NCBI RefSeq assembly: GCF_902652985.1
Contig: NC_047023.1
Location: 21,390,001-21,454,000 of the forward strand
Length of the DNA: 64,000 nucleotides
Direction: 5' to 3'
DNA from: Pecten maximus
Taxonomy: Eukaryota
Part shown: one piece after another, positions 1-64,000 of the stretch
Position numbering within the stretch: the stretch's first letter is position 1
Layout: each line of letters opens with the position of its first letter
Program-made: the position numbers and the translations under genes
The notes under the pieces: model-generated
Told to the model about the DNA's origin: nothing
What the model saw: the letters and a program-made list of their open reading frames with translations, nothing else
The model's database searches: none

Positions 1-1862
1 TATTGGGGGAGATAGTTACATGTATGGGGTGAGATAGTTATATGTATGGGGTGAGATAGTTACATGTATGGGATGAGACAGTTACATGTATGGGGTGATA
101 TAGTTACATGTATGGGGTGAGATAGTTACATGTATGGGGTGAGATAGTTACATGTATGGGGTGAGACAGTTACATGTATGGGGTGAGACAGTTACATGTA
201 TGGGGTGATATAGTTACATGTATGGGGTGAGATAGTTACATGTATGGGGTGAGATAGTTACATGTATGGAGTGAGACAGTTACATGTATGGAGTGAGACA
301 GTTATATGTATGGGGTGAGACAGTTACATGTATGGGGTGAGACAGTTACATATATGGGGTGAGACAGTTACATGTATGGGGTGAGACAGTTACATGTATG
401 GAGTGAGACAGTTACATGTATGGGGTGAGATAGTTATATGTATGGGGTGAGACAGTTATATGTATGGAGTGAGATAGTTACATGTATGGGGTGAGATAGT
501 TATATGTATGGGTGAGACAGTTATATGTATGGGTGAGACAGTTATATGTATGGGTGACACAGTTACATATATGGGGTGAGTCAGTTATATGTATGGGGTG
601 AGATAGTTATATGTATGGGGTGAGATAGTTACATGTATGGGGTGAGATAGTTATATGTATGGGGTGAGATAGTTATATGTATGGAGTGAGACAGTTACAT
701 GTATGGAGTGAGATAGTTACATGTATGGGGTGAGACAGTTACATGTATGGGGTGAGATAGTTATATGTATGGGTGAGACAGTTATATGTATGGGTGAGAC
801 AGTTACATATATGGGGTGAGACAGTTATATGTATGGGGTGAGATAGTTATATGTATGGGGTGAGATAGTTATATGTATGGAGTGAGATAGTTACATGTAT
901 GGATTGAGATAGTTACATGTATGGGGTGAGATAGTTATATGTATGGGGTGAGATAGTTACATGTATGGGGTGAGATAGTTATATGTATGGGGTGAGATAG
1001 TTATATGTATGGAGTGAGACAGTTACATGTATGGAGTGAGATAGTTACATGTATGGGGTGAGACAGTTACATGTATGGGGTGAGATAGTTATATGTATGG
1101 AGTGAGACAGTTACATGTATGGAGTGAGATAGTTACATGTATGGGGTGAGATAGTTACATGTATGGGGTGAGATAGTTACATGTATGGGGTGAGATAGTT
1201 ATATGTATGGGTGAGACAGTTATATGTATGGGTGAGACAGTTATATGTATGGGGTGAGATAGTTACATGTATGGGGTGAGACAGTTATATGTATGGGGTG
1301 AGACAGTTATATGTATGGAGTGAGACAGTTATATGTATGGGGTGAGACAGTTATATGTATGGGGTGAGAGAGTTACATGTATGGGGTGAGATAGTTACAT
1401 GTATGGGGTGAGATAGTTACATGTAATGGGGTGAGATAGTTACATGTATGGGGTGAGACACTTACATGTATGGGGTGAGACAGTTACATGTATGGGGTGA
1501 GACAGTTACATGTATGGGGTGAGAGAGTTACATGTATGGGATGAGATAGTTACATGTATGGGGTGAGATAGTTACATGTAATGGGGTGAGATAGTTACAT
1601 GTATGGGGTGAGACACTTACATGTATGGGGTGAGACAGTTACATGTATGGAGTGAGATAGTTACATGTATGGGTGAGACAGTTATATGTATGGGGTGAGA
1701 CAGTTATATGTATGGGGTGAGATAGTTACATGTATAGGGTGAGATAGTAGCTTGTATGGGGTGAGACAGTTATATGTATGGGGTGAGACAGTTACATGTA
1801 TGGGGTGAAATAGTTACATGTATAGGGTGAGACAGTAGCTTGTATGGGGTGAGATAGTTATA
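1..1862. repeat. 22-bp minisatellite (TGGGGTGAGATAGTTACATGTA)n, ~85 copies, runs off the window start
   Basis: Period 22 read directly (units at 25, 47); minor C/T variants and 21-bp deletion variants. Confidence 0.97.
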
Positions 1863-2395
1863 TATATTTGGCAACATTTACAGTTGCAACATTTGTGGAG
1901 AAATTGTGAATAATAGGGGGTTGCGCTTATCCCTGAATATGGATGTATACTTGGTAAAATATGGTATATAACAGTACTACGATATCCTATTCCTTGAGGA
2001 CAATCTCTGTAGGATGGAATCAGAATAATGTACCCTAAAACAGCATACCTTCCAGTGACATATTTGATTCATTAAAACCATTGACGACATGATGATCAAA
2101 TAGCTCCTAATGCACTCAAGAAACGCTATATAACTAAATCAAACATATAAGCATGATTCTTCTTTTACCCTGTGATGACTGAAATTCACACAAAATTATC
2201 ATCAATTCACATAATCAACTATGTATGCTTCAGCTGTCAGAATATCAACCAAAATGAACTTTTCATGTGCCTTAGTTGGGAATATTGTCAAGTTAAGTTA
2301 TGATGTGAAGTTAGACAAGTTTAATGCTTGGTGACATGCCTGGTGGTTCTGTTGTCAAAACCCTGGTTTTCAATTTAAGGAAATAGCATTTGACC

Positions 2396-3230
2396 AAGAT
2401 GTACAGCAGGTGTTGTTTATGAATCAGAAGATGTACAGCGGGTGTTGTTGATGAATGAGAAGATGTACAGCAGGTGTTGTTGATGAATCAGAAGATGTAC
2501 AGCGGGTGTTGTTTATGAATCAGAAGATGAACAGCAGGTGTTGTTGATGAATCAGAAAATGTACAGCAGGTGTTTATGAATGAGAAGATGTACAGCAGGT
2601 GTTGTTTATGAATCAGAAGATGTACAGCGGGTGTTGTTTATGAATCAGAAGATGTACAGCCGGTGTTGTTTATGAATCAGAAGATGTACAGCGGGCATTG
2701 TTTATGAATCAGAAGATGTACAGCGGGTGTTGTTTATGAATCAGAAGATGTACAGCAGGTGTTGTTTATGAATGAGAAGATGTACAGCAGGTGTTGTTGA
2801 TGAATCAGAAGATGTACAGCAGGTGTTGTTTATGAATCAGAAGATGTACAGCATGTGTTGTTTATGAATAAGAAGATGTACAGTAGGTGTTGTTGATGAA
2901 TCAGAAGATGTACAGCAGGTGTTGTTTATGAATCAGAAGATGTACAGCAGGTGCTGTTTATGAATCAGAAGATGTACAGCGGGTGTTGTTTATGAATCAG
3001 AAGATGTACAGCAGGTGCTGTTTATGAATCAGAAGATGTACAGCGGGTGTTGTTTATGAATCAGAAGATGTACAGCATGTGTTGTTTATGAATAAGAAGA
3101 TGTACAGTAGGTGTTGTTTATGAATCAGAAGATGTACAGCGGATGTTGTTTATGAATCAGAAGATATACAGTAGGTGTTGTTTATGAATCAGAAGATGTA
3201 CAGCAGATGTTGTTTATGAATCAGAAGATG
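2396..3230. repeat. 32-bp minisatellite (AGAAGATGTACAGCAGGTGTTGTTTATGAATC)n, ~26 copies
   Basis: GTACAGC at 2401 and 2433; period 32. Confidence 0.97.
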
Positions 3231-3269
3231 CTTATCCTTCAGAAACACCTGGTCTTGTTCTTGTTCAAT

Positions 3270-3683
3270 GCTTTGGACTCAAAATTGTACAAATCATGGG
3301 GCTGACCCTCTGGGGGCCTCTGGGGTCAATTTGGCTAAATTGATTTAAACAACTTATTCTCTGAAACTTAGCAATGGTTTGATTTGGGATTCAAAATTGC
3401 ATAAAGGAAGGTGCTGACCCCCCAGGGGGCAGAGAGCAGGGTCAAAAGGGGTCAATTGGTCTAAACAAGTTCTTCTCTGAAACTAAGCAATGGATATCAC
3501 TCACATTTGTGTGGTAGCATCCCTATGGGGTCGCGCCAAAAGTCAATTTCATTTCATGGATTAATGCACTTTTTGGCATTTTTAGTATTAAAATAAAACA
3601 TGTACCCATATAAAATGCTTATGATATAAATTGACATATCATGAAAACCATGTGAGCGATACAGGCCCTCTGGGCCTCTTGTT
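3270..3683 (+). mobile_element. 5'-truncated non-autonomous Helentron-like element (HINE)
   Basis: About two diverged internal monomers (GGGGTCAAT..AAACAAxTTxTTCTCTGAAACTxAGCAATGG) and the 3' end GTGAGCGATACAGGCCCTCTGGGCCTCTTGTT (subterminal motif, GC hairpin, TT). Confidence 0.7.
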
Positions 3684-5522
3684 CAAGGGTCTTTATCTAA
3701 ATAGATAATTTTGTCCTCATCTTATTCCATTTACATGTTTGTATTGTGTTCTAGCTTATTTGGCATAACAATTTTTTCATTTGTATGAGAAATAAACTTT
3801 TTGTTAAATCATCTGAACCAGTTTTGGGGTTGACATACTACTGGTAGACCCTGTATGGTAACTGCTTTGGAAGACATCATATCAGTTTTCTACACCTGTG
3901 TAGGACAATGCTATGACTTCTTGTAATATATATGTGGCAGCCGAAAATGCTATCCGAAAATGCTTGAGAATGACCAAATTAAAGGCATTGTGCCCTTACA
4001 CAACATCTATTCTGAAATGATATATATCTTAACAGCTGGTTTAATTGAGCAAGTTCATCATTGCTGATTGGTAATTTTAATGTTGATTTTCTGAAAAAGT
4101 GATATCATTGTTTTCATCATCTGAACAATGGCTTCCTATGGATATAAGTTTATTCTTTTAAATCAATATTCATTCTGTGCTTCCTTTCTAAAAGTGCTTG
4201 CTTGATATAACTTACCTGGTCCGAGTATGAAAGGTCAAGGTCACCATTCTATACATAGATAATTTTAAGTTTCAATGGGGTTGATGAAATCCAAATTTCA
4301 AACATTGCTTCTGTATAGAAGGCCAATTACAACAGCATTGGATAAATTTTATGATATCATGATTATTTTATTATAATATTTGTAATTTTGGAAAAAAATC
4401 ATCATTCAGAGTAAATCAGCACAGAAAGTGTGAAAATAAAAAGGTAGGTCACATGACCTGTTACAGAAACTGATTGACAGTAACTGACCCCTTGGTTTCT
4501 GGGCAGTAGCTTCTGTTCTTATTGGCCTGTTTTGACCATATAGCTGGCATGTGTGGAGTGGTTTTATGGGATTGTTTTTCAGGGTCAAAGGTCATAGGAT
4601 TGGTTATTAAAAATATAATTACATTTATGCTTTAGTTTCCATACAGCAACTTCTGTTCCTTTTAGCTGTCCCTCAAATCATGCATAGTTATTTCTATATA
4701 GTCATATTGTTTTCTTTATATGTTACTGTGATTGCTGGCGCTCACAATATCTAGTAATTCATTTTACTAACTCATGCAATGTCTGGCTGGAATGAGAATA
4801 TAGATCTGGGTCAATTACGTGATCACTCACCTATAAAACTTCTACACCTACCCAATCCATTTTAATAGAATTGACCACTGTCTGCGACAATGCCCGCTCG
4901 ATCAGTTAAATTAGCATTTAAATGACCAGAGAAAGTGTCTCTTACCTGACTGTACCTGGGTCATTGACCTCTGGTATTGACGCTAACCTGCCAAGTATAT
5001 GAAAACTGTCTTATGACAGAGAGAAAAAACTACAGATATATAACAGTTTCTTTAAGAGGAAGAGGATCCGTTGAAATGTAACAGTTTCCACACCTTTTGT
5101 TGAAGGTTAAAGTTTTTGTGGTGCCAATTGTTTGCTGGAGAATAGGTTTGGGCAGTGACCTGGGGAAGTGTGGGTATGAGTAGTACTGTGGGGGACAATG
5201 TTCTATGATATAGTGTTTAAAAACCTGTCATTAGTCTACTGTTGGAGGGTATCATATTTACTTTTACTGTCGACAAACACTTAGCCTCAAAATATCTCCT
5301 GGCAAATTATTACTGGTAAGTTTTACTTTTTTAATAGAAAATTCAATTAATGATTTTCTTATATATTTATCAAATGAATTATGCATTATACTAACCAACA
5401 TATTTATTGATTTTTTAAAATTTTAATGTTTGAATGCTTAATATGTGTATTTTGTATTTCTAAAGCTTTGTTAACTTCATATTTTTAACTTGTACTGTTT
5501 CTGAAATTTTACCTCACTTGTG

Positions 5523-7038
5523 GTTCTGAAGTTGGGATTTATATTTTGAATGGGTGATTCTGAAGTTGTACTTTATATTTTGAATGGGTGATTCTGAAGT
5601 TGTACTTTATATTTTGAATGGGTGATTCTGAAGTTGGGATTTATATTTTGAATGGGTGATTCTGAAGTTGTACTTTATATTTTGAATGGGTGATTCTGAA
5701 GTTGTACTTTATATTTTGAATGGGTGATTCTGAAGTTGTACTTTATATTTTGAATGGGTGATTCTGAAGTTGGGATTTATATTTTGAATGGGTGATTCTG
5801 AAGTTGTACTTTATATTTTGAATGGGTGATTCTGAAGTTGTACTTTATATTTTGAATGGGTGATTCTGAAGTTGTACTTTATATTTTGAATGGGTGATTC
5901 TGAAGTTGTACTTTATATTTTGAATGGGTGATTCTGAAGTTGGGCTTTATATTTTGAATGGGTGATTCTGAAGTTGTGCTTTATATTTTGAATGGGTGAT
6001 TCTGAAGTTGTACTTTATATTTTGAATGGGTGATTCTGAAGTTGTACTTTATATTTTGAATGGGTGATTCTGAAGTTGTACTTTATATTTTGAATGGGTG
6101 ATTCTGAAGTTGTACTTTATATTTTGAATGGGTGATTCTGAAGTTGTGCTTTATATTTTGAATGGGTGATTCTGAAGTTGTGCTTTATATTTTGAATGGG
6201 TGATTCTGAAGTTGTACTTTATATTTTGAATGGGTGATTCTGAAGTTGTGCTTTATATTTTGAATGGGTGATTCTGAAGTTGTGCTTTATATTTTGAATG
6301 GGTGATTCTGAAGTTGTACTTTATATTTTGAATGGGTGATTCTGAAGTTGTACTTTATATTTTGAATGGGTGATTCTGAAGTTGTACTTTATATTTTGAA
6401 TGGGTGATTCTGAAGTTGGGCTTTATATTTTGAATGGGTGATTCTGAAGTTGTGCTTTATATTTTGAATGGGTGATTCTGAAGTTGTGCTTTATATTTTG
6501 AATGGGTGATTCTGAAGTTGTGCTTTATATTTTGAATGGGTGATTCTGAAGTTGTGCTTTATATTTTGAATGGGTGATTCTGAAGTTGTACTTTATATTT
6601 TGAATGGGTGATTCTGAAGTTGTACTTTATATTTTGAATGGGTGATTCTGAAGTTGTGCTTTATATTTTGAATGGGTGATTCTGAAGTTGTGCTTTATAT
6701 TTTGAATGGGTGATTCTGAAGTTGGGCTTTATATTTTGAATGGGTGATTCTGAAGTTGGGCTTTATATTTTGAATGGGTGATTCTGAAGTTGGGATTTAT
6801 ATTTTGAATGGGTGATTCTGAAGTTGTGCTTTATATTTTGAATGGGTGATTCTGAAGTTGGGATTTATATTTTGAATGGGTGATTCTGAAGTTGGGCTTT
6901 ATATTTTGAATGGGTGATTCTGAAGTTGGGCTTTATATTTTGAATGGGTGATTCTGAAGTTGTACTTTATATTTTGAATGGGTGATTCTGAAGTTGGGCT
7001 TTATATTTTGAATGGGTGATTCTGAAGTTATGCTTTAT
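5523..7038. repeat. 34-bp minisatellite (TGATTCTGAAGTTGTACTTTATATTTTGAATGGG)n, ~44 copies
   Basis: Period 34 (5551, 5585); variation confined to GTAC/GTGC/GGGC/GGGA. Confidence 0.97.
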
Positions 7039-7392
7039 ACATTTCATGTGTGGCTCTGAAGTTACACTTCATAATTTGAACTTTAGTTTAAAATGTAATA
7101 TTGAAAATCATGATATTGATTTATATTTCGATTCTTGCTGAAATAACTTTTGCTATTGTGCTCTGTATGGCTTACAGAAAAAAACCTTGGTGTGGTATTG
7201 CTTTCCTTTGATCTTTTGGTCAATACTATTGTCTTTTGCCTCAATACTTTTACATATTTATATTGACCTCAAGTGTTTGCACATCAATTTCCTTGTCTGA
7301 ACGGTAGACATTTGGCACTATTTCTATGGGACACACAGACTTCCCTTGTGACCCTTGAGTAAGGGTACATTTAAGACACGTACTGCTCCAAG

Positions 7393-7617
7393 TGTCAATT
7401 GTGGTAAACGTCTATTGTGGTAAATGTCTATTGTGGTAAACGTCTATTGTGGTAAACGTCAATTGTGGTAAACGTCTATCGTGGTAAACGTCAATTGTGG
7501 TAAACGTCAATTGTGGTAAACGTCAATTGTGGTAAACGTCAATTGTGGTAAACGTCTATTGTGGTAAACGTCTATTGTGGTAAACGTCTATTGTGGTAAA
7601 CGTCTATTGTGGTAAAC
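7393..7617. repeat. 16-bp minisatellite (ATTGTGGTAAACGTCT)n, ~14 copies
   Basis: Period 16 (7401, 7417). Confidence 0.95.
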
Positions 7618-7745
7618 ATTTATTAATTTCTATTGTCATTTTACATGTGATAATTCATGTGAACACATGTCCATTTTTTTGTGACAAAAAGAAAGGTACC
7701 ATTCAATATTGTAAAATTTGATCTTGTATATCAGACTTATGTATC

Positions 7746-9514
7746 AGTTATACTAGTATGTCCCCCTCCCCTACTACCTTAGTTATACTAGTATGTCCCC
7801 CTCCCCTACTACCTTAGTTATACTAGTATGTCCCCTCCCCTACTACCTTAGTTATACTAGTATGTCCCCTCCCCTACTACCTTAGTTATACTAGTATGTC
7901 CCCTCCCCTACTACCTTAGTTATACTAGTATGTCCCCCTCCCCTACTACCTTAGTTATACTAGTATGTCCCCCTCCCCTACTACCTTAGTTATACTAGTA
8001 TGTCCCCTCCCCTACTACCTTAGTTATACTAGTATGTCCCCCTCCCCTACTACCTTAGTTATACTAGTATGTCCCCCTCCCCTACTACCTTAGTTATACT
8101 AGTATGTGCCCCTCCCCACTACCTTAGTTATACTAGTATGTCCCCCACCCCTACTACCTTAGTTATACTAGTATATCCCCCTCCCCTACTACCTTAGTTA
8201 TACTAGTATGTCCCCCTCCCCTACTACCTTAGTTATACTAGTATGTCCCCCTCCCCTACTACCTTAGTTATACTAGTATGTCCCCTCCACTACTACCTTA
8301 GTTATACTAGTATGTCCCCTCCCCTACTACCTTAGTTATACTAGTATGTCCTCCTCCCCTACTACCTTAGTTATACTAGTATGTCCCCCTCCCCACTACC
8401 TTAGTTATACTAGTATGTCCCCCTCCCCACTACCTTAGTTATACTAGTATGTCCCCCTCCCCTACTACCTTAGTTATACTAGTATGTCCCCCTCCCCTAC
8501 TACCTTAGTTATACTAGTATGTCCCCCTCCCCTACTACCTTAGTTATACTAGTATGTCCCCCTCCCCTACTACCTTAGTTATACTAGTATGTCCCCCTCC
8601 CCTACTACCTTAGTTATACTAGTATGTCCCCCTCCCCCACTACCTTAGTTATACTAGTATGTCCCCCTCCCCTACTACCTTAGTTATACTAGTATGTCCC
8701 CCTCCCCTACTACCTTAGTTATACTAGTATGTCCCCCTCCCCTACTACCTTAGTTATACTAGTATGTCCCCCTCCCCTACTACCTTAGTTATACTAGTAT
8801 GTCCCCCTCCCCACTACCTTAGTTATACTAGTATGTCCCCCTCCCCTACTACCCTAGTTATACTAGTATGTCCCCCTCCCCTACTACCTTAGTTATACTA
8901 GTATATCACCTCCCCTACTACCTTAGTTATACTAGTATGTCCCCTCCCCACTACCTTAGTTATACTAGTATGTCCCCCTCCCCTACTACCTTAGTTATAC
9001 TAGTATGTCCCCCTCCCCCACTACCTTAGTTATACTAGTATGTCCCCCTCCCCACTACCTTAGTTATACTAGTATGTCCCCCTCCCCTACTACCTTAGTT
9101 ATACTAGTATGTCCCCTCCCCTACTACCTTAGTTATACTAGTATGTCCCCTCCCCTACTACCTTAGTTATACTAGTATGTCCCCCTCCCCTACTACCTTA
9201 GTTATACTAGTATGTCCCCTCCCCTACTACCTTCGTTATACTAGTATGTCCCCCTCCCCTACTACCTTAGTTATACTAGTATGTCCCCCTCCCCTACTAC
9301 CTTAGTTATACTACTATGTCCCCCTCCCCTACTACCTTAGTTATACTAGTATGTCCCCCTCCCCTACTACCTTAGTTATACTAGTATGTCCCCCTCCCCT
9401 ACTACCTTAGTTATACTAGTATGTCCCCCTCCCCTACTACCCTAGTTATACTAGTATGTCCCCCTCCCCTTCTACCTTAGTTATACTAGTATGTCCCCCT
9501 CCCTTACTACATTA
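7746..9514. repeat. 35-bp minisatellite (AGTTATACTAGTATGTCCCCCTCCCCTACTACCTT)n, ~50 copies
   Basis: Period 35 (7746, 7781); C-run length variants; internal palindrome ATACTAGTAT. Confidence 0.97.
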
Positions 9515-10182
9515 GATTTATATTCTATATATAGAATTGAATCATAATGATGATAATGATAACATGAAAATTTTCTGGAAGATCAAGGAAAACCTGTATG
9601 CATTGTACGTTGTTACAAGTTTTAAAGTATCAGCTCACATCATGCGACCGTTGTGTTCTCTCATCCGTGGGTCCCGGCTTATGTTTCTGATGTGACAGGA
9701 AAATGTCACGGAGTAATAATAAAAGATTCTGTCAGTTAATCCCAACAGATTTACACTCATTAAAAAGATATGAACACCTAGGTTTAATAGCTGTCAAATA
9801 CATTTAAACTGTATAGGAATCTCAAAAATACTCATAAATTTTGGGCAAGTAACTTATTGATGCATAAAACTGTGTAAAAAGCATGGCCATGGTTGGACGG
9901 TCACTCCTGACTGACTCCTTGGGGCATGCCATACTGTTACAGTACAAGTTACACAGGTGATGCTTTCCTTCAATAATGTATGTACAGCATTAGTGAGTCT
10001 ACAGAGATAGGACCTAGGGTGGGGTAGATCAACGTTTATGTGCTTACAGTCCTGGTGTTTCATTAATGTTTTACACTGATCCATTTATTCATAGAGAAAG
10101 AGAATGGTCTGATTATCATGATAATGCTTGATAAAATAGTTCTGGGAAACGTTCCGCACGTTTAGTGATACATTATAGGTAG

Positions 10183-10851
10183 TTGGCTGGGAATGACAAC
10201 TGTCAGATACAGGGGTGACGATAGAATGAAGGGATTATCGTTGGCTGGGAATGACAACTGTCAGATACAGGGGTGACGATAGAATGAAGGGATTATCGTT
10301 GGCTGGGAATGACAACTGTCAGATACAGGGGTGACGATAGAATGAAGGGATTATCGTTGGCTGGGAATGACAACTGTCAGATACAGGGGTGACGATAGAA
10401 TGAAGGGATTATCGTTGGCTGGGAATGACAACTGTCAGATTCAGGGGTGACGATAGAATGAAGGGATTATCGTTGGCTGGGAATGACAACTGTCAGATAC
10501 AGGGGTGACGATAGAATGAAGGGATTATCGTTGGCTGGGAATGACAACTGTCAGATACAGGGGAGACGATAGAATGAAGGGATTATCATTGGCTGGGAAT
10601 GACAACTGTCAGATTCAGGGGTGACGATAGAATTAAGGGATTATCATTGGCTGGGAATGACAACTGTCAGATTCAGGGGTGAGGATAGAATGAAGGGATT
10701 ATCGTTGGCTGGGAATGACAACTGTCAGATACAGGGGTGACGATAGAATGAAGCAACTTAAGATGAGATACAGGGGTGACAATAGAATTGAGGGATTATC
10801 ATTGGCTGGGAATGACAACTGTCAGATACAGGGGAGACGATAGAATTAAGG
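10183..10851. repeat. 58-bp minisatellite, ~11 copies
   Basis: TTGGCTGGGAATGACAACTGTCAGATACAGGGGTGACGATAGAATGAAGGGATTATCG at 10183, 10241, ... Confidence 0.96.
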
Positions 10852-10858
10852 CGTTAAT

Positions 10859-11587
10859 TGGAGGATCAACACAATGAGGGGTGTCAACTGGGGATCAACA
10901 CAATGAGGGATGTCAACTGGGGCATCAACACAATGAGGGGTGTTGATTGCGGAATCAGCACAATGAGGGGTGTCAACTGGGGATCAACACAATGAGGGAT
11001 GTCAACTCGGGGATCAACACAATGAGGGATGTCAACTGGGGGATCAACACAATGAGGGGTGTCGACTGGGGGATCAACACAATGAGGGGTGTCAACTGGG
11101 GGATCAACACAATGAGGGGTGTCAACTGGGGGATCAACACAATGAGGGGTGTCAACTGGGGGATCAACACAATGAGGGGTGTCAACTGGGGGATCAACAC
11201 AATGAGGGGTGTTGATTGCGGGATCAACACAATGAGGGGTGTCAACTGGGGGATCAACACAATGAGGGGTGTCAACTGGGGGATCAACACAATGAGGGGT
11301 GTCAACTGGGGGATCAACACAATGAGGGGTGTCAACTGGAGATCAACACAATGAGGGGTGTCGACTGGGGGATCAACACAATGAGGGGTGTCAACTGGGG
11401 GATCAACACAATGAGGGGTGTCAACTGGGGGATCAACACAATGAGGGGTGTCAACTGGAGATCAACACAATGAGGGGTGTCAACTGGGGGATCAACACAA
11501 TGAGGGGTGTCAACTGGGGGATCAACACAATGAGGGGTGTCAACTGGGGGATCAACACAATGAGGGGTGTCAACTGGGGATCAACAT
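10859..11587. repeat. 30-bp minisatellite (GGATCAACACAATGAGGGGTGTCAACTGGG)n, ~24 copies
   Basis: Two units per 60-nt line; 10-aa periodic ORFs. Confidence 0.97.
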
Positions 11588-11945
11588 GAGTTATCCGTTG
11601 AGTAACGTTGAGTTATCCGTTAACTAAGCTGAAAAGTAAATAAAAAAGTAATAAAAGTCTTGCAACTAATTCTTCAATAGGTATAGAATAATTAGGTTGA
11701 CAAAGATCATACTTTAATGATTGTGACCTTGTGGAGATACATGTCCATTGGACCTGTTGTTGTTAACATAAGTGGGATGAAATTTTAGATAGATCTTTCA
11801 TACTCATGAAGTAATAATAATCAAGAATATTTTTCATCAGATGATTAAACATTTGCTGCTTCGGTGATGCAGGAAATGGTATAATAATGTAGGGTCAGGG
11901 TAATGGATGGAAAGGGACTAGGAAGGGGTGAGGGTAGGGGAGGGG

Positions 11946-14900
11946 TGACAGAGGGGTTAGTCTGGTCACAGGTCAGGGACGGACAGACTAGGGGAGGGAG
12001 AAAAGGGGTGAGGGTAGGAGAGACAGCCTCTGACAGAGGGGTTAGTCTGGTCACAGGTCAGGGACGGACAGACTAGGGGAGGGAGGGGTGAGGGTAGGAG
12101 AGGCAGCCTCTGACAGAGGGGTTAGTCTGGTCACAGGTCAGGGACAGACAGACTAGGGGAGGGAGGGGTGAGGGTAGGAGAGGCAGCCTCTGACAGAGGG
12201 GTTAGTCTGGTCACAGGTCAGGGACGGACAGACTAGGGGAGGGGGAGAAGGGGTGAGGGTAGGAGAGGCAGCCTCTGACAGAGGGGTTAGTCTGGTCACA
12301 GGTCAGGGACGGACAGACTAGGGGAGGGGGAGAAGGGGTGAGGGTAGGAGAGGCAGGCTCTGACAGAGGGGTTAGTCTGGTCACAGGTCAGGGACGGACA
12401 GACTAGGGGAGGGAGAGAAGGGGTGAGGGTAGGAGAGGTAGGCTCTGATAGAGAGGTTAGTCTGGTCACAGGTCATGGACGGACAGACTAGGGGAGGGGG
12501 AGAAGGGGTGAGGGTAGGAGAGGCAGACTCTGACAGAGGGGTTAGTCTGGTCACAGGTCAAGGACGGACAGACTAGGGGAGGGGGAGAAGGGGTGAGGGT
12601 AGGAGAGGTAGGCTCTTACAGAGGGGTTAGTCTGGTCACAGGTCAGGGACGGACAGACTAGGGGAGGGAGAGAAGGGGTGAGGGTAGGAGAGGTAGGCTC
12701 TTACAGAGGGGTTAGTCTGGTCACAGGTCAGGGACGGACAGACTAGGGGAGGGGGAGAAGGGGTGAGGGTAGGAGAGGCAGCCTCTGACAGAGGGGTTAG
12801 TCTGGTCACAGGTCAGGGCAGACAGACTAGGGGAGGGGGAGAAGGGGTGAGGGTAGGAGAGGCAGTCTCTGACAGAGGGGTTAGTCTGGTCACAGGTCAG
12901 GGACGGACAGACTAGGGGAGGGGAGAAAAGGGGTGAGGGTAGGAGAGGCAGCCTCTGACAGAGGGGTTAGTCTGGGCACAGATCAGGGACGGACAGACTA
13001 GGGGAGGGAGAAAAGGGGTGAGGGTAGGAGAGGCAGGCTCTGACAGAGGGGTTAGTCTGGTCACAGGTCAGGGACGGACAGACTAGGGGAGGGAGAGAAG
13101 GGGTGAGGGTAGGAGAGGCAGCCTTTAACAGAGGGGTTAGTCTGGTCACAGGTCGGGGACGGACAGACTAGGGGAGGGAGAGAAGGGGTGAGTGTAGGAG
13201 AGGCAGGCTCTGACAGAGAGGTTAGTCTGGTCACAGGTCAAGGACGGACTAGGGGAGGGGGAGAAGGGGTGAGGGTAGGAGAGGCAGGCTCTGACAGAGG
13301 GGTTAGTCTGGTCACAGGTCAGGGACGGACAGACTAGGGGAGGGAGATAAAGGGTGAGGGTAGGAGAGGCAGGCTCTGACAGAGGGGTTAGTGTGGCCAC
13401 AGGTCAGGGACGGACAGACTAAGGGAGGGAGAGAAGGGGTGTGGGTAGGAGGGGCAGCCTCTGACAGAGGGGTTAGTCCTGGTCACAGGTCAGGGGCGGA
13501 CAGACTAGGGGAGGGGGAGAAGGGGTGAGGGTAGGAGAGGCAGCCTCTGACAGAGGGTTAGTCTGGTCACAGGTCAGGGACGGACAGACAAGGGGAGGGG
13601 GAGAAGGGGTGAGGGTAGGAGAGGCAGGCTCTGACAGAGGGGTTAGTCTGGTCACAGGTCAGGGACGGACAGACTAGGGGAGGGAGAAAAGGGGTGAGGG
13701 TAGGAGAGGCAGCCTCTGACAGAGGGGTTAGTCTGGGCACAGATCAGGGACGGACAGACTAGGGGAGGGAGAAAAGGGGTGAGGGTAGGAGAGGCAGGCT
13801 CTGACAGAGGGGTTAGTCTGGTCACAGGTCAGGGACGGACAGACTAGGGGAGGGAGAGAAGGGGTGAGGGTAGGAGAGGCAGCCTCTAACAGAGGGGTTA
13901 GTCTGGTCACAGGTCAGGGACGGACAGACTAAGGGAGGGAGAGAAGGGGTGTGGGTAGGAGAGGCAGTCTCTGACAGAGGGGTTAGTCTGGTCACAGGTC
14001 AGGGCAGACAGACTAGGGGAGGGGGAGAAGGGGTGAGGGTAGGAGAGGCAGGCTCTGACAGAGGGGTTAGTCTGGTCACAGGTCAGGGATGGAGAGACTA
14101 GGGGAGGGAGAGAAGGGGTGAGGGTAGGAGAGGCAGCCTCTTATAGAGGGGTTAGTCTGGTCACAGGTCAGGGACGGACAGACTAGGGGAGGGAGAGAAG
14201 GGGTGAGGGTTGGAGAGGCAGCCTCTGACAGAGGGGTTAGTCTGGTCAAAGGTCATGGACGGACAGACTAGGGGAGGGAGAGAAGGGGTGAGGGTAGGAG
14301 AGGCAGGCTCTGACAAAGGGGTTAGTCTGGTCACAGGTCAGGGACGGACAGACTAGGGGAGGGAGAGAAGGGGTGAGGGTAGGAGAGGCAGTCTCTGACA
14401 GAGGGGTTAGTCTGGTCACAGGTCAGGGATGGAGAGACTAGGGGAGGGGGAGAAGGGGTGAGGGTAGGAGAGGCAGCCTCTTATAGAGGGGTTAGTCTGG
14501 TCACAGGTCAGGGACGGACAGACTAGGGGAGGGGGAGAAGGGGTGAGGGTAAGAGAGGCAGGCTCTGATAGAGACGTTAGTCTGGTCACAGGTCAGGGAT
14601 GGACAGACTAGGGGAGGGAGGGGTGAGGGTAGGAGAGGAATGTTCTGACAGAGGGGTTAGTCTGGTCACAGGTCAGGGACGGACAGACTAGGGGAGGGGG
14701 AGAAGGGGTGAGGGTTGGAGAGGCAGGCTCTGACAGAGAGGTTAGTCTGGTCACAGGTCAGGGACGGACTAGGGGAGGGAGAGAAAGGGTGAGGGTAGGA
14801 GAGGCAGCCTCTTATAGAGGGGTTAGTCTGGTCACAGGTCAGGGACGGACAGACTAGGGGAGGGAGGGGTGAGGGTAGGAGAGGCAGCCTCTGACAGAGG

Positions 14901-17458
14901 GGTTAGTCTGGTCACAGGTCAGGGACAGACAGACTAGGGGAGGGAGGGGTGAGGGTAGGAGAGGCAGCCTCTGACAGAGGGGTTAGTCTGGTCACAGGTC
15001 AGGGACGGACAGACTAGGGGAGGGGGAGAAGGGGTGAGGGTAGGAGAGGCAGCCTCTGACAGAGGGGTTAGTCTGGTCACAGGTCAGGGACGGACAGACT
15101 AGGGGAGGGGAGAGAAGGGGTGAGGGTAGGAGAGGCAGGCTCTGACAGAGGGGTTAGTCTGGTCACAGGTCAGGGACGGACAGACTAGGGGAGGGAGAGA
15201 AGGGGTGAGGGTAGGAGAGGTAGGCTCTGATAGAGAGGTTAGTCTGGTCACAGGTCATGGACGGACAGACTAGGGGAGGGGGAGAAGGGGTGAGGGTAGG
15301 AGAGGCAGACTCTGACAGAGGGGTTAGTCTGGTCACAGGTCAAGGACGGACAGACTAGGGGAGGGGGAGAAGGGGTGAGGGTAGGAGAGGTAGGCTCTTA
15401 CAGAGGGGTTAGTCTGGTCACAGGTCAGGGACGGACAGACTAGGGGAGGGAGAGAAGGGGTGAGGGTAGGAGAGGTAGGCTCTTACAGAGGGGTTAGTCT
15501 GGTCACAGGTCAGGGACGGACAGACTAGGGGAGGGGGAGAAGGGGTGAGGGTAGGAGAGGCAGCCTCTGACAGAGGGGTTAGTCTGGTCACAGGTCAGGG
15601 CAGACAGACTAGGGGAGGGGGAGAAGGGGTGAGGGTAGGAGAGGCAGTCTCTGACAGAGGGGTTAGTCTGGTCACAGGTCAGGGACGGACAGACTAGGGG
15701 AGGGAGAAAAGGGGTGAGGGTAGGAGAGGCAGCCTCTGACAGAGGGGTTAGTCTGGGCACAGATCAGGGACGGACAGACTAGGGGAGGGAGAAAAGGGGT
15801 GAGGGTAGGAGAGGCAGGCTCTGACAGAGGGGTTAGTCTGGTCACAGGTCAGGGACGGACAGACTAGGGGAGGGAGAGAAGGGGTGAGGGTAGGAGAGGC
15901 AGCCTTTAACAGAGGGGTTAGTCTGGTCACAGGTCGGGGACGGACAGACTAGGGGAGGGAGAGAAGGGGTGAGTGTAGGAGAGGCAGGCTCTGACAGAGA
16001 GGTTAGTCTGGTCACAGGTCAAGGACGGACTAGGGGAGGGGGAGAAGGGGTGAGGGTAGGAGAGGCAGGCTCTGACAGAGGGGTTAGTCTGGTCACAGGT
16101 CAGGGACGGACAGACTAGGGGAGGGAGATAAAGGGTGAGGGTAGGAGAGGCAGGCTCTGACAGAGGGGTTAGTGTGGCCACAGGTCAGGGACGGACAGAC
16201 TAGGGGAGGGAGATAAAGGGTGAGGGTAGGAGAGGCAGGCTCTGACAGAGGGGTTAGTGTGGCCACAGGTCAGGGACGGACAGACTAGGGGAGGGAGAGA
16301 AGGGGTGTGGGTAGGAGGGGCAGCCTCTGACAGAGGGGTTAGTCTGGTCACAGGTCAGGGGCGGACAGACTAGGGGAGGGGGAGAAGGGGTGAGGGTAGG
16401 AGAGGCAGCCTCTGACAGAGGGGTTAGTCTGGTCACAGGTCAGGGACGGACAAACAAGGGGAGGGGGAGAAGGGGTGAGGGTAGGAGAGGCAGGCTCTGA
16501 CAGAGGGGTTAGTCTGGTCACAGGTCAGGGACGGACAGACTAGGGGAGGGAGAAAAGGGGTGAGGGTAGGAGAGGCAGCCTCTGACAGAGGGGTTAGTCT
16601 GGGCACAGATCAGGGACGGACAGACTAGGGGAGGGAGAAAAGGGGTGAGGGTAGGAGAGGCAGGCTCTGACAGAGGGGTTAGTCTGGTCACAGGTCAGGG
16701 ACGGACAGACTAGGGGAGGGAGAGAAGGGGTGAGGGTAGGAGAGGCAGCCTCTAACAGAGGGGTTAGTCTGGTCACAGGTCAGGGACGGACAGACTAGGG
16801 GAGGGAGAGAAGGGGTGAGGGTAGGAGAGGCAGGCTCTGACAAAGGGGTTAGTCTGGTCACAGGTCAGGGACGGACAGACTAGGGGAGGGAGAGAAGGGG
16901 TGTGGGTAGGAGAGGCAGGCTCTGACAGAGGGGTTAGTCTGGTCACAGGTCAGGGACGGACAGACTAGGGGAGGGAGAGAAGGGGTGAGGGTTGGAGAGG
17001 CAGCCTCTGACAGAGGGGTTAGTCTGGTCAAAGGTCATGGACGGACAGACTAGGGGAGGGAGAGAAGGGGTGAGGGTAGGAGAGGCAGGCTCTGACAAAG
17101 GGGTTAGTCTGGTCACAGGTCAGGGACGGACAGACTAGGGGAGGGAGAGAAGGGGTGAGGGTAGGAGAGGCAGTCTCTGACAGAGGGGTTAGTCTGGTCA
17201 CAGGTCAGGGATGGAGAGACTAGGGGAGGGGGAGAAGGGGTGAGGGTAGGAGAGGCAGCCTCTTATAGAGGGGTTAGTCTGGTCACAGGTCAGGGACGGA
17301 CAAACAAGGGGAGGGGGAGAAGGGGTGAGGGTAGGAGAGGCAGTCTGACAGAGGGGTTAGTCTGGTCACAGGTCAGGGACGGACAAACAAGGGGAGGGGG
17401 AGAAGGGGTGAGGGTAGGAGAGGCAGTCTGACAGAGAGGTTAGTCTGGTCACAGGTCA
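11946..17458. repeat. 85-bp G-rich satellite, ~65 copies, with a ~2.78-kb higher-order duplication
   Basis: Unit GACAGAGGGGTTAGTCTGGTCACAGGTCAGGGACGGACAGACTAGGGGAGGGGGAGAAGGGGTGAGGGTAGGAGAGGCAGCCTCT; identical variant ORFs offset by 2781 nt. Confidence 0.97.
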
Positions 17459-18314
17459 GACAGATGGGCTATCATCACTGTTACATGGTTGTGGTCAGCA
17501 GTTTAACAGGGACAGTATTCACCGTCATTGTCCCCAGAAGGCAACAGTTTAACTGGAACAACTCTCACTTTCTTTGTGAGCAGAACGCTGAGCCTGATCA
17601 CCATTGATTGTCACATGTCCTTGTGATTATAACTGCGACCCTGCCACGCGAGAACTACCTGTAATTAACCAATGACTTTATGCCCATTTTCACGCCCCAC
17701 TTGTCACAACTACTGCCACTTGACAGATACAACAAAAATTTGATGAGTTGTAGAGCATTTTATCACAGGCGAAAGTTTGCTATTGTGTTGTACTCCTGGT
17801 TAATTAAGATTACTGCAATCTGTGACCCTTGGTCGTGTCCTCTGACCCCAGGAGAGGACAGGTGTAAGAGGTGGTCAGACGGTCGAATGGCCAGTGTCCA
17901 GTGGCCTAACAACACCCTCAATGATGCATCTGCTCAGCTTTTGTCTCCAAATTTTCTTTACTGCAAATTTTCAAATTAATTTACAATTTATGCAAGTATC
18001 AAAGATGTGCTGATGGAGCGGGCACATTCATACATCATATTTCATCAGAAATTCAAGTGTTTTTTACCAGGAACCAGGCTCTACTCTGTCAGAATATTTG
18101 AGTATTCTGAATTGATGCATGTGTGCCAACTTGTTAATGTTATATTTTATCATTAATCATATCTGTGCTGAGGTTAGTATGACAGAGCCTGATTTATCCC
18201 TCTATGGGCCGCTGTAGGCCAGAGTTGTTGGTCAGCGATCGCCTGTCCTTAGGTAGGCTGTGGTACAGTTTGTACATGTTGGTGGTCAGCTCTGGATAAA
18301 CTTGGGTTACTTTT

Positions 18315-18541
18315 TCAAGCTTCCATCAGATTTGGTAAAATTGACGTTGGATAAACTTTAAATGAACTTGTCAGAGTTTCCGTCAAATTTGGTAACTTTG
18401 ATGTTGGACAAATTTAATGAACTTGTTAAGTTTCCATCAGATTTCATAGACTTGACATTGGATCAGTAAATTTTTCTGAGTTTCTACAAACTTTGTATAA
18501 TTGATTAGGATAATCTTGCTCAACGTTTCCAAAACATTTGG
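18315..18541. repeat. Degenerate ~55-bp tandem repeat, 4-5 copies
   Basis: Recurring GTTTCCATCAGATTTGGTAA..TTGAxGTTGGA..AATGAACTTG. Confidence 0.7.
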
Positions 18542-19166
18542 TGTCCACTACATGGGCGCATATTTATATCTATGTAAAGTTTATCTCATTTTCTCTTAAT
18601 CATGGAATTTGATGAAATTTGCTTGTTTATTTAAATAATTTAGTACTTTAATGAATAAAAAAATTTACTACATAACTAGGCATATGAAAAATGTAATAAA
18701 GTGCTAAAGTCTTAGGAGAGAAAATAATTACTAGGAAGTTGTTTATATTGTCATGATGCCCTCATATGAATTATTAATATTTACATTTTATTGATTTTTA
18801 TTATTGACCTGTCAAATGGAGGAAAACAGATAGAAGTGTTTATTTGCTTTGTCATGGTAGACAGACTTGGTTTTTAATGCAGCTGTCATTTCAGTTTTTA
18901 GCAGAAGTTTTGTTTCAGAGTGAACAAAAACTAACAATTGTCTGGATTATAGAAATTAAAGTACACCAAATATGTGTTTTATTAAGAGGTTCTAGAAACT
19001 GTAGGAGAGCTGCGGCCTTTGGTGCATAACAGTGTATCCGATCTCTGCCAATCTGCGGGTGATCCTTGCACTGGGACTTATTGAACTGTGACTGATGGCA
19101 GTCAACCAGCTGTGAAACCTACCCAATTATTCTCCAGTGATCAACACTACTTTGAATATTTTGCAG

Positions 19167-19231
19167 GTTGGAGGTAAAAGCTGGATAATTTTGAAGGGAA
19201 ATTGCTACCACCAATGACACAGAACTCTCAG
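19167..19231 (+). other. Candidate 65-nt exon (non-coding or 5'UTR)
   Basis: Acceptor ATATTTTGCAG| and donor CAG|GTATGT; no expression evidence. Confidence 0.35.
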
Positions 19232-19519
19232 GTATGTTAAAGCTTCATCTTTTATCTTGCTGCTGATGATACTGGGCTGATACCATGTCTCATCACCGTG
19301 GTGATGCCAGTTTTCACGATGTTTGATCATTGGAGTATTACCTATTTTTTTTTTAATTATGCATGCATAACTTTCTAGTTTTCAAAGATTTTCTGTTGTA
19401 TATATTAATACATAAAATATAAAGTTTGGCTATCATGTTTTAATCTTTAAACATAAAATTCTTAGTTTACTAAGTACAATGCCAGTCAACTATTTAAATG
19501 ATAATTAACACCTAACTTT

Positions 19520-20211
19520 TCATACCTGTCAACATTTCATACCTGTCTGAAATACGATGCCACCTAAATATTTTATACCTGTCCTAATTATGATACAATC
19601 TAAACATTTTATACTTGTCTGAATTATGATACCACCTTAACATTTTATACCTGTCTGAAATATGATACCACCTTAACATTTTATACCTGTCTGAAATATG
19701 ATAACATCTAAATATTTTATACCTGTCCTAATTATGATACCACCTTAACATTTTATACCTGTCTGAATTATGATACCACCTTAACATTTTATACCTGTCT
19801 GAATTATGATACCACCTTAACATTTTATACCTGTCTGAAATATGATAACATCTAAATATTTTATACCTGTCCTAATTATGATACCACCTTAACATTTTAT
19901 ACCTGTCTGAATTATGATAACATCTAAACATTTTATACCTGTCTGAAATATCATAACATCTAAACATTTTATACCTGTCTGAAATATGATACCACCTTAA
20001 CATTTTATACCTGTCTAAAATATGATACCACCTTAACATTTTATACCTGTCTAAAATATGATACCACCTTAACATTTTATACCTGTCTAAAATATGATAC
20101 CACCTTAACATTTTATACCTGTCTGAAATATCATAACATCTAAACATTTTATACCTGTCTGAAATATGATACCATATAAACAGTTGATACCTGTCTAAAT
20201 TATGATACCAT
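19520..20211. repeat. 36-bp minisatellite (TACCTGTCTGAAATATGATACCACCTTAACATTTTA)n, ~19 copies
   Basis: 12-aa periodic ORF on the minus strand; two interleaved variants (ACCACCTT and AACATCTA). Confidence 0.95.
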
Positions 20212-20215
20212 GTGA

Positions 20216-20470
20216 TGGGGTTGGGGTGGGGTGGGTTTCGGGTGGGGTGGGGTGGGTATGGATGTGGAGGTGGGGGTGAGGGTGGGGGTGGGGTGGAGGG
20301 GTGATATTTGGGTAGGGTGTGGTGGAGATGGGGTTGTGGTGGGGTGGGGTGGTATGGGGTAGGGGGGTGGGTTGGGTTGGGGTGTGGGATGGGTTGGCCT
20401 GGTATGGGGTATGGGGTGGGTTGGGTTGGGTTGGGGTTGGGGATGGGTGGGGCTGGTATTGGGTATGGGG
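20216..20470 (+). repeat. G-rich low-complexity (GGGGT/GGGTT)n tract, G-quadruplex potential
   Basis: Dense G3-G5 runs separated by 1-4 nt. Confidence 0.85.
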
Positions 20471-20764
20471 ATCAGGCTTACTTAGAAATTCAGCATTTTT
20501 TTCTCATCAGCTGAATTTAGAATTTAGTTACATAAGTATGGAAATCTCAACCCACCATATTGATTACATAGGGTTTTAATTTTTGCATAGTTTGGGGTTG
20601 AAGACTTAGTTTTAGAGAAATATCTTTATTGCTTCTGCAATTGACTTACAAATTAATTTATAATCAAATTTGAACAAGATATTTTATAAGAAATATCACA
20701 TGTATTTTCTTGTCACTTTTCAGGAACAGTGGTTTTTTGGATAAAAATATCATATTTAGGTTGA

Positions 20765-21310
20765 TTTTTAGTTCACTCTTATATCACATAGGCCTTGTGG
20801 ATGGTCCGTGGTCCGTCCTTCTGTAAACAATCATTGACACTGCTATTTCTAAGACAGAGTTCATTGCATCTTTCTAAGACTTCATCATAGGTTCCCTTTG
20901 ATCCCTAATTTTGCTTGATACATTTTGAGTCTGATCAGAAAACAAAATGGCTGATAGGCTACTGCTAAAAATTTCTCACCAAACCCTTAATTGATCTTTC
21001 TCAAATTTCATATGTATGTTTCCTTTTGTCTCTAGTTGTGCTTGCTAAACTTTGAGACTGATTAGAAAACAAAATGGCTCACAGGAAGTTTGGCAGATGA
21101 AGTTTGTAACCGCTATTTCTTAGAAAGTAGTAAATGAATATTTTTCATATGTAGGTTTCCCTTGGTCCCTAATTGTGCAAGTGAAATGTTGAGACTTATC
21201 AGAAAATTAAAAACCTAACAGGTCTAAATCTATGATTTTGACAGATGAAGTGCAAAAAAATCACAATTTCTAAGAAATTAATCACTAAATATTTCCAATG
21301 TCTATTGTGG
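20765..21310 (+). mobile_element. Degraded HINE-like element (second family), 3' part lost at the 17-bp array
   Basis: 5' TTTTAGTTCAC.., GTCCGT microsatellite-like block, ~130-bp internal monomers sharing GAAAACAAAATGGCT (20938, 21065). Confidence 0.55.
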
Positions 21311-21325
21311 TTTCTTCTTTGTTTG

Positions 21326-22335
21326 TTGTACATCATCACTAGTTGTACTTTGTCACAAGTTGTACTTTGTCACTAGTTGTACTTTGTCACTAGTTGTACT
21401 TTGACACTAGTTGTACATTGTCACTATTTGTACTTCATCACTATTTGTACTTTGTCACAAGTTGTACTTCATCACTATTTGTACTTTGTCGCTAGTTGTA
21501 CTTTGTCACAAGTTGTACTTTGTCACAAGTTGTACTTTGTCACTAGTTGTACTTTGTCACAAGTTGTACTTTGTCACTAGTTGTACTTTGTCACTAGTTG
21601 TACTTTGTCACTAGTTGTACTTTGTCGCTAGTTGTACTTTGTCACAAGTTGTACTTTGTCACAAGTTGTACTTTGTCACTAGTTGTACTTTGTCACTAGT
21701 TGTACTTTGTCACTAGTTGTACTTTGTCACAAGTTGTACTTTGTCACTAGTTGTACTTTGTCACTAGTTGTACTTTGTCACTATTTGTACTTCATCGCTA
21801 GTTGTACTTTGTCGCTAGTTGTACTTTGTCACTATTTGTACTTTGCCACTATTTGTACTTTGTCACTAGTTGTACTTTGTCACTATTTGTACTTCATCAC
21901 TAGTTGTACTTTGTCACTAGTTGTACTTTGTCACAAGTTGTACTTTGTCACTAGTTGTACTTTGTCACTATTTGTACTTCATCACTAGTTGTACTTTGTC
22001 ACTAGTTGTACTTTGTCACTAGTTGTACTTTTGTCACTAGTTGTACTTTGTCACTATTTGTACTTCATCACAAGTTGTATTTTGTCACTAGTTGTACTTT
22101 GTCACTAGTTGTACTTTGTCACAAGTTGTACTTTGTCACTAGTTGTACTTTGTCACTATTTGTACTTTGTCGCTAGTTGTACTTTGTCACAAGTTGTACT
22201 TTGTCACAAGTTGTACTTTGTCACAAGTTTTACTTTGTCACAAGTTGTACTTTGTCACTAGTTGTGCATTGTCACTAGTTGTACTTTGTCACTAGTTGTG
22301 CATTGTCACTAGTTGTACTTTGTCACTAGTTGTAC
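21326..22335. repeat. 17-bp minisatellite (CACTAGTTGTACTTTGT)n, ~60 copies
   Basis: Direct period; 17-aa periodic ORFs. Confidence 0.97.
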
Positions 22336-22490
22336 AAGTTCTATATTAAAACTGAAGACTAAATAAAGCACAGTCAACATGATATATGTAACAAAAGGTA
22401 AAGATGAGGAGGAGAGGCATGATGAAAACATACCAATCTTACAGAGGATCGATAGAGAACTTTTCAAAGGTGGTTACTAAGATACTTCTT

Positions 22491-22760
22491 TCAAAAACAA
22501 ATTCTTACATATTTTACATGTCTGGATGTACTTGACAACTTTGTCTCAGGAAAGTCTGAGAAATATTCAAGGTTGTCAGAAAGATATCGGCTTTGTTCAT
22601 ATCTGTCAGAAAAGGGAACTTCCTCCAGGTCATCTATCAAAACTCCATCCAAGTTAATACCCATTACATACAAATACTTATGATAATTAGATTTCTGTCT
22701 AAATCTGTTATCTGTAAGTTTTATTGTTCCCTCAAAAAATCTAACCACTTAGATGTTTGT
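22491..22760 (-). pseudogene. Possible degraded CR1/L2-type LINE ORF2 fragment
   Basis: HKYLYVMGINLDGVL followed, in another frame, by TWRK...KA..FL; resembles the post-RT KYLG..LD..LTW..H...KA motif; frameshifted. Confidence 0.25.
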
Positions 22761-22844
22761 CAAGGCAATTTAAGCCATATTTTTTTGACTAACAGCTTAC
22801 CAAGGTTAAGTCAGTAATTTTAATCAGGGCACCATATATGGAGA

Positions 22845-23146
22845 TGTTTGTTTGCTGGGTTTATCACTCCTAGAACAGCCAGGGTAATTTTGAGGTAGAG
22901 TCTCATTGTAGTAGTTGGTGGCTGCCTCACTGAACAACATATAGGAGGCCCATCACATGCCATCCAGAGCAATTAGGGTAAATTAAGTGTCTTTCCTAAG
23001 GACACAACCAAGACAGCACAGACTGGCCATTTCTCAGCTTCCGGAGAAATACAAACCGACGGGTAGGTACCTTTGAATCACATATCTTGTATCTTCACAC
23101 AAAGGTTATGTGGCCAGTGTTCCAACTGACTGAGCTATCGAGGCCC
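22845..23146 (-). mobile_element. tRNA-derived SINE, full length, with probable degenerate target-site duplication
   Basis: Minus strand starts GGGCCTCGATAGCTCAGTCAGTTGGAACAC (A-box-like), contains CORE-like GTGTCCTTAGGAAAGACACTTAA and ends in (AAAC)n; homologous to 39834-40117; flanks CCATATATGGAGAT / CCATATCTGAGAT. Confidence 0.8.
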
Positions 23147-23204
23147 TTCCATATCTGAGATACAAATACCCTAAAGTAAAAGATCACTGTCTGTCTGCTA
23201 ACAT

Positions 23205-23810
23205 GACATTTGGTCAAATGCCAAGGACAAATTCAAGGTCAAATTTTGTACATCCCTTCACAGAAATGCTAGATCTCATCACTGGAGAACATTTTGTAAT
23301 GACATTATCAAGAAGAGTTGCATGGTCAGGTTAACAAAAAAAAAAATCAATTGATCAAAAGTCAAGTGTAACAGTGTCAAGGTTCAAGGTCATTAGGTCC
23401 AAAGGTCAATGTCAAAAGTTGTAAATTTGCACTGATGAATATCTTGCTGACATTATGAAGCAAGGTTAGACAGAATTTAACAAGGAATCAACTGACCAAT
23501 AGAACATGGGGTCAGATAATCAAGTTCACTGGGTCAAAGTTCAAGGTGAAATTTTGTAGCTTTTTAAAAATGAACATTTTGTTATGGCATTACAAGTTAA
23601 ACTTGGTTGTCATTAAACAATAATTCAAATGACAAAATGTCCAGGTCAAAGATCAAAGTCAACGGTCCAAAGGTTATGTGGCAAGGTGAAATTTTGTGTC
23701 TTTTCATTGAAGAACATTTTGTTATGACTTAATGAAACAAAGTGGAACATGATTAAACAAGAAGTCAACAGACTGAAGGTCAAAGTCATCTGGTCATAGG
23801 TGAAGATGAG
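23205..23810 (+). repeat. Diverged ~140-150-bp tandem monomers (HINE-type internal satellite relic), ~4 copies
   Basis: GAACATTTTGT-like anchors at ~23287, 23437, 23572, 23712; AAGGTCAA-rich blocks. Confidence 0.6.
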
Positions 23811-25785
23811 ATGGTATATATATGTATAATGTACATTGCTCTCTGGTAATAGTTTTTTAAGCCCAAAGGGGAATAAATTTTAGAGTGCTTCTTTTAAATT
23901 TTTTTCATAAATTTGAAATAGGTGATAAATGGAGTTTTACACTCTTTTTACTGTAATGGCAGTGAATGCGGAAATTAGTTTAAAATAATTTAGTATGCCG
24001 ATCTCGTAAAGGCTCGTGACATTACAAGCTATTTAACTGGTTTAATAGAATGTGTGATACATACATTGACACGTAGGCAAGTTCCTGTACTCAATTTTAA
24101 AAATTAAAAAAAATGAAAAAATAAAATCTGATGCATGTTACGTATTCATTGATGAATATGATGAGGATTGTTACTGAATAGTTAAACTGTCATTTCGCCT
24201 GGTTTATTGTTGACAGGGTTGTATTGTAATGGAGATCAATCGTTAGAGGATGATAGATGTTTGGTGATTACAGTATACTTAACATACCTACCCATCACTT
24301 CTGTCCTACCAGCATGAACGTCAGTATTCCAAACAATTTTTAATTCTTATAAGATATGTAAATGTATATTACTTATTTAAATATGTATTGAACTGTATAA
24401 TACTGTTGGAGGTAGGTAAGTAAGTGTGTCATAACTCCCATGGACACTTAAGTGTAAAAATGTTAAGGTAGATTTTACTTATAGTAGTAAATATTTGTCC
24501 TTCAAGGACACTTTCTTGTCTTGAGTATAATTTAACGGAAGATATTGTAATAAAAATTCAGACAGATTACCCATTGTTAGGTCAATGACACCATTCAACA
24601 GCCGTTTGCTAGACTCATAGAGAAGGTAAAATTTCTAATCCATCCATCTCTTGACATTTCATTTTCAATTCTGGATGACTGACGAAAATATTCTTCAACT
24701 TATATACATCCAGTTATTTTGGGATCTTCATAGAAAAGTATATATTCAATCAAAAATAAAAGAAGACTTTCTTTGTCTGAGCCACGTTTAATTACAACTT
24801 TTAATAAAACTCAATACACTATAACATACCTGTATTAAATCACCTGGCATTGTGACATACGGGTCATTTTGAGAACTGTCATCCCAAGGTCAAGGTTACA
24901 GGCTGAGGTCAAAATTTGAAAATGATGTCTGTTTGAATTTGGCATCAACATATATATTGACTGAGTGTTATTTCAATACACTTTAGCTGCAATTAAAAAA
25001 AAAAAAACCTGAATTGATTTTGATAAAATATAGGAACATTCCATAGTCATTAGAGCCATTTTATGAAGTTATTTAAATTATTTGGCTCCTGTACCTGACA
25101 AGATCCTTAGTGATCAAGTTTGCTGAGATTTCAACAGTCTGCAAAATCAGTAATATCTGTCTTAATATCATATTACATATACTGTTGTTAATCTTGGTTT
25201 GGCATTAAAATTGAAAAAAAAGAATAAAAACAAAAACAAAATCCTGTTTACCTGGTACATATATAAATAATAAAAACAACTACACTGTATATCTAGGTGT
25301 CTAGCCTCTTGTTTACATATATTACGTCAACTTGCCGTACTTATATGAAAAATCTTATGAAGAATGGCTCAGAGTGTCGGGGTCCCAAGTGTAATTGAAG
25401 AGCAAGATGATAAGTAAGAAGACATAATATATCGATCATAAAATTTGTACTAACACAACAAAGTCTGGCAAGCAGTGCTTTTTATACATCCCCCTTAATG
25501 CTAATATCACAAACTGAGGACAAAGTTCAAAAAAGGTTTGCATAAAGAGATATTATATTCAACACAGAAGTAATTTCATCACATAATTTCAGGACTTATG
25601 TTCAAAGGTCGAAGATTGGTGTAATAAGGTTAAATGGTCAATAGCAATAGTTAGGTTCAATGGTCATTATCACAGTTTGAAGTAAGGTCAAAGTTCAAAA
25701 TCATGGTCAACCTAACTGTTCTTGTTGATTTTCAAGGAGACTTCAAAAACTGACTAAATGTTGATAAACTTTTTTAACACATACC

Positions 25786-27310
25786 TATGTAATCTAACAA
25801 TAGTGATACAAAAAATTTCGGTGGATGTTTTCTGTCGGTTTGTATCACACATGTGTGATACAAGATGTTGTATCACCATTCTAGCCGGAACTACTTTTAA
25901 GGGGAATTCCCTTTTCCATGAAACTAAAAATAGACAGTTCATTGGAAGAAATAAAGTGAAGCTGTATCTTACAACATTGATTAAAAATTATGAAAACATT
26001 TTTTTGAAATAAATGCATTTAATTACAAGTAAAAATCAATTACTTGAATATTTTAAATGTACGTTTATTTCTCTTGAATAAATATTGTCCTCCGACATTT
26101 CTGTCGTCTGCTAGTCTGTTTGATAGCTCATAGTCTATCATCATAACATGGAACATTATGACGTTAACTTTGAAATTCTTCATGATATTATATTTGATGA
26201 AGTGGTAACGAGGAATTTAATGAAAGATCAACGAAAACTCATGGAGGCAATTCAACTCACCAGAGGTCATTTGCGAACTTCTACAAAATGTCCCCGAAAC
26301 ATCTTTGTCAACAAAGTCTGTCCGATCGACAATTTCTCGTAGTGAAGTGGCAAAGAGAAATTCCAGAAATGAAAACGTGGTCGAACCAGTGAAAATTCAA
26401 TGCCAAGGTCATCTAGAGATTGTCAAAATCTTGCCACGGGAATGTTTTCTGGGGCAAATATTACTGGCGGCACATTTAACATTTCCTTTCAAATATCTTC
26501 CCAATCTTCCTCTCAAGTTATATCTCCTCCTAGGAAATATCGTAGAATCCTACCAATCACTGACTCTGACGATGACTCGGTGTGACATGTCGCTTGTTTA
26601 TGTGAATGAATTGCACGCGCTGTGATGTAGTCGCTCAACGACAGCACATTAGCTATATGTCTAGGTATGGAGAATGTGTTTGATGCCATCGATATATAGG
26701 TTTAAATTAATTTGATTTTTTTTACTATATCCATGCTTAACGAATGCTAAATCAAATTAAATTAAACAGTATTTGTAAATTTTGCTGCTTGAAGTAAACG
26801 ATGTTGTATTTTAAATCATAATTAAATGCTGAACACTTTCACTGACAGTTGGGAGAATTTATTAACATATAACGTTATCTGATTGCAAATAAATGATTTT
26901 GCATCAATTAGTGTTGTGATTTTCCTTTACATTATCAGTTTGAAAACAGAAAGGAGTTAATCAGTACAAAAATATTGATAAAGTGTAACTGGCTAGATCT
27001 GTCAACTAGGCCTACACTTTTAATCAGTTGGCGAATTTATGATGACGAGATGACGATTTTTTTTCTGCATTGAAAACGAAAATAATACATAGTGATGTGA
27101 CGTCACTTGAAACCGCAAATGGATTTCATAATTAAGGAAAGTTGTAATTAATAAAGGTATGTGATAAAAGCAAAACCACCCATATGTGTTTCTTGCGCGG
27201 AGGAAAAATATCACTCGTGTGCTCCGCACACTCGTGATATTTTCCTCCGCGCAAGAAACTCAGGCGATCCGACTCGACAGATCAACACATATGGGTGGTT
27301 TTGCTTATGT
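25786..27310 (+). mobile_element. Internally deleted, non-autonomous Crypton-like (tyrosine-recombinase DNA transposon) element
   Basis: CpG-rich block; left-end GTGATACAA/TTGTATCAC palindromes; right-end long hairpin with CACTCGTG..CACTCGTGATATTT motif; ORF remnants resembling N- and C-termini of Crypton/KIAA1958-like proteins; candidate 5-bp terminal direct repeat TATGT. Family assignment is from recalled motifs, not a search. Confidence 0.55.
26148..26585 (+). pseudogene. Frameshifted N- and C-terminal remnants of a Crypton-type tyrosine recombinase ORF (catalytic core absent)
   Basis: MEHYDVNFEILHDIIFDEV... and ...GMFSGANITGGTFNISFQ...PPRKYRRILPITDSDDDSV*; the F-x-G-x-x-I-x-GG-x-F-x-I plus basic/acidic tail is typical of these proteins; stops between the two parts. 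Confidence 0.5.
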
Positions 27311-27350
27311 CCACATGTTGTCTGTATGGACTCCATTCCATTGATATCTA

Positions 27351-27519
27351 CAGGGCTTTTGCTGAGGGCTTTCTGGGGCTGTTAATGGGCCCCATTCCCA
27401 GTTGAAATTATTTCATTTTAAAGCCATTTTACTCCTGATAAAATCTTTCCCAAATCACCAATTTTCTTCCCAAAATGAGACAAAATGTACCCTTCCTAAA
27501 CCAGTAAGAAAACAACCTG
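27351..27519. mobile_element. Degraded hAT-like MITE
   Basis: Ends CAGGGCTTTT ... GAAAACAACCTG (imperfect TIR); internal repeated TTCCCA motifs. Confidence 0.35.
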
Positions 27520-28030
27520 TAATTCTATAGTTTGTTAGTGAAGGTTGATTTTCATTCTCTCTTTCAGGGGGTAATAAACCTGATGATCAGAATATAATTT
27601 TACATCTATCTTTCTTTTTTCTTTTTTTTTTTCCAAATTTGATGGGAAAAGTGTTTCAAATTGAACAATTTTGTGTTTCTTTGCATTTCTATACTAGAAC
27701 TCCAACAAAGGCAGATGTGAGTGTTTTAGATGATTTATGAAGTGTTATGATGTTAGATTTGATGACGGTCCCTGTACATGCAGCACATAATATATTAAGG
27801 TGGGAGGTAAAGCGTTGTTAAGTTAGAGAACAATGACATTGCATACCGGATACACACAAGTTCAAAGGTCATGTTACATTGTATTAAAAGTACATACAGG
27901 TATGTATGGTTAAAGTGACGCTTTCCTCCTATGTCTGCATATCGGGTCCCAAAACTTTGAAGGTTTTTGGGAATAATTTCTGTTTTAAGCATGCAGGTCA
28001 AAAGGATGCTTTCTACATCCCTACTGTTTG

Positions 28031-28433
28031 GTAGTTACCATGACTATTGGTCTATATATAGTTACCATGACTATTGGTCTATGTATAGTTACCATGACTA
28101 TTGGTCTATATATAGTTACCATGACTATTGGTCTATGTATAGTTACCATGACTATTGGTCTATGTATAGTTACCATGACTATTGGTCTATGTATAGTTAC
28201 CATGACTATTGGTCTATGTATAGTTACCATGACTATTGGTCTATGTATAGTTACCATGACTATTGGTCTATGTATAGTTACCATGACTATTGGTTTATGT
28301 ATAGTTACCATGACTATTGGTCTATGTATAGTTACCATGACTATTGGTTTATGTATAGCTACCATGACTATTGGTCTATGTATATTTACCATCACTCTTG
28401 GTCTATGTATAGTTACCATCACTATTGATCTAT
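28031..28433. repeat. 27-bp minisatellite (TAGTTACCATGACTATTGGTCTATGTA)n, ~15 copies
   Basis: 9-aa periodic ORFs in three frames. Confidence 0.96.
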
Positions 28434-29599
28434 GAGTGATGCAACTATAGTTTAATTTTGATTTTTGCTCCAAATTTGACCATTTTTTTTAGATTAAAAA
28501 CCCTAAAAAATTTGGAGGTAGGTTTTTGAAAGGCTTCCAAGAACATACCCAGTTTTGAAAGAAGAAGATATTTATATGATGCAATGAAAAGTGGTACTTG
28601 AACATATTTACTGAGAATTTTTTTTTCTGATTTTTACCATAATTTGGATTTTAACCACTGGACATATAAGACTTAATGTGTTTAGATTACTTTTTGATTT
28701 TTGTTTCAACTACACTTACATATATCTAGTGTTTGTGTGTTAATTTGGGATTATTTAGGTTTTATATTCTAAGTTCTAAAACTGAAGTGTAAACACTTGA
28801 TGATGACTCCCATTGGTGAGCTTGGCGATCATTGATTCACCATGTTGACAATATTTTGTTGCATTGTTCAAGAAATATTTCATCAAAATATTCCTGTGGT
28901 CCATTGAAGCTCAAACTGCGTGAGGGATCCATTGTTGTCATTCATTAGTTTCTTGTTTCTTTTCAGGAGAAAGGTTAAAATCGTTGTTATATAATCTATA
29001 AATATAAAATTTCCTTCTTTTAAAGCAACTTCTCATGTGCTAAGTTCCCTTTGACCATTCCTACTTTATACTGATAGTGCTTATTTTGGAGAAAATTTTT
29101 TACAGGTCTGAAGGTCAAAGATCGCACAATAACTTGTGTTTCCTTGAGCTAGTTGAACTTATTTGTCCATGCATGTGACACATCTACTTTGATAAAATCC
29201 ATTTTTGTTGAATTTTTGGTAATTTTCATGCCGCCTCTGACAAAGTGGTTGTAGGCGTGTATAACATTACCATCTGTCCACAAAGATTAGGTTCACAGTC
29301 CATTCCTCTATAGTGATGGGAAGCTGATATTTTGCATTAATGCTCCATCGGGATTAAACATTACCTAGTGTACAGTCAAACTGGAAATTGAAGCACTTTT
29401 TTCTCAAGCTGTGACGTATTCTAAACTGTGGCTGAAACTCCATTTTCTGTCAATGCGGGAGCTAAGAGCATACAACGCCTCACATTTACTGTTTTAAATG
29501 GGAGCTATTTCAACACATAATGGTCCTGTGGAAACAGTGCTTATTTTTGAATATACAGCCATCAGTAGATATTCAGGTAAAACAAATTGGTAAAACAAC

Positions 29600-29861
29600 T
29601 GTTAGCTAGGTCTAGAAAAATGTGTAGCTTCAGTTAGTCTAGAAAAATGTGTAGCTTGATTCAGTTAGTGTACAGAAAAATGTGTAGCTGCAGTTAGTCT
29701 ACAGAAAAATGTGTAGCTTCAGTTAGTCTACAGAAAAATGTGTAGCTTGATTCAGTTAGTCTACAGAAAAATGTGTAGCTGCAGTTAGTCTAGAAAAACG
29801 TGAAGCTTCAGTTAGTCTAAAAAACATAGCTTCAGTTAGTCTAGAAAAACATGTAGCTTCA
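29600..29861. repeat. Irregular ~27-34-bp tandem repeat (CAGTTAGTCTAGAAAAATGTGTAGCTT), ~9 copies
   Basis: Direct reading. Confidence 0.9.
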
Positions 29862-30237
29862 ATTTAGTAGATTTATGGTGTTAAGCTATCAAAAAGAAGG
29901 TCTTAAATGTACTCACTTTGACTTGAAAATTTCAACAGACATTCTCCCCGTAAAACTAACAGTATTGTATATTATAAACTTAATGCAAAATGGTTTTAAA
30001 TAGAAAAAAAAAGAATTGTGTATATGTCACCTTCAAATCATCTAATCGCACCATGTTAGTTCAAGAAATAGTTACATTGTATTTGTTTTTTTAGGTACAG
30101 TTGAATCATTGCAGGATATAGAGATTTCACCATCAGTGTTTTAAAATATGTATTTAATTAGACTTAATTATGATGAAAGAAAAAAGGGTTTCCAGTTTTC
30201 TTTACCGGTATCAGTCATGCTATGTTTCTGATAAACC

Positions 30238-30468
30238 TCAGATAAGATGAAAGCTTCCAGATAGAACATGGTCATAACAATGGATTCTAATTAGTGTATT
30301 CCACTCAACAAGGCATTGTTTCTTACCTGGGCAGGTGTGGTGAGAAGAGTAGTAGGAGTTAGCATGCCCCTTTGATGTATAGATACTAGGATAGTTATAT
30401 ACACCTTGGGAATGCGTTGTACTTGCAGTGTGCCTTGACATGTATTTTGGAAGCTCTTCAATTCTCAA
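30238..30468 (-). pseudogene. Possible degraded 3' end of a CR1/L2-group LINE ORF2
   Basis: STTHSQGVYNYPSIYTSKGHANSYYS...LVEWNTL resembles the conserved TRxxH..Y..P....SFF...xWNxL terminus. Confidence 0.35.
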
Positions 30469-31624
30469 TAGGTACCGAGTTGTATTTAATGAAATGCTGG
30501 GCTGTTGTGTTAGTGAGACAGTGTTGATGTGTACAGTGTTGTACTTAACCTTCTATATATAGCAGAGCAGAGATATAGTAAGCTTGTTGATATAAATATA
30601 CATTTATTTTCAGCTGATCTATTGTAGTATTGTATATAGACACGGGGAATTCCTAGTCCATTCACAAACTACATAAATAACCAACAGAATTAACCCTGGA
30701 GTAGAAATCATTTTATCTCTTCCCAGGATTGTTGTGGCCTTCTGATTAAGATGAAGGCTAGTACATTAGAGCAAACAATGTCACCAAGGGTTACTTAGCT
30801 GTCACCAAGGGTTACATAGCTGTTGTAGCAGAATCCTAGATTTACACTTTGTCAATAAAAATCTGTTGTCGGGTCATATATTCTTGTTAAAAAAAATGAA
30901 AAATTTGTTTTCTTAATTTTCAACCAGGGAAGAGAATGATTAAAAGTAGAATAGTTCAAGGTAACACGTAATTAATTATCAGGAGTAAAAACCTGTTCTG
31001 TCACCTGGCTAGGTGTCTGTTAATCAAGGACAGACAAGAGCATTATGATAAAAAAGATTCCTAGGTCAAGGGCAAGATGGATGATAAAGCCAAACAAAAC
31101 CTAACATTCTATATAATTTCCCCACAATATACTTAGAAGTATTTAATTATAATACCAAACTTTTGAGAAATTTGTTTTTCTTTAGAAGCATACAAATGTA
31201 TGCATGTACTTTCACTGAGGTGCAAAGATGACAGGAGATTGCACTTAGGTATATAATAAAATTATAGACTAGATAAAACTCAAAATAAAGTAAAACTCTG
31301 ACTCAAGGATATAATACAATTATAGAATAGATAAACCCTATATAAACTAAATCTCTTACTCAAGGATATCTCCGAGATAAGGAATGACCAAAGATTTGTC
31401 TGTATTACTGGGATTTTACCTTAAACTAGTTTAATGCCAAATAATTGATTTTATGCATCCAATTAAACCGTGTGTTTGTCACCAGACCACTAGTATATGT
31501 CACAATATTACTTTAATATGTCATGTGTTGACTAGTTATGTCACAAGTTGACTAGTATATAAGATAGATATCCATGATAGATGTCCAGTAAGTATATGTT
31601 CATTATTATTTATTTTTTTTGTAG

Positions 31625-31711
31625 ATTCCGCAGTGACCTTGCAAGTGACCTTGACCATTTGTTCCTAGAAACCTGACATATCCCGTCAAGTTCCTGCACA
31701 CTTACAACAAA
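31625..31711 (+). other. Candidate 87-nt non-coding exon
   Basis: Strong acceptor TTATTTTTTTTGTAG| and donor AAA|GTGAGT; stop codons in all three frames. Confidence 0.4.
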
Positions 31712-32173
31712 GTGAGTACATTTTATCTCAAACAATTTTATTGCTAAATAAGAAGTATTGATGTACTGGCTTCATCTATATGACGGTCGAAGTCAGATAC
31801 ATATATAATTATATACAGACATCTTAATTCTCTACTGTACCACCAGAGGGCAGTAGGGGTTTGGACTGTGTCCGAATCACCTGTATGATTTCCCCTGGAG
31901 GTACTGACTGTATACAAGTACACCTTGGTATGCCAGAAGTTGTAAACAATGTAAGTCAAATATGCATCTGACCTCTAGTTACTGACTCCAGGAGTAATAG
32001 ATCTAAATAAGTTGTTTTAAACCTTTGGACAGTATTTTACTGAATGTACATTCCTTGTGATTATTTCTTCCTATTAATTATGCATTCTAATTAATTAACA
32101 CTTATAACTTATGTATTTCCTCTAGAAATGTGAGATACATGTTTGTAAAAATAGTGCTCATGATCGATGCTTT

Positions 32174-32326
32174 AGACCTGTTTCATCAACGTAACTTTAC
32201 ATGAGGAAATTCCTTACATTTCCACAGGAAAACTTAAGTTGATTAAAGAAAACCTCTTAATAAATTAGCAAAGGGATTTTCCTTAAATTCTGCAATGTTT
32301 TCCTATGGGAAACTGCACAGGCCTGG
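32174..32326. mobile_element. Degraded MITE relic
   Basis: Imperfect terminal inverted repeats AGACCTGT ... ACAGGCCT; internal AAGGA/TCCTTA palindromic blocks. Confidence 0.3.
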
Positions 32327-33169
32327 AAGTTGTATCCTTGTGGTACCAAAGTTGTTATATGGGTGTACTTGTCCCTGGAAATGGATCCAAAGTTACCATG
32401 TTTTTTTTAGACTTGCTACATTTATTTAATGGCTTAATTTAATGACAAATGTAAATTGTCATGGAATCCTGAACTTTCTGAACTCTCCTGAAAAGGTAAA
32501 TGTTGTTATTATTCTGGCCAAGTTGTTTGTAGGAATGTCTGCTGACAGTTTGATGGTCAACCGAAGTTTGTGGGTCAGACGAAGCACATGTACCTAAGGA
32601 GGAATCCGTCATTTTTTATCTGGTCATTGCTGTCACCTGTTAATGGCAAAGTGTGCTATTTATAGCACTGGTACAAAAGTAGAAACATGTTAACTGTTTT
32701 GACAAACTGGACCTTGACCGCTATAAGTGTAATAAGGTGGTGTGTCCAAATCGCAATGGGCCAAGAACCTTGTGGATCTCATCTATGTAGTGGTGGTATC
32801 CTTTTCTTAAAAACAATTTCTCTAGAACAAGTGAACAGCTTTTGACTAAATTTTACCCCTGGAGGGAATGCCGTTCAAGGCTACACTTGTTGTATGAATA
32901 GAGGATATGTCCTCCAATCCTCAGCCTGAGGTCAGAGTTGCATGGCCCAATGGTGAAATATTGGGCTTAAAATAAATTATCATCAATGGGCCAAAACAAA
33001 CGGATCATAATTGGCTCTAAGGATCTCTAAATTCAAGACCTGCACTAGAAGTGATCTACCTGGTAACTGTTTGTAAGTTCGTGCTCCAGGGTTTTAGGTC
33101 AAGGTCAAGGTCACTGTTACTATTTAGCAGAGGTCGGTAGGGACATGCATTGCTTGAGCAAAACCAAGC

Positions 33170-33885
33170 ATATCATATCAGGCCGAGGAGGTCCAACCCT
33201 GTCATCAAAAAGGAATGTCCCTTCCCTTACCCATAATTCCTATCATATCGGGCCGAGGAGGTCCAACCCTGTCATAAAAAAGGGATGTCCCTTCCCTTAC
33301 CCATAATTCCTATCATATCAGGCCGAGGAGGTCCAACCCTATCATCCGAAAATGGTGTCCCTTCCCTTACCCATAATTCCTATCATATCAGGCCGAGAAG
33401 GTCCAACCCTATCATCAAAAAGGGATGTCCCTTCCCTTACCCATAATTCCTATCATATCAGGCCGAGGAGGTCCAACCCTATCATCAAAAAGGGATGTCC
33501 CTTCCCTTACCCATAATTCCTATCATATCAGGCCGAGGAGGTCCAACCCTGTCATCAAAAAGGGATGTCCCTTCCCTTACCCATAATTCCTATCATATCA
33601 GGCCGAGAAGGTCCAACCCTATCATCAAAAAGAGATGTCCCTTCCCTTACCCATAATTCCTATCATATCAGGCCGAGGAGGTCCAACCCTATCATCAGAA
33701 AATGGTGTCCCTTCCCTTACCCATAATTGCTATCATATCAGGCCGAGGAGGTCCAACCCCGTCATCAAAAAGGGATGTCCCTTCCCTTACCCATAATTGC
33801 TATCAAATCAGGCCAAAAAGGTCCAGCCCTAAAATCGTAAAAGGATGTCCATTCCCTTACACATAATTCCTATCATATTGGGCCA
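33170..33885. repeat. 70-bp minisatellite, ~10 copies
   Basis: GGCCGAGGAGGTCCAACCC at 33181, 33251, 33321, ... Confidence 0.96.
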
Positions 33886-34282
33886 ATATATGGTCATACA
33901 TTGTTGCCATGACGTCATGTCATTGTTTTAACTGGGAAATCCCTCGGCTCTGCCTGAGGGGGAGACAAGTATTAATGCATGAGCAAAAGTGTGAATACAT
34001 CTCAAGTCATTGACTACACCTGATGCCTTGTGACAGAGAAAGTGGTGACACATTGCTGGTCCTAGCATGACAAGTAGAGGCATAAATTAGAAATAAATAC
34101 AAACATCATAGAACCAGTCTGTCAAGATGACAATCACAGAACTAGGAACTTGATGTATGATTAAAATAAAAACACAAAACATACCAAACATGCAAGGTTG
34201 ATGACAAGTGATGAAAAGAAAAGAAACTTGAGGTCTCGCATGTTAAAGACAGAGAGGAACTTTGAACAAATCACTTTAGGTA

Positions 34283-35101
34283 GAGCATACACATGGATTC
34301 ACTGTAGTTATAGAACACATGGATTCACTGTAGTTATAGAACACACATGGATTCACTGTAGTTATAGAACACACATGGATTCACTCTAGCTATAGAACAC
34401 ACATGGATTCACTATAAAAATGGAACACATGGATTCACTGTAGTTATAGAACACACATAGATTCACTGTAGCTATAGAACACACATGGATTCACTGTAGT
34501 TATAGAACACACATGGATTCACTGTAGTTATAGAACACACATGGATTCACTGTAGTTATAGAACATACATGGATTCACTGTAGCTATAGAACACACATGG
34601 ATTCACTGTAGTTATAGAACACACATGAATTCACTGTAGCTATATAGAACACACATGGATTCACTGTAGCTGTAGAACACACATGGAATCACTGTAGTTA
34701 TAGAACACACATGGATTCACTGTAGCTATAGAACACACATTGATTCACTGTAGCTATAGAACACACATGGATTCACCGTAGCTGTAGAACACACATGGAT
34801 TCACTGTAGCTATAGAACACACATGGATTCACTGTAGTTATAGAACACACATGGATTCACTGTAGCTATAGAACACACATGGATTCACTGTAGCTGTAGA
34901 ACACACATGAATTCACTGTAGTTATAGAACACACATGGATTCACTGTAGTTATAGAACACACATGGATTCACTGTAGCTATAGAACACACATGGATTCAC
35001 TGTAGTTATAGAACACACATGGATTCACTGTAGCTATAGAACACACATGGATTCACTGTAGCTATAGAACACACATGGATTCACTATAAATGTGGAACAC
35101 A
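34283..35101. repeat. 28-bp minisatellite (GAACACACATGGATTCACTGTAGTTATA)n, ~29 copies
   Basis: Period 28 (34505, 34533). Confidence 0.96.
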
Positions 35102-35497
35102 ATGATTAATTTAGATAAAATGTCTTAAGATGTGTAAAATATTTTAAGAAGTATGCTCTAAAATGTTTTGATTTTTTTTTTTATAAAAGTTGCACACCTT
35201 ACCTTTACTGATTTCACTAAAACTATTGAAATATTAAACATTCACATGATACTCAGACAATAAACGGAAAGATGAAAATTATGATGTATAGTTATGAGGG
35301 GTGTGGTGATCATTGATATTAGCTCTATCTAACGACACATGTTGTACACTATTGCTGATTGCCATGGTGATTTTGTGTTGACAGCTACATAAGTGATAGC
35401 AAATCTCCATGTTAATATCAGGACATGGTGGAGGTATGTTAGCAGTATTTTTGGACTGTCAGTGAAATATGGTGGGGCAGACTTTAACTGTTGCTGG

Positions 35498-35684
35498 CTA
35501 TGGGGTTGAGGGACTGTGGGGTGGAGGGACTGTGGGGTTGAGGGACTGTGCTACTGTGTGGTTGGGTGGTGGTGGTGGTGGTGGTGGTGGCAGGGGGGGG
35601 GGGGGGGGGGGGGGGGTTAAGTGTTTGGGGTTGAACTGTGGGGTAGGGGGCTGTGGGATTTGGGGACTGTGGGACTTAGTAGAT

Positions 35685-35716
<32 letters not shown>

Positions 35717-35802
35717 GTGACGTTGTGGGGCTATCGGGTTAGGGGCTTAAGGGTTGAGGGCTTTTGGGCTTAAGGGTTGAGGGCTTTGGGTTGGGGGGGG
35801 GG
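35498..35802 (+). repeat. G-rich low-complexity tract with two poly-G runs longer than 20 nt
   Basis: G runs near 35593-35616 and 35685-35714; GGGACTGTGGG motifs. Confidence 0.85.
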
Positions 35803-36884
35803 CAAGTGATCTTGTGCCATGGTGCGGCATCCGCCGTTCATCCATCGTCCAGCCTTCCATCTGTCCAGTGTCAACTTTTCTATTTAAACAACTTCTTCTC
35901 AATAACCAAAAGGCCCAGAGACCTAATATTAGGCATGAAACATGTTGGGATAAAGTGCTATTAAATTTATTTAAATGAATGACCGTGACTTGCATTCATG
36001 GTCACAGGGGTAAAATAGACTAAAATCTTAAAACAATGTCTTTTCAATAACCAATGGACCCAGGGACTTGCTATTGGGTCTGTAGCATGCTGAAGTAAAG
36101 GGCTACCAAATTTGTTCAAATAAATGACCTTGACTTGCTATCAATGTCACAGGGGTCAAATATGCTGAAATGCTTTTCAATTACCAAGAGTCCAAGGCAG
36201 TTGATATTGAGTCTGTAGCATGCTGGGGTGAAGTGTTACAAAGTTTGTTGAAATGAATGACCTTGACTTACATTCAAGGTCACAGGGGTCAAATTGGCTG
36301 AAATCTTTAAATGACTTCTTTTCAAAAATCAAAAAGCCCAGAGATCTGATATTGGGTCTGAAGCATGCAGGGATGAAGGGCTACCAAGTTTGTTAAAATG
36401 ATTGACCTTGACATACATTCAAGGTTACAAGGGTTAAAAAGGCTAAAATCTTCAAACAAAGTCTTCTAAAAAAAACAAGAGACCCAGGGACTTGATATTG
36501 GGTCTGTAGTATGCTAGGGTGAAGGGCTACCAAGTTTGTTCAAATGAATGACCTTGACTAACATTCAAAGTAACAGTGGTTAAATAGCCTGAAATGTTTA
36601 AACAGGTTATTTTTAATAACCAAAATTCCCAGAGACCTAATATTTGGCTTGAAGCATGCTTGGGTGAAGGCTAGAATGTTTGTTCAAAGGAATGACCTTG
36701 GACATAATTTAAGTTTGAAAAAGTTTTATTGACCTAAACATTTAAAAAACACCATTTCATATAACTGGGAGAACCTGAAATCTTATATCTGGTCTCTGAT
36801 ACACTTGTTCTTAATTATGTTTTTCTGTGTAAAAAGGATCACTGGATAGCAGGTGAGCGATTCGGGCCCATTGGGCCCTTGTTT
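35801..36884 (+). mobile_element. Non-autonomous Helentron-like element (HINE) carrying ~6.5 copies of a ~145-bp satellite monomer
   Basis: 5' GGCAAGTGATCTTGTGCCATGG plus (GTCC/ATCC) microsatellite; monomers at ~35887, 36032, 36310, 36455, 36601, 36748; 3' CAGGTGAGCGATTCGGGCCCATTGGGCCCTTGTTT. Confidence 0.8.
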
Positions 36885-37206
36885 GATCATGCCCTGAGAA
36901 ACAGGCTATCAGGTTAGTGAAGACATAAAGGGCAATAGCTTTTCCTGTTGACTGGTATCTAAGGCATCAAACAATGGTTTTTTAACCAGAACATTTAAAA
37001 ATGACATTCTTTCATACAATATTTGTTAAGCGGACATACCGTTTATGCCAACAATCCTGATCAGATTGATGCTTAATCATAATCATTTGAATGCATGGGT
37101 GTGATCAGATGTTCCACAATTTTGGCTGTTACATTTTGAAATAATGTTCAAGGGAAGTAGTCGAAAATTCTAAAATTACATTTACTTAGAGAGTCGGGTA
37201 ATATTG

Positions 37207-37499
37207 TTAGCTTACCTGCCCGAAGGCCAAGTGAGCTTGTGCCATGGTGTGTCAACCGCTGGTATCAGCTTTTCATTTTAAACAACTTCTTCTCAATAAC
37301 CCATAGACCAGAGACCTGAAATTCAGCTTGTAGCAAGCTGAGGTAAAGGCAACACAATTTATTTAAGTGAATAAACCGAGCCTATTTTTATATTTGAATA
37401 AAGTTTCAATCAGCTTAGCAGCTGCATAAATGACCTAGATCAACTTCAAAGTTGCATTATAAGCAGATAAGCGATACAGACCAATTGGGCCTCTTGTTT
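37207..37499 (+). mobile_element. Short complete HINE of the same family (less than one internal monomer)
   Basis: 5' TTAGCTTACCTGCCCGAAGGCCAAGTGAGCTTGTGCCATGG; 3' CAGATAAGCGATACAGACCAATTGGGCCTCTTGTTT. Confidence 0.8.
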
Positions 37500-37693
37500 A
37501 CCTGGTAGGCTGGCTAGTGGATATCAGCAATCATTTACCTGAATCCTTTTATTAACATTCACCCAGTGATGTCATGTAAGGCAGTGCCACTCACTGAAAT
37601 TGGATCTCATGTCCAACTATATACAGAGTTATGGCCCTTTGTAAAGTATTGCTATTGAAGTTGTCCAAGGAGTATAAATGTCCTTGTTTCGCA

Positions 37694-37985
37694 TATATAG
37701 AGGATCTTGAACAAGTTTTCATTTGAAATAAGATTTTAATGAACAAGACTACAAAGTTTCTAGTTTATGAGCCTTGCTGGGCAAAAATTAAAACTCAGGG
37801 AAAATTAGGAAGACGAAATCAAATGGAGGCAGTCATTTTGTTGCACTGTTTTCATTTTATGACATAGTGGCAATATACATATTATGATGTCACAATAGAT
37901 TTCTGACTGGCTAGCCAATAAAAACGCTCTAGAAAATTATTACATTGGCCAATTGCCTGGATAACAGGCCAATTATGTTACATAC
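37694..37985. mobile_element. Possible old non-autonomous Crypton-like repeat relic
   Basis: Starts ATATAGAGGATCTT, followed by an imperfect inverted repeat and TGATGTCACAATAG; resemblance from memory only. Confidence 0.25.
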
Positions 37986-38104
37986 CAACTAACAGTTCAT
38001 AATATTTTTTAAGCTCATTTATTTTGGTAATGCAGAGAGGTACTTGCACTTTGAATTTGGGTCTCGTTTGAATGGGTTACTGGGTAAAAGTTAAAAATTT
38101 TCTA

Positions 38105-38280
38105 GGGTGGTCGGGTGGCACAGTAGCTAACACACATGACTTTCACCAAGGTGGCCAGGATTCCATTCCTCGATTGGACATGAAAAGGTTTCTGACCGAC
38201 CACGTAGGTTTTCTCTGGGTACTCCAGTTTCCTACCTCCCACACTATGTTGTTTTGCAATTGTTGTAAAATAAATAGAGT
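38105..38280 (+). mobile_element. tRNA-derived SINE fragment with V/Meta-type central domain
   Basis: A-box-like TGGCACAGTAG, B-box-like GGATTCCATTCC, and GGTTTTCTCTGGGTACTCCAGTTTCCT. Confidence 0.7.
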
Positions 38281-39833
38281 TGACATTTATGTACTGTGTC
38301 CTACCTCAGTGAAAGTTTATATTTATTAATATTATAATTTGTTGGGTTGGGGGGGGGGGGGGGGGGGGGGGGGGATTGTTACTGCACAGGGAGTTATAGT
38401 TGATCGGCCTGTTTATATGACTAGTTATGATGTATGTGTTTATGTGAGGTAGGGGCCAGACAGTATACCTAGAGACTGCCGACCTGATCACCTCGTCTTC
38501 GAGTGATTAATGACTAGTGCCCAGATCAAATGCAATATAGAAATGCCCTTATTATGTAAATATCTTAAGACGACAACCGTCAATATACATTTGCATAAAA
38601 AAACCAGCTGCAATTTGTTAGAAGACAGACAATATGTTATAATCTGCATATTCACAAACTATTGGCGACAAAAAATTCCCTGAAAATGAAATGTATGTTA
38701 AATTAATTTGAAGTTAATGTGACTGCTCCGTTAATTTTTTCTTGTCGATAACTAATGTAAAATTTAATTGCACAGTTTTACAAGATAGAATGAACCTGTT
38801 CTTAATACTGCTACTAATGAATTAACTTCTCACCTTGGCATATTCCTAACCTGCTTGTATTCAGCTCAAAATATTTCAGGCAATTTAATTGTGTTATTTG
38901 TATGTAGTAGTATTGTATAACAAATTTCCGGTGATTTTTACCCCAATATCATCAGATGGTCGGTTGGTAAATTGTTTCCATTGTCTGTCAGTCCTTAAAA
39001 AAATGTTCAGATTTTTTTTTTCCAAATAAAGCTTTCCTTTGGACCCCATTTGTACATGTGTGTATGTGTGCGACTGATCAGATAAAAATTCTTCTTGAAA
39101 GGTGTTTAAGAATTAACAGTTTGAGTTTGTCGTGACTGTTTTTCACACTAGCTGACAGTCTTACTTATATTTCCTTGTCAGATTTTAGTTGTGGATTTCT
39201 GATGTTGAGTCAGAAAAATGAGTGACATATTGGATTTTGGTAGTTTGATATTGTTATTTCTGATCGAGAACTGGATGAATCTTTGTACCTAGCTATATAC
39301 ATGTTCATTTAAAAAAAAACAACAAAAACTTACCTGTGGCCATCTTTGACTTTGACAGTTTGTATTTGTTATTTGTCACTAACTCTTGACGATATAATCC
39401 TTAAAATATGTGTCAACTCTCCCGTAGGTCCCTACCAGGTGTGTATGTTCATTTTTGGAACAGATTGAAAGAACAGTAGGTTATTTTTATTTTGACACAG
39501 GAAGATTAAAAAGCATTTGATGAATCTTAAATGTCTTGCATAGGTCTTTCTTGGTAATTAATTATGTACATTTGATTTTAAGACTGACTGCAAAAAAAAA
39601 AAAAAATGGCTTCTAGGAAAATTTGCAATTTTATTAAAGATCAGATGAATACTTTGGTTAACAGGTATTAGAAATATAGCTTTTCACATGTTACTTAATT
39701 ATTCAACAAATCATGTGATATTTTCACCTTGAAAAGAAGATAAAAAATTGCTCATTTACTCTTGACGATGATGTCAATTGACACAACAGGAAATGAAATA
39801 GAACAAAGGAGTAGACCAAAAAAGATCATATAA

Positions 39834-40117
39834 TTGTTTATTTGTTTGTTTTGCTGGGTTTATTGTCCTGTCAACAGCCAGGGTCATTTTGAGGCGATCG
39901 CCTTGTAGTAGTCAGTGACTACATCACTGAACAACATACCGGAGGCCCGTCACATGTCATCCAGAGCATTTAGTGTCGTGTATCTTGCCACAAGGACACA
40001 ATCATGACATCACAGACTGGATTGTTTCTACGCTTCCCGAGAAACAAACCGACACAGATAGGGAGTATTGAACCACAAACCTCGGATCTTCACCCGAAGT
40101 TACGTAGCCGGTGCTCT
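39834..40117 (-). mobile_element. Second copy of the 22845-23146 SINE family, slightly 5'-truncated
   Basis: Colinear homology (GCTGGGTTTAT..AACAGCCAGGGT.ATTTTGAGG..TCACTGAACAACATA..ATCCAGAGCA..AAGGACACAA); B-box-like GGTTCAATAC on minus strand. Confidence 0.8.
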
Positions 40118-40683
40118 GTGTGACAATTGACCAAGATTGTCTGTGATCTCTCCCTGTAGAAAGTGTAAGAATTATTTCTTTGTTTGCTTCTGTTCGGAGT
40201 TTGTCAACCCTGATATTTTCCATTATATTTTATAATTACTTACATAATATTTTAATGATACAAATTAGATTTGCTACCTTTCAAACTTTATTCAGTTACG
40301 CTATAAATCCAGAACAGTACAACCATAAAAACTATGAATGTATAAACCTTTCAAAAACAACATCTAGTTGATCGTAATACACAAAGTGATACTTCATTAT
40401 GACAAATGGCAAACATTAAATTTCAAATATATCGGCAATGCATATGCAAATTTTATTATGTAAATGAATTTAAAATAAATTATCTGAGGATTGACTGGGA
40501 GTAAGATGTATGCACTCTGTAAAAGTCAGACTGGTGGTTAAATTATTTGTGGGTAATTTCAGGAGTTAGCAATAGAAAATACTATAGTTTACGATAAGGG
40601 GCTTTATTGTATTGTGAGAGAGTACTTCTGACTTGATACACATACTCTTACCTCATCTGTCATGACCCTTGAGATAGTAATTC

Positions 40684-41177
40684 TTAGCTTGGCTGGCCTG
40701 AAGGGCTAAGTTAGCTGCATGCCTTTAAACAACTTCTTCTCAAAAACAAAAAGGTCTACAATCAACTTTTTCAGACTAATTAAAAGGCCTATAGAAACAA
40801 GATATTTCAGTGGTAGGTTCCTTGGGCAAAGGCCAACAAAAGTTTGCAAAAAGAAATGACCTTAACCCATATTCAAGGACATCAGGGTCAGCATAGTTAT
40901 AACACTCCAACAACTTCTTGTGATTAACTAAAAGACCTTAAATCTTTGGCTGGTCAGTTCATAAAAATGCCTAGAATCAAAACATTTGCTTGTAAGTTTC
41001 TGAAATTATACCCAACAAAAATTTGTTGCAATGACCTTGAACCAGGTTCAATGTCACAGAGGTCAAATTTGCCAAATCATAGAAACAAGCTCCTATTATT
41101 AATTAACATAATCAATTAATTATCAAAGGAGTGAATATCAGATGAGCGATGTAACAGGCCCATTTGACCTTTTGTTT
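40684..41177 (+). mobile_element. Diverged HINE with ~2-3 internal monomers
   Basis: 5' TTAGCTTGGCTGGCCTGAAGGGCTAAGTTAGCT; TTTAAACAACTTCTTCTC; 3' CAGATGAGCGATGTAACAGGCCCATTTGACCTTTTGTTT. Confidence 0.7.
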
Positions 41178-42009
41178 ATTTGATTCTAAAATACCTGTTC
41201 AGAATTTAGAGCAACAGCATTATACATAAGAATGCATTACTAATCTTGAAAACAAACACTTCAGCATGTTCAGGATTCTCCATTTTCTCTTTTAGTTGAT
41301 AATAACCACATATAATATATAATGAATAAAAACATTGAAATGGTGAAAAACAATCTTCAATGTATTCTTAATTATAATTATGACATTAAAACAAAGCAAC
41401 ATGTTTTTTTAATTAATTAATTCAACTGAAGAGTTGTTTCCTGGAAAAATGGACATACATGTATATCTTTCACATGAATATCCTATAGTGTGTGACTTTT
41501 AAAGACTAAAAGAAGGCTATCCTGGAATGACTCATAAAAATCTGGTGACTTATTTTTAAAATAATGTAATTAACTGTTAAAAAATTGCCTTGAAATAAAT
41601 CATTAGTATAAACAAAATTAGATATTTTTGATGGCTACATTTGAATAAAGATACTCCTTAAATCTAGACATTTAATCAGTAATTCGAATGTTGACAAACA
41701 TACATCACATCATGTTTTTGAATCATTTTTTTAAAAATGTTTATTGCTTCTAGCATTTCTTATGTTTAGTGTTAAATACTGAATATTCAGATATTGAACC
41801 AGATATCTCTTAGAATTGGCCACAAATTAATTAAGATTTAAAGAATGATGTATGGTATGCTTGAGGTACTGCACGTTGAAAACAGTCCTAATCCACATAA
41901 ACCAAATCAAAGATTTTATGTATATACAAGCTTCTGTTGTACTTAATATTTTAATTGATCTTCTGTACTAATGAATGTCCAATATCAGGAAATGATGTAA
42001 TTAGTCAGA

Positions 42010-42300
42010 TGATTATTAGTGATTAATCGGACTAAACCTCATTCAAATTGTCTGGTAAACCCATGATTAATTGGACTTTACCTTCACTCAAATAATCTAG
42101 TATACCTTGGATTAAATCCTCACTCAAATTATGTGTTATACCATTTGGTATAACCATGAGTTATCAGAATAAACTGTCACTCAAACCATTTGGTAAACCC
42201 GTGATTAATTGGACCAATTCGTCACTCAAATCATTTGGTATAACCATGATTAATCGGAATAAATCATCGCTTAAATCATATGGTATAACCATGATTATCA
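42010..42300. repeat. Degenerate ~45-bp tandem repeat, ~6 copies
   Basis: Recurring CCATGATTAATxGGA..CACTCAAAT..TGGTATAA. Confidence 0.7.
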
Positions 42301-42764
42301 TACTGATCAATGTGAAATTGTAAACTTGTGCATTATTTGTAAGAAAATTAAAGAAATATAGAATGAACAATTTCATACTAAAATGCAGTCATGCATGTAA
42401 GTATCATTTTACAGAAATACATAAAATTGATACCGGTGTGTGAAATGAAAAGTTATTGCACAAACAAAAATGTGGTTTACATTATAAATCGGTGAGATTA
42501 AAACAGACACTAGTTATCTCAGATCTCTAAAGATTCATTCGTAGAAAAAAAAACTAAACAAGAATTTTTATAATTATGAGTTATGCACAAAAATGTTTTC
42601 ACAATAGAATCTTGCTATATGCCATATATAAGTGCTTATGAGTTAAAATGATAGTCTTGTCAAAAACCTGTTTAGAAAAACACAAAATGAAATCAGAGGA
42701 AAAATAATCTTGTTTCAGGTAATTGTATTGATATTGGATATCTGATCGTTTTTGTTTGTTTACA

Positions 42765-43030
42765 AGGAAAGGGAAAGTACGAAATGGAAAGACAGGAATG
42801 GAAGGGTTAATATAGAAGGAGGAATATGGAAAGAGGATAGGAAGGAGGAATGGAGGGGTTAAAATGAAAAGAGGAATAGAAGGGTTAAAATAGAATGGTT
42901 AAAATGGAAGGAGGAATAGAAGGGTTACAATGGAAGGAGGAATAAAAGGGATGCAATGGAAGGATTAAAATGGAAGGGTTTAAGTAGAAGGAAGAATGGA
43001 AGGGTTAAATTGAAATGAGGAGTGGAAGTA
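42765..43030. repeat. Purine-rich degenerate repeat (GAAGGGTTAAAATGGAAGGAGGAATA)
   Basis: Almost C-free + strand with recurring motif. Confidence 0.75.
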
Positions 43031-43189
43031 TTAAATGGAAGGGAGTATGAGATGGTTATATAGACAATAGTTAAATGTGCAGAAGAAGGAGAGACAGGAT
43101 GGGTTATACCGATAAAATCATTCATAGAAAATGGATGAAGTATATTAATGATAAAATGATGAAATATTGTAATCTTAATCAGTGAATTG

Positions 43190-45438
43190 ATTCCCACCAC
43201 ACAACCAGTATATTGTTTCCCACCACACAACCAGTATATTGTTTCCCACCACACAACCAGTATATTGTTTCCCACCACACAATCAGTGTATTGTTTCCCA
43301 CCACACAACCAGTATATTGTTTCCCACCACACAACCAGTGTATTGTTTCCCACCACACAACCAGTATATTGTTTCCCACCACACAATCAGTGTATTGTTT
43401 CCCACCACACAACAAGTGTATTGTTTCCCTCCACACAACCAGTATATTGTTTCCCCCCACACAACCAGTGTATTGTTTCCCACCACACAACCAGTATATT
43501 GTTTCCCACCACACAACCAGTATATTGTTTCCCACCACACAACCAGTATATTGTTTCCCACCACACAACCAGTATATTGTTTCCCACCACACAACCAGTT
43601 TATTGTTTCCCACCACACAACCAGTGTATTGTTTCCCACCACACAACCAGTGTATTGTTTCCCACCACACAACCAGTGTATTGTTTCCCACCACACAACC
43701 AGTATATTGTTTCCAAACACACAACCAGTATATTGTTTCCCACCACACAACCAGTATATTGTTTCCCACCACACAACAAGTTTATTGTTTCCCACCACAC
43801 AACAAGTGTATTGTTTCCCACCACACAACCAGTATATTGTTTCCCACCACACAACAAGTGTATTGTTTCCCACCACACAACCAGTGTATTGTTTCCCACC
43901 ACACAACCAGTATATTGTTTCCCACCACACAACCAGTATATTGTTTCCCACCACACAACCAGTATATTGTTTCCCACCACACAAACAGTATATTGTTTCC
44001 CACCACACAACCTGTATATTGTTTCCCACCACACAACCAGTGTATTGTTTCCCGGCCACCACACCAGCATATTGTTTCCTACCACACAACCAGTGTATTG
44101 TTTCCCACCACACAACCAGTTTATTGTTTCCCACCACACAACCAGTGTATTGTTTCCCACCACACAACCAGTTTATTGTTTCCCACCACACAACCAGTTT
44201 ATTGTTTCCCACCACACAACCAGTATATTGTTTCCCACCACACAACCAGTATATTGTTTCCCACCACACAACCAGTGTATTGTTTCCCACCACACAACCA
44301 GTATATTGTTTCCCACCACACAACCAGTATATTGTTTCCCACCACACAACCAGTTTGTTTCCCACCACACAACCAGTATATTGTTTCCCACCACACAACC
44401 AGTTTATTGTTTCCCACCACACAACCAGTTTATTGTTTCCCACCACACAACCAGTGTATTGTTTCCCACCACACAACCAGTGTATTGTTTCCCACCACAC
44501 AACCAGTATATTGTTTCCAAACACACAACCAGTATATTGTTTCCCACCACACAACCAGTTTATTGTTTCCCACCACACAACCAGTGTATTGTTTCCCTCC
44601 ACACAACCAGTGTATTGTTTCCCTCCACACAACCAGTATATTGTTTCCCACCACACAACCAGTGTATTGTTTCCCACCACACAACCAGTTTATTGTTTCC
44701 CACCACACAACCAGTATATTGTTTCCCACCACACAACCAGTTTGTTTCCCACCACACAACTAGTATATTGTTTCCCACCACACAACCAGTGTATTGTTTC
44801 CCACCACACAACCAGTTTATTGTTTCCCACCACACCAGTATATTGTTTCCCACCACACAACCAGTATATTGTTTCCCGGCCACCACACCAGTATATTGTT
44901 TCCCACCACACAACCAGTATATTGTTTCCCACCACACAACCAGTATATTGTTTCCCACCACACAACCAGTATATTGTTTCCCACCACACAAACAGTGTAT
45001 TGTTTCCCACCACACAACCAGTGTATTGTTTCCCACCACACAACCAGTATATTGTTTCCCACCACACAACCAGTATATTGTTTCCCACCACACAACCAGT
45101 GTATTGTTTTCCACCACACAACCAGTATATTGTTTCCCACCACACAACCAGTTTATTGCTTCCCACCACACCAGTATATTGTTTCCCGGCCACCACACAG
45201 GTAAATTGTCTCACAACACAAAACCAGTATATTGTTTCCCACCACATAACCAGTATATTTTTTCCCACCACACAACCAGTTTATTGTTTCCCACCACACA
45301 ACCAGTATATTGTTTCCCGGCCACCACACCAGCATATTGTTTCCTACCACACAACCGGTATATTGTTTCCCACCACACAACCAGTATATTGTTTCCCACC
45401 ACACAACCAGTATATTGTTTCCCACCACACAAGTATAT
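43190..45438. repeat. 26-bp minisatellite (TTCCCACCACACAACCAGTATATTGT)n, ~86 copies
   Basis: 26-aa periodic ORFs in all frames. Confidence 0.97.
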
Positions 45439-46519
45439 TGGATATACTGCACAATTCAAATCAGCATCGATGATATCTGGTTGCATAAATCATATACAAA
45501 AGGCTTGAATATACCCAGTTGTGTGTTACAATATTGATATTTGACGATGACTTTCAATTTTTCCCTGATGTTACTTTACAAAATACAATAACTTTCTGGA
45601 CTTGATATTTTGAGAGATTTCAGAAACCAATATCATTGCTTCATTGTTTAGCATCAATTTCAGATTTTTTTTGCTGCCATTAATCTTTCTTTTGGAAGTT
45701 TTATTTTAATGTTTTTGGATGAAAATTTCATTACAGCAGTTATTTCTATGGATGAGTTATTTCATTGTCCATAGAGACAATAGATCTACTGATAGATACA
45801 TGTGTTCTCTGCCCTTGGAGAATTACACTTTTTTTCCAGATGATAATCAAACGAGTCTTGTCATATTTTATGGTGTCTAACTGAACTAGATTAGCGATAG
45901 TATCGGCTACTAATATGTCAGGGTGCAGTGTGTTGATGTAAGCGGTATCCCAGAATGCAGTATGTTGATGTGAGTGGTATCCCAGGGTGCCGTATATTGA
46001 TGTAAGGGTATCCCAGGATGCAATTATTTGTGAGTGATGTAAAAGGCATCCCATAGGTCCTGTACAACTCGCCACTTTCTCTACCTTTGTTTTAAATGCT
46101 GATTTTTGATTCAGCAGAAGGCCTTGACATCCAACTGCCTATTAGGACCTATCCTTCATGCTGGTTTTCGTAGTTTTTACTCTAAATTTCAGTCTATTTG
46201 ATAGCAAGGTCAATTTGTCTTGACACAGATTTGGTAGCTAAGGAGTTAAACCTTCAAAGCATAGGGGCTTGAAAGATACATCATGACTTTTTCTCAGGGA
46301 CTGAGGGCTCAGGCCTTGTAGAGCAGGCAGAACACGTCTATAACTGTCAGGCAGATGAATGTGTGTGAAGGAGAACTGGTGTTCTTTCAGATTACCATGG
46401 GATACTGTAAAACCTTAACATGGTTAGGAGGGAGACTTATTACCTAAATGCAAGGTCAGAACCTGTACAACCTATATCCATTTTCACTCTGTATTATTTC
46501 TCCTTCACATTTCTGCCAG

Positions 46520-46797
46520 GATGTCCGATCAGTTGGAGATTGATGTCACTTTTGAATTATTCTTTAGTTTTTGTTTGTTTCAAGAACAGACCTTTCCCAA
46601 TGTAGTAACAGATTTTAATGTCCGATCAGTTGGAGATTGATGTCGATTTTGAATTATTCTTTAATTTTTGTTTGTTTCAAGAACAGACCTTTCCCAATGT
46701 AGTAACAGATTTTAATGTCCGATCAATTGGAGATTGATGTCACTTTTGAATTATTCTTCAATTTTTGTTTGTTTCATAAACAGGCAATGTAATAACA
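46520..46797. repeat. 97-bp tandem triplication (~2.8 copies)
   Basis: ATGTCCGATCA at 46521, 46618, 46715. Confidence 0.95.
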
Positions 46798-47323
46798 GGT
46801 TTTCTTCTGTTTGAGTGAACATCACAGTATCATTGTACAAGATATGCTGGACTATTGTTGATAAATGCGATTAAGTCTTTCTCAAGGTAAGGTATACAAT
46901 TTGTAAGGTAGAATCTACGAGCTAGATCTGTATGATTTACACATACCTTAGTCGCGTTGGGAGGCCCATACTTCATTGAGACATGTAGGTGGTTTTTACT
47001 CTCAACATCATTCTCTTTGATGTAGAATCATAGGCTGATGTCTGTCCTGATTACACTGTGTAAACACTGTAAATGCAACTGATGACCATCTACTACATAA
47101 GCAACAAAACATATTTGTCTGCAAAATCATACCTGAGCAAGATACATATTTGACTAAACATTAGACTTGAGTAACTTGCTGTCTACAAAACCAAACTAAA
47201 ACTATCTGTCTTTCTGTCTGAAAAAAAATCCTTCATAAACCACATACATTCATCAATTATTTGTCTATAGAAATTGATATGAGGAAGATACACATTTGAA
47301 AGTAAAATTGTATTAGGCTCATA

Positions 47324-48325
47324 TTTTGTGTGTAGGTGGTGTGTTATGTTTTGTGTGTAGGTGGTGTGTTATGTTTTGTGTGTAGGTGGTGTGTTATGTT
47401 TTGTGTGTAGGTGGGATGTGTTGTCTGTTTTTGTAGGTAGGTGGTGTGTGTTCTTTTTGTGTGTAAGGTGGTGTGTTAGTTTTGTTTTGGGGTGGGGGGT
47501 TTGTTATGTTTTGTTGTAGGTGGGTGGGCCATGTTTTTGTGTTTTTGTTAGTGTTTCTTTTTTGGGTGTGTGTAGGTGGTGTTATGTTTTGTGTGTTGGT
47601 GGTGTGTTATGGTTTGTGTGTAGGTGGTGTGTTATGTTTGTGTGTAGGTGGTGTGATGTGTTGTGTGTGTAGGTGGTGGTGTTGTTGGTGGGGTTGTCTG
47701 GTGGGTGGTGTGTTGTTGTGTCTGTTTTGTATGGTGGTGGTTTGGTGGTTGTGGTGTTGGGTGTGTGTGGTTGTGTGTGTTGGTGGTGTTTGTTTGTGTG
47801 TGTGTGGGTTGTTGTGTGTGTGGGTGTGTTTGGTGTGGGGGTCGGTGGTTTTGTGTGTGTGTGTGTGTTGTTTGTGTAGGTGGTGTGTTATGTTTGTGTG
47901 TTGGTGGTGTGTTATGTTTTGTGTGGTGGTGTGTTATGTTTTGTGTGTAGGTGGTGTGTTATGTTTTGTGTGTTGGTGTGGTTTGTTTTGTGTGTGGTGG
48001 TGTGTTATGTTTTGTGTGTTGGTGGTGTGTTGTTTTGTGTGTTGGTGGTGTGTTATGTTTTGTGTGTAGGTGGTGTGTTATGTTTTGTGTGTAGGTGGTG
48101 TGTTATGTTTTGTGTGTAGGTGGTGTGTTATGTTTTGTGTGTAGGTGGTGTGTGTTTTGTGTGTAGGTGGTGTGTTATGTTTTGTGTGTAGGTGGGTGTG
48201 TTGTGTTTTGTGTGTGGGTGGTGTGTTATGTTTGTGTGTAGGTGGTGTGTTATTGTGTGTTTTGGTGTGTTATGTTTTGTGTGTAGGTGGTGTGTTGTGT
48301 TTTGTGTTTTGGTGGTGTTTTATGT
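47324..48325. repeat. 25-bp GT-rich minisatellite (TTTTGTGTGTAGGTGGTGTGTTATG)n with a scrambled centre
   Basis: Clean units at 47324-47410 and 48050-48150; noisy G/T-only interior. Confidence 0.9.
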
Positions 48326-49554
48326 GTTTTTCAATGCTGTGGGGGTAATTCTTGCTAGTTATTTTAATATTTCTATCTGCTGAGTCAGTATATTTGAAAA
48401 GGGAAAATTTTCAATTTTTTTTATGAAATTTCTTAGAGGAAAAAGCTATGAGGTAGATTCAAACTGTAGTTAGATTTCTATCATACAGTAGACTAAAATC
48501 TGTAGGGTCCAACATTATGGCTCTTCAGAGATCTGTAAATACGTACTAAATCTAGTCCCTGGGGGTACCATCTTGTGCTTGATGTCCTTGTGTGTGACAG
48601 GCTGTCTACACAGAGGACTGTGGTCAAGGAGGGGTGAGGGTCAGACTGTAAGCTTTGTGTACTGTAGTATGGCCACAAAACATACTTGTTTAACCATTCT
48701 TCTCTACAGGATTTCTGGTTTTTTATGCCCTCCCCACGAATTGGTTGGAGGCATTATGTATTGTTGGTTTATCAATAGTGATGTGCTGCTGATATTATAT
48801 AGGAATATTTTTTAGCGATCAAAAATCAATTCTGTCGGGTGACATTGTTGTTTCGTTTATTTTTTTGTGTTTTTCATTTTTTGCTTTTCGTGTTGACTTA
48901 TGTTTCCGTCTCATACATCAGATTTTTTAGATAATTCTGAAGTTAAGTCTTAAATAAAGGAATTCTTTAACTAGAAGTAAGGAGATTTAGTTAAACATCC
49001 TTTGTAAACAAAATTAAGAAAGAAGTTTTGTTGTAAAGTGCTCAGGTGTTGTTGTTGTTATGTTTTTGAGTGGCAGTGCCATACACGATGGTTACACAGC
49101 AGAAAGTGGAGATTATTTAGAGTATACCTATCACCTGTATTTTCTTGTTGCCAGGTAATTAGTAGAAAACCTGTAAAGTACACTTGATTCACTCGCATAT
49201 TTCCTCTCACGATGTAAAGTGTGGCTTTAAAACTTGTATCGTCAGTAGAGGAAACCCAGTACCTCAGCTGACCTTGTATAGATTGTCAGTCAATTCTTTA
49301 AACATGACACCCTTATTGAAAAGGGCAGCCTAAACTACGGATGTGTCGCGGTATTATTGCCGCCCTGGTCACAATTGTTAGGTAAACACAGATCGAGGTA
49401 CCCTGATAGACCTATACAGTTCAGTTGGTACGAGGAGCCAGCACGTTGATTTGATCGTGGGCGTGTATACAAATCATTTCAATGATTGAAGAGTCAATTG
49501 TCACTCGTCCTGATTAGTGACCTGTCCAAATCAGTCTGTCCCGTTTATATCTGG

Positions 49555-50810
49555 TAAATAATAAACTATTAGGATAATCTCTCCTGTACTTAACTTGTAA
49601 ATAATAAACTATTAGGATAATCTGTCCTGTACTTACCTTAGCAGGTAAGCCATCAAAGTAATATTTCCTGTACTTACCTTAGCAGGTAAGCCATCAGAAT
49701 AATCTGTCCTGTACTTACCTGATCAGGTAAGCAATCAAAGCAATATTTCCTGTACTTACCTTAGCAGGTAAGCCATCAGAATAATCTGTCCTGTACTTAC
49801 CTGATCAGGTAAGCAATCAAAGCAATATTTCCTGCACTTACCTTAGCAGGTAAGCCATCAGAGTAATCTGTCCTGTACTTACCGGATCAGGTAAGCCATC
49901 AGAGTAATCTGTCCTGTACTTACCCGATCAGGTAAGCCATCAGAGTAATCTGTCCTGTACTTACCTTAGCAGGTAAGCCATCAGAGTAATCTGTCCTGTA
50001 CTTACCTTAGCAGGTAAGTCATCAGAGTAATCTGTCCTGTTCCTACCTGATCAGGTAAGCCATCAGAGTAATCTGTCCTGTACTTACCTTAGCAGGTAAG
50101 CCATCAGAGTAATCTGTCCTGTACTTACCTTAGCAAGTAAGTCATCAGAGTAATCTGTCCTGTTCCTACCTGATCAGGTAAGCCATCAGAGTAATCTGTC
50201 CTGCACTTACCCGATCAGGTAAGCCATCAGAGTAATCTGTCCTGTACTTACCTTAGCAGGTAAGCCATCAGAGTAATCTGTCCTGTACTTACCTTAGCAA
50301 GTAAGTCATCAGAGTAATCTGTCCTGTTCCTACCTGATCAGGTAAGCCATCAGAGTAATCTGTCCTGCACTTACCTGATCAGGTAAGCCATCAGAGTGAT
50401 CTGTCCTGTTCCTACCTGATCAGGTAAGTCATCAGAGTAATCTGTCCTGTTCCTACCTGATCAGGTAAGCCATCAGAGTAATCTGTCCTGTACTTACCTG
50501 ATCAGGTAAGCCAACAGAGTGATCTGTCCTGTTCCTACCTGATCAGGTAAGCCTCAGAGTAATCTGTACTATAATTTACCTGATCAGGTAAACCATCAAA
50601 GCTTACCTGATCAGGTAAGCCAACAGAGTGATCTGTCCTGTTCCTACCTGATCAGGTAAGCCATCAGAGTAATCTGTCCTATAATTTACCTGATCAGGTA
50701 AACCATCAGAGCTTAACTGAACAGGTAAGCCATCAGAGTAATCTGCCCTGTACTTACCTGATCAGGTAAACATCAGATTAATCCCTCCTATTCTTGCTCA
50801 GGAAAGCCAT
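49555..50810. repeat. 41-bp minisatellite (ATCTGTCCTGTACTTACCTTAGCAGGTAAGCCATCAGAGTA)n with palindromic splice-site core, ~29 copies
   Basis: Period 41 (49866, 49907); perfect palindromes CTTACCTGATCAGGTAAG at 49714-49731 and GCTTACCTGATCAGGTAAGC at 50601-50620. Confidence 0.96.
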
Positions 50811-51264
50811 CTGAGCTGATTTATTTTGTGTCGGATATGATATCCGTATGAGAAAGTTGACACTATGTATTGTGTCACATACATTTAATGGAGCTTGGGA
50901 GGCTCCAAATACTCCCATAATATCAGTTATATGTGTCAGTTATAATAGAAATTGTGATATTAAGTAAAAATGGATGTTTATTGGTGAAAACCTAAATGAG
51001 AGTCTGTATACACCGTACAGTACTCCAGATGTAATCCTATGAAGGATTGTACAGAAGATATACCTGGTATTAGCACCTTTCTAAACAAATTGATGGATAC
51101 AGCGGTCATTACAGCCTTCATCACCACGAGTGAGGTAACAAGATACACCACAAGCTTTTCTACGTTTGCATGGTGACCATTATTGTGAAACCTGCATGAT
51201 GTGACGCAGTGTATTCCAAAATCCTGCTGAATATTAATTATTATTTCTAATTGAAAATATGTCT

Positions 51265-51728
51265 AAGTAAAAGCTGTATATACCAGCATCTTGTCTAATT
51301 GACCAATATGTCGGTCCCAGTCTGTCAGATTACACAGGTATATCTAACCTGTATGTTGTGTCCCTTGTGTGTCAGATATGATAAGTCTGTTCTCTATGTG
51401 TCAGATTAGACAGGTTTATCTAACCTGTATATTGTGTCCCTTGTGTGTCAGATATGATAAGCTTGTTTCCAATGTGTCAGATTAGACAGGTTTAAGTAAC
51501 CTGTATATTGTGTCCCTTGTGTGTCAGATAAGATAAGTCTGTTCTCTATGTGTCAGATTAGACAGGTTTATCCAACCTGTATATTGTGTCCCTTGTGTGT
51601 CAGATATGATAAGCTTGTTTCCAATGTGTCAGATTAGACAGGTTTATCTAACCTGTATATTGTGTCCCTTGTGTGTCATATTATATAAGTCTGTTCTCTA
51701 TATGTCAGATTAGACAGGTTTTACAGTA
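51265..51728. mobile_element. 76-bp tandem array (~5 copies, alternating A/B variants) built from the right terminus of a Tc1/mariner-type MITE
   Basis: TGTCAGATTAG at 51399, 51475, 51551; array ends TGTCAGATTAGACAGGTTTTACAGTA; degraded left arm TAAAAGCTGTAT..TGTCTAAT near 51268-51300. The array is certain; the MITE origin is inferred. Confidence 0.6.
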
Positions 51729-52307
51729 TTGTATTTTATGTTTCAATTTGGCAAATATTTTACACTGAAAATAAAATGTTGATCTAATGGAACAAGATCT
51801 GTTTTTTGTGAAATGCATATATATAACAGAGAGAGAAATGATTGCAAACTTCTAGGATAATTACAATTAGATTGCAATGTTAAGTTTTTCCAAACAGTTT
51901 TATACTTAAACATTAAAAATACTTCAGTGGGCCTGTTGTACAGGTTGTCGTTAATTAGACGGGAGGCTTACTGTCAGATGTGCTAGCAGGTATTGACCCA
52001 AGGTTGGTGTGGAACAGAGGTGTGGGTCTCATCTATTATTGATACTGCTGTAGTGATCTCCTGTAATGGACCTCATATCAGCCTCGCATGTACACTGATA
52101 TATGTATCAGACTCCAGCATCCTTTCTCCTTCTCTCTATCTTCAGCTTCCAGTTTTCCAATAGCTGTCCATTCCTCCAATACCTCAGATGTCTTGTTTGT
52201 CTCTTTTGTTTGTCCATTCTTCTGTTATTACTGTCTCTCCATATCCTCCATCACCGAACTGATAAGCATCTTGTAGTGTACTGACAAGGACACATCAAGT
52301 TCATTTA

Positions 52308-52656
52308 CATTGTGACCTTGACCCACTTTCATGGTCATAGGGATGAAATGTGTTGAACATTTTAAACAACCAAAGCTGGGCCCAGGGCTTTGAGATTTGG
52401 CCAACTACTGGAATGGAAGGCTTTAATTATCATTTGCTTCTAAACTTTTTTTTTCATTATTGCATTAAACAAATTAATTAAATTCAATAAGATTCATAGA
52501 TAGGTATACAGTACAAATGTACACTTATTCATATATGAAAGGATTTACATAATGTGTAGAGTAAATGATTTTACAGATTTTAATGATTTTAAAGCTACTC
52601 AAATTGATTCACAGTACATTATAGTGAGATGAATAATTGGTGAGGGGTACAGGCCC
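52308..52656 (+). mobile_element. 5'-truncated, diverged HINE
   Basis: TGACCTTGACC..TCATGGTCATAGGG monomer part; 3' GGTGAGGGGTACAGGCCCATTCGGCCACTTGGTT. Confidence 0.55.
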
Positions 52657-53534
52657 ATTCGGCCACTTGGTTGTTTTTTTCTTTTTACAAGGAACTCGGT
52701 CTTTATTTTTAATAACAAATTAATGATCACCATTTGGAATATATTATACACTGATTACGTTGAAGTTTAAGCAGATTTGCACTGTGTTACAATACATTAG
52801 CCTCAAGTAATTAACCAACCAGTTCGCTGTACTTCTATATAATACATCTGATCCATGTTTACTTTATAAAGGCCTTTTCTATGCAGCATGTGGTAATTAT
52901 ATTAAGAGCATGAAAGATATTTAAGTAGGAATTTATTTTTTTTATAGGTTGAAGGTTCTTTTCTATAAAGTTGATGTCAATGTCATAATTGTTATGTATA
53001 TGCATAAGAATATCATTTTCAGATGTAAACATTTCTATATACTGAATTTCAAATCAAGCATTTAAAATTTGTTTGATTGATGCTATAAATTTAATATGAA
53101 TTTAATGGGACATTACAATGTCAATAAGGCAGTGTAAAGGTCGGTATATTGAATTAAAGATATATTTCTTATCTTTATGTATCGGCAGTGATTATGTGTA
53201 CAACAGTCACATAGATATAATAATGAGAGAATTAAAACAGGTTTATCATCACCGTTAGGTTTTCCACACAGATTTATTGGGCATACCTTAGTTTGATCAC
53301 ATCCATTGTACAGGCCACACAGCTGATTCGTGAATCCACAGTATTTACACTGCAAAGTCTAATACTTGATATTACATGGATTGAAACTTGTATATAATGT
53401 TGAGGTTTTCTGGAACAGACTATAAGTAATGTGTGAGAGCAGTGTGTAGGTAAGCCGGAGTGTGTATGCAATTAGAGTCATTAATAATACAGCACTGTTG
53501 ATTAGGTATGGGCTCTCTGACCTTGTTTTTCCTT

Positions 53535-53746
53535 TGACGTCATAGATCGGCACATGAGCTAGCAGCCTGGTAGATAGCAGGCTGGTATACACACAAGGTA
53601 CATACGTAGGTATAGTGTTGTAGTCAGCCTACTAAGACACACAGACCTGTGTATACCGTGCTCATCAGTCCTCAGTCTCTCTTACATGGAATCTAACACA
53701 TACTGACCACCGTCTGATATAAACTGGAGTCTACGGCAAGGTACGT
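53535..53746 (+). promoter_or_regulatory. Candidate promoter/first-exon region: CRE palindrome TGACGTCA followed by a donor-like AAG|GTACGT
   Basis: TGACGTCA at 53535-53542; unique, less AT-rich sequence; donor at 53740/53741; motif evidence only. Confidence 0.2.
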
Positions 53747-54558
53747 ACCATTTTTCCCACACACTTTTCCATTGCCGACAAATATATATCAAATTTTCAT
53801 TCATGATAAGGTTAATATTTGTCTGTATGGTGTTCCAGTAGGTTAATGTAGGTACCACCTGACCAGGCCTATAGGTGCTATTTCAAATTGATTTCTATAT
53901 TCTTTCCTTCACCAGTATGTTAGCTGTCTGTGTGGATGACATAACCCTTTGGCCTGGCAAACCAGGCTTCTGTGATAAATTAGCATTGTTTTACTCAGCA
54001 ACCCTGCTATAGATTTTACCAGAGCTTTGATTTGTTAGTGTAAGTAGTGTAATTTTGCTCACCTCATTGGAGCAGGGGTATGTTGTGTTTACATAAGACT
54101 AAAGCCATCAACCTAGGCTTTATTTAAGGCCAGGCGAAACACTCATCCATAGACGACAATTCTGGTGTAAAAACTGTGTACACATTATGTATATATTGTG
54201 TGTATACCTAACCCAGCGTCAACACATGTAATAGTCAGTGGTACTACACCGAGAACAGTGCTTTACTAGTCTGGGTATATGCTAACCAGGGTAGGCATTA
54301 TATAATGTATACCGACTTAACAGCATCCGTCACCTGCAAAATGTACAGCAGGAATGTCAGTGGAATGCCAAGCGGATTAGCATCTTATTTCATACTAGGA
54401 AGCGTATTATGTAATGAACAGAGAAGTGTGTCTTATGTCACACCGGGTGTTAAGTAGCAAAAATATCATGTCATCCGTGGAGAAGCTGGTCAGCACATAG
54501 CTAGTTTGTCACATGGGGAATATAAAAATAAATGTCTTTGTGGGTAGCAGTTTATCTA

Positions 54559-54989
54559 TCTGTGGGAAGTTGTTATGTCCCTGTGGGAAGTTGTTATGTC
54601 TCTGTGGGAAGTTGTTATGTCTCTGTGGGAAGTTGTTATGTCTCTGTGGGAATCATGTTATGTCTCTGTACGAATCATGTTATGTCTCTGTGGGAAGTTG
54701 TTATGTCTCTGTGGGAAGTTGTTATGTCTCTGTACGAATCATGTTATGTCTCTGTGGGAAGTTGTTATGTCTCTGTGGGAAGTTGTTATGTCTCTGTGGG
54801 AAGTTGTTATGTCTCTGTACGAATCATGTTATGTCTCTGTGGGAAGTTGTTATGTCTCTGTGGGAAGTTGTTATGTCTCTGTGGGAAGTTGTTATGTCTC
54901 TGTGGGAAGTTGTTATGTCTCTGTACGAATCATGTTATGTCCCGGTGGGAAGCTTTTTGTCTCTGTGGGAAGCTTGTTGTCTCTGTGGG
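54559..54989. repeat. 21-bp minisatellite (TGTGGGAAGTTGTTATGTCTC)n with interspersed 22-bp variant TGTACGAATCATGTTATGTCTC, ~20 copies
   Basis: 7-aa periodic ORFs with frame switches at the variant. Confidence 0.95.
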
Positions 54990-55002
54990 TAGTAGATCTC
55001 TG

Positions 55003-55640
55003 TAGAGTCTGTCACATTATCAGTGACACATAGTGTAAGCCACAATATCAGTGACACATAGAGTCAGTCACAGTATCAGTGACACATAGAGTCAGTCCCA
55101 GTATCAGTCACATTATCAGTGACAAATTGTGTCTGTCACAGTATCAGTGACACATAGAATCTGTCACAGTATCAGTGACACATGGAGTCAGTCACAATAT
55201 CAGTGACACATGGAGTCAGTCACAGTATCAGTGACACATAGAGTCAGTCACAGTATCAGTGACACATAGAGTCAGTCACAGTATCAGTGACACATTGTGT
55301 AAGTCACAGTATCAGTGGCACATAGAGTCACCATAGAGTCAGTCACAGTATCAGTGACATATAGAGTCAGTCACATTATCAGTGACACATAGAGTCAGTC
55401 ACAGTATCAGTGACATATAGAGTCAGTCACAGTATCAGTGACACATAGAGTCAGTCACAGTATCAGTGACACATAGAGTCAGTCACAGTATCAGTGACAC
55501 ATAGAGTAAGTCACAGTATCAGTGACATATAGAGTCAGTCACATTATCAGTGACACATAGAGTCAGTCACAGTATCAGTGACACATAGAGTCAGTCACAG
55601 TATCAGTGACACATAATGTCACATCAGTGACACATTGTGT
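55003..55640. repeat. 28-bp minisatellite (AGTCAGTCACAGTATCAGTGACACATAG)n, ~22 copies
   Basis: Period 28 (55441, 55469); internal GTCAC..GTGAC inverted repeat. Confidence 0.95.
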
Positions 55641-56489
55641 CATAGACTTACATCGACACATTGTTGACGGTTACACTGTCAGTCAAAGTGACAAATGGTG
55701 CCCAACAGTTATACACACAATGATTGACATTGATCCCATCTTTCTGTAATAATAAGGAAGTTACCATCATCAGCCAGTACCCAGTAATTTACCAGGCTGA
55801 AATATGGTACAGGTGTAATGACTGTAGATAGCTTTATTATACAGGGATACAGGTAGAGTCTTGTATGAAGATAATTATAGATGTATGTACAACAGTGATA
55901 TACATGTATTAAATGATATAAGGTCGGTGGGGGGAGGGGATTAATTTTTATCTGAAAGACAAGATTTTAAAGCAATCTGAAGGATCCATTTAAGCTTTTG
56001 TGGTGTATTGTAGTGTGACATTGGACAAACAATGGTTATAATAAATGTTAAACGTGTCAAAAGCCAGATTTTTACTGTTATGTTAATTTGTAGCGACCTG
56101 TAAAAATTATTTCTAACCAGCCTGATTGACGGAAGTCATTTATACAAGTCACTGCAAACTGATGAAATTCACCTTGAGCCAAGTATGATTGACAGCTACT
56201 TATTCAACTGTTGGCCCCAACCCTGACTGTGGCATTTCACTTACGTCCATGAATATTAGGCAATATGACAGATTAAATTTTTTTTTTTTTTTACAAAACT
56301 GTAAGTTTTCATTGAATACCTGTTTAACTTTCTATTGTTATGATATATTTTGTTCTTTTTCCTTAATGATAGTTTGTGATCAATAAGACTAATATATGAA
56401 GCTAATGCTAATTTTATGCATTCTTAATCAAATGGATCCTGTACACAGATATCAGACCACAAAAGATGCTTTTGTGTCTTCATGCATTA

Positions 56490-56720
56490 TTTGGTGTGGC
56501 CTTACAGAAGATGTTGATGTGTCATACATTTATTGGTGTGGCCTTACAGAAGATGTTGGTGTGCCACAATTATTAGTGTGGCCTCACAGAAGATGTTGGT
56601 GTGTCACATTTATTGGTGTGGCCTTACAGAAGATGTTGATGTGCCACATCTATTGATGTGGCCTCACAGAAGATGTTGGTGTGTTATAAATTCATTTGAT
56701 GTGGCCTTTCAGAAGCTATT
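56490..56720. repeat. ~41-bp tandem repeat (GGTGTGGCCTTACAGAAGATGTTG...), ~6 copies
   Basis: Direct reading. Confidence 0.9.
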
Positions 56721-56727
56721 GGACTTC

Positions 56728-57176
56728 ACCCCAGTCAACCCTTGTAACCTCTTGCCACACTCCTGTCAACCCATGTGAACCAATTGTCAACCTCTGTCAA
56801 CGCTATCATCCCACTTACAACCCCTGTCAAACCCTATCATCCCACTCACAACCCCTGTCAACCCCTGTTAAACCCCAATCATCCCACTCTCAACCCCTGT
56901 CAACCCCTGTCAACGCCTGCAACCTAATGTCTACCCATTGATAACCTCTTTTAATTGTCAACCCCTTGTCCACCCTCAGTCAACCAAATGTCGACCCCTG
57001 TAAACCTCAACCAGTTGTCAAAGATGTCAACACCTTGTCCACCTTCTGTCAACCCCATCAACCCCTGTTGACCCATTGTCCACCCCTTTTTAACCCCCTA
57101 TCAATCCCCTGTCAACCCCTGTCAACCCCCTGTCAACCTCCTCTCAACCCCTGTTGACCCCTGTTGACCCCTCGTC
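56728..57176. repeat. Degenerate C-rich (TGTCAACCCC)n-type repeat
   Basis: Recurring GTCAACCCC motif, 10-11 bp period. Confidence 0.8.
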
Positions 57177-57598
57177 AAATTCTGTTGTCAAATTTGTGCT
57201 TTCAATTCTTAGATCATTCAATTGAGCATGGCCCTTTGAATATCTGTAAATCCCTGCCTAGACTAATTCTGGTATAACCAACCTTTTAAATCCCAAAGTC
57301 TCCAATTAAATACCGCTTGTCAATACCCAGAATTCATTGCCTTGTCTCCTGTCCTACCGACTTGTTATATAAACCTACACTATGTACCGAAGAACAAGAA
57401 GCTGTTGTTACGTATGTTTTTACTAGTTGTGGTGCATTCTCAAGTTTTAATTTGTATAGCAAATCTTTGTTTAACTGATAAAAGTTCCATTTTCCAGCCA
57501 ACCAAGAAAATGCCTCGCAGATGTTTTATCTTATAACATAGCCGATCCATGGCAGTGTTGGGAACAGTCTAACTATTGTCTTGAATATTAATGTTATG

Positions 57599-59108
57599 GA
57601 AACCTAGAGAACTGCTGACTAATGAGGCTGTTAGGACAGGGAGATAGTTCTCTAACACACAGGGAAACCCTGGGGAACTGCTGACTAATGAGGCTGTTAA
57701 GACAGGGAGATAGTTCTCTAACACACAGGGAAACCTAGGAAACTGCTGACTAATGAGGCTGTTAGGACAGGGAGATAGTTCTCTAACACACAGGGAAACC
57801 TAGGAAACTGCTGACTAATGAGGCTGTTAGGACAGGGAGATAGTTCTCTAACACAAAGGGAAACCTAGGAAACTGCTGACTAATGAGGCTGTTAGGACAG
57901 GGAGATAGGTCTCTAACAACAGGGAAACCCTGGGGAACTGCTGACTAATGAGGCTGTTAGGACAGGGAGATAGTTCTCTAACACACAGGGAAACCTAGAG
58001 AACTGCTGACTAATGAGGCTGTTAGGACAGGGAGATAGTTCTCTAACACACAGGGAAACCCTGGGGAACTGCTGACTAATGAGGCTGTTAGGACAGGGAG
58101 ATAGTTCTCTAACACACAGGGAGAACCTAGAGAACTGCTGACTAATGAGGCTGTTAGGACAGGGAGATAGTTCTCTAACACACAGGGAAACCTAGAGAAC
58201 TGCTGACTAATGAGGCTGTTAGGACAGGGAGATAGTTCTCTAACACACAGGGAAACCTAGAGATCGACTGACTAATGAGGCTGTTAGGACAGGGAGATAG
58301 TTCTCTAACACACAGGGAAACCCTGGAGAACTGCTGACTAATGAGGCTGTTAGGACAGGGAGATAGTTCTCTAACACACAGGGAAACCCTATGGAACTGC
58401 TGACTAATGAGGCTGTTAGGACAGGGAGATAGGTCTCTAACACACAGGGAAACCTAGGAAACTGCTGACTAATGAGGCTGTTAGGACAGGGAGATAGTTC
58501 TCTAACACACAGGGAAACCCTGGGGAACTGCTGACTAATGAGGCTGTTAGGACAGGGAGATAGTTCTCTAACACACAGGGAAACCCTGGGGAACTGCTGA
58601 CTAATGAGGCTGTTAGGACAGGGAGATAGTTCTCTAACACACAGGGAAACCCTGGGGAACCGCTGACTAATGAGGCTGTTAGGACAGGGAGATAGTTCTC
58701 TAACACACATGGAAACCCTGGGGAACTGCTGACTAATGAGGCTGTTAGGACAGGGAGATAGTTCTCTAACACACAGGGAAACCCTGGGGAACTGCTGACT
58801 AATGAGGCTGTTAGGACAGGGAGATAGTTCTCTAACACACAGGGAAACCCTGGGGAACTGCTGACTAATGAGGCTGTTAGGACAGGGAGATAGTTCTCTA
58901 ACACACAGGGAAACCCTGGGGAACTGCTGACTAATGAGGCTGTTAGGACAGGGAGATAGGTCTCTAACACACAGGGAAACCCTGGGGAACTGCTGACTAA
59001 TGAGGCTGTTAGGACAGGGAGATAGTTCTCTAACACACATGGAGAACCTAGAGAACTGCTGACTAATGAGGCTGTTAGGACAGGGAGATAGTTCTCTAAT
59101 ACACAGGG
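57599..59108. repeat. 65/66-bp minisatellite, ~23 copies
   Basis: GAACTGCTGACTAATGAGGCTGTTAGGACAGGGAGATAGTTCTCTAACACACAGG; 22-aa periodic ORFs. Confidence 0.97.
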
Positions 59109-59871
59109 CTGAGAAATCGAGAGATCCAGGAAAATGCATCATTTACATCTAAATTCATTGTTAATCAAACCATTTATTATAAAACTGTTTTACAATACTT
59201 CTTCTCATGTGAAAAGAAGCCACACAACAGTTGAACATAACAATTTATGTATTCTTGACCAGTTTCATTATACTAAGTCATAACCAATCAGAGGGGGCTT
59301 GTAATATTCTCTAGAAATGTCAACCCTTTGTTTGGTTAATGACTTGGTCAGTCCATGCAATGAAATAAGATTTTTTCCTGTTATGTCACCTGTCATATCA
59401 CATGGTGATGCCTTCCTCAGTAAAATCTATAACCAAGATTATTATATTGATGATGATTTTTCTGTAAACCTAGACCCGTGTTTGTTTGTGTCCTAATGAT
59501 GACATGCTTGTACTGTGTCAAAACTTGTCAACGTATACTTGATTAAAGTTGTTCAACCCAGCATGCTATTGTCATGGTTATCTTCACATTTTGATGAAAA
59601 GTTTTAATGTAAAACATCATAGCGTTAACAAGGTATTAAGGAGAGCATTTTAAACATCTGCTTGTGATATTATAGACAGACTTAAAACACTGTTTCTATC
59701 AGATAATTGAGTCGGAATGTCCTGGTACATTATAAATGAAAAGTCTTATACAATTCAATTCAACTTTATTAAAACATTTATAATTACAGTAGCAATTTGA
59801 TGGCTATAATCTCCTCCAAACTGAAGTAAATAAACCGATAAAGATGGAATATACATGTATACATGTATCTA

Positions 59872-59945
59872 TACTGTCAAATTTCGTTATCTCGGAGTCA
59901 GGTAGGCCATGAAAAAATTACCGATATCTCAAGTATTCAGGTTAA
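59872..59945 (+). mobile_element. Left-end relic of a Tc1/mariner (pogo-like) MITE
   Basis: TA followed by CTGTCAAATTTCGTTATCTCG, resembling CAGTCAAACxTCGxTATCTCG-type TIRs; no partner end found. Confidence 0.3.
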
Positions 59946-60315
59946 GTATATTTTATATTTTATGGTACATTTACAGACAACAGTTAAACACTGTCGCATG
60001 ATAATCATTAGTTAGATCCCAGATGTTTCACAGTTTCAATATCTACAACTTGTCCTTGTCTGGGGTGTGATGGACTGGTGTGAAATACAGACCACAGAAC
60101 CAGCTTTCAGCATTGATCCTGTATTGTAGATGGCTGTTAATCCTGTAGGTCCACAATACCATATATATCAGAGATGTTAGACATTGTATACATGGTTCAC
60201 ATATGACAAATTTCTTATTGTAGCTGTACAATTGGTGAAAATTAGATTAATGAGTTGAAGATGGTGTATGTTCTTGTTAATTAAATTTTTTTTTCTTATC
60301 TAATTTTATTATTCA

Positions 60316-60624
60316 TTAGCTCACCTTAGGTGATATTGGGCCAGTAGCTTGCTGGGATGAAGGGCTACCTTCAAATGACTGACCTTGGCCTACTTTAAAG
60401 GTCACAGTGGTCAAATGTGTTAAACAATCTTTAATTCACCTATCATATTGGGCCAGTTGTATGCTAGGATGAAGGACTATAAAATTTGTTGAAATGAAAA
60501 CTCTACTCTTTTATTTGAATAAAGCAGTAATCAGCTATAATTAGCATGCACAAAAATGACAAAGATCAATTTTGAAGTTGCATTAGAAGCAGATTGGTGA
60601 TACAGGTCTACTGGACCTCTTGTT
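60316..60624 (+). mobile_element. Internally deleted HINE, same family as 35801 and 37207
   Basis: 5' TTAGCTCACCT; monomer GATGAAGGGCTAC..TGACCTTG; 3' ~120 nt colinear with 37380-37499, ending TGATACAGGTCTACTGGACCTCTTGTT. Confidence 0.75.
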
Positions 60625-62199
60625 AAAATTCATCAACTTGATCATTTACTTTATGGTATTCTGTATCATTACTAATGAAACCATGGAAACACCATGGAAA
60701 AAAAGAATGAATGAAATAAAAAAAAAATAAAAATTAGAAATTAGTTGAATTTGTTGATAAAGATGAAAGTGAAAAAAATTGACCAATAATAATTCAGTTT
60801 CGCTAGGCTACACTACAATAATCTAACCAACCAGATCCTTATATGTAAATTCACTCACTGCATAAATTGGTGTAGTAAGTCAATGTTGTAATCCATGAAC
60901 TTTAACATTCTCAGATAAATTTTTCCTTTACACCAATTCCTCAGTGTTTTACTGACATGGAGATCAATTTTAACTCACCCAATGGTTTAATACAGAATCG
61001 TATTGGCTAAATCTGCCAGTGTCAGGTAACGGAAGACAACCAGTGTTTTAGTTACACACGTTTCAGATTTATTAGGGTTGTAGTTGCTGGTGTAATGGTC
61101 CACGGCCAAAGTGCCTATAGAGTTTATGAGCCATTAGGCTTAAGGATACTTACTTCTTCTTTTTTTTTTTTTTTTTAACTTCCATCATTTCTCAAGGAAC
61201 ACTATAATATTGTGTGCCTTTTGTTCTACAGGACGACTTGATTTGTTATGGTACATATATGAGTTATCTCCCCTTGTGGTTTATCGTCAAGGTGACAATG
61301 TCCTGTGACCCAATGTCATGGTGATATATATATTGGTATGTCTGAAATGTTAGCATGTTCCACTCCACTGAGTCCGATCCTTGTGAAAGTAAGAGATAGT
61401 AAAATCTGTGTACCTTACAGTAGCCATTTAACTCACACACAAGCTCCTTCAAAACGTGATCAGATTACACAAAATTATGTGTTAAAGGGGTGATCTATAA
61501 TCAATTTAAAATGTCATTCTGAAATGACTACCATATTTCCAAAACCTAAGAAATACCATTACAGTAAGTAGCTAACAGAGCCGTGTAGTAAAAAATTCTC
61601 ATAAATCTCCATTTAAATATGTGTTGTTGTTATGAAGCGTTTTATTTGTGATTGTGAAGTGAGTGAGACTAGTGTCGTCCTAATTACAGGAGATACTAGA
61701 CAACACAATGTGTACCAGTATGGGCCTGGGTCTGGTTGTCGTGTATCGGATGGAAACCTCGGGTGAATAACCTAGGCGTGCCGTTCTGATGGGCAGTATA
61801 TGGCTGATAATCAAGGGGTGGTCGAGAATGGTACTGTGTTACACACTGCCGGTCACACGCCTTTTGCAATGGTTGTATTGCATGGGATGTTTGTTTTCTC
61901 CCAATTTGTCAGGGTCACCTGAGCCCCTTCTTCAATCTTTCTGCTGAACAAGTTTTATCTCTAAAAAGTTAGTAACTCATTAATTAAAAACCATTTTTCA
62001 TTAAAAATTTGAATTCCAATAATCAGTCAGTACAGTATATGCATGTGTTTTTCTACAGCAGTGATAGTTAGGAGGTCAAATGATCAAGGTCATCACTGTA
62101 TTTGCAATCGATTTAAAATTGCCTGGCTATAGAAATGATTCAACTGCATGCTGTATGGTCATTGATCCATTAGACTAGCCCTATTGAGTAGTACTATTG

Positions 62200-62470
62200 A
62201 CCTACATTCAGTTCCTATGGGACAAGCCTCCTATTGACCTTGATTGTTGTTCCTTTCTGGACAAGCCTCCTGTTTACCTGGATTGTAGTTCCCTATGGGA
62301 CAAGCCTCCTGTTGACCTGGATTATATTTCATTTTGGAACAAGCTTCCAGTTGAACGGGATTAAAGTTACTTTTGGGATAAGCCTCCTGTTGGTCTGGAT
62401 TGCAGTTCCCTATTGGGACAATTAATTTTAAGCCTCCATCCTGTTGACATAAATTGTAGTTCTGTGTTCG
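62200..62470. repeat. Degenerate 39-bp tandem repeat (GTTCCCTATGGGACAAGCCTCCTGTTGACCTGGATTGTA), ~7 copies
   Basis: 13-aa periodicity in ORF 62231..62566. Confidence 0.85.
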
Positions 62471-63183
62471 ACAATACTCCTTGAAGCCCCTCATTGACCG
62501 AGATATAGTTCCTTGTGTCAGGCTTGTTAAACTAAGTCTGGGTAGTAGTATGGATCCTGGTTTCATGTCAGATTAGCTTTACATGGTCAGATTGACCTTG
62601 ATCCTTAGGAAGGGTAATGTCATGTTTTTGACCTTGACTGACATTGCCTGATGTTGGCCTAGGCAGGGGTATAGTTCCCCCCACAGGTAGTATAGTGGCC
62701 TCAGTCTGCCAGCTGTGTGGCTGCAGAGTTGAGGCTATGGATCTGTGTTGGTTAACCAATGTTTCAGTCCAACATCACTGTACACAAATTCTACCAGTTT
62801 TGTTTGTCTATACATAAGACTAGGCAATTCTCAGTAATATTTTTATATCACGATTCCTCAGTGTGATTCTCCCATCCTGCTTGTTATACATATCATGTAA
62901 ACATTGTCCACAGGTACATCTCTGCCCATGCACTCTGCCTATTCTGGGCCTTTAGATTTTATACTGAGCTGTTTTTCTTGGTTAGATTTATAATATTCCT
63001 TATAATTTGTGTATTTTTTCATGTTATTCATAAAGGCTGTCCTATACAACTTCAGTTTTTATTCCTTAGGTTATTTTCTATCATCAACTCTTTATATTCT
63101 CTGTGCTTCCTGCATGTTATCATAGATACTATCCAGTGATCAGACATTTCAAGTCATAGATTTGAGTTGACATCTATCGCAGC

Positions 63184-63925
63184 TGTCTGGTCACAGAGAT
63201 AGGACATCTCTCCTGACTGGTCCCAGAGATAGGACATATCTCCTGACTGGTCCCAGAGATAGGACATCTCTCCTGACTGGTCCCAGAGATAGGACATCTC
63301 TCCTGACTGGTCCCAGAGATAGGACATCTCCTGACTGGTCCCAGAGATAGGACATCTCTCCTGTTTGGTTCCCGACTGGTCCCAGAGAGAGGACATCTCT
63401 CCCGACTGGTCCCAGAGATAGGATATCTCTCCTGACTGGTCCCAGAGATAGGACATCTCTCCTGTTTGGTTCCTGACTGGTCCCAGAGAGAGGACATCTC
63501 TCCCGACTGGTCCCAGAGATAGGACATCTCTCCTGACTGGTCCCAGAGATAGGATATCTCTCCTGACTGGTCCCAGAGATAAGATATCTCTCCTGTTTGG
63601 TTCCTGACTGGTCCCAGAGAGAGGACATCTCTCCCGACTGGTCCCAGAGATAGGACATCTCTCCTGACTGGTCCCGGAGAGAGGACATCTCTCCTGTCTG
63701 GTCCCAGAGATAGGACATCTCTCCTGACAGGTCCCAGAGATAGGACATCTCTCCTGACTGGTCCCAGAGAGAGGACATCTCTCCTGACTGGTCCCAGAGA
63801 TAGGACATCTCTCCTGACTGGTCCCAAAGATAGGACATCTCTCCTGACAGGTCCCAGAGATAGGACATCTCCCCCGAATGGTCCCAGAGATAGGACATCT
63901 CTCCTGTCTGGTCCCAGAGAGAGGA
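63184..63925. repeat. 30-bp minisatellite (CTGGTCCCAGAGATAGGACATCTCTCCTGA)n, ~24 copies, with three ~11-bp GTTTGGTTCC inserts
   Basis: 10-aa periodic ORFs; inserts at ~63363, 63463, 63594. Confidence 0.96.
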
Positions 63926-64000
63926 TAACTCTTATAAAGCCCATTCCAATTCAGTCCTAAAGTATTAGGATATCAGTACCTTACATTGACAGACATGATC

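What the first reader, a model, noticed from the sequence alone, without database searches (positions are those of the whole stretch)
49610..50775. Minisatellite whose unit is a recursive-splice-site-like cassette paired with a built-in U1 snRNA mimic
Seen: on the + strand each 41-bp unit reads GAGTAAT-CTGTCCTGTACTTACCTT-AGCAG|GTAAG (or ...ACCTGATCAG|GTAAG). That is a TAAT about 25 nt upstream, a pyrimidine-rich tract, and YAG directly followed by GTAAG, with GTAAGT at 50011 and 50421. The upstream TACTTACCTG pairs with CAGGTAAG, giving perfect 18-20 bp palindromes, so the minus strand also carries CAG/AAG|GTAAGTA donors. Known: (Y)nCAG|GTAAG is the ratchet-point motif of recursive splicing in very long introns, and TACTTACCTG equals nt 2-11 of U1 snRNA. 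Inference: about 28 such units in an apparently huge intron could act as a ratchet array, a U1 snRNP landing pad or sponge (telescripting), or be tolerated only because the hairpin masks the donor. The variants CTTACC(TGATCA/TTAGCA/CGATCA)GGTAAG alter the hairpin centre but keep the outer arms. A chance amplification of one palindrome is also possible.
Basis: partly seen in the sequence, partly recalled or inferred. Interest (0 to 1): 0.7.

Follow-up and report, generated by a model that had tools for sequence, protein, structure and literature searches.

The report
Splice-signal minisatellite beside a MEF2 exon
A 41-base piece holding a splice-signal look-alike and its mirror image is repeated about 29 times near an exon of a muscle-control gene (MEF2), but repeats carrying this signal are common in this genome, so this one is likely an inert repeat rather than a device for stepwise splicing.

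Summary
The array is real: 29 junctions, 24 reading YAG|GTAAG. Perfect 18-20-nt palindromes occur in only 7 of 29 units and the full U1 10-mer in 4. The 'U1 mimic' is the donor's reverse complement, not a separate feature. The array lies 2.8 kb upstream of a MEF2 5'-UTR exon that one contig splices over 49 kb to the first coding exon; an intronic, sense-strand position is likely but inferred. The motif is common here: 4 of 177 randomly sampled arrays carry YAG|GTAAG (0.56 expected), implying thousands genome-wide. Many begin at a real exon's donor ('mirages', which this scan already noted elsewhere in this genome). Four other arrays share the same donor hairpin, three beside coding exons. Hairpin masking is not enriched among donor arrays. 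No coding exon adjoins this array, so mirage origin is unproven. Best reading: a neutral, locally born minisatellite. Recursive splicing is untested (about 7%). Interest low.

The parts
49618..50790 (+). 41-bp minisatellite, 29 donor-like junctions (GT at 49645 to 50766; two 27-nt and one 42-nt spacing near the right end)
49632..49649 (.). First copy of the inverted-repeat core (anti-donor arm, 4-6-nt centre, donor arm); donor-like on both strands
49554..49639 (+). Left edge: 43-bp doublet, 95% alike, starting exactly at a GT; its second junction (49597) is a clear degenerate copy of the unit
   Evidence: (score 30, best of 1126 unique-sequence GT contexts 21)
49525..49559 (+). Candidate seed donor (CTG|GTAAAT, GT at 49554); weak donor, weak likeness to the unit; no exon shown
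   Evidence: score 3.3 against 5.7 and 7.1 for two real donors; score 16, reached by 18 of 1126 contexts
50771..50813 (+). Right edge: degenerate copy of the unit, GA in place of GT at 50802
   Evidence: score 25
53517..53545 (+). Putative branch point (CTGAC), pyrimidine tract and AG of the MEF2 5'-UTR exon; overlaps a CRE-like palindrome at 53535-53542 (motif names recalled)
   Evidence: use inferred, not shown
53546..53740 (+). MEF2 5'-UTR exon: 53709-53740 and its donor are shown, the 5' end is inferred; spliced over 49,125 nt to the first coding exon (L020:8866)
   Evidence: one contig of run X3; MEF2 identity

Best explanation
This is a single-locus minisatellite, likely born on the spot and likely without function, whose unit holds a splice-donor sequence and its reverse complement. 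Shown: the array, its degenerate edge copies, the absence of a close copy elsewhere, and a MEF2 5'-UTR exon 2.8 kb downstream on the same strand. Inferred: a donor-containing segment of about 41 nt was duplicated by slippage or unequal exchange; the interior was homogenised while the edges diverged; the imperfect inverted repeat was partly perfected in some variants, possibly by template switching. The seed was either a chance donor-like sequence (about 2 in 3) or the donor of an unshown non-coding exon, a 'mirage' (about 1 in 3). If transcribed, the copies would be removed with a long MEF2 5'-UTR intron as silent pseudo-donors, because no defined exon lies in front of them and the hairpin lowers access.
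For: Setting: 26,762 of 64,000 window bases were masked as tandem repeat; 25% of 749,500 sampled bases are tandem repeat. Uniqueness: the 18-nt palindrome occurs 5 times, all here; DNA search finds only two other arrays at 66-69% identity; the left flank has no second copy (that search is a lower bound). Base rate: 8 of 177 random arrays carry AG|GTRAG (2.2 expected) and 4 YAG|GTAAG (0.56); reversed control 1 (1.7); AGGTAAG ranks first of 140 permutations. Period-28 donor pairs: 1302 matches against 511 control. Cause of the excess: of 20 such loci fetched, 3 start at a Pfam-matched exon end (EGF, FH2, trypsin) and about 6 more look so by eye; of 9 donor arrays from the random and flanking sets, 2 have Pfam-matched upstream frames (one weak) and 2 more look exon-like. 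Same hairpin elsewhere: 4 other arrays, 3 starting at calpain, ankyrin and MFS-like exon ends. At locus level CTTACC-N6-GGTAAG has at most 25 loci against 29 control matches. Edges diverge from the interior, as described for mirage clusters (PMC3087553, passages). Mirages and F7 pseudo-donors leave mRNA normal (PMC3087553 and PMC3902484 passages; PMC1557585 abstract).
Against: No RNA was examined over the array itself, so low-level use of its junctions is not excluded. The setting is what recursive splicing needs: likely sense strand, very long intron. Donors score 7.5-8.9 in 24 of 29 units, above two real MEF2 donors (5.7, 7.1), and the commonest acceptors reach the top 3-9% of AGs on a home-made matrix. 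U1 pairing (-11 kcal/mol) outweighs the local hairpin (-4.1 to -8.9). Donor/anti-donor matches exceed control at spacings 6 and 7-12 (142 v 29; 283 v 148), though not at 0-5 (187 v 174). In two mirage arrays the copies moved from the seed exon towards the anti-donor. No coding exon adjoins this array.
Confidence: 0.79

Rival explanations
1. The array acts as a cluster of ratchet points: an upstream MEF2 donor splices to a unit's AG, GTAAG is regenerated, and the next unit's donor 41 nt on supplies the cryptic exon.
For: 24 of 29 junctions read YAG|GTAAG; strong donors and moderate acceptors; likely long sense-strand intron; 41 nt is close to the roughly 50-nt cryptic exon of fly ratchet points (PMC8605326, abstract and introduction).
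Against: Fly ratchet points are described as ultraconserved motifs (PMC8605326), whereas this array has no close copy in the genome and 15 core variants. The site is only 2.8 kb from the presumed intron end. In the 10 TTAGCA-type units an upstream TAG precedes the junction by 3 nt. The 3' half of the pyrimidine tract is predicted paired with the donor. Single-copy AG|GT sites nearby have equal or better acceptors, e.g. 49155. The motif is common in arrays genome-wide.
Confidence: 0.07
2. The copies are harmful cryptic donors, and the array expanded only because hairpin-forming variants hide them from U1 (selected masking).
For: Predicted openness of the 8-nt donor is about 0.002 (median of 29) against 0.011 and 0.025 at two real donors. 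The fully palindromic unit is at the 2nd percentile of shuffles. Calpain and MFS mirage copies differ from their seed exon towards the anti-donor. Hairpins at a donor can block U1 (SMN2 TSL2, PMC1802598 abstract).
Against: Across 22 donor-bearing arrays (one locus counted twice) mean masking percentile is 0.43, 5 at or below 0.1 and 4 at or above 0.75; arrays of 27, 41 and 164 copies have exposed donors; the two other common unit types here sit at the 36th-40th percentile. The calpain and MFS cases were found by searching for the hairpin.
Confidence: 0.07
3. The array works at DNA level as a factor-binding block near a MEF2 promoter (CAGGTA sites of the ZEB/Zfh1 type; motif assignment recalled).
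For: 42 CAGGTA sites on both strands; 2.8 kb from an exon whose contig would begin at 53588 if contiguous, with a CRE-like palindrome 50 nt before it.
Against: No binding, chromatin or conservation data; the region has gene-body-like CpG depletion; the hexamer comes automatically with a donor motif. The paper search was seen only as a listing.
Confidence: 0.04
4. The transcribed array is a U1 snRNP landing pad or sponge that guards the long intron against early polyadenylation, with a built-in U1 mimic as a switch.
For: Up to 24 strong U1 sites in 1.2 kb; identity to U1 nt 2-11 in 4 units.
Against: The mimic is simply the donor's complement; no U1 family match in 45000-56000 and only short local alignments to the genome's U1. 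Many other arrays offer more open donors.
Confidence: 0.03

Closest known systems
Amphioxus 'mirages' (Adh3, globins BflGb6 and BflGb9, troponin C, PGBD5): PMC3087553 and PMC3902484, passages read
   Same: Short tandem units carrying AG/GT signals, homogenised interior with diverged borders; at least 3 arrays in this genome with the same donor hairpin start at coding exon ends.
   Different: No real exon is shown at this array's edge; the unit is donor-like on both strands.
Human F7 intron 7 37-bp VNTR with silent 5' pseudo-sites: PMC1557585, abstract read
   Same: A run of near-identical, potentially functional donors at about 40-nt spacing.
   Different: F7's first unit is the authentic exon 7 donor; none is identified here, and no hairpin is described in the abstract.
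Drosophila ratchet points and RS-exons: PMC8605326, abstract and introduction read
   Same: Juxtaposed acceptor and donor, a downstream donor 41 nt away, probably a long intron.
   Different: Tandem and variable rather than ultraconserved; no intermediate shown; tract predicted partly paired with the donor.
Donor-masking stem-loop TSL2 of SMN2 exon 7: PMC1802598, abstract read
   Same: A short hairpin is predicted over the 5' splice-site motif.
   Different: TSL2 covers a used, weak donor and is experimentally shown; here the donors are unproven and the hairpin only predicted.

Membership tests
Recursive splice site (ratchet point) | Juxtaposed acceptor and donor, YAG|GTAAG | tested here: met
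   24 of 29 junctions
Recursive splice site (ratchet point) | On the sense strand inside a long intron | tested here: inconclusive
   MEF2 exon shown 2.8 kb downstream on +; CpG o/e 0.29-0.37 and GC skew +0.056 to +0.072 upstream match the proven intron, 0.33 and +0.056; no upstream exon shown, and the exon could be a first exon
Recursive splice site (ratchet point) | Strong acceptor with pyrimidine tract | tested here: inconclusive
   Home-made matrix: at most 2.8, against 7.4 and -0.4 for two real MEF2 acceptors and 3.8 for the putative one; tract predicted partly paired
Recursive splice site (ratchet point) | Cryptic exon closed by a downstream donor | tested here: inconclusive
   A donor follows at 41 nt, but any tandem repeat of a donor gives this
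Recursive splice site (ratchet point) | Conserved between species | not testable with these tools
   No related genome is held
Recursive splice site (ratchet point) | Junction intermediates or saw-tooth coverage in total RNA | not testable with these tools
   Only assembled contigs were offered
Mirage (exon-intron boundary minisatellite) | First or last unit spans the boundary of a real exon | tested here: inconclusive
   No coding exon at either edge on either strand; candidate non-coding donor at 49554 is weak and only weakly like the unit
Mirage (exon-intron boundary minisatellite) | Copies retain AG/GT signals | tested here: met
Mirage (exon-intron boundary minisatellite) | Homogenised interior, diverged borders | tested here: met
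Mirage (exon-intron boundary minisatellite) | Mature mRNA spliced normally | tested here: inconclusive
   The intron downstream of the array is spliced normally in one contig; the array itself was not examined with RNA
U1 snRNA gene or fragment | Similarity beyond the 5' donor-pairing 10-mer | tested here: not met
   No U1 match in Rfam scan; best local alignments 9-18 columns

The most novel reading that the evidence does not exclude
A young minisatellite has planted about 24 ratchet points in the very long 5'-UTR intron of MEF2; each unit's hairpin gates U1 access, so copy number and arm variants tune recursive splicing of a muscle master regulator, and the thousands of donor-bearing arrays in this genome are a standing source of new recursive sites.
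Probability: 0.06. Interest if true: 0.75.

Novelty: new member of a known kind. Interest (0 to 1): 0.2.

Why it matters
As most likely read, it matters little: one of many donor-bearing minisatellites in a repeat-rich genome. The by-product is more useful than the locus: an estimate that 2-5% of this genome's minisatellites carry a splice donor, 4-7 times chance, many copied from real exon ends, so mirages appear genome-wide here rather than a few lancelet oddities. If the novel case held, it would show recursive splice sites arising from tandem repeats in an invertebrate outside the insects and give a length-variable, testable control point on MEF2.

Tried and rejected
RNA: no RNA holder was listed for 45433-54531, and no contig of runs X1, X2, X3 or X7 was laid on 48330-49700; both blanks are no evidence either way. 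Run X7 also gave no contig on the MEF2 coding exon, and X1 only part of it. Coding host gene inside the window: 224 of 358 non-repeat frames (those of 45 aa or more) gave no Pfam match at the curated cut-off; 145 of 452 flank frames gave only MEF2 and a C2HC5 zinc finger; a home-made exon scorer found those two genes' exons but no coherent gene in 200 kb upstream (it misses weak acceptors). Origin from U1: rejected. Origin from a dispersed repeat: no close copy found for the array or its left flank (lower bounds). Minus-strand mirage: every frame has a stop shortly before the first minus-strand donor. General hairpin excess in arrays: arms of 7 or more in 11 of 203, 2.5 in shuffles but 9.2 in unique sequence. 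MicroRNA-like Rfam hits in the array are far below their cut-offs. Period 41 could not be counted genome-wide; period 28 stood in. Paper searches listed nothing, by title and abstract start, on ratchet points built from minisatellites or on scallop mirages; the library lacks most subscription papers, and no supplements were read.

Full report
Observation. The window holds a 41-bp array at 49618-50790. It has 29 donor-like junctions: 24 YAG|GTAAG, 3 CAG|GTAAA, 2 CAA|GTAAGT. Perfect palindromes of 18-20 nt are in 7 units, 16 nt in 1, 14 nt in 7, and none over 4 nt in 14 (my notebook entry gave 8 for 14 nt, the call shows 7). All 29 keep 6-9 of 9 pairs. The genome's U1 genes begin with the matching 10-mer at nt 2-11, but only 4 units carry all ten letters. 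U1's 5' end is by definition the complement of a donor, so 'U1 mimic', 'palindrome' and 'donor on the other strand' are one fact.

Setting. About 42% of the window is tandem repeat in some 30 unrelated arrays; 25% of a 749,500-base genome sample is. Earlier AI notes call the organism a scallop; I did not check this. No coding exon was found in the window. A MADS-box exon of MEF2 lies at L022:2202. One 3,414-nt contig of run X3 joins MEF2's first coding exon to a 30-letter loose end that maps once in 264 kb, at window 53709-53738, followed by AG|GT. This shows a plus-strand 5'-UTR exon ending at 53740 and a 49,125-nt intron. The loose part is 151 letters; if contiguous it starts at 53588. A branch point, pyrimidine tract and AG at 53517-53545 suggest an internal exon, though a CRE-like palindrome there would also suit a promoter (motif names recalled). 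Non-repeat DNA from 73 kb before the window to the exon has CpG o/e 0.29-0.37 and GC skew +0.056 to +0.072, like the proven intron (0.33, +0.056); the median CpG o/e of 87 sampled loci is 0.81 and 13 fall below 0.45. GC skew matched gene direction in three minus-strand cases but not in the plus-strand ankyrin locus or the MFS locus. So the array is probably intronic and sense-strand in MEF2. This is inference.

Is the motif special? In 92 loci picked at round coordinates (918,900 bases) there were 177 arrays. Eight carry AG|GTRAG (2.2 expected from dinucleotide shuffles, 0 of 200 reaching 8) and 4 carry YAG|GTAAG (0.56; 0 of 200); the reversed control has 1. Scaled up, that is about 4,000 YAG|GTAAG arrays (my Poisson range 1,100-10,000). 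Genome-wide, donor pairs 28 nt apart number 1302 against 511 for the control. The motif is enriched, but everywhere. The cause is visible: I fetched 20 loci from the first 100 listed matches (one listed site pair was left out); 3 begin at exon ends matching EGF, FH2 and trypsin, about 6 more look like exon ends by eye, 1 is a reverse-transcriptase fragment, and the rest show no exon. Of 9 donor arrays from the random and flanking sets, 2 have Pfam-matched upstream frames (adipokinetic hormone over cut-off, VWC below it), 2 look exon-like, 1 resembles a tRNA-derived repeat head by eye, 3 show no exon and 1 is cut off. These are the 'mirages' described in amphioxus (PMC3087553, PMC3902484; passages read) and the F7 VNTR type (PMC1557585; abstract read), and noted before by this scan in this genome.

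Is the hairpin special? The exact 18-mer occurs only here. CTTACC-N6-GGTAAG has 142 matches against 29 control, but 122 lie in five arrays, so at most 25 loci. Of the four other arrays, three start at calpain, ankyrin and MFS-like exon donors (the MFS match is weak, E 0.009). Spacings 0-5 give 187 v 174 and 7-12 give 283 v 148; the listed parts show five more arrays, so tens are likely. The overall 1.7-fold excess is no larger than the donor excess itself. Among 22 donor arrays not chosen for hairpins, masking is unremarkable (mean percentile 0.43), and exposed donors persist in arrays of 27, 41 and 164 copies. Against this: in the calpain and MFS arrays the copies differ from the seed exon towards the anti-donor. 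That may be template switching (PMC3820800 and PMC8604942; listing and abstract start only) or selection, but both were found by searching for the motif.

Origin of this array. It has no close relative, and its left flank has no second copy. Degenerate copies flank it at 49597 and 50802. The left repeat boundary falls on a GT at 49554, in a mildly CpG-richer patch (o/e 0.67), the geometry of a donor mirage; but that donor is weak and its likeness to the unit is reached by 18 of 1126 background contexts. No coding frame adjoins either edge. Mirage origin from a non-coding exon is therefore open, about 1 in 3.

Mechanism. Shown: tandem array, homogenised interior, diverged edges, nearby spliced MEF2 exon. 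Inferred: local duplication and expansion; partial perfection of an imperfect inverted repeat; removal as silent pseudo-donors inside a long intron. Folding predicts a 5-8-bp stem over the donor and about five- to tenfold lower access than at two real donors, yet U1 pairing is stronger than the stem, so masking would be partial.

Rivals. Recursive splicing (0.07): motif and likely setting fit, and the next donor lies 41 nt on, near the roughly 50-nt cryptic exon of fly ratchet points (PMC8605326; abstract and introduction read). But those motifs are ultraconserved, while this array has 15 core variants, moderate acceptors on a home-made matrix, and equal or better single AG|GT sites nearby. 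Conservation and intermediates could not be tested. Selected masking (0.07), DNA-level binding block (0.04) and U1 sponge (0.03) have no specific support.

Verdict. Observation partly confirmed; interpretation partly supported in its premise and fallback only. A new member of a known kind, interest 0.2. The genome-wide excess of donor-bearing minisatellites is the more useful result.

Noticed in passing
window 53546-53740 and L020:8866-8998: MEF2 has a 5'-UTR exon 49 kb upstream of its first coding exon, and gene-body-like composition runs about 125 kb further upstream to a CpG-rich patch near 75 kb before the window, a possible distant promoter.
   Followed up: partly
L035:541-1949 (G000:C8:40.77 Mb): 34-bp, 41-copy mirage of a calpain domain III exon donor (minus strand); copies gained a donor hairpin and read as near-perfect donors on the other strand.
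   Followed up: partly
L127:3614-7785 (G000:C12:19.56 Mb): 37-bp, 108-copy array starting at the donor of an MFS-like transporter exon; most copies differ from the seed at two places towards the U1-like sequence.
   Followed up: partly
L126:3638-5578 (G000:C4:2.54 Mb): 38-bp, 51-copy mirage of an ankyrin-repeat exon donor; only 6 copies carry the full anti-donor arm.
   Followed up: partly
L151, L160, L161, L107, L137, L143: Further arrays starting at or just after exon ends (EGF, formin FH2, trypsin, adipokinetic-hormone-like, an unnamed frame, VWC-like).
   Followed up: partly
window 49135-49160; 4.8 kb before the window (L016): Single-copy AG|GT sites with acceptors as good as or better than the array's (49155: acceptor 4.7, donor 5.5; the upstream one 2.5 and 8.9); more conventional ratchet-point candidates.
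   Followed up: no
window 26050-27300: CpG-rich patch (o/e up to 0.96) with an inverted repeat near 27170-27300 (seen by eye) and a 133-codon frame without Pfam match; possibly a young mobile-element remnant or a promoter.
   Followed up: no
window 51323-51721: 76-bp array with 63-69% matches to arrays on many contigs, unlike the 41-bp array; may be a dispersed family.
   Followed up: no
L066 (minus strand, 53-bp array): Tandem array whose unit resembles the 5' half of a tRNA-derived repeat (by eye, recalled).
   Followed up: no
L004:1487-1975 and L002:816-2271: Two unrelated arrays share a short core with the 41-bp unit; the L004 one lies next to exons of a kinase gene (Raf-like by eye) and has its own short palindrome.
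   Followed up: no
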